A stretch of 64,000 bases of DNA from Yuukianura sp. NJ FZ-2021 (taxonomy: Eukaryota): NCBI GenBank assembly GCA_046563655.1, contig CM102283.1, forward strand, positions 9,176,001-9,240,000, written 5' to 3'. A model generated the notes under the pieces. The model worked only from the letters and a program-made list of their open reading frames with translations, was not told the DNA's origin and searched no databases. Positions 1 through 64,000 of the stretch are shown piece by piece; the first letter of the stretch is position 1, and each line of letters starts with the position of its first letter. The position numbers and the translations under genes were made by a program.

Positions 1-3000
1 CCGTGCCAATTGAAAAGGAAAGTTTGTAACTTTGTGGTGAAGGATTAGCCAATGGAGTGTATACGTGTACAATGTGTGTATTTTTTACACGTACGTGTGT
101 ATTTTATACAGTTTACACACGGCGTGTATTTAGTAGCAAGAGAGCATCAACACCTTCCATCATCAACCGGTTTTTGTTTTTAGTGAAACTGAGAAATTTC
201 CAATCCAAAATCATTTTAACCTGCAGTGCAGCAGAGGAAAAGATTACGTGAAAAATTGAAATTTTTTGGTGGTGTCACGTTTAAACTTTAAAATTTTGAC
301 AAACGTAATTAAAGCTTTCTGATTTTTGATACAGAAAAACCCAAAACACATTGACAATGGGTGGTAAATTACTAATTTGTGACGCCTTGACTAACTTTTG
401 TTTTCATAATTTTTGTAATTTGGTGAAATTGTACATGAACTTTGTGGTTAAATTTTTTATGACTTGAGCAAAAACATGAATGAGTAAACAACGATGAGTG
501 TGCGTGAAGTGACACAGCACGGAAGAATTTAAAAACGTTTCCGCAATTGCTAATTAGTGTTAGGAAGAAGACATGTTTGAAAATCAAAACAACAAAAATT
601 TGATGTTTTGCAGAGAAGATGCACAATACATTGTAAATTTTGTGTTTTTAAACTACTTTCTAATCATGGAAGATCACCTTACTTTTTTATGAGTTAAGAA
701 ATTGAATGGAATTAATTAACCCAGTCGATTAATCAGTCGATTAACATTTATTTCCGAATGTGGCAATTTTCAAACCTTTGTTTCAACAAAAGTGACGATG
801 TTAAATTAACTATAAGACCAACAGTAGGGAAATTCTGAATTTTTTTTCACATTTTTTGAGCGTCTTTGAAATTTTGAAAGGTCCATTTTTTTTCAAAGTT
901 CCTTCTCTTTTCATTTTCTTTGTGTCGAGTTTGTGATGCTTAATCCTCCGGATGTGGGTGTGTCATAAATTTTCAATTGAATTCAAAACAGCATTTTGGA
1001 ACATTTTTTGAATTACGATATGTGATCGCTTTTAAGTTTTTGAAAAAAGAGCAAATGGTTTTTCTTTTCAAAAGTATCCTATTACATGACAAAAGTTTTA
1101 CTGTAGGAGCAAATTCAAATACTTTTTTAAATGCATTTCCGGTCTTTGAATTTCTTAATTACATTTTGAATTGCATTTTTGAAAAACTTAAGTATTTAAA
1201 ATTTCATTTTGAATTCAAAAAACATTTTTAGAACTTCATTACTTACACCTTTGTTCACATTGCTTAAGATTTGGATCGTTTGATCTTCTTTTCAATTACA
1301 GTGACCCCACCCCACCCCTTAAGGGCCCCTATTAGTTTGAATCTCGCTTCTTCATGGCCCGAGGGATCAAAAGTAAAGCAGTCGTTACCTTAGATAAACT
1401 AAAACTCAGTTTTTTGAATTTCCACTGCTGTGTTGTAAGATTTATGACCCGAGAGGACTTAAGGGCTCCTGACGGAAGACGTAAAAGTTGCTACAAAGAA
1501 GTAGCAGAGATGCTGAGGGACTTAAGGCCCCTTTGTGGTCCCTTTGATCCTGCAAGATGCAAGTCTGGTCCACATGTGTGTTAAGGGCCCCTCTCCCTGT
1601 GTTAAGGGCCCCCTCTCCGTGATCTGGGCCAACACCTGGCAAGCATGAATTCTTAGACAGTCGACAGGCAGATGTTCCTGGACACTCCGCTCGTGTTTGC
1701 AAGAAACTCGTTTTTTGAACAAAAAGATCCAAGGAGACCCTTAAGTACCCCTCAGCATCTTTCTTCTTGCTTTGAAGGCGTAAGACGAACGTCTTAACAA
1801 AGAAACCGAGAAGCTACCAAATTTGAAAAAACTTAAGGGTACAGAAGTTGATCACGGAGCGAGTGACTTAAAGATCAGAATTGATCCAAGGGCCAACTGT
1901 TTTGTAGTTGGGGGCCCTTAAGTATTAAGTCTAGACTTAAGGGAGTGACTCCTTTTGGAAGAAAATGAAGCGCAACAGCAGGCATGCGCACCAAGGTTAA
2001 GCATTTTCTAATTCCAAAGCCGTGATTGGTGGAACGTGTTTCGTATCAAAACGAAGGCTTGGTCACCCATGAAGGAAGACGTGCTCTTTTTTAAATCTGG
2101 TCGACAGATGCTGGGCTAAATGTAATGACTTTTTACGAAATAAGGGCCCTTAAGGGCTTTAGTCATGGCAACCTGTGAGATTGCGCAGTGTCCAATCTTA
2201 AGTTACGCATGAAGTTGAACAGCATGGAAACCACAGAAACTTGTAGAGAGTAGGCAATCGTTATTTGCAATTTTTATGAAAATTTTTGCCGGCATTTCTA
2301 CGTTTCAGTTTTCATTTCCAACAATTTTGAAAACACGGTGGGTGCTGGTCATAATTGTTTTAAAATGAAACGACGCAAGTCAAAAACTATCATTTACAGA
2401 ATTTGAAGAGGTCAGAGGTCGTGTTCATTAGTGTCAAGTTGTATGACAAGAAAAAATGAAGATTTCAAAAATGAAAATGCAGATTTTGACTTTGTGGGGT
2501 CATTTGTTTCAACTTGCCTCTAAAAACTTCTTCTTTTTTTTTGTTAAAAAAAAAGAAGTTTTGAAAACAAAGACATCCTGCTTCTTGTGGAAAAAACGCG
2601 AAAAAATTCAACAAGTTGAACAAAGATCATGACGAATAGCGATTTTTTTTTTAAATTATCTAAAGTTAAATTTTGTAAGAGTCTAACAGTTGTGTTTGAA
2701 TTGTGTTTAACAGTTTAGAAACATCGTCCACAACGTTTATAGTTCATTGTATTTTAATTTTTTGTTCAAATGGACCATTCTGAACAAAATGCTGTTCGTT
2801 TTTAGTTTTCTAAATCTCTGAAGCTTTTCTTTCGTTCCGGTTGACTAAGCTTTGAAAACTGAAAGGAAATGGGATGTATTGGAAGTGAATGGATGAGAGA
2901 TGACATGGAGCCCTTAGACGACAAACGATCCCTTAAATCCAAGGGCTTCTTTTTCGTTTTTCTTTTTCAAAAAGCGGGTACTTTTTTTGAAAATGTCCTT

Positions 3001-6000
3001 GAAGTTCAGCCATGTTACCACCGAGAAGCTTAAGATGCTCTTTCATCTTCATCCTCAAAGAAATCTCACATTTCAAACAATTTTTTGAAAAAGTCCAGAA
3101 ACGACAATAACAATTATTTGAAAACTTCATTTTCAGCGGTAAATTTTTGAAGTGCAGCGTCCCCACGTTTTCAAAATTCAAACAAGCGTCTCAAAAAGCA
3201 TCTCAAAGAGAAAATTCTTCAAAGTGTGAAATCCTATTTTGTCTTCCAGAAAAATGACCTTGGTCAACCACTCAAAATCCAATCTTAAAAACACGTTTGA
3301 AATTTTTAAAAATACGTGACGTCTGAAACTAAATTTTCATCTGTCAGCAAATCGGATTTGACATCTAGATTTGAAATTAAATTGCAAATTCGAAGTTCGG
3401 GCTCACTGAAGCAACAACCTGATATAAAGTTCATCATTCTAAATAGCTGAGAAACTTTTTTTTTCAGAGACTGTGATCCATATCAGATCACAAATTTCAA
3501 AAAACGCTTTCTCCCTAGCATTGTTTTTTGCTTAAGCGGTTGCGGTCATAACAATTTCCAATCGCTGATGATCTCTGCGATAAAAAGCTTAAATCTCCCT
3601 ACTTCTGCTTATGGATGCTTAAAAAATAGGGTTGTTTGAACATTTTCAAAAATTTAGCCTAATCACTTCAGCATAAAACCAAATTGATTAGGATATGCTC
3701 CGACTAATTTAGATTTTCGATATGTCACTTTCTCCGATAAGGCTGATTTTAAACGCTTTCAATTTGAATTTGGAGCGTCTGCATGACACTTGCCGCTCTT
3801 CTCAAATCCTAATTTCGAAATCATTAACTCCCTTTGTACTTTTAGTTTTTCAAAAAAAGTTAAGGGGTTGAGCATTTCCAGAAGGTCATGGGTCATTTTC
3901 TATTTCGGGACACTCGACACAGGAAGAAGGGCGGGAAAAATTAAGCGATTGAGGAAATTTCAATTTTTTCAAGGGCCCCCTCCAACCCTTCTCATTTCCC
4001 TTCTGTAATCAGTCATCCAAATCACAATTCTCATCATGTTAATCTGTCCACACAAATTCTAAACCACAGATTTCAAAATTTCGAAATTTCCAGAATTTCA
4101 GAAACCTCAAACTTCAAAAATGCTAACATACAATTTGGCTGGTTGTTTTTAGACAAATGCGTAAATTTTTAAATTTTGAATTTTCTGGTTTCCCTGAACT
4201 CCCTTTGCATTTGAGTCCTCATAAGGTCAGTGACCCGGCAAACCTCTTGCCAGTTGTTCGTAATTGAAATTTTGAATTTTTTTTTTTTTTGAAATTTTGA
4301 AATTGGCACTTGAACGTAACCCTTCCAGTGGTTGAAAAGTGGAGCTTCCTACTTAGAGTCTATTGTTTTTTAGAAACGCAACACATGGAGACAAAAGGAA
4401 GTTGACAAGTGGCTATAAATAACAAGTGCAAAACACACGAGTTGAATGCAGAAGTATCAAGTGCCTTTTTTCAATGTTTTTTGAAAGCGGTTTTTTTGAA
4501 TTTTTTGTTTGCGGTTGTTCAGAACAAAAGTTGAGCCCCTGGTTTTTGAAAGGGGTGATCTTTTACTTTCTATTTTTACACCCAGGGAAAACACTTTTGA
4601 ATTGAAATGTTGATTACCCTATGTGGACTCTATTCTGGAAGGGATACTTTCACCAAACTGTTTCAAAATCTCCCGCCAAAAATATTACTATTAAACAGCC
4701 GGAGAATTATCCTCTTTTGTTTGGATCAACCACACCGTGAAGCCACGGGGGAACAGAATCATGAATTCATGATCTCCTTTTCATAAAAACTGTTCATAAA
4801 AAATTTAGAATCAATTCCAGCTTCACCCCAACTCCCAAATGACTATCTAAAAATCTAACCGATTTTCGGATTTTTCGGATCAAAAAAGTTAAGCTTCAAA
4901 TGAATCCGATTATTCCCGTCTGGGAAGCCTAAGGTCCAGTTTATGCCTATTTTTATTTACCAACTCTACAAACTAAATCTGCCTAAATCTTCAATAAATT
5001 AAATTTCTTACATATCTAAAAAAACAAAATTGGCCAAAATTTTTGAAATTTTTTCTCTTTGAAATTGACCGGGGTCTAACTACGAATGAGATAGAGAGAA
5101 AGTGAAAGTGAAAGCTTTAAAATTTAAAATCTCTGTTATTTTGAGCTCCCGTGGTATGTTTTAAAAAAACTGAAGAACCAAAGTGTATTATTTTTGAATC
5201 AAATGAAAATTAACTGGTTAGAACACCCCAACTCCCAGTAGGCCCATTTTTGAAACTTCCCTCTCTTTTTGTGTTTATTGAATTAAGGCATTAGTTTCAA
5301 ACTCCCATGTTTCTGGGGATGGTCTTTTGGGATTTGCACCAAAAATTAACATGCTGGTTGAGTACAAACGCAAGCGGTCGTTCAAAATTAAATTTTAGTC
5401 CGGGTTTTGATTCAACCCAAATATAGCCCAAAGTGACGCAAACTTTTTCAAAAACCGTGTGAAACTTACTTTTCATGGACCTTGAACACCAACTGTTACT
5501 TTTTCTCAGGCCGCAATTTTTACTCTTTTTTTTGTATTGTTTAATTTGCAGTATGGCTAAAACTGAAGAATAGAAATAAAGTTCAACCTGCTCCTGTTGC
5601 CAAAAAAATTGCTTTGTTTTTCGAAAATTTATTCCTCGGCTACAAAGAATTTGCTTACTTGGCTCAACACTGACTCAAGAAACTCGAAATTTTGAAAATC
5701 TTGACAGTGTAAATTAAACATGAATTTTTCGTTTTCCTTTAGTACATGAGAACTTGTGCTATAAAAATGGTTCAAGATCAACATAAAGACGCTGGAGTAA
5801 TCAGTGTGTAAATATTTCAATCATCAAGTTCAACTTTCCAGTTCTTGTTTACTTTAAGTTTCTGATTACATTTTTGGTTTATTTGTAAGGGTCTGGGGTA
5901 CTTGAGACCTTGGGAGCCCTTGGAAGATCCACAAACTCAAGGGACAGATGTATTTTGGACATGTGGAAAGACATGTTCTGAGAAGCCAGCAGGCCTTAAG

Positions 6001-6335
6001 TTCTAAAAGTCCATATGGAAGCAGGTGATGAAGCAACTGGCGGAACCGTCTGCTCCCTGCATCATCTTTAACATGGGAGCCCTTAAGGGCCACCTAGGTC
6101 TCCAAATAGCACAACAGTTGGTTCAGCTCAAAACTTAAAAAATGCTGAGCATACTATGCTAAAAAATCACTAAAATCCTTGAACTCCAACAACATCACAC
6201 GGAATTTCAAAATTTTTTAAAATTCTCACAACTCCGGTCAAAAACTTTGAAAGATTTTCAGAAAAAGAAGGTAAAAAGTAAAAGTTAAGGAAAAGTGAAA
6301 ACTGGAATTTAAAATTTTTTAAAATTTTGACATAC

Positions 6336-6772
6336 CCGAACAAAATTGCAGCTCCAGCGATTGCTCCACCACACTGCGCCAGTACATACAGGATGCATCG
6401 AATTGTCGAAATTTGTGAAACTGCAGTCAGAGCCATCGTGAACGCTGGATTTAGATGAGCGCATGGAAAAACGCGATAGGTCAAGGCTCCATAGAGCAAC
6501 GCCGTTGCAAAAGCAATGCTTAAAAATGGCGGGAAGTGACCTGTCCACGGAATGGACACTCCGCAGACAAAGAAGACGTAACACAGTGACCCCAGACACT
6601 CCGCCACAACGCCTTTCCATAACTCAAGAGTTCGGATTTCCACGAGTGTACTCGGAAACGCTTTTCTTCCGGAAGAATCTTCATCTTCCGCAGATTTTGT
6701 TGCCTTTTTGGTCAATTCGACCAATTCTTCCATTTTGTTCTGGAGAGCCGTTAGCCTATTTTCGATCGACAT
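6336..6772 (-). CDS. bib: Aquaporin-family neurogenic protein big brain, first coding exon (rest not found in window)
   Basis: EIRTLELWKGVVAECL...AHLNPAFT...AQCGGAIAGAAILFG resembles the Bib N-terminal half with the first NPA box; GTATGT donor at 6335; no second-NPA exon recognised in 1-6335. Confidence 0.85.
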
Positions 6773-9700
6773 GGCTAATGTCTTTGTTCTAAATGTTCTA
6801 AAACTTGTTCTAAATTTTGTGAAACTTGTTTGAACAAGGGGTTACTACTGTTCTGGGAGTCGAAAGCCAATTGACCTGGATCTGCCTTCAACTGAAGTGT
6901 TTCTGGAAGGAAGAACAGATCGAGAGTGGGTCCAAGATCTGTCTAAAAACTTTTTTTTGAAAGATTTCTCCCTCTCTCTGCTTCTCTAAAAGTCCAACAG
7001 TTTGCCATTTCTGCTCCCCTTTTCAAATAAGAGTTTCAAAAAAAATCAATCCTCTTGGTAGCTGTTCTACCCCGAACTACATATAAGCAACAGAGTTTAA
7101 ACGAAAATTAGAAAAATAGAAACTAACACGAAAACGCTGTTGGTGTTTTAAATAAATACCGGTTATATTTTTTCGAAAATGTTTATGTAAATCTGTACAT
7201 GATGAAACAGATTGGTCGGAATGAACCCTTGTTAAGCTTCTGTAGACAAAATTATTAACTTCTGAAGCTGTACTTTTGTACAGTATTCCAAAATTTCAAA
7301 AAAAAAACGTCATAATTTTTATTGGTTTCCGATTTTTTTTTATGTTTTTAATACAAAGTTTTTAAAAGAGGAGAATATCAAAAATAGAATGCGCAGACTT
7401 TCGTCCACATCTGGACCACAGATTCTGAAAATATGGAAGTTCAACTTCAGAAAGCGTTACTTTTTTTAAGAATGTAAACTGGATTCTGAAAAACTAAAAC
7501 AAAAATGAGTTATGAGAGCTTAGATTTAAGAACAAGTAACAGTCTTTTTTAAAATTTAACTCCATAGATGCACCGGAAATGAGTGTCAGAAAGTAAAGTG
7601 ATCATATTCAGGTTTTGAGATGAGGCTATTTTTTAGTAATACAAATTTAAAATTTCTTTTCATTAAACTTTTTTTTGAAAGAAAAATCTGACAACTACGG
7701 TGGACGTTGACTGTAGTCTCCATCTGAAGTCTTTTTCGTAAGACAAGATTTTAAATCTTTCTAATGTCAACAATGGGGGCTAAAAAGGAAAAAGTAACAA
7801 TACAATAGTTACTTAACTCTTCTGCCAATAGATACCACTGTCTGTTCTCTAAAAATCGTCAAAAGTGAATTCAAAACAAATTCCAAATTTTATCAAAAAA
7901 ATATCTAATACGTGCACAATAATACGAAATGATATCTGTAAAGGTTGGTGTGCTGTGTTTTAATTCGAATTTCTCTTAAAAGTTTGTCTGGTAACAAGAC
8001 AAGGAGTAGAATTGTTACGTGTCCATGGACAGAACTAATTCTTTGACACAAAAACTTTTTTCTGTAACACAAAACACTTTTGTCCTACTAATTGACATTG
8101 AAAATTACATTTATCAGATACTTAAGAACTTGAATATCACTGTCATTGTCAAGAGTCACAAAAAGTTTCATTCAGGAAATTAACACTTAAGTAACGACTT
8201 CAACTTCGACTCAATTCCAGCATTGCTCCATTCCTAGTCAATTCAAAATTAATTAAAATTTTAAGTAACTTCACAAATGATCCCCACTTGAACAATAGTC
8301 AATTCTCCTACCAAAAAAAAATTTTTTGTGCAAATTGCAATCGTATCGAATCCGGAAATGAAGAAATTTTTCTCCACCAACAACCCTGTCCGCAAGAGAT
8401 TTCAACTTTTTCTGCGTTTCTTCGATTTTGACTTTAAGTTGCTCATAGAACAAAAATTTGACTCAGAAATGACAAATTCTTCAAAAATTGGACCAATTTA
8501 GGAGATTTTGAATTGCCAAAAAATTTGAAAAAGTTAGTTTTGAGTAAGTTTTGGGCTTAAGATTATGTTAAGTTGAGAATTTAAGTGCTAGGTTAGTTTT
8601 TGTATGGAACAATGGAAAGAAAGAATGGGTGGCAATTGTTGAGATCTGAACCTTACCTGAGCAGAGGCTGTTTCTTCTTCAGTCGTCTCTGACGCCTCAT
8701 CCTCAGTTCAAACCAAAGTGAACTTAAGCAGTAACTCATCGCAATAACAACAAAAACCACTGTTCAAACCCGCTTTTTAACTTTTTGAACAAGTTTTTTA
8801 AAAATTAAAAGCTATCAGCGTTAAAACAAATATGGGGACACCATTGTTCAGAAGTGCAGTGCATCAGCAGTGAATTTTCAACAAAACTAAAAACAAACTT
8901 GTGTTTGACCTCTGTGGTTTTAAAAAACTAAGATGTACGGACAATCTCATTTGAAACGGATACTTCCTAGAAGGGTAAACATAATTTAAAAAAAAACGTT
9001 GAAATTTTGAAAAATTTTGTCTCAAATCCAAGAAATAGTGCTGCTGTGTTTTTGAAATTTTGAAATACTAAAAGTTTTGAGCATTTTTAAAGCAGAAGGT
9101 GGTTGATGTCGTGCTTTATTTGTGTTTTGACTAAAAAAACAAAGCCTTCAACAGGTTTCAAGGGCGATTGTCCATGAAGATGCGAAGCATTTGAGCTCAT
9201 CATCTTTTTCATCCTTTTGATTTCATTGCCAAACACAAAGCGCAATCTGATAACCAAAATCTCGTTTTTGCAAGTCAACAAAAACTGGTTATCGTCTTTA
9301 CTTTGTTAATTGCGACTTACCTTCTACTCCTCTCGCAAATTGCTAAAAAATGATCAGCTCAATTCAACACCACGGAAAAGGTTTAAAAGATTTTCGCATG
9401 CAAAAACTATGCACGAACCATCTTAGGTTTTCACAAAATTTGATATTTTTTCTGGAAAAAATTTCATTTCACACCAAAATATAATTCTTTGGGAACACTT
9501 CAAAATTTGTAACACACTACGCCGAATACAAAAAAAATATTTGTTTGTGAAAACGTTTTTGAACTTTTGAAGTTTTAGCTTCTTTTATTTCTTTCATTTC
9601 ATTTTTTTCCAATCCGCTTTATTGTTAGTATCATTTTGATTTTTTTTTAAATTTTATACAACTTTGGTGTCATAAAATTTGAAGTTCCTTGTCATCACAA

Positions 9701-12700
9701 GTTCATTACTTTTGCAGTCAGTGGCACTTTTGCAAAAAATTTTTTTTCGAAAACCAAAGGAAGGGTGACGATAAACTTGAATTTTTTTTTATTTTGCAAT
9801 AGAGCTGGTAATTTCTGCCAAGCTTCGGTAGTAGAGGAAGACAAATTTCCATTAAATTCAAGTTTGATGCAAAAACTATCGTTTTCTCCTCCTTCAAGGA
9901 GATGATGACATCGAGCTTTTCTTTCCATTAATTTCCGTTTTTCATTCCTTTTGAGCCATACTGTACACACTTAAACATTGCAAATAATACTACAATAACG
10001 TTTGTGTTTTGTTGGGACACTGCGCCCAAGCGGGCACGACAAGCCAAAAATTTGAAAACTTGTGTTTGTCTTCCTTGCAAATTTTCTATTGTCTTCCCTT
10101 GTTTCACGGCTGTTGCACTTTTTTTCATTTTTTGCATAGCCAAAATATTTTTTTTGTGTAGCATATCAAAGTACTACAACTTCTGGAGTGGACACACCTT
10201 TTGTAAAACTCAAATTACAATGCAATCAGAGGCAATTTTCCTACTGCCACTCCAAAATTCCAAAGAGAAGGGTTGAAGGGGTCGTTGAACCCTTAAGACT
10301 TAAGGGGAGGAAGAACCGGTTGGCCTAAGGGCTCCTGGGCCCTTGGCTAACGATGCTTCCAAGGGCCTAGGACAGGGAACGCCAGGTTCAAGGCCAATTC
10401 AAATTTCAAAAAAATGGAACAAAAAAGAGAATTTCTTTTGTTCTTTTGTTAAAACTCATCTTCAGCCTATGAACAACATAATAGGGAACACATTGTACTT
10501 TTATATTCAGAAACACATGGAACACAGTGTACATTTTATTCTTGGAAGGCATAATGTGAAACACATTGTACATTATGTTAGAAATTGCTGTAACTAAAAC
10601 ATAAATTACTCCATATCTTAAGGGCCAAGGTTTTTTTCCAACAAAAAATTCTTTTATACTCGTTTTTTTTTTCGTTTTTTTTCTAAAAAGTGCTCGTCTT
10701 CGTCTTCATTTTTTTTTGTATTGTTTGTTATTGAAGCATTTCAGTTTCAATTATGACAATTACTCACGCTCTCGTGAACCATTTCCCATCACGATAAAAC
10801 CAAAAACATGCTAAAGTGGCATTTATTTTTTGAAAAATCAAGGAAACGAAGAAACAGAAACTGAAATTGACATAATTTGAACTTTTGTAAAAAGGAAACG
10901 GAGAATCCCTTTCCTTGTTTTTTGTGAATGTAACATTTAGAGTTAAGTTAAAGTGAATTTAAGTCATGCTTAATTTCCGGTGGTGGAACGGGGTGAGTGA
11001 AAGGTCAAGTTCACAACAGAAACTAAGAGGGTGCAGCCACCAATTTGGGGTCATCCTTCCGCTTAATTTATTAAACCAAAATATCCGCCTTTACAATCAG
11101 GAAGGGCAATTTTTGACGTTTTGATTACAGCAAAAACGGCAAAAAAAAGTAAATTGTTCTGTAATTGTGAAATTTTAGGGTTACGTTTTTAAATTTAAAA
11201 GAAAAATGCATAGTGAATTTAATATTTTTTTTATCTTTCTTTAAACGAGGAAGCCGTTTTGTTAAGTTAAATGTCGATTAACTCTAACGTTAATTTAAGT
11301 AATTGCTTAACAATTAGTGACTTTGGCCTTAGGGTGTCAATGGCCTCGGGGTCAAGGTCATCTGAAACCGTTTGTTTAGTAGAAAAAGCAGTTTTTAAAT
11401 TTTTTTGAAAATTGGATAATCCGTTTGGTTTGTATCTAAAAAAGAGGAGTGCAACAAATGAACTGCAGAAACTTTAACAAGATATTTAGAAAGAAAAAAT
11501 TTTTTTTTGTTAGTGGTTGTTAAAAACTGCTTTTGGTTTACTAAATTTTTGAGTGAACAGTAAGGAACGGAACGGGAAAAAATGAAAAGGCCGCGAGAGC
11601 AGAGTAGCGGTAAAAACTTAATTTAATTTTGCCAACGTTTCTGACGTTATGCTTCAATCATTTGAAATTTGGATGCGCATGTGTGCACGGAAGTGCAAAT
11701 TTTGAAATGCGGAAAGAATGACGCACACAATGCAAAACTTTTAAAAATTCCGTCCGAGTCAGTAAGTTAGTGTGGTCACCTGAATTCTAATTAGAAACTT
11801 CAGCCGCGAATCAGCGGAAAGATTCAAATCTGCACGTCTTCACGTTTTTCTTGTTCAGAAACAGTTACACACTTGAAAAACTTTCCATTGTTGGCCAAAG
11901 TCCAGTTATATAGTTACTGCCTGCACTTTTGAATAAACATAATGTTTTTCAAAATTTTGAAACTTACTATTTGAAAAGCATCGGTTTGACCTTTGCTTGA
12001 CCTTGAGAAGGTCAAATGGTTTCCCTGTTTCAAAAACTGCAGGAAGTTGGCACTTAATTTTTACTCACATCGTGTCTTGATCCTGTCAGGAAATTTCATC
12101 TACCCTATCATTTTCCAAAAATTTTAAATTTTCCAGAATTTTAATTTGGCAATTGCAAATAAGTTTGTGAATTTTAAAAATTGAGTCATGCTCGTGATTG
12201 TTTTGGAAATTGCGCAAGTGGAATGTTAAACTGTTTTCGAAGTCTATTGTTAGGCTAATCGATTTTCATTTGATCTGCTCTGCATGACTTCCTTCTTCGT
12301 GTGTATCATCTTCCAAGATTCAAAAGATTAACTGAAGTGTTTAATTAATTTTTGGTGTAGCTTGGAGGTGTGTTTGGTGCTAATTACAATTTGATTAAAA
12401 TTAATTAATGTACTTAAATTCTTAATTATTTTGATCCACAGTTTATACATAAAGAGAGCAGGATAAGTCAAACTTAAGCGTTGTACTAAAATGGAGCTTT
12501 TCATTTTCAAAAATTGTTAAAATTTACATTTAGTTTTGGATAGGTCAAATTTAATTTTATTAGTTAACGACTTTTGATCAATCACTTTCTCATATGAGTG
12601 AGTGTGAATCGACTGCCTTGTGCAAATAAAACAATTAGTATTGACTTTGACACGTATTAATTAGCCACTCAGCTCTTTAAGGTAAAAGTTGCAATTAAAA

Positions 12701-12710
12701 ATCATCTGCA

Positions 12711-12723
12711 AGGTCAAAGGTCA
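12711..12723 (+). promoter_or_regulatory. Perfect nuclear-receptor DR1 motif AGGTCAaAGGTCA
   Basis: Exact match; same 13-mer at 26146-26158 and 37624-37636. Function not shown. Confidence 0.35.
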
Positions 12724-15706
12724 AGTCGTAAAGTACTCTCATCAGTCTCCTAAACTTACAAGAAAAAATTCCTTAAAATAAAATTTTAAGCATGATAGGG
12801 TTTTTGAATACAAAAACCGAAATAGAAGTAATAACTTGTAAATGTTATTAAGAGAACCTAATTTTAAATTTTTGCAGAAGATTTGTTAAACTTCAAACTT
12901 GTTCAAAAACGGAGGTTTAAAAGTGTTGTTGACCATTTCCTTACTAATTCCAGTCAACACTTGTATCAAGATGAAAGTTTTTCAACTCAAGTTTCCAAAT
13001 GTTGTTGACTTTGCAAATTTGTAAACAAAAGTGGTTCTGGTTTTTAATGCACAAGGTCAAAACGGCTTCACTAAAGTTAAAGTTTATAAAGAAAAGTTAA
13101 GATGAAGGTTGTGATTTTGCGCATCTTCGTTTTTGCCACGCCCACACGCATTATGCAAAATACCTGCAGGGGAAAAGTTTATAACATGATATAAAATAAT
13201 AAAAAACATAATTTAAAATAATAAATTTAAATTACAGTTAAATGTTAATGGTTTAGAGGAGTGGTTGGAGCAGCATTTCCGTTTTCAATTGTAAACTCCC
13301 TATTTTTGTTAATTAAGATTGACATAATAGGTTTGTAGTGGTTGCTGGGTAGGGATGAGGCGTTCCTTTTGAATCATCCTGTACATTATAAATTTCGGAA
13401 TCATCCTGTACAATTTTAATTTGTTGTCATCAAATTCAAGTTCATCTTTTCCTCTAACAAAAGAAAATCAATCAAGCCCGGATGTGACGAAGATCCTCCA
13501 AAGCAATTGTTGATTGTGTTTACAATAGGCAAGGTGCTGTGTGCTGACGTTTCAAAATTTGTCAGTGTCAATGAACACTTTTTTTTGAAACGTACTGTAC
13601 ATTTTGTAATGGTGGAAGACAGTTTGTACTAAAGTGAGGTGTTGATTATGCAATGTTTGTTGTAATGGTTTTTAAATTTGTTTTTCAAACAATGACGTGC
13701 GTATTTTAAAAATTTTGAATTTGAGCCAAGTCCAAATAGGTAACTAAAAAAAGAATTTTGAATTGCAACTTTTTTTTTTAAATTTGATGCCAATTTGTTT
13801 CTGAAATTTTCATAAAATTTTTGAAAAATGGTGAGTGTTGGTCCGGAAGTGATTTTTCGCAGCGTAACAAGACAAGTGCACAACACAATTCCCAAATTAC
13901 ATTACCTTTTGTGCAGTTTTCAAAAAGTTGGCGTACTTTTTCTGTTATTTTTATGACTAACATTTTTTTTGAATTATGCTGACAAGTTATAACGGAATTT
14001 TGAAAAGAAAGGAATGTTTTTCATTTTTCAAAAAAAAAGTTTATGTTTTTAATGGATTGGCTTGCAGCATTGGTCTGAATGTTAAAGTTTTTTGTGTACA
14101 GTTGGTTACACTAGCCTAAATTCATAAAAATTTTGAATTTAAGCTGACATTTCTTAAGTTGTGGTGGTGAGAAGATGAGTTTCAAGTTGAAACTTTCAAC
14201 TGACGAGATAGTTACTCCCGCCAAATCCCGTTTTGAGCAAAAGATGAGGACACATACTAACATGATTCTCTCGATTAACATCACAAACACATAGTATAAT
14301 GTGAACTAACGGAAGAAGGAATTTGGTAACAAGCGGAATACCTACTTTTTACATCCACTTTTTGAACTTTTTGTTTTCGAAATTTCGGAACAATGATTTT
14401 GTGATGCTCTATATCCTGAGGGTGAGGTAACATGAAAAGAAGATCTTTGTCAAGGAAGTGCGTACGCGTGTGCGTTTTAGCGTAAATTTTGAACATGAAA
14501 CTTTTGGGAATGTTGCCAAAAAATAAAATTTTTACTAGAATAGGCATTTTAGTTAAGTAATTTTGGAAATGTTTTGAAAGTGAAGTTCAGTGACTGCAGT
14601 AATGGAAAATTAGCGAAGGAAAAGTAAAAAGTATTGCTAAACTTTGCGTTTAGCGTTTTTTGCAAGTTCAATGCCACCCAACCATCACAAATAGGCATTA
14701 CTTAATGGGTTTTAACTTTTTCTAAAAATACCGCCTCTTGTTTTTAGCATTTGGAAGCCACCCAAAGTTCAACAAACTTTAAAAAAAAAACTTAAAACTT
14801 AATTTCACTTAAAACTTAATTTTATCTACACTTTGCATTTTTTTTCAAAGTTAAAATGAGGAAGGAATTGCAATTTCTTGGATGCTTTTTTTTTGCAAAC
14901 TGGAAATTTCAGCTGACTGTCATTCTCGTTTTTCGGATTTTTTTTTGGTTTTCACACATCTTCTTTTCAGGAATTTTTGGGAAGCGTTGCACTCTGTGCA
15001 TATTAATTTTCATTATCACTTTTTATTCACACACTGTTTGCCAACTTCCGCATTGTTCACAACCAACATGGTTTCAGTTCATTTCAGTTTAAAATGTACA
15101 AGTCACAGCACAAATTCGAGTTTAAGCGGCACAAAAATGCACATTTTACAAAGAACGGCGACATTTTTCACATAAACATTCAAGTTGGCGCACAACTCAC
15201 TTAAGAATTTTAACTAATTAAGGAGAGCCAGACATTCTTAAACTATAAAAACGTAATCTGCTGAATGCTAAATTTTTTATGTTTGAATTGACACTGAATT
15301 GGCGGGCCAAGTTTAAACTTAATTGCATTGCTTAATTTTTTATGTTTACTTAACACCAAGTTTAAGTAAATGTTTTAAGTGCTTTTTTTCAAAAGTGCAG
15401 TTTTGAGTGTAGGAGTTTTTGACATGAATTTTCTTCCGGATTTTTTGAGTTTTGGGAATGTGTGCAGGATCTGCACAAATGTAGGAAATGATTTTTTACA
15501 ATGGCTAATTGTTTGTGTGACAGATTTGAAAAGTGTGCCAAATTGAATAATGGAATTGTATCATCTTATGATTGCTTTTCCATTGTCTTCCCCTAGCAAC
15601 CTTGTATGTCTCGTATCAATTGTCTTCTTTTGAGCAATTGCTAAATGTCATCTCTACACTTTTTGAAGGTGTTAACGGGATGATGATTTTTTATGGTTTT
15701 GTACAG

Positions 15707-18700
15707 GATGAACAACAACACTTCAGAACGACGGAGTTTCCCAGCCATTACTACTCATCCTCATCTGTCTATTCATACTCACCGGTAAGACAAATTGTTA
15801 GGCTATGCATAATGCAGCTTATTAGGTTAGGTCACTACACTGCTTCAAATTTAATTTGAACTCCTTCAAACTCAAATTGTACACCGTGTTCCATACGGAG
15901 TACGGTTTTCCCACAAAAATTTACAATTCTACTTTTTACTCTTAACTTAACGTTAGCTTTAATTTTAACTTAATGAAATATTGAAATTCACAAGTGGCGG
16001 GAAAATGCGACTGAGGATTTGGGCCATAGTGTACATGTTCAGTCTTTACCTCTTCACCTTAATCGTTTTTTTTTCAACGATTTTAAAAATTTTTGTTGAA
16101 ATTTTATTTTTTTAAATACTAGACAAGTTCGAGCGACTGTCCAGAACATGGAAGGTCACATAAAAGGACCAAAATAGTACTCACATTGGCCGTAACTTTT
16201 GCCACCCTTGGTGTTCTCAGCATCGCTGGAGTTGCTGTGTACTTAGGATGTAAGAAAAAAACATCATTCAAAAAACACTTTTTTCAAAAGTTCATCGAAA
16301 TTTTCACTTTTCAAAAATTTTGTAGGCTGTGAAATTATATAGTACGACTAAAAGATTATTTTTTGCAAATGACATAAGGAAGTCAGTTGATGCTCAGCGT
16401 GGTTACTAAACCGTGCAAAGTGCGTTTGTAGTTCCGAGTTCAAAATTCGCAAAAAGAAATCACTTTGCAAAAAAGTATTCGCACATGCAAATTTTTTGCA
16501 AAGTGGATTTTGAAGGTCCCTTGGAGTCTATTTTAAGTGGCCCATAAGGGACAGGGACAAATTGGCAAGTGCAAATTCCAAAAACCACAATTTAAATGTG
16601 TCGTAAACCTTGTCAAAAATTGGAAACTTAAGGTTTTTCACGATACAATTCAAACTTTTTAAAACTCAAATGTGAATTCACAATTTTAGCCTAACTTGGA
16701 CTTCAAAAATAGGTTAATTAGGTTAGGCTAATAACCTAATTAGGATATCCACAACACAAAACTGGTTCACAGTTACATTTTACATTTCGTGTAACCACGG
16801 AACCATTTTTTGACACTTTTTTATAACTTTTTTTGGGGGAATTTGTGAATCTTTTCAAAAAGTGTTCTACTTTAACACCACACGCTACGCATTTGTAAAT
16901 TCCCGGCAATTTTTTCTTTTGAAATTTTTTAAATCTGAAAACTAAATTGTAGAGGTCGCGGCATTTTTTTGTTAGTAATTTGTAGTACCAAACAGACTAT
17001 AAAAATCTTTTGTTGTAAAAAGCAGCATCAATTTATCATTTTTTAATAGTACAGAGCTCAAAATTAGTTTTTCTTGTCAAAATTTCAAAGTTTTCAAAAT
17101 TTGGGACAATGTCGAAAATAATTTACAGTGTTGTGATACATTGAAATTCAAAAGAAACCGCCAAGGCTCAAGGTCAACCAAACTATTTAGGAACCAGTGA
17201 AGCTTTTCAAATACCATTTTTTACACTTGTATATTTTAGTAATATTGTTGACAATTGTGTACAAATTGTGACCATGGGCAAATAGATGGTGACATTTAAA
17301 GTGTGACATCCACCATTGACCTCTGCGCCGCCAAAATTTAAAAAAGTTCATCGTCACTGTCCAACCGTGCCGACCGTGAACAATATTTTCATTGTTCTGT
17401 CTCCCACAAGACAAAAACCTTGTTTGTAAAATTATGAAACATGAAATCAATTTTGGAAAGTCGTTAATCAAAATTAGTAATCAAAATTTTGAAGATTCAA
17501 AACTTCCTAAAAATTATTAAATCTGAACAACAAATTTCATGTCGTGGTAAAAAATTGTGTTAAAAAAATTAACGGATGTAATTTTTACAAAATTTATTTG
17601 CAAACTCCTGAATGATGGATCAGGTTAACTGAAATTCGTAATTTCGAAAACAAAATCATAAAATTTTTGCAACAACTACTGTTAACTGTTTTGCGAATTT
17701 TCAATTTCGCAACAACATCCTGAACAAATTTGCTTTCTTGCAATTTGCAAATATTTGAACCGAGGACCAATGGATATTTTTAGCACACGTTGCTGTTTTT
17801 CCTTACAGAAATTTATGGGTTATTGAAAAAAACGAAAGTTTGAAGCTTTCAAAAATTTCAATTACAGCAATGCACAGAGGTCACAGACTCAGTAAACATC
17901 TTCTGAAATGGTTAATTGAAAGTCAAGTTTCAGAAAAAAAAAACAAGATGCGCGAAGCATAAAAATTAAGTCTATACTGCGCAGACTCAAACTTACATAT
18001 TAGAAATTGCGTCTGTCAATGACATTCCCTGAGTGCCAGACAAATTGGCATGTCGATGACACAAAGAGATACGAAACTCAAATCTATTGTTCTGCCTTTC
18101 AAAATTAATCATGAATCCAACATTCAATTTAGTTTTTCGAAAATTTTAAAATTTTGAACTTTTATTTGCAGTACTGTCTAAAAATATAAAGAGTGGAGCT
18201 CATGAAGAATCATACTTGTACTCCACTGCAGTTAATTCCAAAGAGTCCACTTTCCTGGACATTGAAGATCTCTTTCAAATGCCGAATGGGCGGTCAAGGT
18301 CAGATTTCTACGCCGATGACCCCGTTGACCTCACAAATCGACTGGAGGAATCACTCAATTCAAATGTTCCGCCACAAGATCCGTATCTCAACTCCAAACA
18401 TTCAACGCAAGTCTTAGTTTCTCAACGAAATGCAACTTTTAGTAAATTTCCCGGGTTAATTCAAAAACCGACTGCCATTCCGCCTCAGGTCATCGTGTCA
18501 TCTGAGAAGGTCAATGACCCTGGCCAGGTCATGACCTTGCCACCCCCGATTGACCTCCACAGTCCCCTCATCATCTTAGGCCCAAAGAGAAACCAAAGCA
18601 GTCAGCTCCAGTCCGGAAAAGCTGAACCGGTCGCAGTAACGATCAATTTCGCACAAGATGAGATTGAGCAGAATCAAAAAACTTCTTCTGCGCATGCCCG

Positions 18701-21700
18701 TTGGCCCACCAGCACGTCACCGGTCATCACTGAGCAAACTACGACTTTTCCCGCCAATAAAAACACAGTTCGACCGACCATTATTATCGGCACAGTTTCT
18801 GGTCCAGAAGAAGCCCATTCTACGTTTGATTCTAAAAATCGTGTACCCTTGACCTCTGACCGGACAGTGACCCTTCAAGGGTACCTCGACCGCCAAGAGC
18901 CACCAATGATCCAAAGTACCCTTAAGGGCATACCAACTTCGTCTTCGTCTATAGAGAGTGGTCAAGCCCACCTTAGACCTAGTCCGGGGTCAATTGAGAC
19001 AGATGGATTTTACCCGGTAAATCCCACTTTCAAAATTCCCGGTCAAGAACCCAATCCCGGGAATTTACAAAGTAATCACCGGGTTCAGTTAACTTTTGAT
19101 CGAATTTCGCCCGATTTTTACGACAAGAAGCCCTGGACCCCTTTGCTCATCCACCCTACGCAGATTTTAGACAAACGTCCAAGGGTCGAAGGGCCCCTGC
19201 CAGAAGTTTCAAGGGTCGAAGGGCCCCTGCCAGAAGTCTCAACTTTCCAGCCATTGGTTGAAAAAGTTTCACCTTTGCAGCCAATGGACCAAAGCTATTA
19301 TGGTTACGCGGGAATTTCAAAACAAAAACCACAAATACCGCCAGCATTTCACGAAATGACGAAAAATGACAGTCGGAAAGACGTTGACAAGGACTCTTCA
19401 ATTGGACATGGTCACAGTGTCGTAGATTATCCACAGTTAACTAGCTTTGACGAAGGTGACATAATGCCAGAAGTTCAAACTTTGCCAGAAAGAGAACCTA
19501 TTCACTACGTCGCAACTGCGGCAGACGACCTGCGACATGCTATGCCGGCCTACACTGTCACTATTCCACATATTCCAAACGACTCCAATGTATCTATGAT
19601 CACAACCGGTGATTTTCTGGCAATGATCAACAAAAGTCACGTGAATACGTCCGGAGCAGACGCGGAGATTGGGCATGACGCAACTGGGCACTACGCAGAC
19701 GCAGATTCAGAAGAGTATGAAGAAGAAGATGATGAAGGTCAAGAGGTCAATGACCTTCCAGGTCAAACGAGAGTCTACACACTTGACCCAGGCAACACCG
19801 ACATGTTTCCAAAACCAATCGAGCCGGCTCCAAAACCGCCAGAATTTAAAATTTCCTCAAAAACCGAAACAGAAAACACGACAGTTGCTGAAATCGACAC
19901 TCACACAGCTTCCGAATTCGAACCGAACGTAACAGAACCGGAACAGATTCAAAATTCAACTTTTCCCGCCGAAGATTCTTCGATAAAGTCCACAACAGAC
20001 TATATCTTAACAGCACTTGGGAGTTTGAATCTAGTAAAGTCTAGTACTCAACAACCAATCAGCGATCAGCCTGAGCAGAACGGACCAATCAAAACACAGA
20101 ATTCCGAAACCCCGCTTTTCCCGCCAACTCGGTCTTATGTAAGTGTGCACTTGCCTTTACGTGAAAAACCGGCCGAATCCGGATCAGATGAAACCGGTAC
20201 TGGCGAAACCGGTGAAAAAATATTCTTGGTGACCGACAACGACAAGAAACTTAGACTTGTTAATGGAGAAGGTCAGCCGTTGGCGCCCGATTTGACCTCA
20301 ACTTCAAGTTTAAACAAAGTGTTATCTATGATGATGAATTTTGAAGATTCGACCAATCAGGAGCAAGTTATGAACTTGTTAAAAAACAACGTTCAATTAG
20401 TTGTGTCCAATCACACAGGTCCAAGTGAAGTTCAAAATTTAGCGGAAAATTCAAATCCGCCAGCAACCAAAACTCGTGAACACAAAAGTTTTGCACGAGA
20501 TCCAAAAGTTGACTGGAGATTTCGTGACCCCGAAACTGAAAAAATTCCAGTACCGCTTGTTCCACCAAATTTTGAAAAACCGGGTTTTCAAAATTTTGAA
20601 AAGTCAAGGTCAGAACGTGACCCGGATGAAAACAAAACCTGGATTCCTACGAAACTGCAATCTTTGACTTTAAACAAAAACAATTCTCCAGTGTACAAAT
20701 TTGTTCTGCGCAAAGGTCAAACGGTTGAAGATTTGCTTAAAGAAATTTTCAAAAATTTTACTGACAAAGGCATTGGAAATTCTTCAAAAGAAGAACAAAT
20801 TCCAGATTTTGCAACAGTTCCACAAATTGTTGATCCAGATCCACTTCCACTTGGAATTCACCTTGCCACAAAATTTCATGTCCACGTTCCTACTACCACA
20901 AAACAACCAACAACAACTCGTGCAACAACAACAACATCAACGACAACAACGTCAACAACAACATCGTCAACAACTACTCAGCCTCCAACGACCACAATTG
21001 ACTCAACATTTAAAACTTCAACTTCTGTCGTAATCAACGAAGAAGTTCAAGAACATTCCAACGGAACATTCAAATGCACTTCAACCGGTAAGCCACAACT
21101 CACAAACATAACTTTTTTAAAATTTTCAAAATTTTGAAAAAAAAAAATTGTTAACGTTTTGAAAATAGGTGTTGTGCTATCTGCTTTTGCAAGATGTAAC
21201 TCAATCAAAGAATGTGCGGATAACTCAGACGAACAAAATTGCAAATGCGTTGATTACTTAAAATCGCAACTTTTGCATCGCAAAGTGTGCGACGGAATTG
21301 TCGACTGCAGTGACGAATCAGATGAAAGCTATTGCGGTAACTTCAAAAAACAGAAAAAAAAATGAAAATTTTCATTTTTCAAAAGTTCAAATTTTAAAGA
21401 ACTTTTTAAAGTTTAACTTTGAAATGTATTTAGATTGGTGTTCGCCTGGACAGTACATTTGTTCTGGAAGTCGAGTTTGCGTTCCGCGAGATAAGATTTG
21501 CGATTCACGCCGCGACTGTCCCCGGGGGGACGATGAAGCAAACTGTGTCAAGATTGGTCCGAGTGGACAAGTGGATGACCTTGAAGACATTTCTCCGATT
21601 TACCACAAGTCGGGCTACTTGATGGTCCGGAAGAGGGGGGTATGGGGTAAACTGTGCGTTGAAACTTTCAGTTCAGTCCTGTCACATTGGGAAATCAAAG

Positions 21701-23377
21701 ATCTTGCTAGAGCAGTCTGCAAAGCAAAAACTTTTACGTAAGTACAAATTCCGGACCTAAAATTCCAGCATTTTGCAAAAATTTGAATGTTTTTGGAAAT
21801 TTTGGTTTTTAGTGATTTCGAAAGTGTTGAAAAAATAGTTGACGAGGGTGTGAACGAAACTTACTACGAATTGTACAACAGTGTAAATGATTCAGACAGT
21901 TCCGAAAACATTTACTCTTCGGATGAATCTACTCCGAGAGCGGCAATTGGATTCAAAAATTCCAAATGTGCTACGCGCATGGTCATCAAAGTCACGTGCT
22001 CAGACTTGCAGTGTGGAACAGCCCCCAGGGCATTTACACAAGCAGCAAGGTACAGAGCTAGAAGGTGCACTTTTAAAAAAAAAGTTGAAAAACTTAAAAA
22101 ATTTTTTTTTGAAAAACGTTTTTTCAAATTCTAGAATCGTTGGTGGCTCAAATGCACTACCCGGTGGGTGGCCCTGGCAAGCCGCTTTGTACCGCGACGG
22201 CGAATACCAATGTGGGGCTACGCTAATTTCTGGTCGGTGGCTCCTCTCTGCTGGTCACTGTTTCTACCAGTAAGGTTTCCAAAATTTTGATTTCACTTTC
22301 AAAAATATTTTTCAAAATTTTCATTTTTTGAAATTTTAGTGCCCAAGATGACTACTGGGTGGCTCGACTGGGAACACTACGTCGTGGAGCCACTTTCCTG
22401 TCACCTTATGAACAAGTTATAAAAATTACTCATATTTTTCTACATCCGCAGTACAAAGACATTGGATTCGTCAATGACGTCTCACTTTTGCGTCTGGAAA
22501 AAGAAGTAAATTTCACAGATTTCGTGAGACCCGTCTGCCTTCCAGAACGGGACACGAACATCAAGGACGGAAGAATCTGTACCGTTGTAGGCTGGGGTCA
22601 ACTGTTTGAAACTGGGCGTGTTTTTCGTAAGATCCATTTTCACAAAAAGTGATTCAAAATTTCAGTTTCTCAAAATTTTGAAATTTCAGCCGATACGTTA
22701 CAAGAAGTGCAGCTTCCGCTCATTTCAACCGCGGAATGTCGTAAACGGACTTTGTTTTTGCCGTTGTACAAACTGACGGACGAAATGTTTTGTGCCGGTT
22801 TTGACCGGGGAGGGAGAGATGCCTGTTTAGGAGATTCCGGAGGCCCGTTAATGTGTCCAGTATGTTTAGTTTTAACTTTAACTAATATAAATTAATTAAT
22901 TTATATAATTAATTAGTTTTAAATGTAATTAATAGGAATCTGATGGAAGATGGTCTCTGTATGGAGTGACATCCAATGGCTATGGATGTGCGAGAGCCAA
23001 TCGTCCAGGAGTTTATACCAAAACTAAAAGTTATTTGGATTGGGTTTATGACAAAATTAGTCAAGACAGTTCATATACTTCGAGAGACAAAACAAAAAAA
23101 TGTCCAGGTCACCGTTGTTTGCTCGGTAGGTGAAAATTTTTTGAAATTTTGAGTTTTATTTTCGAAAAACTTAATTTTGGTTGAATTTTGAAGGCGAGTG
23201 TCTCGAACCGCGGAGTGTTTGTAACGGAATTGCGGATTGTGTTGATGGAAGTAAGTTAAAAGCTTAATTCTGAATTTTTGTCAACTGTCGATACTGTGAA
23301 GCTTTGGTTGCTTTTTAAGTTTTAGTTAAAAAAATATTTATTTTTCAGGTGACGAGAAAAATTGCAACTGGAGTTGA
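15707..23377 (+). CDS. Type II transmembrane modular serine protease (TM, long low-complexity stem, 3 LDLa, SRCR-like, trypsin, LDLa); nudel/corin/enteropeptidase-like; start codon not located
   Basis: In-phase exons 15707-15784, 16123-16249 (TM IVLTLAVTFATLGVLSIAGVAVYLG), 18172-21087, 21169-21336, 21434-21737, 21813-~22050/22064, 22135-22269, 22340-22626, 22690-22859, 22936-23125, 23194-23250, 23349-23377. R-IVGG activation site; SAGHC, NDVSLL and GDSGGP triad motifs intact. Confidence 0.85.
19180..19240 (+). repeat. 30-bp coding tandem duplication (RVEGPLPEVS x2)
   Basis: caagggtcgaagggcccctgccagaagt occurs twice in tandem. Confidence 0.9.
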
Positions 23378-24447
23378 AGTTTTGAGTGTTGAAATTTAAT
23401 TGTTATTCTTTCGCCGTCCAAGTCGAAGCCAAACATAACCCTAGTTAAAGTTAAAGTTAAATTTTAATAGAGGGGTGGATATTAACAAAAAGAGGGAGTA
23501 ATTGAAATTTTTTGCACAGTAGCAACGTTGTTAGTTAATTTTAAGTTAACTTTAAGGATTTGAAAGCAAAACTTTTTGTTTTTGTTGTTGATGATGTACC
23601 TTTACAAAAAAAAGCAAACAAAGCTACAACTTGTGATAAAAATTCTTTAGGTGCGTGTTTTTAAATTAATTGTAATGCTAATTAATTGTAAGTTGAAACT
23701 TACGAGGGGAAATTACCAAAAAAAGACAAAGCAGGGGTATCAATTTCTAAATTAAGTTTGTACTTTGTAGTTCTCTTCTGTTTAATTTCATTTGTACGAA
23801 ATGAAACTGACTGACTCAACTATTTGCAATTTCTATTGTCACTTTTCTAATACACGACAAGACGTTTTCAAAACGAAAAAATAAAACGAGTGTAGTGTAA
23901 AGTTTAATTTACAACTTTTGAATTCTTGAATTCGACTGTTATATTTTTTTTTCGTGCTCATAAGCAACAGTCTCAGCGTGCCCCATTTTAAGTGTAAGAA
24001 GAAAAAGCCCGGGAAAAAAGTTTCCTCATTTGAATTTTTCTGGGAGTTTGATTTTGCATGCGCAAATTTTCGCCTGCAGTCGCAATGGGACTTTCCTCTG
24101 TTTACTTTGTTAATTAACGACAAGTCAATTAACGATTTAATTAAAGGCGGAAATTAGAATTAATCAATACAGAATACGAAGTAATCGATTACTCAACTAC
24201 CGCGGATCATCAGTAAACTCATCTGTAGAATCCTGCGTCTCAGTCAAGGTGGACGAACCACTTGTTAGAGTGGAATCCACAATCCGGAATTCGGGTCTTC
24301 AGCTTTTACATCTGATCGGTCATCTCTCATCTGGTATCGTGGTATTCAATTGATTAACTAATTAGTTAAGGTGAGTCTTAACTTGTATCAGCTAAGCCTA
24401 TAGTTGTTATTTACTGGCTAACTTTCAATTTGTGTTTTTGTTTAGGA

Positions 24448-25920
24448 ATGTCATCTTATAACAAATCCAAGTCCAAGTCAACTACAGTCTTTGACGAGAA
24501 TCATATCCGGAAGAAGTTGGTCTTCAGCCAAGGTAGTAACTTCTTTCGTCAAAGACTCATTCTGTCCCTTTTGTCATCCCGACCTGTAAAAATTGAGAAT
24601 ATTCGGTCCGTATCCGATGACCTTGTGGTGGGACTCAAGCCTTACGAACTCTCTTTCATCCGCCTCATCTCAGAACTTAGCAATGGAACGAAAATTAAGA
24701 TATCCGAGACAGGCACAGAGGTCAACTGCGTTCCAGGCTTACTCACAGGAGGGCCCTTAACTTTTAACGCTGACACTTCTAGATCCCTTAGTTATTACCT
24801 TGAGCCCATCCTCTTCCTGGCTCCCTTTTGCAAGAAACCTATCGAGTTGACTATTAGGGGAAGACTTCAGAATGACCTTGCCGGGTACAACTCTGTTTAT
24901 AAACTGAAACACGCAGCACTTCCACTTATGGAACTTTTTGGACTGGAACCAGAGCTCCAGGTAAAGCAGTAGCAGCGATGAGTTGGAACGTGAGATTGAC
25001 TTTATAACTTTCAATTAACTTAAATGTTCTGATTAATCATGATTTACTGTTTTTAGATAACATCACGGAAGTACGACGACTCTGAAGTGAAATTCACATG
25101 TACCGTGAAGAAACAGTTGCTTACACTTCGTAATCAGCTGAAAGAGGATTGCGGTAAAGTCAAGAAAATCCGGGGGTTGGCTTACGGGTTTCGCGTTAAT
25201 CCACAAATGCTGAACCGAATTGCCACTGCCGCTAAGGGCCTGTTCATCCCTTATCTCTCCGACGTTTTCATAACGACAGATCAAATCAAAGGAACGAAAT
25301 CAAAAGTACCCGGCTACGGATTGGTTCTCTACGCAACCACAACGAAAAACATAACTTATGCTGCAGATTCATTTTACGGACGAGATGCTGCCGATGAAAA
25401 CAGCTCAGCTCCAGGTCAAAATGACTCCATTGGTGGAAAGAAACGCAAGTTTAAATTATTCGCAGACGAAGATGAAGATCAAGAAGAGCAAGAGCCGGTC
25501 AACAACAAGAAAAAATATCAGTCTGACATTGACAACCTTGTCATCAACGTGCCAACTTTGGCGTCTAAGCCTGGAAGTGTCCAAGGACCAGAAGAAATTG
25601 GAGTTCATACTGCCCAATTGCTACTGAAAGAAATAAGTACCCAGTCCTGTGTGGATTCCGTATTTCAATGGCTTGTGCTTGGCTTCATGGCCCTTGGACC
25701 GAAGAATGTGAGTTCTGCCATCATGGGGCCCTTGACTCCCTTCACAATCCAGTATCTAAGGGACTTGAAAGTATTCTTTGGCATTACATTCAAAGTGGAA
25801 CAACATCAATTGGCACAAGGGGCAGAAGATGATGAAGAGGAAGATGATCAGAAGAGTGGACTGTACAAATTGAGTTGTTTGGGCACAGGATATCTCAACT
25901 TGAACAAAACCATAATTTAG
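24448..25920 (+). CDS. RCL1: RNA 3'-terminal phosphate cyclase-like protein Rcl1
   Basis: Exons 24448-24960 and 25057-25920; GSNFFRQRLILSLLS, YYLEPILFLAPFCKKP, GKVKKIRGLAY, LRDLKVFFG, CLGTGYLNLNK. Confidence 0.92.
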
Positions 25921-27756
25921 ATAAACAGTTTATCTTGTTCGATACTTTTGAAAAAGTAGACAACTTTAATTTAAGAAAACTTTTTTTTAAATTAAAACCA
26001 CTCCTTGAAAACGTTATCGTTCATGAGAGTTCTTCCTCCAAAACTGATTTCAATTTTCTTATTCTCAAGAGATGCATCTTTTAACTTAACTTTATCATAG
26101 CAGAAAGGCGGAGGAGATGTTTGAAAGAGGAGGCTGGTCCCGACAAGGTCAAAGGTCAAGCTCACTTTAAATTTAAAACTGGACAAGTTTTCATGAGAAC
26201 AAATGAAATAAGCATGAGAATTCAGAAAAGTCGGCACACAAAGATTCGATCAAATTTTCATAAGAAGGTTTAAGAAGTTGGTTGATTAAAATCGTAAATA
26301 ATTTAGACGAATTTGAAGCTGAATTTTCCTTTTTGTTATGAAACGGAGGATTTCATGGGAATTTCCGTGTTAAATTTTTGATGATTTGCGCAGAGTGTTT
26401 AGGACAATGCATGACCTGGAGAATATCTAAAATTGAGATCCAGAGGACAATGCTTAATTAAGTTATGCAATATTTAAGTAGTTCCTCTTAATCAGCTCAT
26501 AAGTAGCAGAGTTGACATCTTTTTGTATCCAAGGAACAACAATTTGCAGTACAAACTAAGGAGTGTGCTAAAAAGCAAGCAAAAGTTGAGTAATCCCAAA
26601 ATTACTTAATCCAAATTACTGCAACATGCTCACCTTCCGTGGTTCCTTTGCTATGAAACTTAAGTAATAGTTGCCACTACTTAAATTGCATAGCAGTATA
26701 CAGAGACAACACAAAAATTTTAAGTTCAGTTCGAAACTAAACTTTTGATTTTGAATTGACATTTTGGTTTGTTTTTTTAGGTGTTGCTGAAAGGTGTGCG
26801 TGTCGGCGTTGAATTGTGTCCCACTTCTGGAATTTGCCGTGTCAAAAGTTCATTTGTCCTTACGGAGTCGCAAGTTTCGAAAGTGAAACAAAAGTTTAGA
26901 AATTGAAAATTGAAGAATTGAATGCAGAGGAGACAGAATTGCACAGGCGAGTGTTTTTCTTTTTATTTTGTTGTAAATTGGAGATCATTTCGTTTTCATT
27001 TTTTTTCAGAAGATGAAGAGGAAGAGCAGAGTGGTGGAGATGCTAAGCTCTTTCTGTTGAAGTGTGTACTAAAAGTAGTAGTTTTGGTGGTGGTGTGATC
27101 CTGGTTCATTGAATCATGTCATATTTATACAGGGGTTGGTTCATTTTAGGTTTGGCTTGCGCTGCTGAGTCAAAGGATTCCCTCATAACGTACTGCAACA
27201 TGTGAGTGTTCCCAGTCACTCTTTGCTCGGCTTCTGATTCAGGTCATTCTCATTAGTTTTCAATTTTTCCGTAATTTGTGACATAACGGAGTGCTTACTT
27301 TTTAGTTTTTTTGTGGTTCAGACTGTTGAGGGTAAGGAAAGCTTTTAGTAGTTGCAATTTTTGAAAATTTAGAAGTTGAACAGTAATTTCAGAATTCCAT
27401 CATATTGGCACTGTGACCTTGGCTAGACACTCATTAGGATTTTGTAGGCTGTTACCACATTGAATTTTTGGCAAACTCATATTTTAAGTGCATTTTTAGT
27501 GTACGTGGATGAGCTTTTCAAATGTTTGACGATTAGTTATCATGTTGACATCATATTTTTACTAACCAGCGTCCTCTGAAAGCATTCACATAAGTGATTA
27601 CATTTGAATGATTTAGTTAAAAGGGAGTTTGATTTTAATTTGGTTTTTGTTTTTGGTTTTCCAGATTGTTGATTTTGCTGTTTCCGTCATTTTGCTGGCG
27701 GCAAAGACATTTTGACTGGACCTAAACGGATTCCTAAAGAAAAAAATATTGGCACA

Positions 27757-29805
27757 ATGCGTTCCCAGAGTTCGGATTATATCGACAACTACTCCGGGTC
27801 AACAGCTCTGCATTTCCTATGTGATATTACATCCCTCCAAATGGACATGGTATGCTAAAGCTCTTTCAAAAAAACTGTTTTGGGTTTTTTGAAATTATGA
27901 AAATTTTGAATTTCAGGTGAATTTTGTGTTCTGTCAACTTGTTGCACTTGGTCTGAGCTACTTCATGAGAAAAAGAGTTAGAAATGCCGAAGTTCGGCTT
28001 TGGTATACTCTTGTGTGCGGAATTGCAATTTGTACATTTTGTTACGGAGCACAAATCTTGCACATTATTATCTCAGGAGCAATCTGCTACTTAATTATGA
28101 ACTCTACACAGTCTAAAGTCATGCCCTGGTAAGTTAAAAATTATGTTGGTTTTTGGAATTGTGGATTTTTTAAATGTAATTTTCAAGCAAAAATGAAAAT
28201 TTTGAATTCATTTTTCAGGTTAGTTTTCGCGGCATCGATGGGCTACTTAACATTTTTGCACATCAAAAGACAGTTCTTTGACCACACGCTTTACGCCATT
28301 GACATCACAGGTCAGTGACCTGGGCAAAATTTAAATTCAAGTTACAAAATTTGAAATAATTTTTTCGAAATTTTGAAAAGGTCCGTTCATGGTGTTGACT
28401 CAAAAACTGACTGCTTTGGCGTTTGCAAGGCAAGATGGAGTGAGTGACGAGAAAAAAGATGGCGAGTTGACTCCGCTCCAGAAACAGCGCCTTGTAAGCG
28501 AAATTCCAAGTCCACTCGTGTTCTGCAGCTTTGTGTTTCAGTTTCAGTCAATGCTAGGTAAGTTTACCTGGAACTGTTTGAAAAAGAGTTTCATAATTTT
28601 GAAAACTTTTGAAAAATCTTTTTTTGAACTTTTTTTTTTGAAGCTGGACCACTTGTATTCTACGACGATTATACAGAGTTCATCTACGATCCAGTGCAAG
28701 AAAGAGAGTCGAGTCCAGCAGTCGATGTGACTGTGAAGTTATTCAAAAGCATTTTCTTTGCAATGGTTTTCTTGGGATTGGGATCAGCATTGGATGTCCA
28801 GCGACTCAGAAGTAAGCATTTTCTTAAATGTTTGGACTAATTAATTGTGTCATTCTTAATTAATTCATTGATTAATTGGAGTTTAGGTGCTGAATTCCTG
28901 GAGCAAAATTCGGCAGCTTACCTGATGGTGTACATTCTACTTTCTACTTCAGTAGAACGATGCAAATACTACCATGCTTGGCTTCTGGCCGATGGAGTTT
29001 GCAATTTGAGCGGGTATGTTGTAGATTCGGATACGATTTTTCGAAATTCTAAGTTTTTGAAAGTTCTTTCATAATTTTGATACTTTAGGTTGGGGTATGA
29101 TAGAAGCAAGAAGACGTGGGATAAAGTGTCCAACGTTCATCCGTTCCGACTGGAGAAAAGTTTGAACTTGAAGGAACTGCTGGATAACTGGAACATTCAA
29201 ACTATGAAGTGGCTTAGATTTACGATTTACGAAAGAGCTCCAGTCAACTTGAGAACTAACTTGGTTTATGTAAGTACATTTTTTCTTCAGATTTTGAAAG
29301 AAAAAGTCAATTTTTTAAAAAATTGATTTCGTTTCAGATCACAAGTGCGTTTTGGCATGGATTTTTGCCTGGCTACTACATCACTTTCACAGGAGGAGCT
29401 TTGTTCACCGCTGCAGGACGAAGTGTGCGAAAATACTTGCGACCATACTTTCTAGAAAACAATATTTTGAAAGTATTCTACGATGCTTTGACACTCACAG
29501 TCACTCGGTTCCTCCTGGCCTACGTTACGTTTTCATTTGTCCTCGGAGACTTCTATCCCAGCATCGCAGTTTTTGTCAGAATCTACTTCTTCATGCACAT
29601 CATTGGAGTTTTATGCATTTACTTACTTCCGTTCATTGGGAAGAAATCACGACGCAGCACTGATGCTGCAGAAGCATCCAAAAGTACAAGGTCAAATGGC
29701 GTCCATCAAAATGGGATCCAAACAGCAGCAGACAAGGAACTCAAAACGCTTGGGGGGAATTTAAACGATGGTGGCGCTGGAACCGCCAAACTGAAAACCG
29801 GTTAA
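27757..29805 (+). CDS. MBOAT1/2-type lysophospholipid acyltransferase (oysgedart-like), multi-exon
   Basis: YSGSTALHFL...VNFVFCQLVAL, DITGPFMVLTQKLT, KYYHAWLLAD, WNIQTMKWLR, SAFWHGFLPGYY (catalytic His). Confidence 0.9.
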
Positions 29806-31313
29806 GTAAAGTTAAAAGTCAAAGTACCTTAGATTTTATAGTTGAAGTTTAGAGTTACTCTTGAGCTCTGTCGTTCAAAACATTTCCTTAACTAAACTGA
29901 ATCAATCAACTTTGATAATCGAATCTTCCATTCCAAGAGGTCAAAAACTCAATTCTCAACTAACATTATTTTTCAATTAACTAATTGAATGTAAAGTCAA
30001 ATTGTAACATAAGGGGAATGGGAACAACAGTGTTAAATCACAAAAGTTGAAAATCAGGAAGGAAACTATGGGGGGAGGAATTTGACTGATCGAGTGAAAT
30101 ACTTACCTTAAATACAAATTGAAATAACGTAATTTGTTACTATACTTATAATTATTAAGATTATTGTAATTAATAGGATTAGTGACTGCAATTAGTAATC
30201 ACAATTATTACAAATTAGAGTTGTTGATATTAGCCTTTAGTATAACTTTATTAGGTTAAAGTCAACAGCTGCTTGCCAAGCTAACTCCTGAACCAATCCA
30301 GCTAACAAATGTATTTTTTAAAATTAACTATGCTTTTGATTCTGGTTGTGCAGCTAAACTAATGGATCCGATTAATTGTTAAACCATAAAATTTACCAGA
30401 ATAGTAACTTGTGATTGATTTGTGTTTTCTAACAAACCCTGTGATTTGCAATGTAAGAAATATTTAACTCCAAAAAAAATTATTCTCTCTATTGAAATCT
30501 ATTATCGCAAAATTGTCTAATGAAATCTATCACCACAAAGTTTAATGGAATCTATCATCACAAAATTGTCTAATTTGAATTAATAAATTTCATCGTGTTG
30601 AGAATTTCCCAAAATTACAAAACATTTGCTATTAGTATGAGGAGCATAGCGAGTGTTTTGCAAATTGCAAATTTTCGACCTTGGTTATAATAACTTTGCC
30701 GAGATCAGAAAATTTGCGTGTCAATTACCTCCATACGTAAGTTGAGGTGTTAATTATCCTAAAATGGTAATCGGAACGTCAAGCCCTGAGGGCATGCTAG
30801 GTTGAATTGTGGATTAGGAATTAAAAGTCCTGCAGTTGATTTCCTGGAAGATCAAGTACTTATCTTTGTTAGTATCAATTGACTCATGTATTGTTCCTTG
30901 TTTGTCATCATGAACCTCAGAAGATGAGGTCAACTTTATGTTTTTTCACGTACTTTTGGCAATCACTGTACTTTTTCTGGATTGAATACAAAGAGGGCCA
31001 GCATATGAGTCAGAGATGAGAATACCTTGGACGAGTAGAGAGGCGGAATTTAGCACATCTCTCAAAGGTTAGTGTGAAAGTGATATCTTGTGTGACTTTT
31101 CTGGAAGTTTTCCTGGATAATTGATTGATTAATCATGTGTTCACTAATCTAATCTCTCTACTACATATGACGCTGTTCCAATAATTGTTTTGTGCGGGGG
31201 TGTTTCCTGGAAAAATCTTCTTGTTCCTGTTCTAACTGTACCCAGTTTCTACATTTCTTAAATTTTCAAGTCAATCAGCTGGAGGGACATCAATCTAAGT
31301 TACTCAATTAGCA

Positions 31314-34300
31314 ATGGCTAAAGACAAGGTCAAAGTGGGCATTAGGATACGACCGTTGAACAGTCGAGAGAAAACGTTACTGGGATCCAGTAGTGGAGGC
31401 AGTAATGGGTCACTAACTACTCAAGTGTCAAGTACAGCTAAAAATCAAATCATTCTCCAAGCACCGCCTAGTACCACCACTACAAATAATAATAATAACA
31501 ACAATAATAACAATAATAGCAATACTAGTAAGAAACCATTTACGTTTGACTACGTCTTTGACCCGGCGACGACGCAAGAAGACGTTTTCAAGCCTTTGGG
31601 AGAGGACCTCCTTAGCAGTGCTTTCAACGCCTACAACTCTACGCTCTTTGCTTATGGACAAACTGGCAGTGGGAAATCCTACACGATGATTGGAGGTAGC
31701 AGAGAACAGAGGTAAATCAATTAATGAACTAATTGAATCATTTAGTAGAACAAATGCTAATTTTTTGTTCCTTTTTGTTCCAGGGGCGTGATTCCTAGAC
31801 TATGTGACGAATTATTTAGGCGGATAGCGGACAAAAGTTCTTCTGAAGCAACAGTATTCAAGGTGGAAGTATCCTTTTTTGAAATTTATAATGAACATGT
31901 CGTTGACCTCCTTGCAACTAACAAGTCTACACTAAAAGTGCGGGAACATTCTATACTTGGTCCTTATGTTGAGGGACTGTCGCAGTTATTGGTCAACTCT
32001 GCGGATGAAATCAACAATCTAATGGCAGAAGGAAACAAATCCAGAACCGTAGCAGCTACAAATATGAACTCAGAGTCTTCTAGATCTCATGCCGTGTTTA
32101 CCATCATCTTGACCCAGACTGTCAGCAACACTAGTGGAATCACAGGAGAGAAGGCCAGTAGAATGTGCTTAGTAGATTTAGCTGGATCTGAAAGGCAGCA
32201 GAAGACGGGTGCAGTGGGATCAAGACTAAAAGAAGGCAGCAACATCAACAAATCTCTGACAACTCTTGGGCTTGTAATAAGCAAGTTGGCGGACAACGCT
32301 AATTCGTTTATACCTTATCGTGATTCTATTCTAACTTGGATTCTGAAAGACTCTTTGGGCGGCAACTCCAAAACGATGATGATCGGAACCATTTCGCCAT
32401 CTCCGGACAACTACGAAGAGACTCTGTCAACACTTCGATATGCTGATCGGTAAGTACTGGAATACTGCCAGTATTAACGAATAGTGAAGTCTGGCTAATC
32501 CGAATGTTTGTTTTTCAGCGCCAAGAGAATAGTCAACAACGCCGTGATTAACGAAGATCCTAACGCCAAGATAATCCGCGAACTGCAGGAGGAAGTGAAA
32601 CATTTACGGGAACTTTTGAAGAGCCAGGCAGCAGATATGCAACTAAATGAACAGCTCAATCAAGTACGAAAAATTGTCACTATTTTAACACGACAAGTAT
32701 TATACTAAATTTTTTTTTCCATTTTAGAGTGAAAAGTTGATGCGGCAAGTTTCAGAGGTAAGTTTTCTCAACAAAGTGCTCTTTTAAAAACGCCATACTT
32801 CAATTTGTTGTTTTTTTAGACTTGGGAAGAGAAACTTGTCCGATCAGAACAAGCTCAACAGGAACGTCAAGCAGCTTTGGAGAAAATGGGAATTTCGGTG
32901 CAGCAGTCTGGAATTTCAGTAAGTTTTGAAGTTTAGCGAGATGCTGGAAGCTGGATGTTAAAATGTTCTAGTTTTTTTATGTTTCTGTTTAGGTCGAGAA
33001 AGATCGTTTCTACCTAGTCAATCTAAACGCCGATCCAGCTCTGAACGAACTACTGGTTTACTATTTAAAGGAAGATCGAACTGTCGTCGGTCGTTCAGAT
33101 ACTGCCGACGGGACACCAGCCGACATCCAGCTAACCGGGCTTGGAATTGAGGCGAATCATTGTGAGCTTATCGTCAATCCAGATCAAACTCTCTATCTAA
33201 TTCCATATCCAAAGGCCCGTACTCACGTCAATGGAGAAAGAGTCAAGAACTCTCAAATTCTTAAAAACGGTGATCGAATTCTACTGGGAAATCATCATTT
33301 CTTTCGCCTAAATTGTCCTAAACCACACACAAGTAACACAAACAGTGGAGCCACAACAAACGGACCCACTACTACTCCGTCCAATGACTCTTCTTCTACC
33401 ACGGCTAATACTGCAGGTAAGACACAACTTTACACATTAGTTTTGATTACAAAAGTAAAATTCAGAGCAAACTTCAAAAAACTTCCAAAATAAGCAGAAG
33501 AACAGGAGAAAGTGACTTTCAACTTTAACCATTTCCACAAAATTGTAACTTTTCCCATTACTACACGCTAGGAATCAGTTGTAGTACGCAGATTTTTTAA
33601 AAGACACTGTTTTCTCTTGCTCCTCTGAGGAAAATGAATGTTGCTTTAGAAAAATACATTTTAGAAAACACTTTCAAAACAAAAAGTTTACATTTTTTAA
33701 TTTTTTTTTAGATGAACCAAGCTTCACTGAGGGCTCAAGCAGTTATGAACAGGCGTCGGCAGAATTTATGATGAAACAGTTAATTCAAAGTGATCCGATC
33801 CATGAAGCAGTTTCCAAACTGGAATCTAAGCATAAAAAGGTACGTGTTCAAAAACTTGAAGTTCAGGTAGTGAAATAATCGTTTTGGAAAACTTTTCAAA
33901 ATTTTTGGTTTTTTTCAGGATAAGGAAGTTGCTTTGGAAAAGCAGCGTTTGGAATTTGAGCGACAGTTGAACGCGATGATACATGTTTTAAGTCCATCAG
34001 CTACTCCGACAGTACCATGGGATGCTCACATGTACTTTCAGCAGCAACAACAGCAAAACTTGTCTGTCAGTGTGCAGAACGTGGCTGTTCGAAATTCAAA
34101 AATTGCTGAAGGGTTGAAGATTTTGAAAGATTATCTTTTGAAAGCAAACCAGATTGTGAGAGAAGCAAATGAAATTGCACAGGAGATGAAGGTTCCTGTG
34201 AAGTACACGGTTGTAAGTAACCTCGGATTATTCAAAAAACGAACTTTTTTGGAATTTGTGTTTTTAAGTTGAAATTCATTTTTTGTTTCTTTTAGATTTT

Positions 34301-37287
34301 GCTTATTCCACCGAACAATCTGACACCAAATAGAGCAAAAGGCTTGTTACTAACAGAACCTTCGATTCGAGTTGAACAGTCTGGGCAGAATCCACAAGTT
34401 TGGTCCATGGAGAAACTGGAGAATCGCCTTATCGAGATGCGTGAACTGTACGATGACTACATGAGTTCCGAGAGTCTACATGAAGTTAAAGTGCGGAATC
34501 CGCTAAGCGAAGGTGTCCCGGCAGCATTTTTTGAGCCAGACGTGCCTCACTCTTTGGTTGGAATCGCCAACGTCTTTTTACAGGTAAGCAGTGAATGTAC
34601 TGCCAGTACATAGAAAGTTTTCGGAAGCTTTTGGCAGTTTTTGACTCAGTACTTCTTGTATTTCAGGTTCTTTTTTATGACGATGTTGTTCTCAAATATC
34701 CTGTCCCAGTAGTGAACCAGCATGGAGAAGTAGTTGGGAAATTGCATGTAGAGCTAGCAAAAGTTTCAACTGGAACGCTGGAGACTTCTAAGATTCAATC
34801 AAGATCTAATCACGACAGTTCACTTTATGAAGAGTACGAAGACGATGATGACGAAGAAGAAGAGACTGGACCGAGAACAATCACGATCAAAGTGACTATT
34901 AGGCATTTGGCAGGAGTCAAATCAAGCGACTATATTTTTTGCCAGTAAGTTTCCAGCAAAACGTACTGAAATCGTTTTTTTAACTTTTTGTAAACGTTTT
35001 CATTTCGATTTTAGGTACGTCTTTTTTGATCAACACATCGTTTGTGCTCCCACTACAACAACATCAGTTGTGAGGTTTGACCATACCAAGTACATCACCG
35101 TTCCAGTTTCTGATGAGTTCATAGACTACTGCACCGACTCTGCCTTGTCCATTGAAGTTTGGGGTCACCGTACCAATGCCAATGGAAATCCAAGTTTGCA
35201 ACATCAATCGTCTACAGAAGTTTCGAATCAGTTTAATGGCAGCTCAACCGCCAATAGTTGGAAAGAAGTGACGTCTCAGATGAAAATCATGGTGGAAATC
35301 CAGGAACTAAATGAAAACGGTGATTATGTGGCCGTGGATGTGGAGAATGAGGGTGACATGGTCAATGGAACTGGAGGTGTCCATCAACTACGTCAAGGAC
35401 TGCAAAGGAGAATCTTAGTTTCCGTGGAAACGAGTGCAAATGCTGGACAACTGCCGATTGTGACTGAAGAAATTGACCAAGTTTCACTTGGCGCCATTTC
35501 AGTTCGATCTACGAGAATGATGAAGCCGTTGGATTCTTATCAGTCGACTGACTTGTCTGTCCTGAGAGAAAGGTAAATTTCAAAATTTCAAAATTCTTGA
35601 TTTTGAAAAGGTTTTGACTTTTTTTTTGTGACATTTTTTTGAAAGATGGGGAGAAGCTTTAAGGAGAAGACGTGATTACTTGGATAGGCATCTTCAGGAA
35701 TTGGTCAACAAACAGAATAAGAGCGAAGAAGAGCAAGCGAGAGAGACGGAACTGGTGAACGAATGGTTGAAATTGACTGACGAGCGAAATGCTGTTCTTG
35801 TACCCGTCCCGGATTCTGGAGTTCCAGGTGCTCCGCCTGGACCAGGCTTCAAGCCAGAGCTGGGCATGGAAGAGCACATGCCTGTTCTGTTTCTGGACAT
35901 TTCAGAAGAAATTTTATCAGCGGATTCCAGTCCACATTCTCCGCCGGTCGCTACACATACGGCTGGTTTGAACAATTTTCTTTCAAAAGAACTCGACGCA
36001 CACTTCGTAGCTCTTCCGATGATTCGTAAATCTTGTGGTGATTTTTACTCAACATGGAGTGATCAAAGGTGAATTTTATGTTATGAAAAAAAATGTTCAA
36101 AATTTTGAATTTTTTGAAAATGTTGTTTATGTTTTTTAGAACGTCAAATGACAGTTGGGCCTTGGTGTCTTGGGACAGTTCTGTCCATGACTGTCCTCAA
36201 CTGAACAAACCAACTCCAGCAGGAGAAGTGATTTACATGATTCTTAGAATAGCCGTCAGACTGTCCCATCCTGTCCAAATGGATTGCGTCCTAAGGAAGA
36301 GGATTTGTCTATTCGTGAGAAAAAGTAGGCCGAACATTGCCGAACGTCTCCGGATGAAATTTAGTCTGCGCAAGACCGAAGATACGAAACAAGTTCGATC
36401 TGGAGTGACGTACCAAATTGTTTCACACTTACCGAAAGCCTCAGAACAGCTTGAGACGCGGGAGAACTTGGCCAGTCTGGCCATTACTCATGGAGAGGCT
36501 TACATTGGTAAGGTTTAAAAAAAAAGTCAAATTGAAAGTTACAAAATCTTAAAAACAGTTAAATTAAAAAACATTTTTGCAGAGGAGTATATCCGATCCA
36601 TCTCTGCTGTGGAATCAATACTGAATCTGGACAGAATGCGGCAGTCAGTACACATTCGTGATGAACAAATGAGAGTCCGGAATCGTCAAACACTCCGAGT
36701 CCAGCAGCATGATTCGTCAAACTCATCTTTGTCCGTGGGCAGCATCATGAGAAAGACACTCTCCGTCCCAAATATTTCTCAACTGCATAACTTCCTCCAA
36801 CCAGCATCTTCTTCCACTAACAAAGCGATTCAAGAAACAGGAAATTGGCGTCCCATAACCAAACCTAATCAATTGGATGTCACTTTTTCCGGAAATCGAT
36901 TTGTTGGTGGCCCGGCGGATGGGATTTCGGCTGGATTTAATCGCCGCCTGCGCTCAGAAAGTTTAGCAAACTTGTCAGGATTCACAAGTCCATTGGCTCC
37001 TGCTGGCTCACATGCTGTCACGTGGAATGATGCTCAGAGTCCACATCAACCTAGACCCAGTTCTCTGATCTTAGGTAAGTATAAACGTATTTACATATTA
37101 TATTATAAATATTTATTATATTATATAACATAATATTATATTATTCATAGAGCATCAAGTAATCACCAGTCCGAACAATACAACTCCGCATGGAAAGTGG
37201 ACAAGTTTAATGACGACAGTTGTAGAAGAAGAGAGTAGTGGATATGGTAGTCAGCGATCAGAAGATTCTCCAACAGCGACGGGTTAG
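31314..37287 (+). CDS. KIF13: Kinesin-3 motor KIF13/Khc-73-like, multi-exon
   Basis: [19 protein letters not shown] motor motifs; [17 protein letters not shown] plus FHA exon; KIF13 stalk ([23 protein letters not shown]); last exon 37151-37287. Confidence 0.92.
31485..31522 (+). repeat. AAT/AAC trinucleotide run encoding poly-Asn in a kinesin motor loop
   Basis: aataataataataacaacaataataacaat; [16 protein letters not shown]. Confidence 0.9.
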
Positions 37288-38039
37288 ATTCAAAATCTCA
37301 AGTTTAGCAGCGTAAGCAGAAGTTTTATGCAGCTCAAGCGCAAGTTTTAGTTTTCTTTTTACTTTTTATGGTAATAGTAGCGTCCATGTCCAATTGTGTC
37401 CAAGGTACTAGCTGCAGCTTAACATTTTAATAAGTTTTAGTCTCGCACAGAATGTCGACAGTATTTTTTAGTAACACCAAGAAACTTGTCTTACTGTGGC
37501 AGTTATCAAGTTAGTTAACATTTAAGTTAGTAGTTTAGTTGACACGCTTAAGTTTAGAACGTGGGTGATAACATTTTTAATATTGATTGCATGAATTCCT
37601 TTCAGTAGGTAATTTTTTTTTAGAGGTCAAAGGTCATAGAGGTCAACAAACACTAAAATCCAAGAGCTTTCGACGACAGTGCATACAAATGCAAGAAAAC
37701 GCTTTAGAGTCACATCTAAAAACCTTGTCCCAGCTTAATAAGAGGTTAAGCAAATTTGGAAATTTAAAAAAAAAAAGAGCTCGGGCATGACAAAAAATTA
37801 ACGTAGACAATGGAAAACATTCTCCGTCAAAAAATCTTCCGTTTACTAACAACTACAACCTTAACAATTTTGTAGAAAGTTTTAACTTTTTTTCTTACTT
37901 TTGAGAGTTGTGCTCACGTAACAATTGAAAATGAAACATTCCAACAAAAACGTTTTTAAATTTTTATTTCAAACAGAAAACAGTCATAAAGCGTTCTTTA
38001 AAGTAAAGAAATTAATTTTTAACAATATTTTATTTTTTA

Positions 38040-38382
38040 TTCTAAGTTCAAATTTTTTTTGAAGTGTGATGATGGTTGTGCCACAATTTATTTCAAAATG
38101 GTGCAGAGGACAAATGGGAAAAAGTAATATTTATATCTTGATTTTAACAAAAAATTCTGTTCAGTCTTTTAGTTTTTAAATTGTACTTGTTTTAAGAAAT
38201 CTCGACAAAATACAAATATAGACAAAAAGTTAATAAATCAAATTGTTCCTACTGGATGCCATATTCCAAAGGAGCAAATAAGCAACAGGAAAGGAAATCC
38301 AACGCTTTTCTTAAGCTAGAACCTGCTTTCAATTGGGTAAGTTTTTAAATCAGTTCAATTAATTAATTAGTCTTGAATTAAG
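38040..38382 (-). repeat. Duplicated copy of the Ars2 3' UTR/3' flank lacking the TE insertions
   Basis: taataaatcaaattgttcctactggatgccata (38231) matches ~45648; atttatttcaaaatggtgcagag (38086) matches 41446; gttcagtctttttagttttta resembles 42606. Confidence 0.85.
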
Positions 38383-38542
38383 CACCTCCAATGCAACATC
38401 AATATCATGATTTCATCTTAAACACATAGATTGACAGTTTGTGGCAACAATTATCCGGCTGGGACGTAAAACCACGACTTTCGTATTTACTAAAAATTTT
38501 GACGCGTTACCTCGGCAATTTTTAAAAATTTGGAAATGTTAA

Positions 38543-39867
38543 GGCTAGTTCACACAGCGGTACTGTCCGCCCCGTTTTTTTTTTTCGCGCCGCGCCATTT
38601 AGCGGATTTAATGAATTTACTGAAGGAAGGAAATTTACCGCTGTAAGAAAATTGTCCCCAGCATGTTCTAGAAGATTAAGGATAGTGACGAATGTGCGAG
38701 AGATTCAAAATATAAACTGAAATATGATAAAAAAAAGTTGAATAAAATTTTGAAAATGAAGTAGTGAAACTTTTTCAATTAAAGAACAATTGGATCAAGT
38801 TAAATCAAACATTAGAAACCACTAAATTGTAATTGCTTAATTTTCATTTTTGATGCAAAATTTTTTCTTTAGTATTTACCATACTGTAAACGCGAAAACA
38901 TTGTGTCTTCAAATAGGTTTATTTGATATTTCCATTGGATATGCAGTGGAAGAAACATACCTCTACTAGACGAGGAATAATACGAGGCATTAAAATTTAG
39001 CGCGAAATTCGAAGAAAAAATTGAAGGTCGAAGATCGAAATTCACAAAATGTTAATAAAGTTTTGTTCATCTTTGTTTAGATTAACGAATTTTTTGAAAC
39101 CGATGCTGCTTTTCTTTTGTACGTGTTATTTTTTTTTTTATGTTTTCAAGTAACTCATACTTTTTGCACGAAGCTCCTTTCGGATTCATTACGTCTAGGG
39201 GTTCCGTCGTGCGTTTCGTTTTCGTTTTTTCTAACAACGGAAACGGCACGGAATGTTAGGCCGCAACCCGGACACGGAAACGGTCATAAAACAGATAAAC
39301 GAAAACTGAACGAAAAAAACTGTTTGAAAACGGTAAAACGGTTGAATGCATAGCGAAATTTCAGAAATTTGGTTTCATGTTCTGCCTTTCAAAAATCCAC
39401 TTCGAAGCAGGTCAAAATTGTTTGAATGGACTATAATTCTAACGTATAATTTTAATTTCGCAAAAAATCAGTACGGGTTGTCGCAAGAATGGATATTTTT
39501 CCTAGGTTTTCGGCTTGCCGTGTTTTGATTTTCGTTTTCGTTTGGTTTTTTTGCCGAAAACGGAAACGAAGCAAAAGGTACCGTTTCAAAAAATTCAAAA
39601 AACTTTTCTGTTTTGTGTTTTACACGGAAACGGTGGCAGCCCCTGGATGTGCAGCCAATTCTAACTTTAGAGTGAAAACGGCGTTGGAGTGGCACTCGAC
39701 AATCCTTTTTTAGTCTAAAATCTTTTTTGTCAATCTTAAGCTATGCCAACCATAAACAATTATAATACAAGTTGTAGTTTGTCGTATGTAAAACGGCCCT
39801 CATTTGCTAATCGTATTTCAGCGGAAATTCGCGGAAAACGGTTTGTAAAAAAATGTGTGCACCGGCC
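38543..39867. mobile_element. Harbinger-like MITE nested in the previous element
   Basis: Ends ggctagttcacac / gtgtgcaccggcc, both flanked by ttaa. Confidence 0.55.
39196..39645. mobile_element. hAT-like MITE with many AAACGG/CCGTTT motifs
   Basis: Ends taggggttccgtcgt / acggtggcagcccctg; repeated aaacgg; no TSD recognised. Confidence 0.5.
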
Positions 39868-39959
39868 TTAAAATCACACAATTTTGGTGCAAATCGCCAG
39901 GGAAAATGCACCTTTTTCTGTAAACACGAAACTCGTGGTTTTACGTCCCAGCAGCCCAA

Positions 39960-40514
39960 TTATTGTGGTCGTTTGAACTTCTGCTTGTACTCGACATACT
40001 TCTTCACTGCATCCTTCATCGTAATGGAGTCATCTTGGTTTAACACAAAAGCCTTGAAGGACAGCGTAGCCGGTGGTCCAGGATTGCACATTTCGCTACA
40101 AAATGATACTTTTGTTACAAAAACGAAAGTTTGTGTCCACAACAGTAACAACTTCCACATACCGATGATGATGAGGCGGAAAGCATGCACTGTACGGTGG
40201 CGGGTGATCAAATCCGTATTCAGGAGATTCTGGGCCATAACCGTCACCATTCATACCACGATTCCAGTTACAATCGGACCTTCCATAAAAAGAAGTGTTA
40301 CAAATACATGACAGTTGGCAATGTATCAACTCAATGCTAACCGGTCATTGGAGTCAATCCCTTGTGGCGGAAGAGCTGACGTCGGCGGAGTCAAGGGGGT
40401 TGTATCGACAGCTGAATTTGAAATAGTAGTATCGGTAGTTGTGGAACAATTCGTTGTAATTGGTAGTCTCACTGGACTTCGGTCTACACTTGGGGTTTGT
40501 CGTTTCATCTTCAT
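39960..40514 (-). CDS. Diverged Ars2 N-terminal fragment gene (3 exons, ~141 aa), gene or recent pseudogene
   Basis: Exons 40342-40514, 40163-40279, 39960-40095 splice in frame at intron positions homologous to Ars2; GPPATLSFKAFVLNQDDSITMKDAVKKYVEYKQKFKRPQ* vs Ars2 [40 protein letters not shown]. Confidence 0.75.
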
Positions 40515-40783
40515 CACTGCGAAGCAAACCGAACAAAAAAAATGACACATCCAAACATAAAGCTGACTATGCTAAAATTGAACTCGTCATTAACAATACC
40601 TTCGAAACAGTGGCGACCCAACGTTGCAATTGATTGTAGTAGGCAAAGTTTTAAAAAGGAAGACAAGATGTTTAGAAATGTTAAGCCGCCCAGGAGCAGC
40701 GATTCCGTTACGACGAACACCAAAATTGATCCAATCAACCCAACCAAGAGTAGAGCAATATAGGTTTTGCGGTTCATCGCCAT
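40514..40783 (-). CDS. Small hydrophobic ORF (MAMNRKTYIALLLVGLIG...), probable membrane module linked to the Ars2-N fragment
   Basis: 89-aa ORF with hydrophobic stretches; its TGA overlaps the ATG of the Ars2-N ORF; similar to ORF 59399-59599. Confidence 0.5.
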   Translation of the reverse strand: MAMNRKTYIALLLVGLIGSILVFVVTESLLLGGLTFLNILSSFLKLCLLQSIATLGRHCFEGIVNDEFNFSIVSFMFGCVIFFVRFASQ

Positions 40784-41274
40784 GCCTTTCCCCTTCTAGC
40801 GATTTTCAAGCGATTTTGAATTTTACTCAAGTGTAACGTGGCAATTAAACTAAATTAAACAAGCTAAACCTATTAAAAATCCGTTACCAAATTGATTTAC
40901 ATGCAGTCTGCTCACGTTTTTTTAAACAGGGTACTAGGAGGGCTCTTTTGTCTCCCTCTCCCTCAAGGGCCCTCCGGAGAAGTGAAGTTTATAACGGTAC
41001 AACTTGTACCCTTATCTCTTTCCAACTTGCTACTTTTTCCGCGTTGCTAAACCTGCTTACACACACACAAACTTAACATCAAGTCTTCCTTTACTTAACA
41101 TCAACTACTACGTCATGTCGTTGTGAACCGATTATGACAATCATGTCAATAAGCTAATTACGTAATTAACATAAGTAACCTTTATGTCGCTAATGATTCT
41201 AACGAACAGGTTTACTTCTTATACTAAAGTTCCAATTTTTTTGAATTGCGATGATAGTTGTAAGCACCATTTAT

Positions 41275-41443
41275 CATAGAGTTACCATGCCACTTTTTCG
41301 TTTTTTTTCTTTTAACTCTGTTTTTTCTTTTTTTTCCTCTTTGAGCCTCTTTGGATTTGCTTCAAAAATTTTGTTTAAAAAATGCAAATGTCCACTCTAG
41401 TTAAAAGAAAAAAAAAACGAAAAAGTGGCATGGTAACTCTATG
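41275..41443. mobile_element. 169-bp hAT-type MITE
   Basis: TIR catagagttaccatgccactttttcgtttt and its reverse complement; 8-bp TSD ccatttat. Confidence 0.9.
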
Positions 41444-41590
41444 CCATTTATTTCAAAATGGTGCAGAGAGGACAAATGGGAGAAATTATATCTTTCTTCT
41501 TAAGTAACATTTATACCGCAGAACTCAATTTATACCATTTATAATACCCATTTATTGTATCTTGATTCACAAGACCTAACAAAAACGTCT

Positions 41591-42600
41591 CACAGTGGGG
41601 CAGAATCAAAAATAACGCGCCACCGTTGTTAGGGGAAACGTGAAGTTAAATTTTGCAATTACATTAAAAATGAATGCCAAAATCAGGATTTACAAAGATC
41701 AAATCGTCCAAAAATGTCCATTACCTACAGATAACCTGAATATCGTAATAAAAACTAGACAGCATCACGTACCAAGTCCGACCGCCACTTGGCGCCACTT
41801 TACCAATTTAGTATTTTTAAGAAGGAATAAGACATGGCAACGGTGGGTCTCGTTTTGCCTCAAATTAATTAACTTTCAGGCTTAATAAGTCGTCACAGGA
41901 ATGACCTAGAAATTTGTACAATAGCTCTAAAAATTCCTTGATATTCGCAGAATAATTATTAGGGCTCAGAATTTGACTTTTAGCAGCTGAATGATACTAA
42001 AAATCCGATACAAAGGTTCAATTTTGTATAAGTATTGTATGACACAAAAAATTTGGAAATTGGCCCCTAACTATTATGCGCCATGGTCTTCCGGATTTTT
42101 AGACACCTCAAACGCATTTTTAGGTCTTATAATAAAAAAGTTATAAGACAAAACAGATGTAATTCTGACATTATTCAATAATTTGCAAATATCGGCACCG
42201 AAATCAACCGTCTCCATGGGCACAAGGTTGTTGTTGAGTCCCAGGTTGTTTGAATTCCTATTCTGCGAAAAACTTTGGTTTGTCAATCATTGGAAACAGT
42301 GCCGACTTTTGCAAGTTTGAGCAGTGATTTCGCTTTGTTACTAATGACAATGGCTGACACCAAATCGTAAACAAACGCTGCCTCTTACCCGTCCTTAACT
42401 GATTTTTGAAGTTGGTGAAAAATTTGGTGAATGGGGGGTCAGCTAGGTCACCACGCATAAAAATTGAAGGCGCATAGTGTTTTCAGTTGCTATGCCGATA
42501 GTTTAGCGATTGTTTCGCCTCCATAATTGTGTATTTTTCAACACTTAATTTGTTTCCCCCGAAACGCTTGTCGTTGTTTGTATGAATCGACCCCACTGTG
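41591..42600. mobile_element. Non-autonomous Transib-type element
   Basis: Termini cacagtgggg / ccccactgtg; 5-bp TSD cgtct. Confidence 0.85.
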
Positions 42601-43025
42601 CGTCTGTTCTGTCTTTTAGTTTTTATAGTTCATCTATTTTAAGAAGGCGGGTTTGAAATTCGCGCAAAAGTTTTATTTTTGTTTACCGTTACCCCGGTTG
42701 ACTTAAGATAGCTGTTGCGCATGTGTAACGTGTGCAACAGCAACTGCGCGAGAGTGTCTTCTTTGTTCAAAACAGGTCAATTCCTTATTTTCATTTTATC
42801 TTATGTTTAACGTGGTTTCTCTTTCGTTAATTAATTGTTACTTCCATCAATAGTGTGTAAATGGAAATCTTTTTCCTGGCAATCGAAGGAGATGATTGCC
42901 AGTACAGTGCTAACGTTTCTAGAAGAGAAAAGAAAATTTGAGAACGAAGTGAAGTTAGGACACATGAAGCATTCGGATATTCCCATAGACTATCTGAATG
43001 TGACCGATAGAACTGCCAAAACATT

Positions 43026-43992
43026 CAGTAACTCTTCGTGAAAGCAGTAAATCGTGAAAACCATGACCACTTCAGATCTTTCCGAATTTTTTCAATGTGA
43101 TAGTGCGTTAGGAAAAAAAAATTTCCCCAAAAAATCAAATTTTTAGCAGTGACCCCTGACAAGTTATCAGTGGTCAAAGTCGCCATTTTGAAAATCTTGC
43201 GTCACGCGTAACTCGGGAAGGGCACGTCCGATTGACCTCATCTTGGTGTCAAAAGAAAGGGTTCAGTGAATCCTAGACGTGTTTTTTTTCAAAATTAGTG
43301 TAAGGGCCCATGGGCCCTTCAGTATTGGTAAGTCAAAAATATCCCGATTTTTTTGATATTTTTCTTCACACAATACCTCTACATAACACGTTTGAATCAT
43401 GATGTACTACCTCCCCCTTGACCTTTAAGGGCACCCTTTGACCTCAAAGGCATCCCTTGACCCCACGAACCACCTCACGTACTTCAACAAATGACTTCTG
43501 ATACATTAAAACCTAATCATATATAATTGTTAATAGGGCATGTGCATGTGCTTATAGAAGCCCTTAAGGGTCAAGGGGTGCCCTTAAAGGTCAAGGGGGA
43601 GGTTGTAGATCACGATACAAACGTCTTATGTAGGGGTATTGTGTGAAGAAAAATATCAAAAAATCGGGCTATTTTTGAATTACCAATACTGAAGGGCCCA
43701 TGGGCCCTTACACTAATTTTGAAAAAAACACGTCTAGGGCTCACTGAACCCTTTCTTTTGACACCAAGATGAGGTCAATCGGACGTGCCCTTCCCGAGAT
43801 ACGCGTGACGCAAGATTTTCAAAATGGCGACTTTGACCACTGATAACTTGTCAAGGGTACTGCTAAAAATCTGATTTTTTGGGGAAAATTTTTTTTTCAT
43901 TAGTACAGCACATGGTAGAAATTTCGTTCATTTTAAAAAATATGATGTGTGTCACTTTTCCAAAAATTTACTGCTTTCACAAAGAGTTACTC
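43026..43992. mobile_element. 967-bp foldback (long-TIR) element
   Basis: Arms of ~420 bp are near-perfect reverse complements over ~43110-43445 / 43566-43898 and at the tips; 4-bp TSD catt. Confidence 0.9.
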
Positions 43993-44066
43993 CATTGCAG
44001 GTACGCAAGTGAAACTTAAGGTTAGGTTAGGTTAACTAACCTAACCTTTGTGAAACGACTTGGCGA

Positions 44067-44954
44067 CAGAGGTGGTAGCCTGCAGGCAAACCCTTTACTT
44101 TTGCGCAGGTTGCAGGCCAACCTGCAGCACGTGCAGGCGGGCTCAACCTGCGGTGGATTACGTTGCAGGCTGCAGGCGAAACAGGTTTTGATTTGGAAAT
44201 GTTGCAGGATCGGGCGTGGTTCAGCCTGCAATGCTCTGCAGGCGCCTGCAGTTGGCCTGCAGGCTGCGGGTTGTCGCATATTCCAACAAAACTTTTCCTA
44301 TTCTCAGGAAACTATTTGCACAAGAAAAGATAGGAAACGAATAGAAAAATTACTTTGAAATGTTCAAGCAACATTAAAGTCACAAGGAACTATGCAAACT
44401 TTTTGCTGCACATTAGTTGCACTATCAGAGGCCTTTAGCGTCAATAAATAATAAATCCGGAGGCAGAAATATGGTTAAGTAAAGTTGGCGTTACACTTGC
44501 CCGTGTAGACAACGCAAGATTTGACAGTATAACTTTGGCGGATTCTTTTATGTGCAAGGTTCAAGAATTTTTAAAAGTTAAACAAACCAAAAGTAAGGTA
44601 GCAGTGTCGTAAAACAATATATTACTAGGAATTTTTCTCCCTACGTGTTTGGAAAGGACAACCGACAGATAATCGAGGGTGATTGAGTAATTGCCATTAT
44701 ACGCAAACGAATTTACGCCGTAGTTGTAAGTGTATATTAAAATTTTCGTACATTACAGTTCGTATAAAAAAAATTGCAGGCTAACTGCAGGCAGCCTGCG
44801 CAGGCTGCAGGCTGGCCTGCCGAAGACCCTTGCAGGTGCAGGCGTGCAGGCTGCCGATTTTCTATAATTTTGCGGGCTGCAGGCGTGCAGGCTAAAAATT
44901 CCTGCAGTGCAGGCGGGGCGGGTTGGGGAAAATAGTTGCAGGCTACCACCTCTG
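44067..44954. mobile_element. Non-autonomous hAT element with CTGCAG-rich subterminal repeats
   Basis: Perfect 18-bp TIR cagaggtggtagcctgca; 8-bp TSD cttggcga. Confidence 0.92.
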
Positions 44955-45823
44955 CTTGGCGATGCACGGCAAACCCTTTACTTTTTATCTTTTACGTAGG
45001 TCAGTATTAGAACTGTCGAACGAGTCAAACGGGAACTGAAGAGGTGGGATTACGTTCTTCCTCCGAAACAAAAACGGACACGCAAAAAGAGGATCGAAGT
45101 GGACAGCTTCACGGAAGGCGTAATTAGACGGGCCGTTTTATTCGCATATTCCAACAAAACTTTTCCTATTCTGGACTATTTGCACAAGAAGTTACAGGAA
45201 GATGCGAATTTTCCAAGAATGTGCCGAGCAACATTGCACAAAATTAAACTTTTGTCCATGGGTAACCTTCAGAGGAATTTAGCGTCAATTTCAAATTTAC
45301 CTATTCTGAGTACGAAAAATTGGTCGCGCCTTAACTCAACCCGTCAAATTTTGCTTGCGTTGCTACTAGGAACAGCGCAAAAATAAATTTGAAACCCGCC
45401 TTCTTAAAATAGATGAACTATAAATTTTAACTTGAATCAGAAACAATTTGTAGAAATCCAGACAAATAGTCAAGGTTGCTATAGCAACCAATTGTATTGC
45501 TACAAAAAATTGCCATGGAAAAGAAGGCTGACGTGAGTCGGTTTCATTTTTGAAAATTTTCGCAAAAAAACGTAGTAACCGGACTTAACGAATAACCTCT
45601 TGTAGCAATCAACAATTTGCTTGTTTACCCACCTTGCAAATAGTTATTAATAAATCAAATTGTTCCTACTGGATGCCATAAAAAGGAGCAAGAACAAGCA
45701 ACAGGAAAATTGATCGAACGTTTCAATCGGCTAATTTTTTGAACCAATTCAATTAATTAATTAATCTTGAATTAATGTATTAATTTTTTCTAGTTATGGG
45801 AACGTTGTTTAGTGTTCTGAAAT

Positions 45824-48800
45824 CTAAAAATCGTCCGCATCTTGCGGAGCATCCAAATCCCTGTAGCTGATCATCGATCTGTTGCCACCACGTCCGCGGA
45901 AGTCTGGACGTCCTCTTGGTGGTGGAGCGTTGTAGCCACCTCCACCGTAGTAGCGCGGTGGACCGCCGTAGCCAGGTCCGCCACCGTAGCCACCACCATA
46001 GCTAGAGCATACCATAACATTAACATAAACCTAACCTATGAAAAATTATACTTCCAGAATGTCAACTTACGGCGGAAATGGCGGCGGATAGTCTCCACGT
46101 TCTGGCATGAGCGGCTCTCGTCGTGGAAAACCGCGATCCATTCCAGCAGGCGGACCATCTCTGCGGTCCGGTGACTTTGGACGTTTTGAATCCCGCAAAT
46201 AGTTGTTGAAGTAAGCCACCTAGAAAACCAAAATCAAGTTAATACTGCCAAGTATTTTTTAAAACTTCAATTCTATCCACAACATAGTACTGACCTCCTT
46301 TTTAACTTCCTCCAGTTTTTCAACATGCTTGTTTTGAATGTGCTTTCGAACAAACTCTGGCCCCTTGAACTTCTTTCCTGACAGTGGACACAGCCACTTG
46401 TCTTTTCCAAGTTCCTGCGTATTCGCTGTGATGAACTTCTCCACTTCAGTGTCTTCGTCTTTACTTCCAAGGGCTCTGCACTCTTCGTCCGTCAACGGCT
46501 CCGACTTTTGGCAGAAAGTCACAATCTTTTGCTCAAAGTTCCGATTATAATCTTGCAACTCTGGCAAAACCACCTAAAAGACAGAACAATTAGAAACGTT
46601 CAAATATTCATTGGGACTTCTTTTTTTTTTCAAAATCAAACTTCCATTGAGCTTACATTGGAAGCGGGTGGAAGTCCGCGACCATGCAAAATCCCAAGTC
46701 GATTGGGCATGTCATCTTCATATGGATACTCGGCATGGTTGTAGTAATCCAAACTGTGCACAAATCGCAAGTAGAAAATAAGACGATCCAGAACTTGAAT
46801 CAACTCTTCGTCCCTAGAATTCAAAAAATTCAAAATTTCAAAATTCAACAACATCAAACAAAATTCTCAGAATGCCCCACCTTTCAATTGAATTTCCCTT
46901 CTCAGAATTGCGAGACTCTCCAGGCTCTAATTCTCCGTCACTTCCACCACCCATTGCCAGCAATTCCTCTTCCTCCGCCGATGCTTCCTCAATCAAGTAG
47001 TCCGTGATATTTTTCAAAACAGGATTAGTCGAATACACTCCAAAACTTTCCTTCTTTCCCGCCTCTGGATCTTCATCCCACAAGTTCCACTTAGAATCCA
47101 AAAATTGAATGACTTGTGCTGCCAACCGGATGTCATTTCGAACAATCGTTTTGTGCGGAGTAATTCCATTGACAGTACGAACTCTGCGTGTCAAGTCACG
47201 ATTCACAATTGCTCCCAGTTCAGCATCTTTCATTCGAATATTGTTCAATTGCCAACAGATTTCTGAAAAAAGAGAATAAGATTAATCAAAATCAGACAAA
47301 TTCCACTGCACTGCAACTGCTTAAAATTTTTCGAAATGTACCTTTGATGTTGACATTCCGCTTAAACGTGACCCAGCCACGACGGTACCACCGACGTTCG
47401 GGCTGTGGATCGGCCAAAGCCGATCGCAGGAATCCATCATGCTTCAAGCAAATTCCGTCCACTTCGGCTTTCGTCACACTCGGCGGAATATTTCGCAGGA
47501 AGACAGACGAAGTTTTATGAAGTTGTGGAAGTTCCTCTATTTCTGGTTCTTCTGCCTTCCGTTTCTCTTCAACTTTTGGTGGTGGTTCCTGTGCACCTTG
47601 TCCAGATTCTTCGTCATCCAGAGACACAACAGACTGGGGCCCACCAGAATCCGCACTGATCCGTTTCTTCCTTGGAGATTCGATTTTAGACTGCTCCTCT
47701 TCTCCAGTATCTTGTTTATCTTTAATCAAAATGACTTCAGTTAGTTAAGTTTAAGTTAACTTTAAAAAAATGATCACTGCAAATCTCACCTTCTTTGCCT
47801 TCTTCGTCAGACTCACTGGCTGCCCCATCTTCATCGCCTGCTGCTGATTTCGTTTTCTTCTTCTCCGTTCCGTTCTCCTTGCTCTCTTCTTTTTCCGATT
47901 CCGAAGTACGGATTTCTTTGATTGGCGATGAAATGGAAATTGATGGACGATTGGATCTCGGCTCGTCACTCAGAACTTTTGCTGCTAATTCATCACTTCC
48001 GTCTTCCAAGCGAATGACGTACCAGTCCATCAACTTCGTCAACTTTTCGGCCTGCGAAGCGTCCAAAGTGATTCCCTCGAAACGCTTCTTGTCCATAAAC
48101 TCCATGAAAATGTTCACCCGTTTCTAAAAAAAAACGAAAATTTTCAAAGTAATGTCACTTTAATTATTAATGGAATGCATTTTGACTAGTAACAGCTGAT
48201 CACCCACCTTCAGATTTTGGTATTGCTCTTCCTTCTTCTTCGTGCTCTCGTCTGGATGGTACTTGTTCTTAAACCTGAAGTAAGAAATGATACAAAAGTA
48301 ATTAGTAATAGAATAAATTATATAATTCCTACATTAATCATGGAGATATAACATTATTAATTGAGACGACGTAACAATTAACATTAGTATTGCATCATTT
48401 CATCTTCATCATTCATGTAGTACACAGAGGATTGGCAGTTTGTGCTTGATCATATTCATCAGTATTTTTCCGAAGTGGCTATCGTTGAAATCGCATCATC
48501 ATCATCAATCGATTAGTTATGCCGGGAATCGAGTCTGACTAAATAAATTAAGTGACAATTAACGTTACAATCGCCTTACCAGTTGTTTCAAGAACCCTCT
48601 CACGCACAAAATTCGTAACTTGCTTGTCGTATTATGTCACTTGTTTATAAAAATGAATTCTACTACGGAATAATAATTTTCAATTTCCAATTTTGCTGTA
48701 GCACTGATTAAAATTGAAGAGTTGCGCACTAATCAAATATCAGATAGAATCGGGAGACCACAAAATAACAATCAGATGACAAAATCTGACTGGAGGCTTC

Positions 48801-49624
48801 CGTTGCGGACGTGCTGCTGTTCAGTTAACAATTAGAAATAAATCTTAACTCAGGTTCAAGTTACGATCAGAAGGGAAATTAGTTGGATTGGGATGACGGA
48901 AATCATTGAAGTAAGGAACACAAAGGAAATTGATTTGAAACTTACCATTCCTCGTCGCGATGTGCTAGAAAGAACTCATTTAATTGTTGTCGTTTGAACT
49001 CCTGCTTGTACTCGGCATACTTCGTGAGAGCATCCTGATCCGAAATGGAGTCATCTTGGTTAGACAACCAAGCTTTGAAGGACAGCATTGCAGGCGGTCC
49101 ATGAGGGTCCATTTCGCTAAAAAACAAGACTTTCGTTGCAAAAACGTTTATGTAGAAAACTAGACTGGTTACTAATGCTGCTACTTACCGATGATGATGT
49201 GGGCCAGGAGGAGGGGGGAAGTATCCACCGTGCGGCGGCGGATGGTCGTATCCGTATCCAGAAGATTCTGGACCATAACGATCACCACCCATACCTCGAT
49301 CTCCCCAGTCGTTCCTAGGTCGTTTATGTGGCGGACTGAATTCATGTGGGCCTTGCCTTGGTGGTCCACCTAGTCGGTAATCAATTTGTCGCGGTGGGGG
49401 ACCACGATTCCGGTTCCAATCCGAGCCTCCTCTACAAAGAAAACGTAAATGAGTTCAAATACTAGAAAGTAAACGAATTATACACGTAATCCTAACCGGT
49501 CATTCCAGTCATCTCGTCGACGATCATCCGGTGGAGGACGACGACTTGGTTCACGGTAATCGCTGCGTTCTCCACGGAATTTATCTCGTCGTTTCCGATC
49601 ATACTCGTCCTCAGAGTCTCCCAT
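45824..49624 (-). CDS. Ars2: Serrate RNA effector molecule homolog Ars2 (intact parent)
   Basis: Exons 49497-49624, 49189-49431, 48946-49116, 48208-48274, 47790-48123, 47342-47719, 46881-47262, 46657-46813, 46295-46573, 46071-46219, 45824-46001; [46 protein letters not shown]. Confidence 0.95.
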
Positions 49625-51261
49625 TGTTTCTGCTGTAGTTCCGTTCGTCAAAGGGTCACCTAACAAAGATAAGAGATTAGAAATTAACAACTACGCTACG
49701 CCAGTTTTGCAGTAACTTCTTTATTACTTGTTTTTGACGTTATTCCGTCTTATGTCCAACGACACGGCGACTATCACGTGTATGACCGTCGTGTAAGTAA
49801 GTCAAGAAGTATCAAATTGTCGATGATAATTTAGTAAATCAACTCCAAAGTCCAAGTCCAAAGCCAAAGCCAATAAATTCACAAAACAACTGAAAATTGA
49901 AGCGAAGAGTGGGGAGTTTCTGTTTCGGTAAAGGGTAAAGTAAAAGCAAGACAATCGATCTGTTGTTAGAGCGCGGGGCAAAGGGGTGGGGGGCGCTTAG
50001 TTTGAAAAGGCATGTTTTGCAATGGCACTACGAAATTCCAAAATCGAATACAAAAAATATCAGCTGTTATCGCATTTCTCGAATTTGTACTTACATTTTT
50101 ATAAACAAAAACATTCAGCGTCTGTAAAAAATAATAAGTATAACAAGGTTAGTCCTCTTATTAATTCATGAAACAGGGTTATATCAATTTTCTCAAACCA
50201 TCTAAAAATAAAAAATAAGAAAAGCTTGAGGTAAAAATGACAATTATTGTTGTTTTGTCGTTTCGCAATAGTGCGAAACAAGGAATGCCAATACCATTTT
50301 GCACTTGAGTGAGGGGAGGGGAGATATTTTTCATATCAGCACCTGTTTAGGCACACTTTTATAGTTTTCCTTGTTATCTTCCCGGGTAAGCTTAAGTACG
50401 AGGTGTGAAAATCGAAGTGCCCAATCAAGCCAGTATATTTAAAGTGGGTAGCAACGGGGTGAGTGATAGGGGATAGGAAAATGGGAAGTATAAAAACAGG
50501 GGGTTTACATTAGTCAAAAAAAAAAGTTGTTAAACTTTTGGTATTGGTGGGGGGTTGGTTCTTGTTGTGGCTTGTGGCTAGCGGCAAATGTTGCAAAAAC
50601 TGTATCCGAATCCGAAAGCTGAGTGACTCATGTTTTTTTTTCTTTTGAATTTGCAGTCTGAGATCATCCTTTGACAGGAAAGGAGAGCGAGACTAGCTGA
50701 ACTTTTCTTTTTTTGACATCAACAAGAAGGAAAATTAGCAAAAACGTACCGGCCAGGGCCAACGCCATAAAAACACTTCAGAATCAGAAGACAAATAAAG
50801 GCAATCCTCCTAAGGTAAGAGGTGTTAGTATTGAAACTGACATTTTTTGTTAAGCTGATAAGAATTAACTGGGTGTGTACTGGACCGAGTCATTTGGCAA
50901 CCAACACTCATTTTGGTATTTTGTGGTGAGGTAAAGGTGATGGGGAATTGGAAGTAACATAATTATTGTTTGATTTGATATGCTTTTTCTGTTTTGACTT
51001 TACTAAAAGTTGAGTTCATTCTCAATTCTGACCTCTGAGAGGTCAACTTCCTATTTCCTGTTAATTTTGGAGTTGTTTTAATTTTCATCTGTTTTGGCCC
51101 CTTAGTTCCAGCACCAGTTTGATTGCTATAATCAATCGCTGCTTTTTTGCACTCAATCAGCATCGTTTGGTTTTTGGTTTGCTTGGATTCAGCATTCTTA
51201 CGTCCATACTTCGTTGACAACTGACAAGATACTTCCGGCATCCGGTTGTCGAAACTCAGCG

Positions 51262-53856
51262 ATGTCACAAGAACCAGCACCGGCTTATGCCAATCTTCGT
51301 ACCTTCTGGAAAGCAAGTATGTATCTTCCCGGGGTTATGAATTTGGGCAAACTGCTTAACCTTCGGGAGTACCATCCGTTCCATGGAGTACATCCTCAGG
51401 CGAAGTCGAATACTGGCAGCATTTTGATTAATGTTGCATTCCGGAAACTTGCTTCTTTTAGTTTTATTGCGTTGTGCTCGCGCTTTTAACCTTTATAATT
51501 TTGTCATGATTCTCGCTTCTTTACTACTAGTGCTTGTGTTTAACGTTCTTAACTCACTGTATCTATTTCAAAGGAAAATTTCGGTCTACTGCTCTTCCGT
51601 TACAGTTAACCGCAAGAAACGAACGGCTACTTCTTAAGTTCTCAATTTTCCGCTTGAAGGTTAACATTGCCAAAGTAATCTTCGAAGTTATAATGTTATG
51701 CTTACGGGTGTTTTTGATTTTATATCCGGATAATCCTAAAGTATTTTTATGATTTTGATTTTGTTTTATTTGTAACAGAGTCCGACAAGGGTGAACCCGA
51801 ACCTTCTCCGAAGAAAATATCAGCAACTTTAACTTCCAAGTCACCGAAAACTTCAACTTCATCTCGAAACATGGGAGGTAATCTGATGAACTTTAACATT
51901 TTTGCAAATTACTTAGTGCATCATTCAATATCCTCGTTAATTGAAAATTTTGAAAGTAAAAACAGGAAGCACGACAAGCGACAGATTTTTTCTGCTTCTG
52001 TTTTTTAATACTTGAACTCAATAAGCCCCGTTCTGATTGATATTTTCTGTTTTTCACAGACTTAGCTCCATCCGCTTTGGAATTTGACCAAGAAATCGTG
52101 GGCGTCCACTTGGCTCAATTCCTCAAGTCAGCTCAGCAACTCGGAGGAGAAATTGCAGAACATGCCACTCTTGTGCAAAAAGCTTTCAAGTAAGTCACGT
52201 CACTTATCGTTATGTTCATTTTTCAAGACTTTAAATTCTTATTTTATTGAATTTTCCTCCTTTCAGTGCTCAAAAGAATTTCTTGAATGTCGCCACTCGT
52301 CATGCCAAGCCAGATGACAACACTTTGCAAAACTTGCTCTCGGATACGTCCAACGCCATCTCTGAGATTCAAAGTTACCGTGAGAAAAGACGGTCGAGTC
52401 CAGTATTTAATCACTTGTCTGGAGTGTCTGAAAGTATTCCAGCACTTGCTTGGGTCATGGTGGTAAGCCAGCATTCAGCATTCACTTCAAGTACTTCCAG
52501 CGTTTCCAGTATTTTCGTCATCTAACAAATGATACTGCTTCCAGGCACCAACTCCTGGTCCACATGTCAAGGAAATGAACGATGCTGGCCAATTTTACAC
52601 CAATCGTGTCCTGAAAGACCACAAAGACAAGTAATTGATCATCGTTTCGGTTTCATCAATTCTCAATTGATTGAGTTGATTTATGTTAATGTCAATTTTG
52701 AAATTTCAGGCCAGGACATGCGGAATGGGCCAAGTCATGGGTTGAACTTCTAGTTGCACTTCAAGCCTACGTCAAGAAAAACCACACAACTGGGTTAGTT
52801 TGGGGCAAAGAACCATTGACAGGTAAATAAGTTCAGTAATATACTGGCAGCATATTTTATACTGGCAGCACATTTGACAATTGACAATGCCCAACTTTTA
52901 TTCCTGGAGCAGGACCCGTCCGTGCCGGTGGAGCTCCCCCTCCTCCCCCACCACCCACCTATGACCTTGACGATGTCCAGAACTTGAACATTTCTGGAGG
53001 TTCAGATGACAGAGCCGCCCTGTTTGCTGCCTTGAATCAAGGCGAAGGAGTAACCAAGGGACTCAAGAAAGTTAGTGCTGACCAGCAGACGCACAAGAAT
53101 CCGAACCTCAGAGGCGGAAGTACTGTTCCGGCCAAGGAAAGTTCAAGTACTGCCCAAGTATTGAAAGCACCTTCGGCAGTATCGAAGCCAGCGAAGTTTG
53201 CCTTGGAAGGGAAAAAGTGGTGTGTGGAGTACCAGATTGGGCAGAGGAGTTTGACCATTGACAAGGTGGAAATGAACCAGGTTGTGTATATGTTTGGATG
53301 CAAGGAGTCTGTACTCAACATCAAAGGAAAACTCAATTCAATTGTCATCGACTCCTGTGTCAAAACGGCCGTTGTTTTTGACTCACTGGTGTCCTCTATT
53401 GAGTTTGTCAACTGCAAGGACTGTCAAACGCAGGTACGATTCTAAAAAAAAAATAATAATTTTTTTTGTGTTGTGAATTGTGATTTTAGTTTTCAAAATT
53501 TTTGAAAACTTTGTTTCAGGTCATGGGCAAAGTTCCAACAATCGCGATTGATAAAGTTGATGGCCTTCAAATATACTTGAGCCAGAACTCTCTGGACGTT
53601 GAAATCTTCTCTTCCAAGTCATCCGCCCTCAATGTGATGATACCCAAAGGATCAACTGGAGAATACGTAAGTTAATTAACTTATTTAATTAAACATTTAA
53701 ATTAATTAAACAATTCTCTAAGTTATTTAAGTTATTCAAGGTCTTAACTCTCGTGTTTATGTTTAGTCCGAGACTCCTATCCCTGAGCAATTCAAGACGG
53801 TTGTCACAGGCAAGGGCGGCCTTGTCACTACACCTTCGGAGACTGTTGGTGTGTAA
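51262..53856 (+). CDS. CAP: Adenylyl cyclase-associated protein (CAP/capulet); first two exons tentative
   Basis: [27 protein letters not shown], poly-Pro, WH2 [23 protein letters not shown] repeats, PIPEQFKT; stop at 53856. Confidence 0.92.
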
Positions 53857-54200
53857 AGATCAACTTGTACTGCCAGCACATTTGTCACAAATTGATCACG
53901 ATCTATCATGTAAAGAGTGACTCCTCAGCATTACAGTTGAATCGATTTTACATCATGGGATGTAAGGTAAAGTTTGTACATTGGAAAAGAAGCAATTTCT
54001 GTGTAAAAAAAATTAGGCAAAGAACCAAAAATCTTCAAGTCTGCTGTGCAAAATTTTTCAATGAGTTGAGTAAAGTCATCGATTGAGAAAACGCTTCTGT
54101 GATGGGAATCCTTCGGCGGGAGAAATGAAATATAATGTTTTGTTTGAATAGTGTTTATAAAGTTTATGCAGAATCTTGAATTTTTTTTAGAATGAAGCTA

Positions 54201-55034
54201 TAGTTCATCTAAATTACAAAGAAAGTTTTCAAAATTTTGTTATTTTTCGATTTTGTTGAAAATTACGTCAGTTGACGTGAGGAGCAAGCGCTGCCGGTTG
54301 TAACAAACAGCCGTGTCTTTGGGAAATGCTTTCTTGCATTTTAAAAATAAAAATTTCACTTTTTTTTTTTTTAAAAATTTCCAATTCAAATTAGAAGAAG
54401 ATAATTTCTAATTTCCACTTTTGATAGATTACACTAATTAAAATTAAATTAAATTCCTTACAATTTACGTCGGAAAAATCGCACAAGCGGGGTCCACTTA
54501 AAACGCTATAAAAATTTCAAAATTTTGACGGCTGTTACGTATTTGGTAGTAGCATTTTTGTCGCCACGAAAACGCTACTAAATGCGAGAAATGAGAATAA
54601 AATCATTTTTTGGCAAATATTACACCAAGAGATAAGAAAAGTGCCGTAATAAAATGGACACAAAAATGGCATATTTAGCTACGCATTTGTCGCGGCGTAG
54701 TAAGTGCCAAAATTGCGTACCACATCATTTTTGCCGTCAAAACTAATGAACCTGCTTTTGGACCATTTCGGCCAAATGACACCATTTCATCGTAAGAAAA
54801 TAAATTTCAGAGGTCATTTTCGCTCCCTTCGAGGTCAAATCTCAAATTTCATCAAAATCTAAAATAGCCAAGTCGTGCCTACTCCTCACATGTTCGGCAA
54901 TAAAATAAAATTTGTCATACGTGGATTCACCTGGGTGCACAGTTCATTTACTGCCTTACGCCAACCTAAGAATGTAATTGAAGTTGCTACGGGAAACACA
55001 ATTTGAAAACCTTCTTTGTAATTTAGATGAACTA
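54201..55034. mobile_element. Non-autonomous TIR element with TAGTTCATCTA termini
   Basis: tagttcatctaaattacaaagaaagttttcaaa / tttgaaaaccttctttgtaatttagatgaacta; TA on the left side only. Confidence 0.8.
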
Positions 55035-55062
55035 ATAGAGTATATTAGAGTTTTTTTTTATA

Positions 55063-55280
55063 TACAGTGAGCGCCAGCTAAAACCATACATCCAGAATTG
55101 TTTAATTTTGCAACTGTGGAGGGAAAACATGTGAAATTACGCGATTTGCAAAAATTTCGCCATAAGAATGTAACTGAAGTTTCACCATTCTGAGTTACGT
55201 TTCCCGCCATGTTTACCAAATTTTCACCTCGTTTCTACGGAAACAAAATAGGGGTGTATGGTTTTAGCTGGCGCTCTATA
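55063..55280. mobile_element. ~215-bp MITE
   Basis: 22-bp inverted repeat gagcgccagctaaaaccataca / tgtatggttttagctggcgctc in TA context. Confidence 0.7.
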
Positions 55281-55628
55281 TTTAGTTTATAACTTTTATT
55301 TTGTAAACTGAATACATTACGGCTCATGTGACGATACATAATTCGTAATACACAGTAGGAACTTGATTTAACATGAAAAACTAGGAGGATAGATCGAGTT
55401 TTGAATGAACTCAAGACTTGACATTTAGAGCTAAACTGTAGTAGTAGTAGATTCATTATTTAGGAAAAGTGTTAGAATTTACGATAAATGTAATGTACAG
55501 GAAACACGATCCACCGAATTCTTCATTCTTACTTCAAACACAGAACGTTGTCATCTGTTTCCATACTTTACTGAGATAATAATAGTATTGATCATGACAG
55601 CGGTTTTCTCTTGTCGCCTGTCGCGTTC

Positions 55629-58600
55629 TTAGCTATCTCCTGTTGGAGTTAATTCAGTGACAGAATCTTGGGAGTCACTTACGACATCAGAAGCAGACGG
55701 TGCTTCAGTACTCGTCTCTGCTTGGATAGCGTTGATGAACGCTTCCAAGTTTCCATTTTGTGCAGCCGTGACAGCATCGGCGGAGAATCCAAACTGCGCG
55801 ATCTGTGGGCCAAGTTGTCCAGTGGGGAAAGCAGCACAGAACGCACTCAATGCACTCTGAAACTGCGGAGATTTAAGGGTCTCCTCCACATGTTGAGCCG
55901 CTCCTTCGGATGTCTCGGCTCCACCGAATCGAGGAAGAAGTGGGAGCACCTCGTCCCCATCTTCAGTGGTTTCTTGAGATGTCTCGACTCCACAGAATTC
56001 ATGAAGAAGAGGAACCAATTTCTTTTTCTGGACGGTGTTGGGACAGGCCGTAATGCGCTGGATGGCATCACTGCTCACATCAGAGTCCAAATCAACTGCA
56101 AAATTAGTTGAAAACGTTAATTAATCAAAGAAAGGATTATTGTTGATTAATTACTTCGCTCCTTAACTTTACCTTGAACTTCGGGAAGAGTAGTTTGCAT
56201 TCGAGTGAGAATGGACTGGAGATCTTCTTCTTTATCTTCTAGTTGAATGGGCCCAGGAGCATTGGCGGCAGGAGTCTTCGGAGCTACCGGGGTATTGGGT
56301 TTCTTCACTTTCAGAAGAGATTGTGGTTTAGGTCCAGTGCCCGTACCCGTACCACTACCACCATCACTGGAAGCAGTTTCAGTTGCAGTCGAAGCAGCTC
56401 CGTCAGTACTGCTACTTCCTCCTCCTCCTCCGCCAAGGTTGGCCAATCCCGGAGCAAGCTGGTTCAGTTGCGCCAATAGTCCGGATCCTTAAGACAAAAA
56501 CACAGGAAACAATTCAATAGCCGTTGCTGAAGCAAGCTTTAAGCATTTACTATGTGAACTTACCTCCCATTTCACTCATTCCACCTAGCAGTTGCATCGG
56601 CTGAGACTGACTCATACTACCGACCAAGTTTTGCATCTCCTGTTCCGATGCACTCGGCGTCACACTGCCACTGGCTGCTCTTCCGCCTGATCCACCAGGG
56701 TTGTTCAAATTTTCATATTTCATTAGAGGTTGTTTAGACAAAAGATCGAACGAAAGCAGGACGTGCGGTCCTTTAGGGGCCATGAGGGGTGGACCGAAAT
56801 CAAGTGACATTGGCCGTTTTGGATCACGCAAATAGTTGTTGAAGTAAGCCACCTACCAAACCAAAATCAAGTTAATACTGCGAGGGGTTGTTTAAATTTT
56901 GGCATTCCACTCACCTTCTTTTTGACTTCCTCGATTTGTTCGACATGCTCGGTTTGAATGTGATTTCGAACGGACTCAGGCTCATTGAAAACGTTTCCGG
57001 AAAGGAGACACTCCCAGTTGTTATTTCCATACTTCTGCGTACTCGCTGTGATGAACTTTTCAACTTCAACATCTTCGTCCATACTGCCTAGGGATCTGCA
57101 CTCTTCGTCCGTTAATGGTTCCGACTTTTCGCAGAAAGTCGCAATCTTTTGTTCAAAGTTTCGTTTATAATCTTGCAACTCCGGCAAAACAACCTAAAAC
57201 ACAGGTCACAGGTAAAACACGTTCAACTGACTGGCAGAGTTCTTTCAGAATCAATGTTGGCTTTTTAAAACTTACATTAGAAGTGGGTGGAAGTCCGCGA
57301 ACATTCAAAATCTCAAGCCGATTGGGCCTGCCATCTTCGTAAGGATACTCGGCATGGTTGTAGTAATCCAAACTGTGCACAAACCGCAAGTAGAAAATAA
57401 GACGATCAAGAACTTGAATCAACTCTTCGTCCCTAAAATTCAAAAAAATTCATTTTCAAAATTTCAAAATTCCAAAACCTATGAAAAAAAAAAAAGAAAT
57501 CTCAGAATGCCCCACCTTTCAATTGAATTTCCCTTCTCAGAATTGCGAGACTCTCCAGGTTCCAACTCTCCGTCACTTCCGCCACCCATTGCCAGCAATT
57601 CCTCTTCTTCCGCCGATGCTTCCTCAATCAAGTAGTCCGTGATATTTTTCAAAACAGGATTAGTCGAATACACACCAAAACTTTCCTTCTTTCCTGCCTC
57701 TGGATCTTCATCCCACAAGTTCCACTTAGAATCCAAAAAGTGAATGACTTGTGCTGCCAAGCGAATGTCATGGCGAACAATCATTTTGTGTGCAGTAATT
57801 CCATTGACAGTTCGAACTCTGCGTGTCAAGTCAGGAAAGACAACGGCTTCCAGTTTGGCACCTTTCACTTCAATGTTGTTCAACTGGCGAGAGATTTCTA
57901 AAAACAGAACAAAAATGATGAAAACAAACATAAATTCTAATTGTTTAGAATTCTTTTAATGTTGGCACCTTTGATGTCAACGTTCCGTTTAAATGTGACC
58001 CAGCCATGACGGTACCATTGACCGTTGACCTCTTGTGGATCGGTCAAAGCCGAACGCAGGAACCCGTCATGCTTCAAGCAAATTCCGTCCACTTCGGCTT
58101 TCGACACACTCGCCGGAATATTTCGAAGAAAGACAGACGAAGTTTTATGAAGTTGTGGAAGTTCCTCTACTTCTGGCTCTTCTACTTTCCTTTTCTCTTC
58201 AACTTTTGGTGGAGCTTCCTGTGCACCTTGTCCAGATTCTTCGTCATCCAGAGACACAACAGACTGGGGCCCACCAGAATCCGCACTGATTCGTTTCTTC
58301 CTTGGAGATTCCACTTTAGACTGCTCCTCTTCTCCAGTATCTTGTTTATCTTTAATCAAAATGAATTTTTAGTTAGTTTAAAATAACTTTTCAAAAAAAT
58401 TATTACTGCTTCAGTCACCTTCTCTGCCTTCTTCATCTGACTCACTGGCAGCTCCAACTTCATCGCCCGCTGAATGCTTAGTTTTCTTCTTCTCAGTTCC
58501 GTTCTCCTTGCTCTCTTCTTTCTCCAATTCCGAAGTACGGATGTCTTTGATTGGGGATGAAATGGAAATCGATGGACGATTGGATCGAGGCTCGGTGCTC

Positions 58601-59256
58601 AGAACTTTGGCTGCGAATTCATCACTGTCGTCTTCCAGCCGAATGACGTACCAGTCCATCAACTTCGTCAACTTCTCAGCCTGCGAAGCATCCAAAGTGA
58701 TTCCCTCGAAACGTTTCTTGTCCATAAACTCCATAAAAATGTTCACCCGTTTCTAAAAAAAACGAAAATTCTCAAAGTAATGCGACTTTAATTATTAATG
58801 GAATGCATTTTGACAAGTAACAGTTGATCACCCACCTTCAGATTTTGGTATTGCTCTTCCTTCTTCTTCGTGCTCTCGTCTGGATGGTACTTGTTCTTAA
58901 ACCTGGAGTAAGAAATGATACAAACAAAAGTAATTAGTAATTGAATAAATTATATCATTCCTACAGTAATCATGGAGCTATAACATTATTAATTGAGAAC
59001 AACGTAACAATTAAATTAATGTTAGTATTGCATCATTTCAACTTCATCATTCATGAAGTACACAGACGATTGGCAGTTTGTGCATGATTATATTTATAAT
59101 TTAACCATATTTACAATATTTACAATTTGACCATTAGGGAATATAATTGTAACACATAAACTGCTTTGAAACTTACCAATCTTCATAACGATGAGCTAGA
59201 AAGAAGCCATTGAGACGCGCGGTAGTTGAAATTGCAGGGTCCGGAGGGGGTGCCAT
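55629..59256 (-). CDS. Chimeric Ars2(core)-Rpn13(C-terminal DEUBAD) fusion gene, ~916 aa from ATG 59256
   Basis: Exons 59177-59256, 58836-58902, 58419-58752, 57969-58349, 57516-57897, 57276-57432, 56915-57193, 56564-56852 (junction exon), 56173-56487, 55629-56095; all GT-AG, phases compatible, no internal stop. Start and last exon are uncertain. Confidence 0.85.
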
Positions 59257-59398
59257 AATCCTCCGAGTGAATTTGGATTTCAGAAACGTGAACGCTGTAA
59301 AAAACAAGAAAAATTTTGTGGTGTGATTTTGCTCAATGTCGTACCGGTATCGCCTACCGCGATCTACAATATGTCAAACTTTTGTTAGATAAAGAATA

Positions 59399-59599
59399 TT
59401 AAAATATCTTTGAGAAATAATTTTTACACTCATTCAGAATGACACCCAACACGGCGAATGCCGTAGCCCCACAAACAAACGAGCAAATGGTTTTGAACTG
59501 TGACGGCTCCAAAAATACTTCGATCAGTATATAAAATGTTAAGGGAATTACAAATAAACAAACGAGACACACGAACGAACACAGGGTTCTCCGGTCCAT
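59399..59599 (-). CDS. Small two-helix hydrophobic ORF; possible first exon of the chimera
   Basis: MDRRTLCSFVCLVCLFVIPLTFYILIEVFL...ICSFVCGATAFAVLGVILNE; phase-1 donor at 59427 fits acceptor at 59295. Confidence 0.5.
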   Translation of the reverse strand: MDRRTLCSFVCLVCLFVIPLTFYILIEVFLEPSQFKTICSFVCGATAFAVLGVILNECKNYFSKIF

Positions 59600-60956
59600 G
59601 TCCACGGTTGTTTGAGACTGAAAACTAAAAAGAAAACTGACTTACTTGGTTGGTTTATGAGTCGCCTTAATCCACAGCCAAGAAGGAAACAAAGGAGAAA
59701 AAACATGAATCGCAGCAAAGTAGAAACTAAATAAAAAAGATTAACCAATATTATCTTGAATGTTTAATAAAAGTACCTGCGTCTGACAACGGTTCATGTA
59801 CATGAATGAAATCTAATTAGTTTTATAAAGACGCCTGCCTTACCTGTATCCAAGATGGTAGGCTGATTATGAGAAACGATGTCATCCACTGGTACTTCAG
59901 TACCATTTGCTTTATCCATTGCCAAGTGATTATCTTTCTGACTGACCGATACTGACCTCTGTTTCCTTCGTATGCGTCAGAACGATGACCTTGACAGGTT
60001 AATGGACAGGGACAAGTTCAAAACAGACCTACAATCGGTCGTGGAACGGTGGAACTCACTGACTGTCGATTGAACAATAAAAAATAAAAGAAGTTGTTTA
60101 TCACAGTCTTCTCACTTAAGTTCTTAACAACTGCGTTGCCTCTGGGTTGGTATTCTAGTTGAGGTAAACCTAATCTGCATCGATTGTAACCAAGGCGAAA
60201 CTACCGACGCCAATTCCTTACGACCCTGTGTTTACATTCAGGTCATCACAAAACACAAGAAAACCCTACTACACTACAATTACATTACAACTATTGAATT
60301 AATACCAAAATGGCGCCGGTGGCAGGTACCACTGTGTGGTTACAGTGGGTGCAATGTAAGGTAAGCCCAACCAGTGTTTTTGCGTTGCTACTCTTTTTTC
60401 AAAAGTTTTTGAATCTTTTAAACTTCGCGGTTGCGGCATACGCAAGTCTGTGTCCGGTATTCTCGCACACAGTGCTGTCACCCACTCTGCAGTGTTGGGA
60501 ATCCACACGAGATTTTTCAAAATTGAAATTTAGTTTTGTTTCCTTGACAACGAAATTTTGTATGATCGAGTTCCAAACACCGTTTTTTCATTTTAAAGAT
60601 ATTATTATATTATATATTATTATATTATATTATATATTATTATATTATATTTTTTATAGAATTCCTTCAAATTGCCAAGTTTGCTTCCTCCGAGGCATGA
60701 CCTTGCCACTATACCTTTTGACCTCCAGTTGACCTTGGTCAGTATTTGGTATTTGTTGGACAGCATGTCTTCGAAACGTAAGAAACACAATGTTGTGAGA
60801 ATTTCATAGTCATGAAGACATGACGCCTCTGAAGGAAGTTGAAAAAGGAAGGAATGCAAGAAAACGCTTTAGAGTCACATCTAAACAAAACTTGTCCCAG
60901 CTTAATATGAGTTTAGGTTTAGAGTTTATTTTTTTGAAGTTTATGTTGAATTGGGA

Positions 60957-62586
60957 TTAGTCTACATTCATGTCCTCGACCTGTAAGAATCAACGATAAT
61001 GCCGAAAATTAGAATGCTAGTCAATTAGTAACTCGTCTGTATTGAGACAACGGAAAATGGTCACTTACCACATCAGAAGTAGCTGGTGCTTCAGTACTGG
61101 TCTCTGCTTGAATAGCGTTGATAAACGCTTCCAAGTTTCCATTTTGTGCAGCCGTGACAGCATCGGCGGAGAATCCAAACTGAGCAATCAGTGGGCCAAG
61201 TTGTCCAGTGGGGAACGCAGCACAGAAAGCACTAAGGGCAGTCTGAAACTGCGGAGACTTAAGGGTCTCCTCCACATCCTGAGCAGTTCCCTCCGATGTC
61301 TCGGCTCCACCAAATTGGGGAAGAAGTGGGACCAGTTTCTTGACGGTGTTGGGACAGGCCGTTATGCGCTGGATGGCATCAGTGTTCATAGCGGAGGCCA
61401 AATCAACTGCAAAAAATAGTCAAAAACGTTTATTAATCGAATAACTGCTTAATCTTGATTAATTACTTCGTTTCTTAACTTTACCTTGAACTTCGGGAGC
61501 AGTTGTTTGCATTCGGGTGAGAATGGACTGGAGATCTTCCAGTTGAATAGGCCCAGGAGCATTGGCGGCAGGAGTCTTCGGAGCCACTGGGGTATTCGGC
61601 TTCTTAACTTTGAGCAAAGACTGCTGCTTAGGTCCAGTGCCCGTGCCACTACCACCACCACTGGAAGCAGTTTCAGTTGCAGTCGAAGCAGCGCCGTCAG
61701 TACTGCTACTTCCTCCTCCTCCCCCGCCAAGGCTGGACAATCCTGGAGCAAGCTGGTTAAGTTGTGCCAGCAATCCGGGACCTTACAACACAAACACAAA
61801 GAAAACAATGTAACAATGTTGAAGCAAGATTTAAGCATTTACTTTATTACTTTGTGTACTTACCTCCCATGTCACTCATTCCACCCAGCAATTGCATCAG
61901 CTGAGACTGACTCATGCTACCGAGCAAGTTTTGCATCTCCTGCTCCGATGCACTCGGCGTCACACTGCCACTGGCTGCTCTTCCGCCTGATCCACCAGGG
62001 TTGTTCAGAGCCTCGTTGACCTTAAAATCAAACGAAAATTGACAATTTAGTGACGATTTGCAACATGGATGTTAGTTGTTCGCTGTTTTACCTTCCAAAC
62101 CAAGTCGTCGTCACCGTCATCCTTGGGTTCTTGCATCCAAAAGAAAAGCTTCCTGGCGCTGACCTTGAACTTCAACAAGAATACTCGAGAGCCTTCCTTG
62201 CATTGAGTCACCTTCTTGTACTCACAATCTAGAAATCAAATGTTAGAAATGAGAAATCAAAATCCATCGTTGATGACTTGCTGGAAGTCCTCATACCGTC
62301 CGGAAACACGATCAGATCCTGGAAATACAAAATCCATTTTACAAGCTCAGCTTAATCCATATAAAAAGTCCAGAAATATGTGAGTCTTCAGACGACTTAC
62401 ATCTTCAAGCGTTCCAGTCTTACGATCCTTCCAGCAAAAGTGAGTCAGACCATCTTCCGACTGGAAGATAAAGATCAGTCCTTTTCTCTTGTCAGGCGAA
62501 ACCAAGTTGCCCACTTGATTCATCTTTCCAGCTCGGAACTCCACGATGTTCTTGGGTTGACGACCGCCCAACAGTCCTGAAGCCAT
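60957..62586 (-). CDS. ADRM1: Proteasomal ubiquitin receptor Rpn13/ADRM1 (intact parent)
   Basis: Exons 62401-62586, 62297-62318, 62092-62228, 61864-62020, 61485-61781, 61069-61406, 60957-60980; Pru ([21 protein letters not shown]), DEUBAD ([11 protein letters not shown]...GQLGPL), ends VEDMNVD*. Confidence 0.93.
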
Positions 62587-63632
62587 CTTTCCTTTCTGAA
62601 AATTCGACAAGGAAAACATTTGTAACACTTTACTGAATCCTGACCTCAGTAACACCGCTCAATGACTGATTAATGAACTGTTCCAGCTTAATCAACGTCT
62701 GTCTTCTCTGTGTCTACAGAGTCAGCTGTTCGTAAGGTCAGGGTCAAAGACCTGCCGAACAAAACGACTGCCATTTACGTATTACTTGTAAATCTAACTA
62801 ACGCGTAATTAACTTTACCTGATATTGATTACTTGCAAAAAATTTCAGTTACACTTCGTAAATGATAAATCTCAGCTGAAAGTGTAGCCAATTTAATTAA
62901 GGAGCAACGATTAATCACTTTTTTGAATTACTAATTGATAAAGAGGAGTAGCAGCAGATGACAAGTGAAAAATGAAAGTGAGGAAATGCGGGTAATTTTT
63001 TGTGCAACCCGCACCACCGGCTCTTTCCCCACCAAATCACCGCTGGGCATATTCACAAAATCATCATTTTCACACCTCCATGATGTTAAGCAGTTTATAA
63101 GTTAATTAATCTTGTAAACTTAATAATAGAAACTAATTAACTCAGTTTAGAGTGCTAAATATTGTATGATAGATTTACTAATGTTTAAGCAAAATCTTTA
63201 AGAAGTCTCAAATTCCCCAATTTTCGGGGATTCAAAATTCAAAATTTCCAAAAAGGCGCCAAAGTGTCATTTTTTTTGAACCGTGGCCTTGAAACCAACC
63301 GCCGACATTGACATTATTTCCTGTGTTGACGAAAATCGACAATTTGGGATGAAAATGTTAATTAATCGTTAATTAGCCAACCGTGGAACTTGCAGGTACA
63401 GGTTCCGGTCAGTTGATTCTCCACTCAGGTCAGTGCCGATCAGTATTGATAAACTTTCCGTAGATAAATTTTGAGGTTAACATAAAAGTTAGGCCGTTGT
63501 TCGTTGTAGACTTTGATTGCGCAAGGCAAACCGTACCGTACCGTAACGGCGATACCGATGCCGGTGCGGGACAAGTCGAAGGAATTCCAGTGTTACCGGT
63601 ACGTTCCAGTTTTGCTGTTGATGCCATTTCAT

Positions 63633-64000
63633 TCATTTGTTCAGAAATTTGAACGTTGGTCTTGTCAATTCCATCTTTTGTTGTTTGTCAGGATGTTCAG
63701 TGCCAGCACAGCACCAGTCATGCTCTTCGCCAGAATCTAGCATGACTTGGAACGACGAAGTTTGTGGTGTCATGACTGTACTGCTTCTGCTGGTACAGAC
63801 AGCGTGATCTTTCGTAACCTCCTTTCCTCTCCTTTCATCTTCATGTTCTGGGTAAGGAAATACTTGTGTTTGTTCATTTTCTGGAGCAAGTTGGAGTCAA
63901 GCGATGTGTTTCTTTTCTTTTTTGGTGAATGGAATGAAGAGCGGAGATGAGATTAGACTGGCGCCGGTCCCCTCTTACCACCAACACCACCGTCGTCGTC
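63633..64000 (-). CDS. Possible 3' end of an unidentified gene entering from the right edge
   Basis: Phase-1 donor gtaaga at 63978 and acceptor ctccag at 63881 join DDDGGVG to an open 82-codon frame ending at 63633; no recognisable domain. Confidence 0.3.

Follow-up and report, generated by a model that had tools for sequence, protein, structure and literature searches.

Two partial copies of the Ars2 (SRRT) gene lie 19 kb apart, on either side of an intact one, in the 64-kb window (the whole stretch of DNA that was analysed) of a springtail-like genome. The question is whether they are the two sides of one broken duplicate, and whether they might work together as a split Ars2. The parent gene (49624->45824, minus strand) was modelled with 11 exons and 826 codons (826 aa); the acceptor of its intron 5 is ambiguous (47734 or 47719). 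The models of Ars2, of the N-terminal fragment near 40 kb (N') and of the chimera near 59 kb, whose Ars2-derived part is called C', are conceptual splice models built from the sequence alone. The parent, N' and C' loci are all on the minus strand. The neighbouring gene for the adenylyl-cyclase-associated protein CAP (51980..53445, plus strand) was assigned by a CAP_C match and by synteny with L002, in which CAP also lies upstream of Ars2, head-to-head, in the same arrangement as in the window. Since the CAP-Ars2 adjacency is also present in L002, the middle copy is, by synteny, at the ancestral position adjoining CAP. The Ars2 orthologues in L001 and L002 are full-length with a contiguous exon 3, and the intact, CAP-adjacent parent persists beside the derived copies.

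The N' fragment (39960..40356, minus strand) consists of the end of exon 1, intron 1, a shortened exon 2, intron 2 and exon 3a, and its TAA stop (39962-39960) is at the position of the parent TTA codon (L169). By blastn and Smith-Waterman alignment, 40268->39957 matched parent 49309->48977 with 73% identity; tblastn recovered parent aa 87-168 at 58-66% identity and nothing further. Significant homology begins only ~15 nt before the end of exon 1 (parent 49511) and extends to codon 168. The similarity of the remainder of exon 1 was not significant (local score 36.5; shuffles 26.0 +/- 4.4, maximum 42.5), and no counterpart of the parent start ATG was found by alignment and shuffle test of the exon 1 region. 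The sole possible ATGs (40550 and 40514) are located in the upstream sequence (40357..40550, minus strand), for which an Ars2 origin is not demonstrable and in which two of the three frames are open. The conceptual N' ORF thus has 141 or 153 codons with GT..AG pairs, and its ATG is in non-homologous sequence. Exon 2 shows an in-frame loss of about 105-108 nt, the three indels in exon 2b are all multiples of three, and the intron-1 acceptor is displaced.

The substitution pattern of N' suggests little constraint. The N' branch omega was 0.98 (CI 0.30-4.8), and 12 amino-acid changes fell on the N' branch vs 0 on the parent branch over 47 comparable codons; the changes include a stretch that is identical in the parent, L001 and L002 save for one position, and that reads YVEYKQKFKRPQ in N'. 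The 82 homologous codons stay stop-free by chance in 17-28% of the neutral simulations. Just positions 1-31 of the 110-position SERRATE_Ars2_N profile (PF12066) are present, with an exon match (E 5.9e-5) below the cutoff. N' therefore looks like a decaying relic that is drifting near-neutrally.

The second copy is part of a larger gene model. C' (56804..59211, minus strand) runs from exon 3b to the middle of exon 10 with 7 introns kept; 59211->56804 matched parent 48980->46171 at 85.7% identity, introns included (blastn, Smith-Waterman), and the tblastn match begins at parent aa 168/169. It ends in exon 10 (parent 46171, about aa 735), and the last ~90 Ars2 residues are in neither copy. C' is preceded by a new 5' coding start of 14 residues (59212..59256, minus strand; ATG at 59256), the source of which was not found within the window. 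It is followed, inside one exon, by a 96-nt in-frame linker of 32 codons (56708..56803, minus strand) with weak protein-level similarity to Ars2 aa 736-748 in tblastn. The Rpn13-derived part (55629..56707, minus strand) comprises a linker region, the UCH-binding (RPN13_C) domain, 2 introns, a 25-residue internal insert and the stop. Its parent, the Rpn13 (ADRM1) gene (61024..62586, minus strand), has the Pru-domain exons and RPN13_C, as found by tblastn with the Rpn13 query P0001, which carries PF04683 and PF16550. Ars2 is an RNA-processing gene, encoding a nuclear RNA-sorting scaffold; Rpn13 is a proteasome gene. The chimera model joins Ars2 residues 169-~735 to the Rpn13 linker and the UCH-binding domain over 916 codons and 9 introns, with GT..AG at homologous places in 7/7 Ars2-derived and 2/2 Rpn13-derived introns. 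The sequence-only reading had described open, spliceable frames in both copies, and this holds for both as conceptual models (N' 141/153 codons, chimera 916 codons).

The ARS2 domain PF04959 is present in the chimera (exon 9', E 1.7e-22, 81 bits vs a cutoff of 30), and so is the UCH-binding domain PF16550 (E 8.7e-17, 61.7 bits vs a cutoff of 39.3). SERRATE_Ars2_N (PF12066) is incomplete, starting at ~position 32 of 110; the Pru domain PF04683 is absent, and in tblastn P0001 residues 1-118 matched only 62586-62071, at the parent locus. The branch omega was 0.35 (0.21-0.55) for the chimera vs 0.03 for the parent; the Rpn13 part had an omega of 0.15. Among 3000 neutral simulations, 564 codons of the chimera escaped stop codons in 0.07% at d=0.09 and in 0% at d=0.13 (P<0.001). 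The exons on the RRM side and the zinc-finger side carry many changes at sites that do not vary among the parent, L001 and L002; dN reached 0.21-0.22 there in two 50-codon windows. Judged by these rates, the chimera is under purifying selection and looks like a working new gene.

The break site is common to both copies. It had been noticed from the sequence that the breakpoints coincide, and this was borne out by an ungapped three-way comparison, tblastn and local alignments, which agree on parent 48980..48983 (minus strand), at Q168 / L169 in CAACAA-TTA-AAT. Read in one ungapped register, the N' homology extends as far as parent 48983 (...KRPQ, then TAA vs the parent TTA), and the C' homology sets in at parent 48980 (AAT...). 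Between the two homologies 0-2 nt are left over, and at most 6 nt: the N' end carries the near-palindromic CAATAATTG, and if this belongs to the adjacent inverted-repeat element, N' would end at ~48987 with a gap of <=6 nt. The same three comparisons revealed no overlapping homology between N' and C', so that the formal check for overlap or gaps left only this interval of 0-6 nt. The chance of two independent breakpoints within 3 nt in a ~3.8-kb gene was estimated as about 7/3800 = 0.002, rising to a few per cent if breaks are limited to TTAA-like sites. The description of the copies as complementary halves stood in part: aa 87-168 (N') and 169-~735 (C') are complementary and non-overlapping; the word halves did not hold, since N' is not the whole N-half and C' stops in exon 10. 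Together they leave out parent aa 1-~40 and ~736-826.

The divergence of the two copies was also compared. Pairwise dS to the parent was 0.45 for N', with a wide CI (0.23-0.77) from 78 codons, of which filtering left 46-47. For C' it was 0.32 (0.25-0.40), and the Rpn13 part of the chimera gave 0.305 (0.21-0.42). On the parent branch, with L001 as the outgroup, dS came to 0.111 over 46 codons of the N region and to 0.119 over 445 codons of the C region. Very different dS values would have spoken against a single duplication; the intervals overlap, and the estimated ages of N' and C' agree within error. Third-position changes unique to L001 (179/458) exceed those unique to the parent (25) or C' (30), which makes the duplication younger than the split from the L001 species, the nearest relative in the comparison. 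The identity of C' is patchy, from 57% to 97% in 150-nt windows, the lowest being the first window, which spans a large intron-3 deletion. C' and the parent also share an 81-nt identical run (P=0.0015), and exon 4 is identical at 67/67 positions. Given this patchy divergence, gene conversion may have blurred the age of C'.

More of the duplicate is preserved at the 40-kb locus past the break. An Ars2 3'UTR remnant (38223..38381, minus strand) matches parent 45637-45775, and its homology stops sharply at GAATTAA; the downstream flank (38029..38198, minus strand) is collinear with the parent flank at 41211-41501 and 42603-42645. The collinear pairs (38381-38230 with 45775-45647, 38198-38156 with 42645-42603, and 38139-38029 with 41501-41211) mark a tandem duplication. 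No remnant of the C-part was found at this locus by tblastn (E<=10).

Between N' and the 3'UTR remnant are a 63-nt stretch (38382..38444, strand unassigned), the source of which was not found within the window, and a 1.5-kb inverted-repeat element (38445..39965, strand unassigned). The element has ~112-nt terminal inverted repeats (arms 38445-38556 and 39854-39965), whose identity is 73% across 112-114 nt and rises to 83% in the first 52 nt; the arm-arm value is near the N' vs parent identity (73%). The outer arm end at 39965 adjoins the N' break at 39962. Its 17-nt core is exact at both ends; elsewhere in the 64-kb window, allowing <=4 mismatches, there was only one unrelated 4-mismatch match, at 62096. 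Apart from that hit, matches in the window were confined to the element's own two arms, and none was found in L001 or L002. The 8 ORFs inside matched 0 Pfam families, and no transposase was found among them. By its repeats the element is transposon-like, probably a MITE-like, non-autonomous terminal-inverted-repeat type. ATAATTG is readable as a 7-nt direct repeat at both element ends; the site is near-palindromic, and the same letters extend the inverted repeat and match Ars2 CAACAATTA. If ATAATTG is a target-site duplication, the element came after N' had joined the 63-nt filler and did not make the break. Both deletion ends at the 40-kb locus are AATTAA-like, CAATTAA in exon 3 and GAATTAA in the 3'UTR.

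The best reading of these data is that one tandem Ars2 duplicate was broken at codon 168/169, after which C' was recruited into the chimera and N' was left as a relic. We consider this the probable origin because the break is shared (0-6 nt), the ages agree (the dS intervals overlap) and the tandem copy at 40 kb, with its 3'UTR and flank, lacks the C-part; the fission of one duplicate proposed by the sequence-only reading was thereby sustained. The sequence shows a tandem duplication, placed immediately downstream of the parent, of a segment that begins near the end of exon 1 and extends past the 3'UTR into part of the flank. The tandem copy would then have been broken once in exon 3, at or beside the present 1.5-kb inverted-repeat (MITE-like) element, an end of which might have supplied the break. 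The piece from the break to mid-exon 10 may have been moved or copied 19 kb upstream, to the junction of a ~1-kb tandem duplication of the 3' part of Rpn13. The product would be the 14-residue start, Ars2 169-~735, the 32-codon linker, the Rpn13 linker and the UCH37-binding domain. As the sequence likewise shows, purifying selection has maintained the chimera, and the front piece remained beside its 3'UTR remnant, drifting neutrally as a relic. The complementarity of N' and C' would stem from their being the two sides of a single break, and not from any joint function. Descent of each part from its own full duplicate was also weighed; a 40-kb locus that has the 3'UTR and flank without the C-part, and ages that do not differ beyond error, fit one broken duplicate better, though two copies may also account for them.

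Several observations speak against a single break. The order is permuted: on the coding strand C' is upstream and N' downstream of the parent, which simple insertion into one copy leaves unexplained, so a move or copy step must be assumed. The right ends also differ: C' reaches to parent 46171, and homology at the 40-kb locus sets in again at 45775, so that ~395 nt (the rest of exon 10, intron 10, exon 11 and the start of the 3'UTR) are in neither copy. Moreover, no inverted repeats flanking the chimera and no trace of the element beside C' were found. It is conceivable, at rather long odds, that two independent events truncated separate copies, or the parent and one copy, at the same hot spot, one deleting the C-side at 40 kb and another copying the C-side to 59 kb. 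The hot spot would be either an AT-rich, near-palindromic sequence (CAATTAA) that transposons favour as a target or the end of a resident element prone to repeated breakage. Such events would accord with the inverted-repeat element at the break, with the AATTAA-like letters (CAATTAA, GAATTAA) at both 40-kb deletion ends and with the ~395 nt between the right ends of the missing and relocated segments, and the permuted order would be easier if C' was copied rather than cut out. However, one break is expected to give reciprocal boundaries without overlap; had an insertion with target duplication preceded two events, some overlap would usually be left. The indistinguishable dS values, the lack of an element remnant adjoining C' and the low chance of coincidence (estimated above) also argue against two events.

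A functional two-component split Ars2, with expression of both the chimera and the N' ORF (141-153 codons) and with the N-terminal leg receiving its first part in trans from the N' peptide, is very improbable. The spliced N' ORF with its GT..AG pairs and the in-frame exon 2b indels would be compatible with it. In the crystallised human ARS2 N-terminal-leg fragment (chain 6f7p_A), the break falls behind residue 37, and N' and C' would accordingly belong to a single fold. Counting against it are the near-neutral N' branch omega and the 12 vs 0 amino-acid changes, some in the conserved stretch (now YVEYKQKFKRPQ), together with the displaced intron-1 acceptor, the 31/110 profile positions and the stop-free outcome in 17-28% of simulations. 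The start region is non-homologous, and with two of three frames open there, its openness carries little weight. The suggestion that the products reassemble in trans thus found no support, there being no counterpart of the parent ATG either. It is also hardly to be expected that a 141-153-residue N' microprotein, with the first segment of the N-terminal leg, docks onto or competes with the N-terminally truncated chimera, and that the chimera in turn brings the UCH37-binding domain to the RNA-sorting partners of Ars2; if true, this two-part paralogue would amount to a rewired, split form of the Ars2 module that is confined to this springtail lineage. Least credible of all is an assembly artefact, or collapsed or misplaced haplotypes with the three loci arranged otherwise, since the copies differ from the parent by 14-27% with their own introns, indels and flanks, which is paralogue-level and not allelic, and the junctions are within long unique sequence.

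Gene fission by duplication and complementary degeneration is reported for the Drosophila monkey king family (Wang, Yu & Long 2004, as cited in PMC3258039). As there, an intact parent is kept beside derived loci with complementary coding parts. Here, by contrast, one duplicate physically broken at one position is favoured, and not two full duplicates each losing a part; moreover, only C' (as the chimera) appears constrained and N' is near neutral, where fission of this type would have both products expressed and under selection. Drosophila has also yielded reports of new chimeric genes that arose from partial duplicates of DNA, in some cases with repetitive elements where the parts join (e.g. 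PMC2211543). The present locus similarly has intron-containing fragments of two neighbour genes in one open frame near their parents, with a repeat at one break; it differs in its parents (Ars2 and Rpn13) and in the element, which is at the donor-side break and not at the chimera junction. No Ars2-Rpn13 fusion was described in the literature among the matches listed, nor was the combination of an Ars2 core with the deubiquitinase-binding domain of Rpn13.

The locus would provide a clean, datable case of one duplicate broken at a single nucleotide position, the pieces of which met opposite fates: one was probably recruited into an intron-containing chimera open over 916 codons, and the other is apparently a neutral relic capped by a transposon-like element. 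That the two fragments complement each other exactly would testify to a common origin and not to a common function. It is the chimera that deserves to be followed up: provided that it is expressed, a nuclear RNA-sorting scaffold would be connected through it with UCH37 biology. Compared with canonical Ars2/SRRT, of which human N-terminal-leg structures are available (PDB 6f7p, 6f7j, 8pmp), the chimera is without residues 1-168 (including PF12066 positions 1-31) and the last ~90 residues, and retains PF04959, the ARS2 domain, along with most of the sequence of the N-terminal leg. Compared with Rpn13/ADRM1, it is without the Pru exons for ubiquitin and proteasome binding, which match the parent locus only, and keeps the UCH-binding domain PF16550 under constraint (omega 0.15).

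The relevant genes are all located on the minus strand, except for CAP (51980-53445 and beyond, plus strand). Gene models were predicted by a frame-preserving search of the window sequence for GT..AG introns. The predicted parent Ars2 (49624->45824) has 11 exons and 826 codons, with two possible acceptors for intron 5 (47734 or 47719). The protein search with the Ars2 exons gave 540 proteins at E<=0.001 among 993 candidates, and the best 120 of the 540 were inspected; the best named relative among the matches listed is the 'Serrate RNA effector molecule' of Folsomia candida (67% identity over exon 7'), so that a springtail is the most likely source of the window. Two Ars2-derived pieces lie on either side of the parent. 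The C-part (C') belongs to a predicted chimeric gene (59256->55629), which also contains a copy of part of Rpn13 (parent gene at 62586->61024); the N-part fragment (N') is located at 40356->39960, beyond a repeat-rich spacer. As outgroups, two Ars2 loci on metagenome contigs (L001 and L002) were confirmed among 583 pattern matches. On both contigs, Ars2 is of the parent type and full-length, its exon 3 is contiguous, and Rpn13 sequence is absent. The head-to-head CAP-Ars2 pair is conserved in L002, the second springtail-like metagenome contig, where CAP is upstream of Ars2 in the same arrangement as in the window (L002 1-970 vs window 51980-52612); therefore, the middle copy is the ancestral one.

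N' aligns to parent 49309->48977 with 73% identity, and C' aligns to parent 48980->46171 with 85.7% identity and with the introns kept. At the protein level, N' covers Ars2 residues 87-168 and C' covers residue 168/169 to about 748; this comparison revealed no further Ars2-like stretches in the window at E<=10 except chance matches. In one ungapped register, the N' match ends at parent base 48983 and the C' match begins at 48980, and the N' stop TAA occupies the position of the parent TTA (L169). If the adjacent element includes the near-palindromic CAATAATTG with which N' ends, the gap at the break widens to about 6 nt. For a 3.8-kb gene, the probability that two independent breakpoints would lie so near each other was estimated at about 0.002. 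The two Ars2 pieces are complementary and split at one site, as the sequence-only reading had proposed. In 6f7p_A, the N-terminal fragment of human ARS2 that was crystallised, the break falls after residue 37. The possibility that an intron was ancestrally present at this site was rejected, because the junction has no GT in N' and no AG in C', and exon 3 is contiguous in both outgroups.

At 40 kb lies a tandem duplicate of Ars2 that has lost its middle. The sequence past the break is collinear with that of the parent: 38381-38230 corresponds to 45775-45647 (3'UTR), 38198-38156 to 42645-42603, and 38139-38029 to 41501-41211, where the parent-side copy has a small palindromic insert. Therefore, the copy formerly extended from about exon 1, across the 3'UTR, as far as the flank. 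Parent 48980->45776 is now absent from this locus, and most of it (48980->46171) is found at 59 kb. Between N' and the Ars2 3'UTR remnant (38381->38223, minus strand) lie an inverted-repeat element (39965->38445) and 63 nt of filler, for which no source was matched within the window. The duplicated flank is interrupted at 41275-41443 by a small element with 39-nt inverted arms, which are 95% complementary and 91 nt apart.

Pairwise divergence from the parents was estimated by the Nei-Gojobori method (95% CI in brackets). For N' (78 codons), dS was 0.45 (0.23-0.77), dN 0.19 and omega (dN/dS) 0.42 (0.20-0.98); for C' (559 codons), dS was 0.32 (0.25-0.40), dN 0.068 and omega 0.21 (0.16-0.28); and for the Rpn13 part of the chimera (263 codons), dS was 0.305 (0.21-0.42), dN 0.047 and omega 0.15 (0.09-0.26). 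The divergence of C' is uneven, with dS from 0.08 to 0.54 across 50-codon windows and identity from 57% to 97% across 150-nt windows, the minimum being the first window, which spans a large deletion in intron 3. The C' introns share 75-94% identity with those of the parent (94% for intron 4), exon 4 is identical (67/67), and an 81-nt identical run includes this exon (P=0.0015, permutation; region 48208-48290 vs 58836-58918). These features make gene conversion between the parent Ars2 and the chimera likely; the unconverted parts of C' (dS 0.4-0.5) resemble N'.

Changes were polarised by L001, and codons were kept only if at least 5/9 residues were locally identical (458/566 for C' and 47/82 for N'). 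At the third positions of C', 25 changes were unique to the parent, 30 to the copy and 179 to L001 (P 0.59); at the first and second positions, the counts were 3, 43 and 70 (P 5e-10). The corresponding counts for N' were 2, 6 and 18 (P 0.29), and 0, 14 and 1 (P 1e-4), with 0 amino-acid changes in the parent vs 12 in the copy. Branch estimates were based on 445 (C) and 46 (N) codons, 13 and 1 ambiguous codons being dropped. In the C region, the parent branch has dS 0.119 and omega 0.03, and the C' branch dS 0.132 and omega 0.35 (0.21-0.55). In the N region, the parent branch has dS 0.111 and omega 0, and the N' branch dS 0.164 and omega 0.98 (0.30-4.8). The sequence-only reading had proposed comparing the dS of the two halves; by these estimates, N' and C' are both younger than the split from the species of L001, and their ages are indistinguishable, with low power on the N side.

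The shared break, the collinear 40-kb locus and the indistinguishable ages support, with moderate confidence, the earlier proposal of a fission of one Ars2 duplicate. Ars2 and its flank were first duplicated in tandem, as the collinearity shows. Exon 3 of the copy would then have been broken once, plausibly where the inverted-repeat element ends. The segment reaching from this point to exon 10 would have been transferred or copied so as to lie between the two copies of a tandemly duplicated ~1-kb stretch from the Rpn13 3' part, perhaps by replication-based template switching or by capture of an excised fragment. The resulting architecture at 59 kb is seen in the sequence: 56707->55674 is a second copy of parent Rpn13 62007->61060, and between the two repeats lie, in order, 1.85 kb of unassigned sequence, C' (ending in exon 10, 56804 = parent 46171) and a 96-nt linker, past which the frame runs into Rpn13 from 56707 (= parent Rpn13 62007). 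The 5' flank of C' has no matching source within the window. Finally, ~395 nt that are today in neither locus would have been lost. A reciprocal exchange with Rpn13 was rejected, as the filler at 38-40 kb contained no Rpn13 N-terminal remnants. The order is also permuted, C' being located upstream of the parent and N' on its downstream side, which excludes that one copy was simply split by an insertion.

In the element at the break, 38445-38556 forms an inverted repeat with 39965-39854; identity between these arms is 73% across 112-114 nt, rising to 83% within the first 52 nt. Both ends share an identical 17-nt core, for which the window has only one other match, unrelated and with 4 mismatches, at 62096. 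No Pfam family was found for any of the 8 ORFs inside the element, copies of it are absent from L001 and L002, and no inverted repeats or element remnants were detected above noise around the chimera. If the arms were identical at insertion, their divergence would be about that expected of two neutral lineages aged as N'. Three readings of the outer letters are possible. They could be Ars2 sequence (the far arm has CAACAATTA, the same nine bases as the parent at the break), they could prolong the inverted repeat, or they could form a direct repeat of 7 nt, ATAATTG. Should ATAATTG be a target duplication, then the element came after the deletion and was not its cause. As for a piggyBac-type insertion, TTAA is present at the parent site, and neither copy has a clean TTAA duplication.

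The frame of the chimera has 916 codons, and combines an Ars2 truncated N- and C-terminally with the linker and UCH-binding domain of Rpn13. The ARS2 and RPN13_C domains are present; the Pru exons of Rpn13, and hence the Pru domain, were not found in the chimera. GT..AG is kept at homologous places in 7/7 Ars2-derived and 2/2 Rpn13-derived introns. The length changes in the exons are all in-frame, and the introns have many indels. Of 3000 neutral simulation runs, 0.07% (d=0.09) or 0% (d=0.13) left the 564 Ars2 codons free of stops. It was concluded from the sequence that the predicted chimera is, or until recently was, a protein-coding gene. Its fast-evolving regions correspond to parent aa ~419-468 and aa ~669-718 (dN 0.21-0.22). 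The last exon (55674-56020, minus strand) contains a 25-residue insert that partially repeats the neighbouring sequence; parent Rpn13 61267-61334 was matched twice in the self-comparison. A search of longer proteins with the junction exon revealed no chimera-like protein in other species; among 120 candidates it gave 1 protein, P0001, which is an ordinary Rpn13 orthologue. This negative is weak, because the species of the window is apparently absent from that protein collection. An 80-codon ORF (59399-59641, minus strand) lies just upstream of the chimera ATG. Its product has two hydrophobic stretches and belongs to no Pfam family; it could be a chance ORF, or a 5' exon or gene lending its promoter to the chimera.

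N' is an N-part of Ars2, but not the full N-terminal half assumed before, as significant similarity includes no more of exon 1 than its final ~15 nt (40263-40356 vs parent 49409-49511, E 5e-7). The upstream part compared with the body of exon 1 scored 36.5 vs 26.0 +/- 4.4 for shuffles (max 42.5), which is not significant; therefore, a start-codon loss and frameshift in N' exon 1 are not claimed. Exon 2 has an in-frame loss of about 105-108 nt, flanked by two ATCG(T/A)GGT repeats. Open, spliceable frames had been described for both products. This holds for the chimera model, and for N' if a frame of 141 or 153 codons is conceptually spliced (ATG at 40514 or 40550; introns 40341-40280 and 40162-40096), the first ~50 codons of which show no Ars2 likeness. 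The openness of the upstream region says little, because 2/3 frames are open there. The 82 homologous codons stay stop-free in 17-28% of neutral simulation runs. Residues are replaced in a stretch that, save one position, is identical across the parent, L001 and L002; N' reads YVEYKQKFKRPQ over this stretch. Of the 110 positions in the SERRATE_Ars2_N profile, the N' exon matches only 1-31 (E 5.9e-5, below cutoff). N' seems to be a relic, and its branch omega is near 1; reassembly with the chimera in trans as a two-component Ars2 therefore seems unlikely.

The nearest known concept is gene fission via duplication and differential loss, exemplified by the monkey king family (summarised in PMC3258039); chimeric new genes from partial DNA duplicates are a second parallel (PMC2211543). 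In contrast to both, a single duplicate seems here to have been broken physically at one position, and constraint is seen on only one product. No Ars2-Rpn13 fusion is described among the literature matches listed for Ars2, Rpn13 and chimeric gene. The Ars2 locus is a fresh, tidy case of an already known event type, of moderate interest; the chimera, with the low omega of its Rpn13 part, is the most promising part of the locus and merits a separate finding.

Other repeats were also observed. In the spacer between the parent Ars2 and N', a stretch of ~965 nt (43027-43991) forms a large palindrome or foldback element, being 84% identical to its own reverse complement. Downstream of the parent Ars2, 44026-44991 looks like repeat DNA: several long ORFs overlap there on both strands, and their translations are repetitive and rich in Ala/Gln/Leu/Arg/Cys; one ORF scanned there (44026-44358) gave no Pfam family. 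A small element downstream of the chimera (54201-55034) has 41-nt inverted arms, which are 93% identical and ~750 nt apart.

Follow-up and report, generated by a model that had tools for sequence, protein, structure and literature searches.

An intact chimeric gene joining Ars2-derived and Rpn13-derived exons at the DNA level in a springtail-like genome

The formation of chimeric genes through local duplication is a known route to new genes, with jingwei and Sdic as examples of this duplication-born kind. As for the DEUBAD domain, ASXL proteins carry it on non-proteasomal scaffolds. In INO80G, a short insertion, the FRF hairpin between alpha4 and alpha5, converts the DEUBAD, otherwise an activator of UCH-L5, to an inhibitor, and the same hairpin grafted into Rpn13 abolishes activation with binding kept (PMC4352763). 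On the Ars2 side, it is reported that the C-terminal tail contacts the cap-binding complex (CBC), and that a triple alanine mutant of the zinc-finger (ZnF) lysines of ARS2 loses binding to FLASH, NCBP3 and ZFC3H1 (PMC9402713). Drosophila offers examples of chimeras that arose by tandem or segmental duplication (PMC5460883).

In this study we describe an Ars2–Rpn13 fusion, which is an intact, genuine DNA-level chimeric gene in a springtail-like genome. Within the window, namely the whole analysed stretch of 64,000 nt, the gene lies on the minus strand from 59256 to 55629 and consists of ten predicted exons (59256-59177, 58902-58836, 58752-58419, 58349-57969, 57897-57516, 57432-57276, 57193-56915, 56852-56564, 56487-56173 and 56095-55629). 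A first-pass annotation had described ten exons splicing in frame with no stop; this is confirmed, with GT-AG at 9 of 9 introns and an open frame of 2751 nt, i.e., 916 codons plus stop, for a predicted product of 916 aa. Its statement that both intact parents share the window also holds: the Ars2 parent (45824-49624, minus strand, 11 exons, 821 aa) keeps the N-terminal region, the KKFK..NKH patch of the ZnF and a C-terminal YRDLDAP-type tail, and the Rpn13 parent (60957-62586, minus strand, 7 exons, 386 aa) has Pru, linker and DEUBAD. From the former stems the chimera from the 3' end of exon 1 to the 5' end of exon 8, and from the latter the 3' part of exon 8 to exon 10. By blastn within the window, chimera positions 56804-59097 match the Ars2 parent at 46171-48459 with 85.7% identity over 2335 columns and 59158-59211 match 48927-48980 with 81.5%; positions 55674-55948 match the Rpn13 parent at 61060-61334 with 90.2%, and 55950-56707 match 61267-62007 with 83.2%. 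The locus bears the marks of a duplication chimera, with both parents identifiable, intron positions in common and a junction at the DNA level.

Exon 1 (59177-59256) opens with an ATG at 59256; only the final ~35 nt of it, from 59211 on, come from Ars2 (parent exon 3, 48980-48946), the 5' 45 nt having no assigned origin. The true start is uncertain because the frame extends upstream as far as 59373 with no stop, and at ~59296 there is an acceptor-like site rich in pyrimidines; the upstream ORFs at 59.3-60.9 kb matched no Pfam family. Exons 2-7 (56915-58902) are copies of Ars2 exons 4-9 and encode the N-leg, the acidic region, the RRM, the mid/C-leg and the ZnF. That Ars2 is copied at identical intron positions, as had been noted before, is seen in these six full exons, whose lengths in chimera and parent are 67/67, 334/334, 381/378, 382/382, 157/157 and 279/279, hence equal but for one 3-nt indel, and whose phases are the same.

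The junction falls inside exon 8 (56564-56852), in which the start of Ars2 exon 10 (56852-56804) is followed by a linker and then by Rpn13 exon 4 (56707-56564), in agreement with the intra-exon join into LNNPGGSGG reported at first reading. The linker core (56708-56803, 96 nt, 32 codons, in frame and open) has no significant match to the Ars2 or the Rpn13 parent. Its best local match, 14 nt of the 3' end of Rpn13 intron 3, is marginal, being reached by 22 of 300 shuffles; local alignment with Ars2 exon 10 and intron 10 was no better than shuffles (110/300), and the old Rpn13 acceptor AG is not present there. The claim that the chimera drops the CBC-binding tail and Pru is borne out as well: Ars2 homology ends at 56804, within exon 10, and the parent's last 1.5 exons with the YRDLDAP-type end are absent, while Rpn13 homology starts at 56707 (parent exon 4), the Pru-encoding parent exons 1-3 having no counterpart and no chimera exon giving a Pfam match to PF04683 (Pru).

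The two Rpn13-derived exons said to follow the junction are exons 9 and 10, copies of Rpn13 exons 5 and 6. Exon 9 (56173-56487) encodes the Gly/Ser/Thr-rich linker and the DEUBAD start and carries two in-frame indels of 6 and 12 nt; exon 10 (55629-56095) encodes the DEUBAD and ends with the stop at 55631-55629. Inside this DEUBAD lies an in-frame tandem duplication of 75 nt (55950-56024, 25 aa), which doubles the LVPLLP helix end and the loop after it. Because the last small Rpn13 exon, encoding the conserved C-terminus, was not copied, the frame reads through 54 nt of former Rpn13 intron 6 (55629-55682), where the old donor GTAAGT (55682) is now coding, and gains 17 new residues before the stop. 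Three features, the loss of the first ~168 residues of Ars2, the 75-nt duplication and the 54-nt intron read-through, were absent from the first-pass annotation. An AATAAA lies 27 nt past the stop of the Rpn13 parent; another lies 330 nt past that of the chimera and is given no weight, as this motif shows no enrichment across the window.

A further piece of Ars2 was found at 39962-40344 on the minus strand. It is a decayed remnant of the 5' part (exons 2-3) of an Ars2 copy, 73% identical to 48983-49300, and its end lies within ~3 nt of the point where the Ars2 homology of the chimera starts; it is what is left of the 5' half of the Ars2 copy used in the chimera, from which it lies 16 kb away. 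Its values (dS 0.45, dN 0.19, omega 0.43), with a dS similar to that of the chimera and hence a like age, make it a built-in neutral control for the chimera, this omega being what a neutral lineage paired with a constrained one should give. We propose that local duplication and rearrangement joined an Ars2 copy that begins late in exon 3 and stops midway through exon 10 to an Rpn13 copy that would begin with either the last bases of intron 3 or exon 4 and finish with exon 6, and that the join inside a single exon would be translated through in frame. A simple tandem duplication, with one breakpoint in Rpn13 intron 3 and the other in Ars2 exon 10, fits the gene order and the junction; it was rejected as the whole story because it leaves unexplained the loss of the Ars2 5' end and of the last Rpn13 exon as well as the remnant at 40 kb. 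Among well-resolved cases it is less common to have both intact parents, the fusion and a decaying leftover of the same event in one 25-kb stretch.

A locus of this kind could arise if the assembly had merged reads from both parents, an explanation which we regard as hardly credible here. Of the five sequencing runs listed for the stretch, none of them recorded as RNA, the DNA runs X1-X4, which alone cover the stretch well, come from a single sample that is possibly the source of the assembly, and among the 30 pieces listed of 683, no near-identical contig bridges 56708-56803, the only one across the junction exon being record 17 of X3 with 31 differences, which may represent either another haplotype or a graph artefact spanning the 62 nt that the chimera and Rpn13 have in common. 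Against an artefact, contigs with 0 differences cover the chimera-specific stretches 56926-57372, 57710-58096, 58335-58658 and 55805-56224, and all 30 bins show read depth in X1. Moreover, the chimera exons differ from each parent by 10-19% and the introns by more, with indels and a linker of the chimera's own, and parental reads cannot misassemble into it because the parent matches are only 81-90% identical. Polymorphism of the chimera was rejected as the source of the contig differences: of 22 examined (out of 40 listed, with 274 more beyond these), 20 equal the parental base, thus the listed differences come from parental contigs aligned at 90% likeness. The idea that the 75-nt insert is polymorphic was likewise dropped, as the joint from 55945 to 56025 looks like parental Rpn13 sequence. 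In X5, a run of another organism (0.10 of words), only short pieces were found; since its exon pieces carry the parental bases at 57164 and 58495, they are probably the ordinary Ars2 and Rpn13 of that organism.

Regarding its age, the chimera is no fresh copy and has been long maintained, with a neutral divergence of ~0.3 per site equal in both halves: dS against the parents is 0.323 in the Ars2 block (560 codons) and 0.308 in the Rpn13 block (260 codons), and its introns are 61-94% identical to the parental ones. Over this time all four internal exon indels (3, 6, 12 and 75 nt) have been multiples of three, compared with 6 of 22 in the introns, and an indel rate half that of the introns would predict ~31 of them over the 2460 nt of coding sequence (Poisson P(<=5) = 1e-8). 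In neutral simulations from the parental codons the frame stayed open in 28 of 5000 runs with 128 substitutions, in 6 of 5000 with 185 and in 0 of 5000 with 393. Pairwise dN/dS is 0.21 in the Ars2 block and 0.15 in the Rpn13 block; even with all non-synonymous and half of the synonymous changes charged to the chimera, an assumed equal split of dS between branches, omega is <=0.50 (Fisher p = 1.4e-4) and <=0.37 (p = 3.6e-4). Constraint is strong at residues 55-94 (dS 0.49, dN 0.015, omega 0.03) and 690-731 (dS 0.45, dN 0.035), residues 376-415 have 0 non-synonymous versus 5 synonymous changes, and a block of 108 Ars2-derived residues (341-448) has zero amino-acid changes. The constraint is nevertheless uneven. 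Polarised with outgroups, the changes in the Ars2 block fall 57 on the chimera branch versus 0 on the parent and are clustered in the RRM and the ZnF, and the homologous changes in the Rpn13-derived block fall 11 versus 6. Large parts of the Ars2 body may be drifting, because the RRM (255-335) and ZnF (496-575) windows have a branch omega of ~0.8 when their synonymous changes (36.3/103.5) are halved under the same assumption and set against the non-synonymous ones (54.7/376.5).

A difficulty in reading these values is gene conversion, to which the mosaic of dS along the chimera points (0.09-0.72; exon 2 identical to the parent at 67 of 67 nt, intron 2 at 94%), since conversion from a parent can lower dN and repair the frame even without selection on the chimera itself. 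On this basis the locus might be a functionless or untranscribed relic, its frame held open by repeated conversion from both parents plus luck. The loss of all three canonical Ars2 interfaces, the omega of the RRM and ZnF, and the lack of any relative carrying both halves in the searches would fit such a relic, which we judge unlikely for the following reasons. The most diverged and evidently unconverted parts are open, exon 7 having 52 mismatches at 81% identity and no stop; neither the linker nor the 75-nt insert breaks the frame; all 18 splice dinucleotides persist, with an intron divergence of ~20%; windows with dS 0.45-0.56 have dN of only 0.015-0.07; and conversion has not restored the remnant at 40 kb, which lies no farther from the Ars2 parent than the chimera does and reached dN 0.19. 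The frame, the splice sites and a dN/dS below 1 are what purifying selection leaves behind, with gene conversion and the assumed equal split of dS as caveats, and these data argue that selection has acted to preserve the frame, the splicing signals and a large share of the protein, above all the Rpn13 linker and the DEUBAD.

Turning to the domains, it had been claimed that the chimera keeps the RRM/ZnF core and the DEUBAD. The DEUBAD half of this claim stands, PF16550 being found in exon 10 with 61.4 bits versus a cut-off of 39.3, and the core is kept only in outline, with near-neutral RRM and ZnF and the N-terminal ~168 aa gone. In exon 7, PF04959 scores 77.5 bits versus a cut-off of 30 (130.2 bits for the parent exon), and the chimera matches human ARS2 chains at E 1e-19; PF12066, a domain split over exons, gives 18.1 bits versus 27.3 when exon 3 is scanned alone (profile positions 67-109 of 110). 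In a gapless alignment to human ARS2, the one set of three lysines spaced +3/+15 was taken as K719, K722 and K734; at these sites the chimera has N, N and E, and the Ars2 parent K, K and K. These replacements bear on whether the Ars2 half acts as an Ars2 decoy or dominant-negative in nuclear RNA sorting with the DEUBAD as a passenger. The ~560 residues of core with PF04959 above cut-off, together with the unchanged 108-residue block, would suit a decoy; we hold it very improbable, however, as the C-terminal tail that contacts the CBC (PMC9402713) and the N-terminal 168 aa are gone, the lysine triad is replaced, and it is the DEUBAD half that is better conserved.

The DEUBAD itself is recognised by several routes. 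Human Rpn13 residues 313-395 match exon 10 at E 4e-15 and PDB chains of the Rpn13 DEUBAD match at E 2e-16; the PF16550 match is limited to a single stretch of profile positions 41-112 because of the 25-aa insert. The top 7 Foldseek matches are all Rpn13 DEUBAD structures, at E 0.002-0.06 with none at or below 0.001, for an AlphaFold2 model of middling confidence (mean pLDDT 63.6, built on a 5-sequence alignment) in which the first duplicate copy forms a helix and exon residues 37-67 are disordered. One Leu of the DEUBAD is changed to Gln where all 4 other sequences of the alignment have Leu. Since constraint is strongest in this Rpn13-derived half (omega 0.15; 11 versus 6 changes) and the Ars2 half has near-neutral stretches, the selected product might instead be shorter, e.g., a DEUBAD-only protein made from the internal ATG of exon 8, which opens the linker and puts a Met directly after KRP, under a promoter in intron 7, the Ars2 exons being an untranslated leader or a separate decaying unit. 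We find this improbable: since no stop lies within the Ars2-derived exons, any transcript that includes them would be translated into the DEUBAD, the Ars2 windows at 55-94 and 376-415 are under strong constraint, and every Ars2-derived splice site and exon length is kept.

As to relatives, the earlier statement that no Ars2–DEUBAD fusion had been described agrees with the protein, metagenome and literature searches, none of which returned this architecture; springtails are sparsely represented in the sequences searched, which makes this negative outcome weak evidence. The search for the junction proposed earlier was carried out on protein and metagenome sets, with no match shown to have both halves. 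Word-indexed searches with the junction gave 1 match among longer proteins, an ordinary Rpn13, and none among proteins of near length, while a full HMMER scan of 1.84 billion representatives gave 13 matches, of which 11 cover only query residues 47-96 and the other 2 are weak (27-30% identity, covering 18-76 and 17-65); the 10 inspected are ordinary Rpn13 with Pru sequence ahead. JGI metagenome contigs yielded 13 loci, each matching one half only, an Ars2 search with exon 5 showed PF16550 in 0 of the 120 matches listed of 535, and the ESM Atlas search returned no usable match.

Taken together, we consider it somewhat probable that the locus is a lineage-specific chimeric protein-coding gene whose predicted product is a proteasome-independent DEUBAD protein on an Ars2-derived scaffold. 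The product, of ~100 kDa, is predicted still to bind UCH37 via the DEUBAD and, because it has no Pru domain, would be unable to dock on the proteasome. Having lost its N-terminus together with the CBC-binding tail and the effector-binding lysine triad, the Ars2-derived body would no longer be a CBC adaptor and may have become a new scaffold or targeting module; the parallel we propose is with INO80G and ASXL. The fusion shows a division of labour, with the DEUBAD half conserved and the Ars2 half having shed every known partner interface. From its position beside the alpha3-alpha4 loop, the 25-aa insertion could change the effect on UCH37, which might be activation, inhibition or mere titration. 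A bolder and doubtful reading is that of a new DEUBAD class that arose in one springtail lineage, i.e., a proteasome-independent UCH37 regulator with the stripped Ars2 core as targeting scaffold and the insertion retuning an activator towards an inhibitor or decoy; if true, it would be a recent and datable replay of the origin of INO80G and ASXL-type DEUBAD proteins. If expressed, the gene would be a natural experiment on the transfer of DEUBAD to new scaffolds and on small insertions that alter UCH37 control; if not, it would exemplify how gene conversion and chance hold a long frame open.

Compared with known systems, the chimera resembles other duplication-born chimeras in that portions of two adjacent genes have been joined as DNA, the parents are retained alongside, and the new copy is asymmetric and accelerated; it differs from them in its intra-exonic join with unmatched sequence as a coding linker, and in the complexity of the event, which left the 5' half of the Ars2 copy 16 kb away at 40 kb. 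With Ars2/SRRT it shares residues ~15-575, which are Ars2 exons 3-10 with identical intron positions, but it has no counterpart of the first ~168 aa, of the Gly/Pro/Tyr-rich region or of the YRDLDAP-type tail, and its EDGEI-binding ZnF lysine triad is N, N, E. Its C-terminal ~330 residues are a diverged copy of Rpn13/ADRM1 from just past Pru, keeping the Gly/Ser/Thr-rich linker and the DEUBAD; unlike Rpn13, it has no Pru, hence none of Rpn13's known means of binding Rpn2 and ubiquitin, its DEUBAD has the 25-aa tandem insert and the L to Q change, and the conserved acidic C-terminal exon is swapped for 17 residues of former intron. Like INO80G/NFRKB and ASXL, it carries a DEUBAD on a body unrelated to the proteasome, whereas its DEUBAD is a recent Rpn13 copy and no ancient paralogue, and its insert, as mapped on the alignment, comes earlier than that of INO80G, before the alpha3-alpha4 loop, and is a tandem repeat in place of an FRF hairpin.

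The window consists of eukaryotic DNA; its introns are short (60-90 nt), and its G+C content is 31-46%. Exon 5 of its Ars2 gene shares 67% identity with Ars2 of the springtail Folsomia candida, and other matches are closer, at 71-85% identity, in both cases among the matches listed. Gene models built here for the two parents, both on the minus strand, are intact: the Ars2 model (49624-45824) has 11 exons and encodes 821 aa, and the Rpn13 model (62586-60957) has 7 exons and encodes 386 aa. The chimera runs from 59256 to 55629 on the same strand in ten exons, with a predicted frame of 2751 nt (916 codons plus stop), and all nine of its introns are GT-AG. By blastn against the window, its positions 56804-59097 match Ars2 at 46171-48459 (85.7% identity) and 59158-59211 match Ars2 at 48927-48980 (81.5%); 55674-55948 match Rpn13 at 61060-61334 (90.2%) and 55950-56707 match Rpn13 at 61267-62007 (83.2%). 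Ars2 exons 4-9 and the six full exons of the chimera have equal phases and lengths of 67/67, 334/334, 381/378, 382/382, 157/157 and 279/279 nt, and Rpn13 exons 5 and 6 are the counterparts of chimera exons 9 and 10. The structure and coordinates of the fusion proposed in the first-pass annotation were thus right in all details checked by gene models and blastn. That the fusion is an artefact of assembly appears extremely improbable.

Some features of the gene had been overlooked. About 168 residues of Ars2 have no counterpart in the chimera (all of exons 1 and 2 and the greater part of exon 3), and the Ars2-derived part of chimera exon 1 comprises only its last ~35 nt; the predicted ATG at 59256 lies upstream of that part, and the frame is open upstream of the ATG as far as 59373, behind a good acceptor-like site. 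Exon 10 contains an in-frame tandem duplication of 75 nt (55950-56024) within the DEUBAD. At the 3' end, the Rpn13 copy ends ~10 nt beyond the intron 6 donor, 54 nt of the old intron 6 are read as coding down to 55629, and the conserved last Rpn13 exon is not present.

The junction lies in exon 8 (56852-56564), which consists of the start of Ars2 exon 10, then 96 nt, then Rpn13 exon 4. This linker (56708-56803) has no blastn match to either parent. Locally aligned with Ars2 exon 10 plus intron 10, it does no better than shuffled sequence (110 of 300 shuffles reach its score); where the 3' end of Rpn13 intron 3 would be expected, 14 nt match those final intron bases, but marginally (22/300 shuffles). 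Because the Rpn13 acceptor formerly before exon 4 is lost, the frame has to run through the linker; this is open, and both halves stay in frame across it.

Regarding the origin of the chimera, the order Rpn13, chimera, Ars2, with all three on the minus strand, is what would be expected from a tandem duplication with one breakpoint in Rpn13 intron 3 and the other in Ars2 exon 10. The event was more complex, and a simple tandem duplication was rejected as the full account, since it leaves unexplained the loss of the Ars2 5' end and of the last Rpn13 exon, as well as an Ars2 remnant (exons 2-3; 39962-40262, minus strand) that is 73% identical to the parent and open up to a stop exactly at the breakpoint. 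In a sequence alignment, the homology of the remnant to the parent ends ~3 nt or less from the point where that of the chimera begins, which suggests that a single Ars2 copy was split into the remnant and the Ars2 part of the chimera. dS is the same in the Ars2 half (0.323) and the Rpn13 half (0.308), as fits a single event or two that followed each other closely, and the age of the chimera is ~0.15 neutral substitutions per site on its own branch.

The surroundings hold other leftovers and elements. At 37688-40344 the minus strand carries decayed pieces of Ars2 and Rpn13 copies, including a scrap of the Ars2 3' region (38230-38381, 73%) and a 61-nt scrap of Rpn13 from just beyond the poly(A) signal, downstream of the gene (37688-37748, 92%). 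Between the Ars2 parent and the remnant, 965 nt at 43027-43991 match their own reverse complement at 84%, as a large palindrome or foldback element does. An exon of an adenylyl-cyclase-associated protein (CAP_C, PF08603, 103.6 bits; 52885-53445, plus strand) sits between the chimera and the Ars2 parent on the opposite strand. A stretch of ~1.1 kb (54168-55291), 340 nt 3' of the chimera stop, is absent in some contigs of sequencing runs X1 and X2, with joints 54168->55291 and 54201->55290; an inverted repeat of 33 nt (55002-55034 against 54233-54201, 97%) is found around it, and at 54924-55385 the contigs are 4-10 times as deep as in neighbouring stretches. This resembles a repeated mobile element, perhaps with presence/absence polymorphism. 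In run X3 of the same sample, record 17 (378 nt, 56481-56856) extends over the entire junction exon together with intron 8 and shows 31 differences plus 5 gap letters. It could be a diverged second haplotype (or copy) of the chimera, or else an assembly-graph crossover via a 62-nt stretch common with Rpn13.

Several observations bear on whether the frame is under selection. All four indels internal to exons are multiples of three (3, 6, 12 and 75), against 6 of 22 in introns; had the 2460 aligned coding nt taken indels at half the density of the introns, ~31 would be expected by our own arithmetic (Poisson P(<=5) = 1e-8). The frame has no stop; in sets of 5000 neutral simulations from the parental codons, an open frame was left in 28 at 128 substitutions, in 6 at 185 and in 0 at 393. 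The 18 splice dinucleotides are all intact, with intron identity of 61-94%. Pairwise dN/dS is 0.21 in the Ars2 block (560 codons) and 0.15 in the Rpn13 block (260 codons), and omega on the chimera branch, when it is charged with all non-synonymous and half of the synonymous differences, is at most 0.50 (p = 1.4e-4) and 0.37 (p = 3.6e-4), respectively. The remnant provides a built-in control: over 75 codons its dS is 0.45, its dN 0.19 and its omega 0.43, near the 0.5 that a pair of lineages, one neutral and the other constrained, should show.

Such constraint can be mimicked by gene conversion from the parents, which appears to have occurred, since dS ranges between 0.09 and 0.72 along the chimera, and exon 2 is identical to Ars2 exon 4 (67/67) and followed by an intron at 94% identity (other introns, 61-88%); 58752-58902 is probably a recent tract from the Ars2 parent. 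The chimera might then be a relic whose frame was held open by conversion, as would also suit its branch omega of ~0.8 (own arithmetic) in the RRM (255-335) and ZnF (496-575) windows and the failure to find a relative with both halves in the searches made. However, the in-frame indels, the lack of stops, the intact splice sites, the low dN/dS and the remnant control argue against a relic, which we consider unlikely. It is quite likely that selection has kept the frame, and the locus is best read as a real chimeric gene, probably selected.

The two halves have evolved differently. With springtail outgroups (P0016-P0019) used for polarisation, 488 of 560 aligned positions in the Ars2 block are identical, 57 changed on the chimera branch, none on the parent branch, and 15 are ambiguous; the changes are clustered in the RRM and ZnF. 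In a gapless alignment of exon 7 with human ARS2, one lysine triple with spacing +3/+15 fits K719, K722 and K734; the residues are K, K, K in the Ars2 parent and N, N, E in the chimera. Three more nearby lysines, human K720, K729 and K738, are also altered, to V, N and Q in the chimera. According to PMC9402713, the K719/K722/K734 surface binds EDGEI-type motifs, and a triple alanine mutant loses binding to FLASH, NCBP3, ZFC3H1 and other partners. The claim that the RRM/ZnF core is kept therefore stands only in part: the PF04959 score of exon 7 is still 77.5 bits (130.2 in the Ars2 parent), but the core carries the clustered changes and the altered triad. The Ars2 C-terminal tail is dropped as claimed, the last 1.5 exons of the parent being absent. 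With the triad changed and both tail and N-terminus missing, the chimera lacks every interface by which Ars2 is known to work. Action as an Ars2 decoy is very unlikely.

In the Rpn13 block (266 positions; outgroups P0002, L001 and L002), 237 positions are identical, 16 are chimera-branch changes (including 5 in the non-homologous tail), 6 fall on the parent branch, and 7 are ambiguous. Exon 10 aligns with residues 313-395 of human Rpn13, and its PF16550 score of 61.4 bits exceeds the cut-off of 39.3 (Rpn13 parent, 81.7), so the DEUBAD is retained as first read; the Pru domain is gone, also as described. An AlphaFold2 model of exon 10 from a 5-sequence alignment (mean pLDDT 63.6) has helices at 2-16, 18-22 and 26-34, disorder at 37-67, where most of the insert lies, and further helices between 65 and 129. 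The seven best Foldseek matches of the model are all Rpn13 DEUBAD structures, though at E 0.002-0.06. Judged by sequence, the chimera carries a bona fide DEUBAD. PMC4352763 shows that the UCH-L5 ULD is bound by the DEUBAD core helices, and that activation can be lost, with binding kept, through a short insertion between alpha4 and alpha5; by our own mapping the chimera insert lies earlier than that insertion, at the alpha3 end and alpha3-alpha4 loop. A shorter DEUBAD-only product is rather improbable.

At the level of sequence, the DEUBAD half is conserved and the Ars2 half stripped of its known interfaces. The chimera would be transcribed and translated as one predicted protein, which may bind UCH37 away from the proteasome through its DEUBAD, and might activate, inhibit or titrate it, with the Ars2-derived body as a putative new scaffold. 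The earlier interpretation, a protein on an Ars2 core that could recruit or sequester a deubiquitinase, is supported in part: the open frame, the retained DEUBAD and the loss of tail and Pru agree with it, the changes in the RRM/ZnF core do not.

In searches that sample springtails thinly, PF16550 was found in 0 of 120 Ars2 relatives among the matches listed (of 535), and protein and contig searches gave no match that covered the junction exon on both sides, in its Ars2 start as well as its Rpn13 part; a literature search found no paper with both DEUBAD and Ars2. This agrees with the earlier statement that no such fusion is known to have been described. Compared with known systems, the chimera is not an Ars2, from which it differs in tail, lysine triad and N-terminus, nor an Rpn13, as it has no Pru domain. 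A chimeric gene born of local duplication is of a known kind; the Ars2 plus DEUBAD architecture itself was not met elsewhere in these searches.
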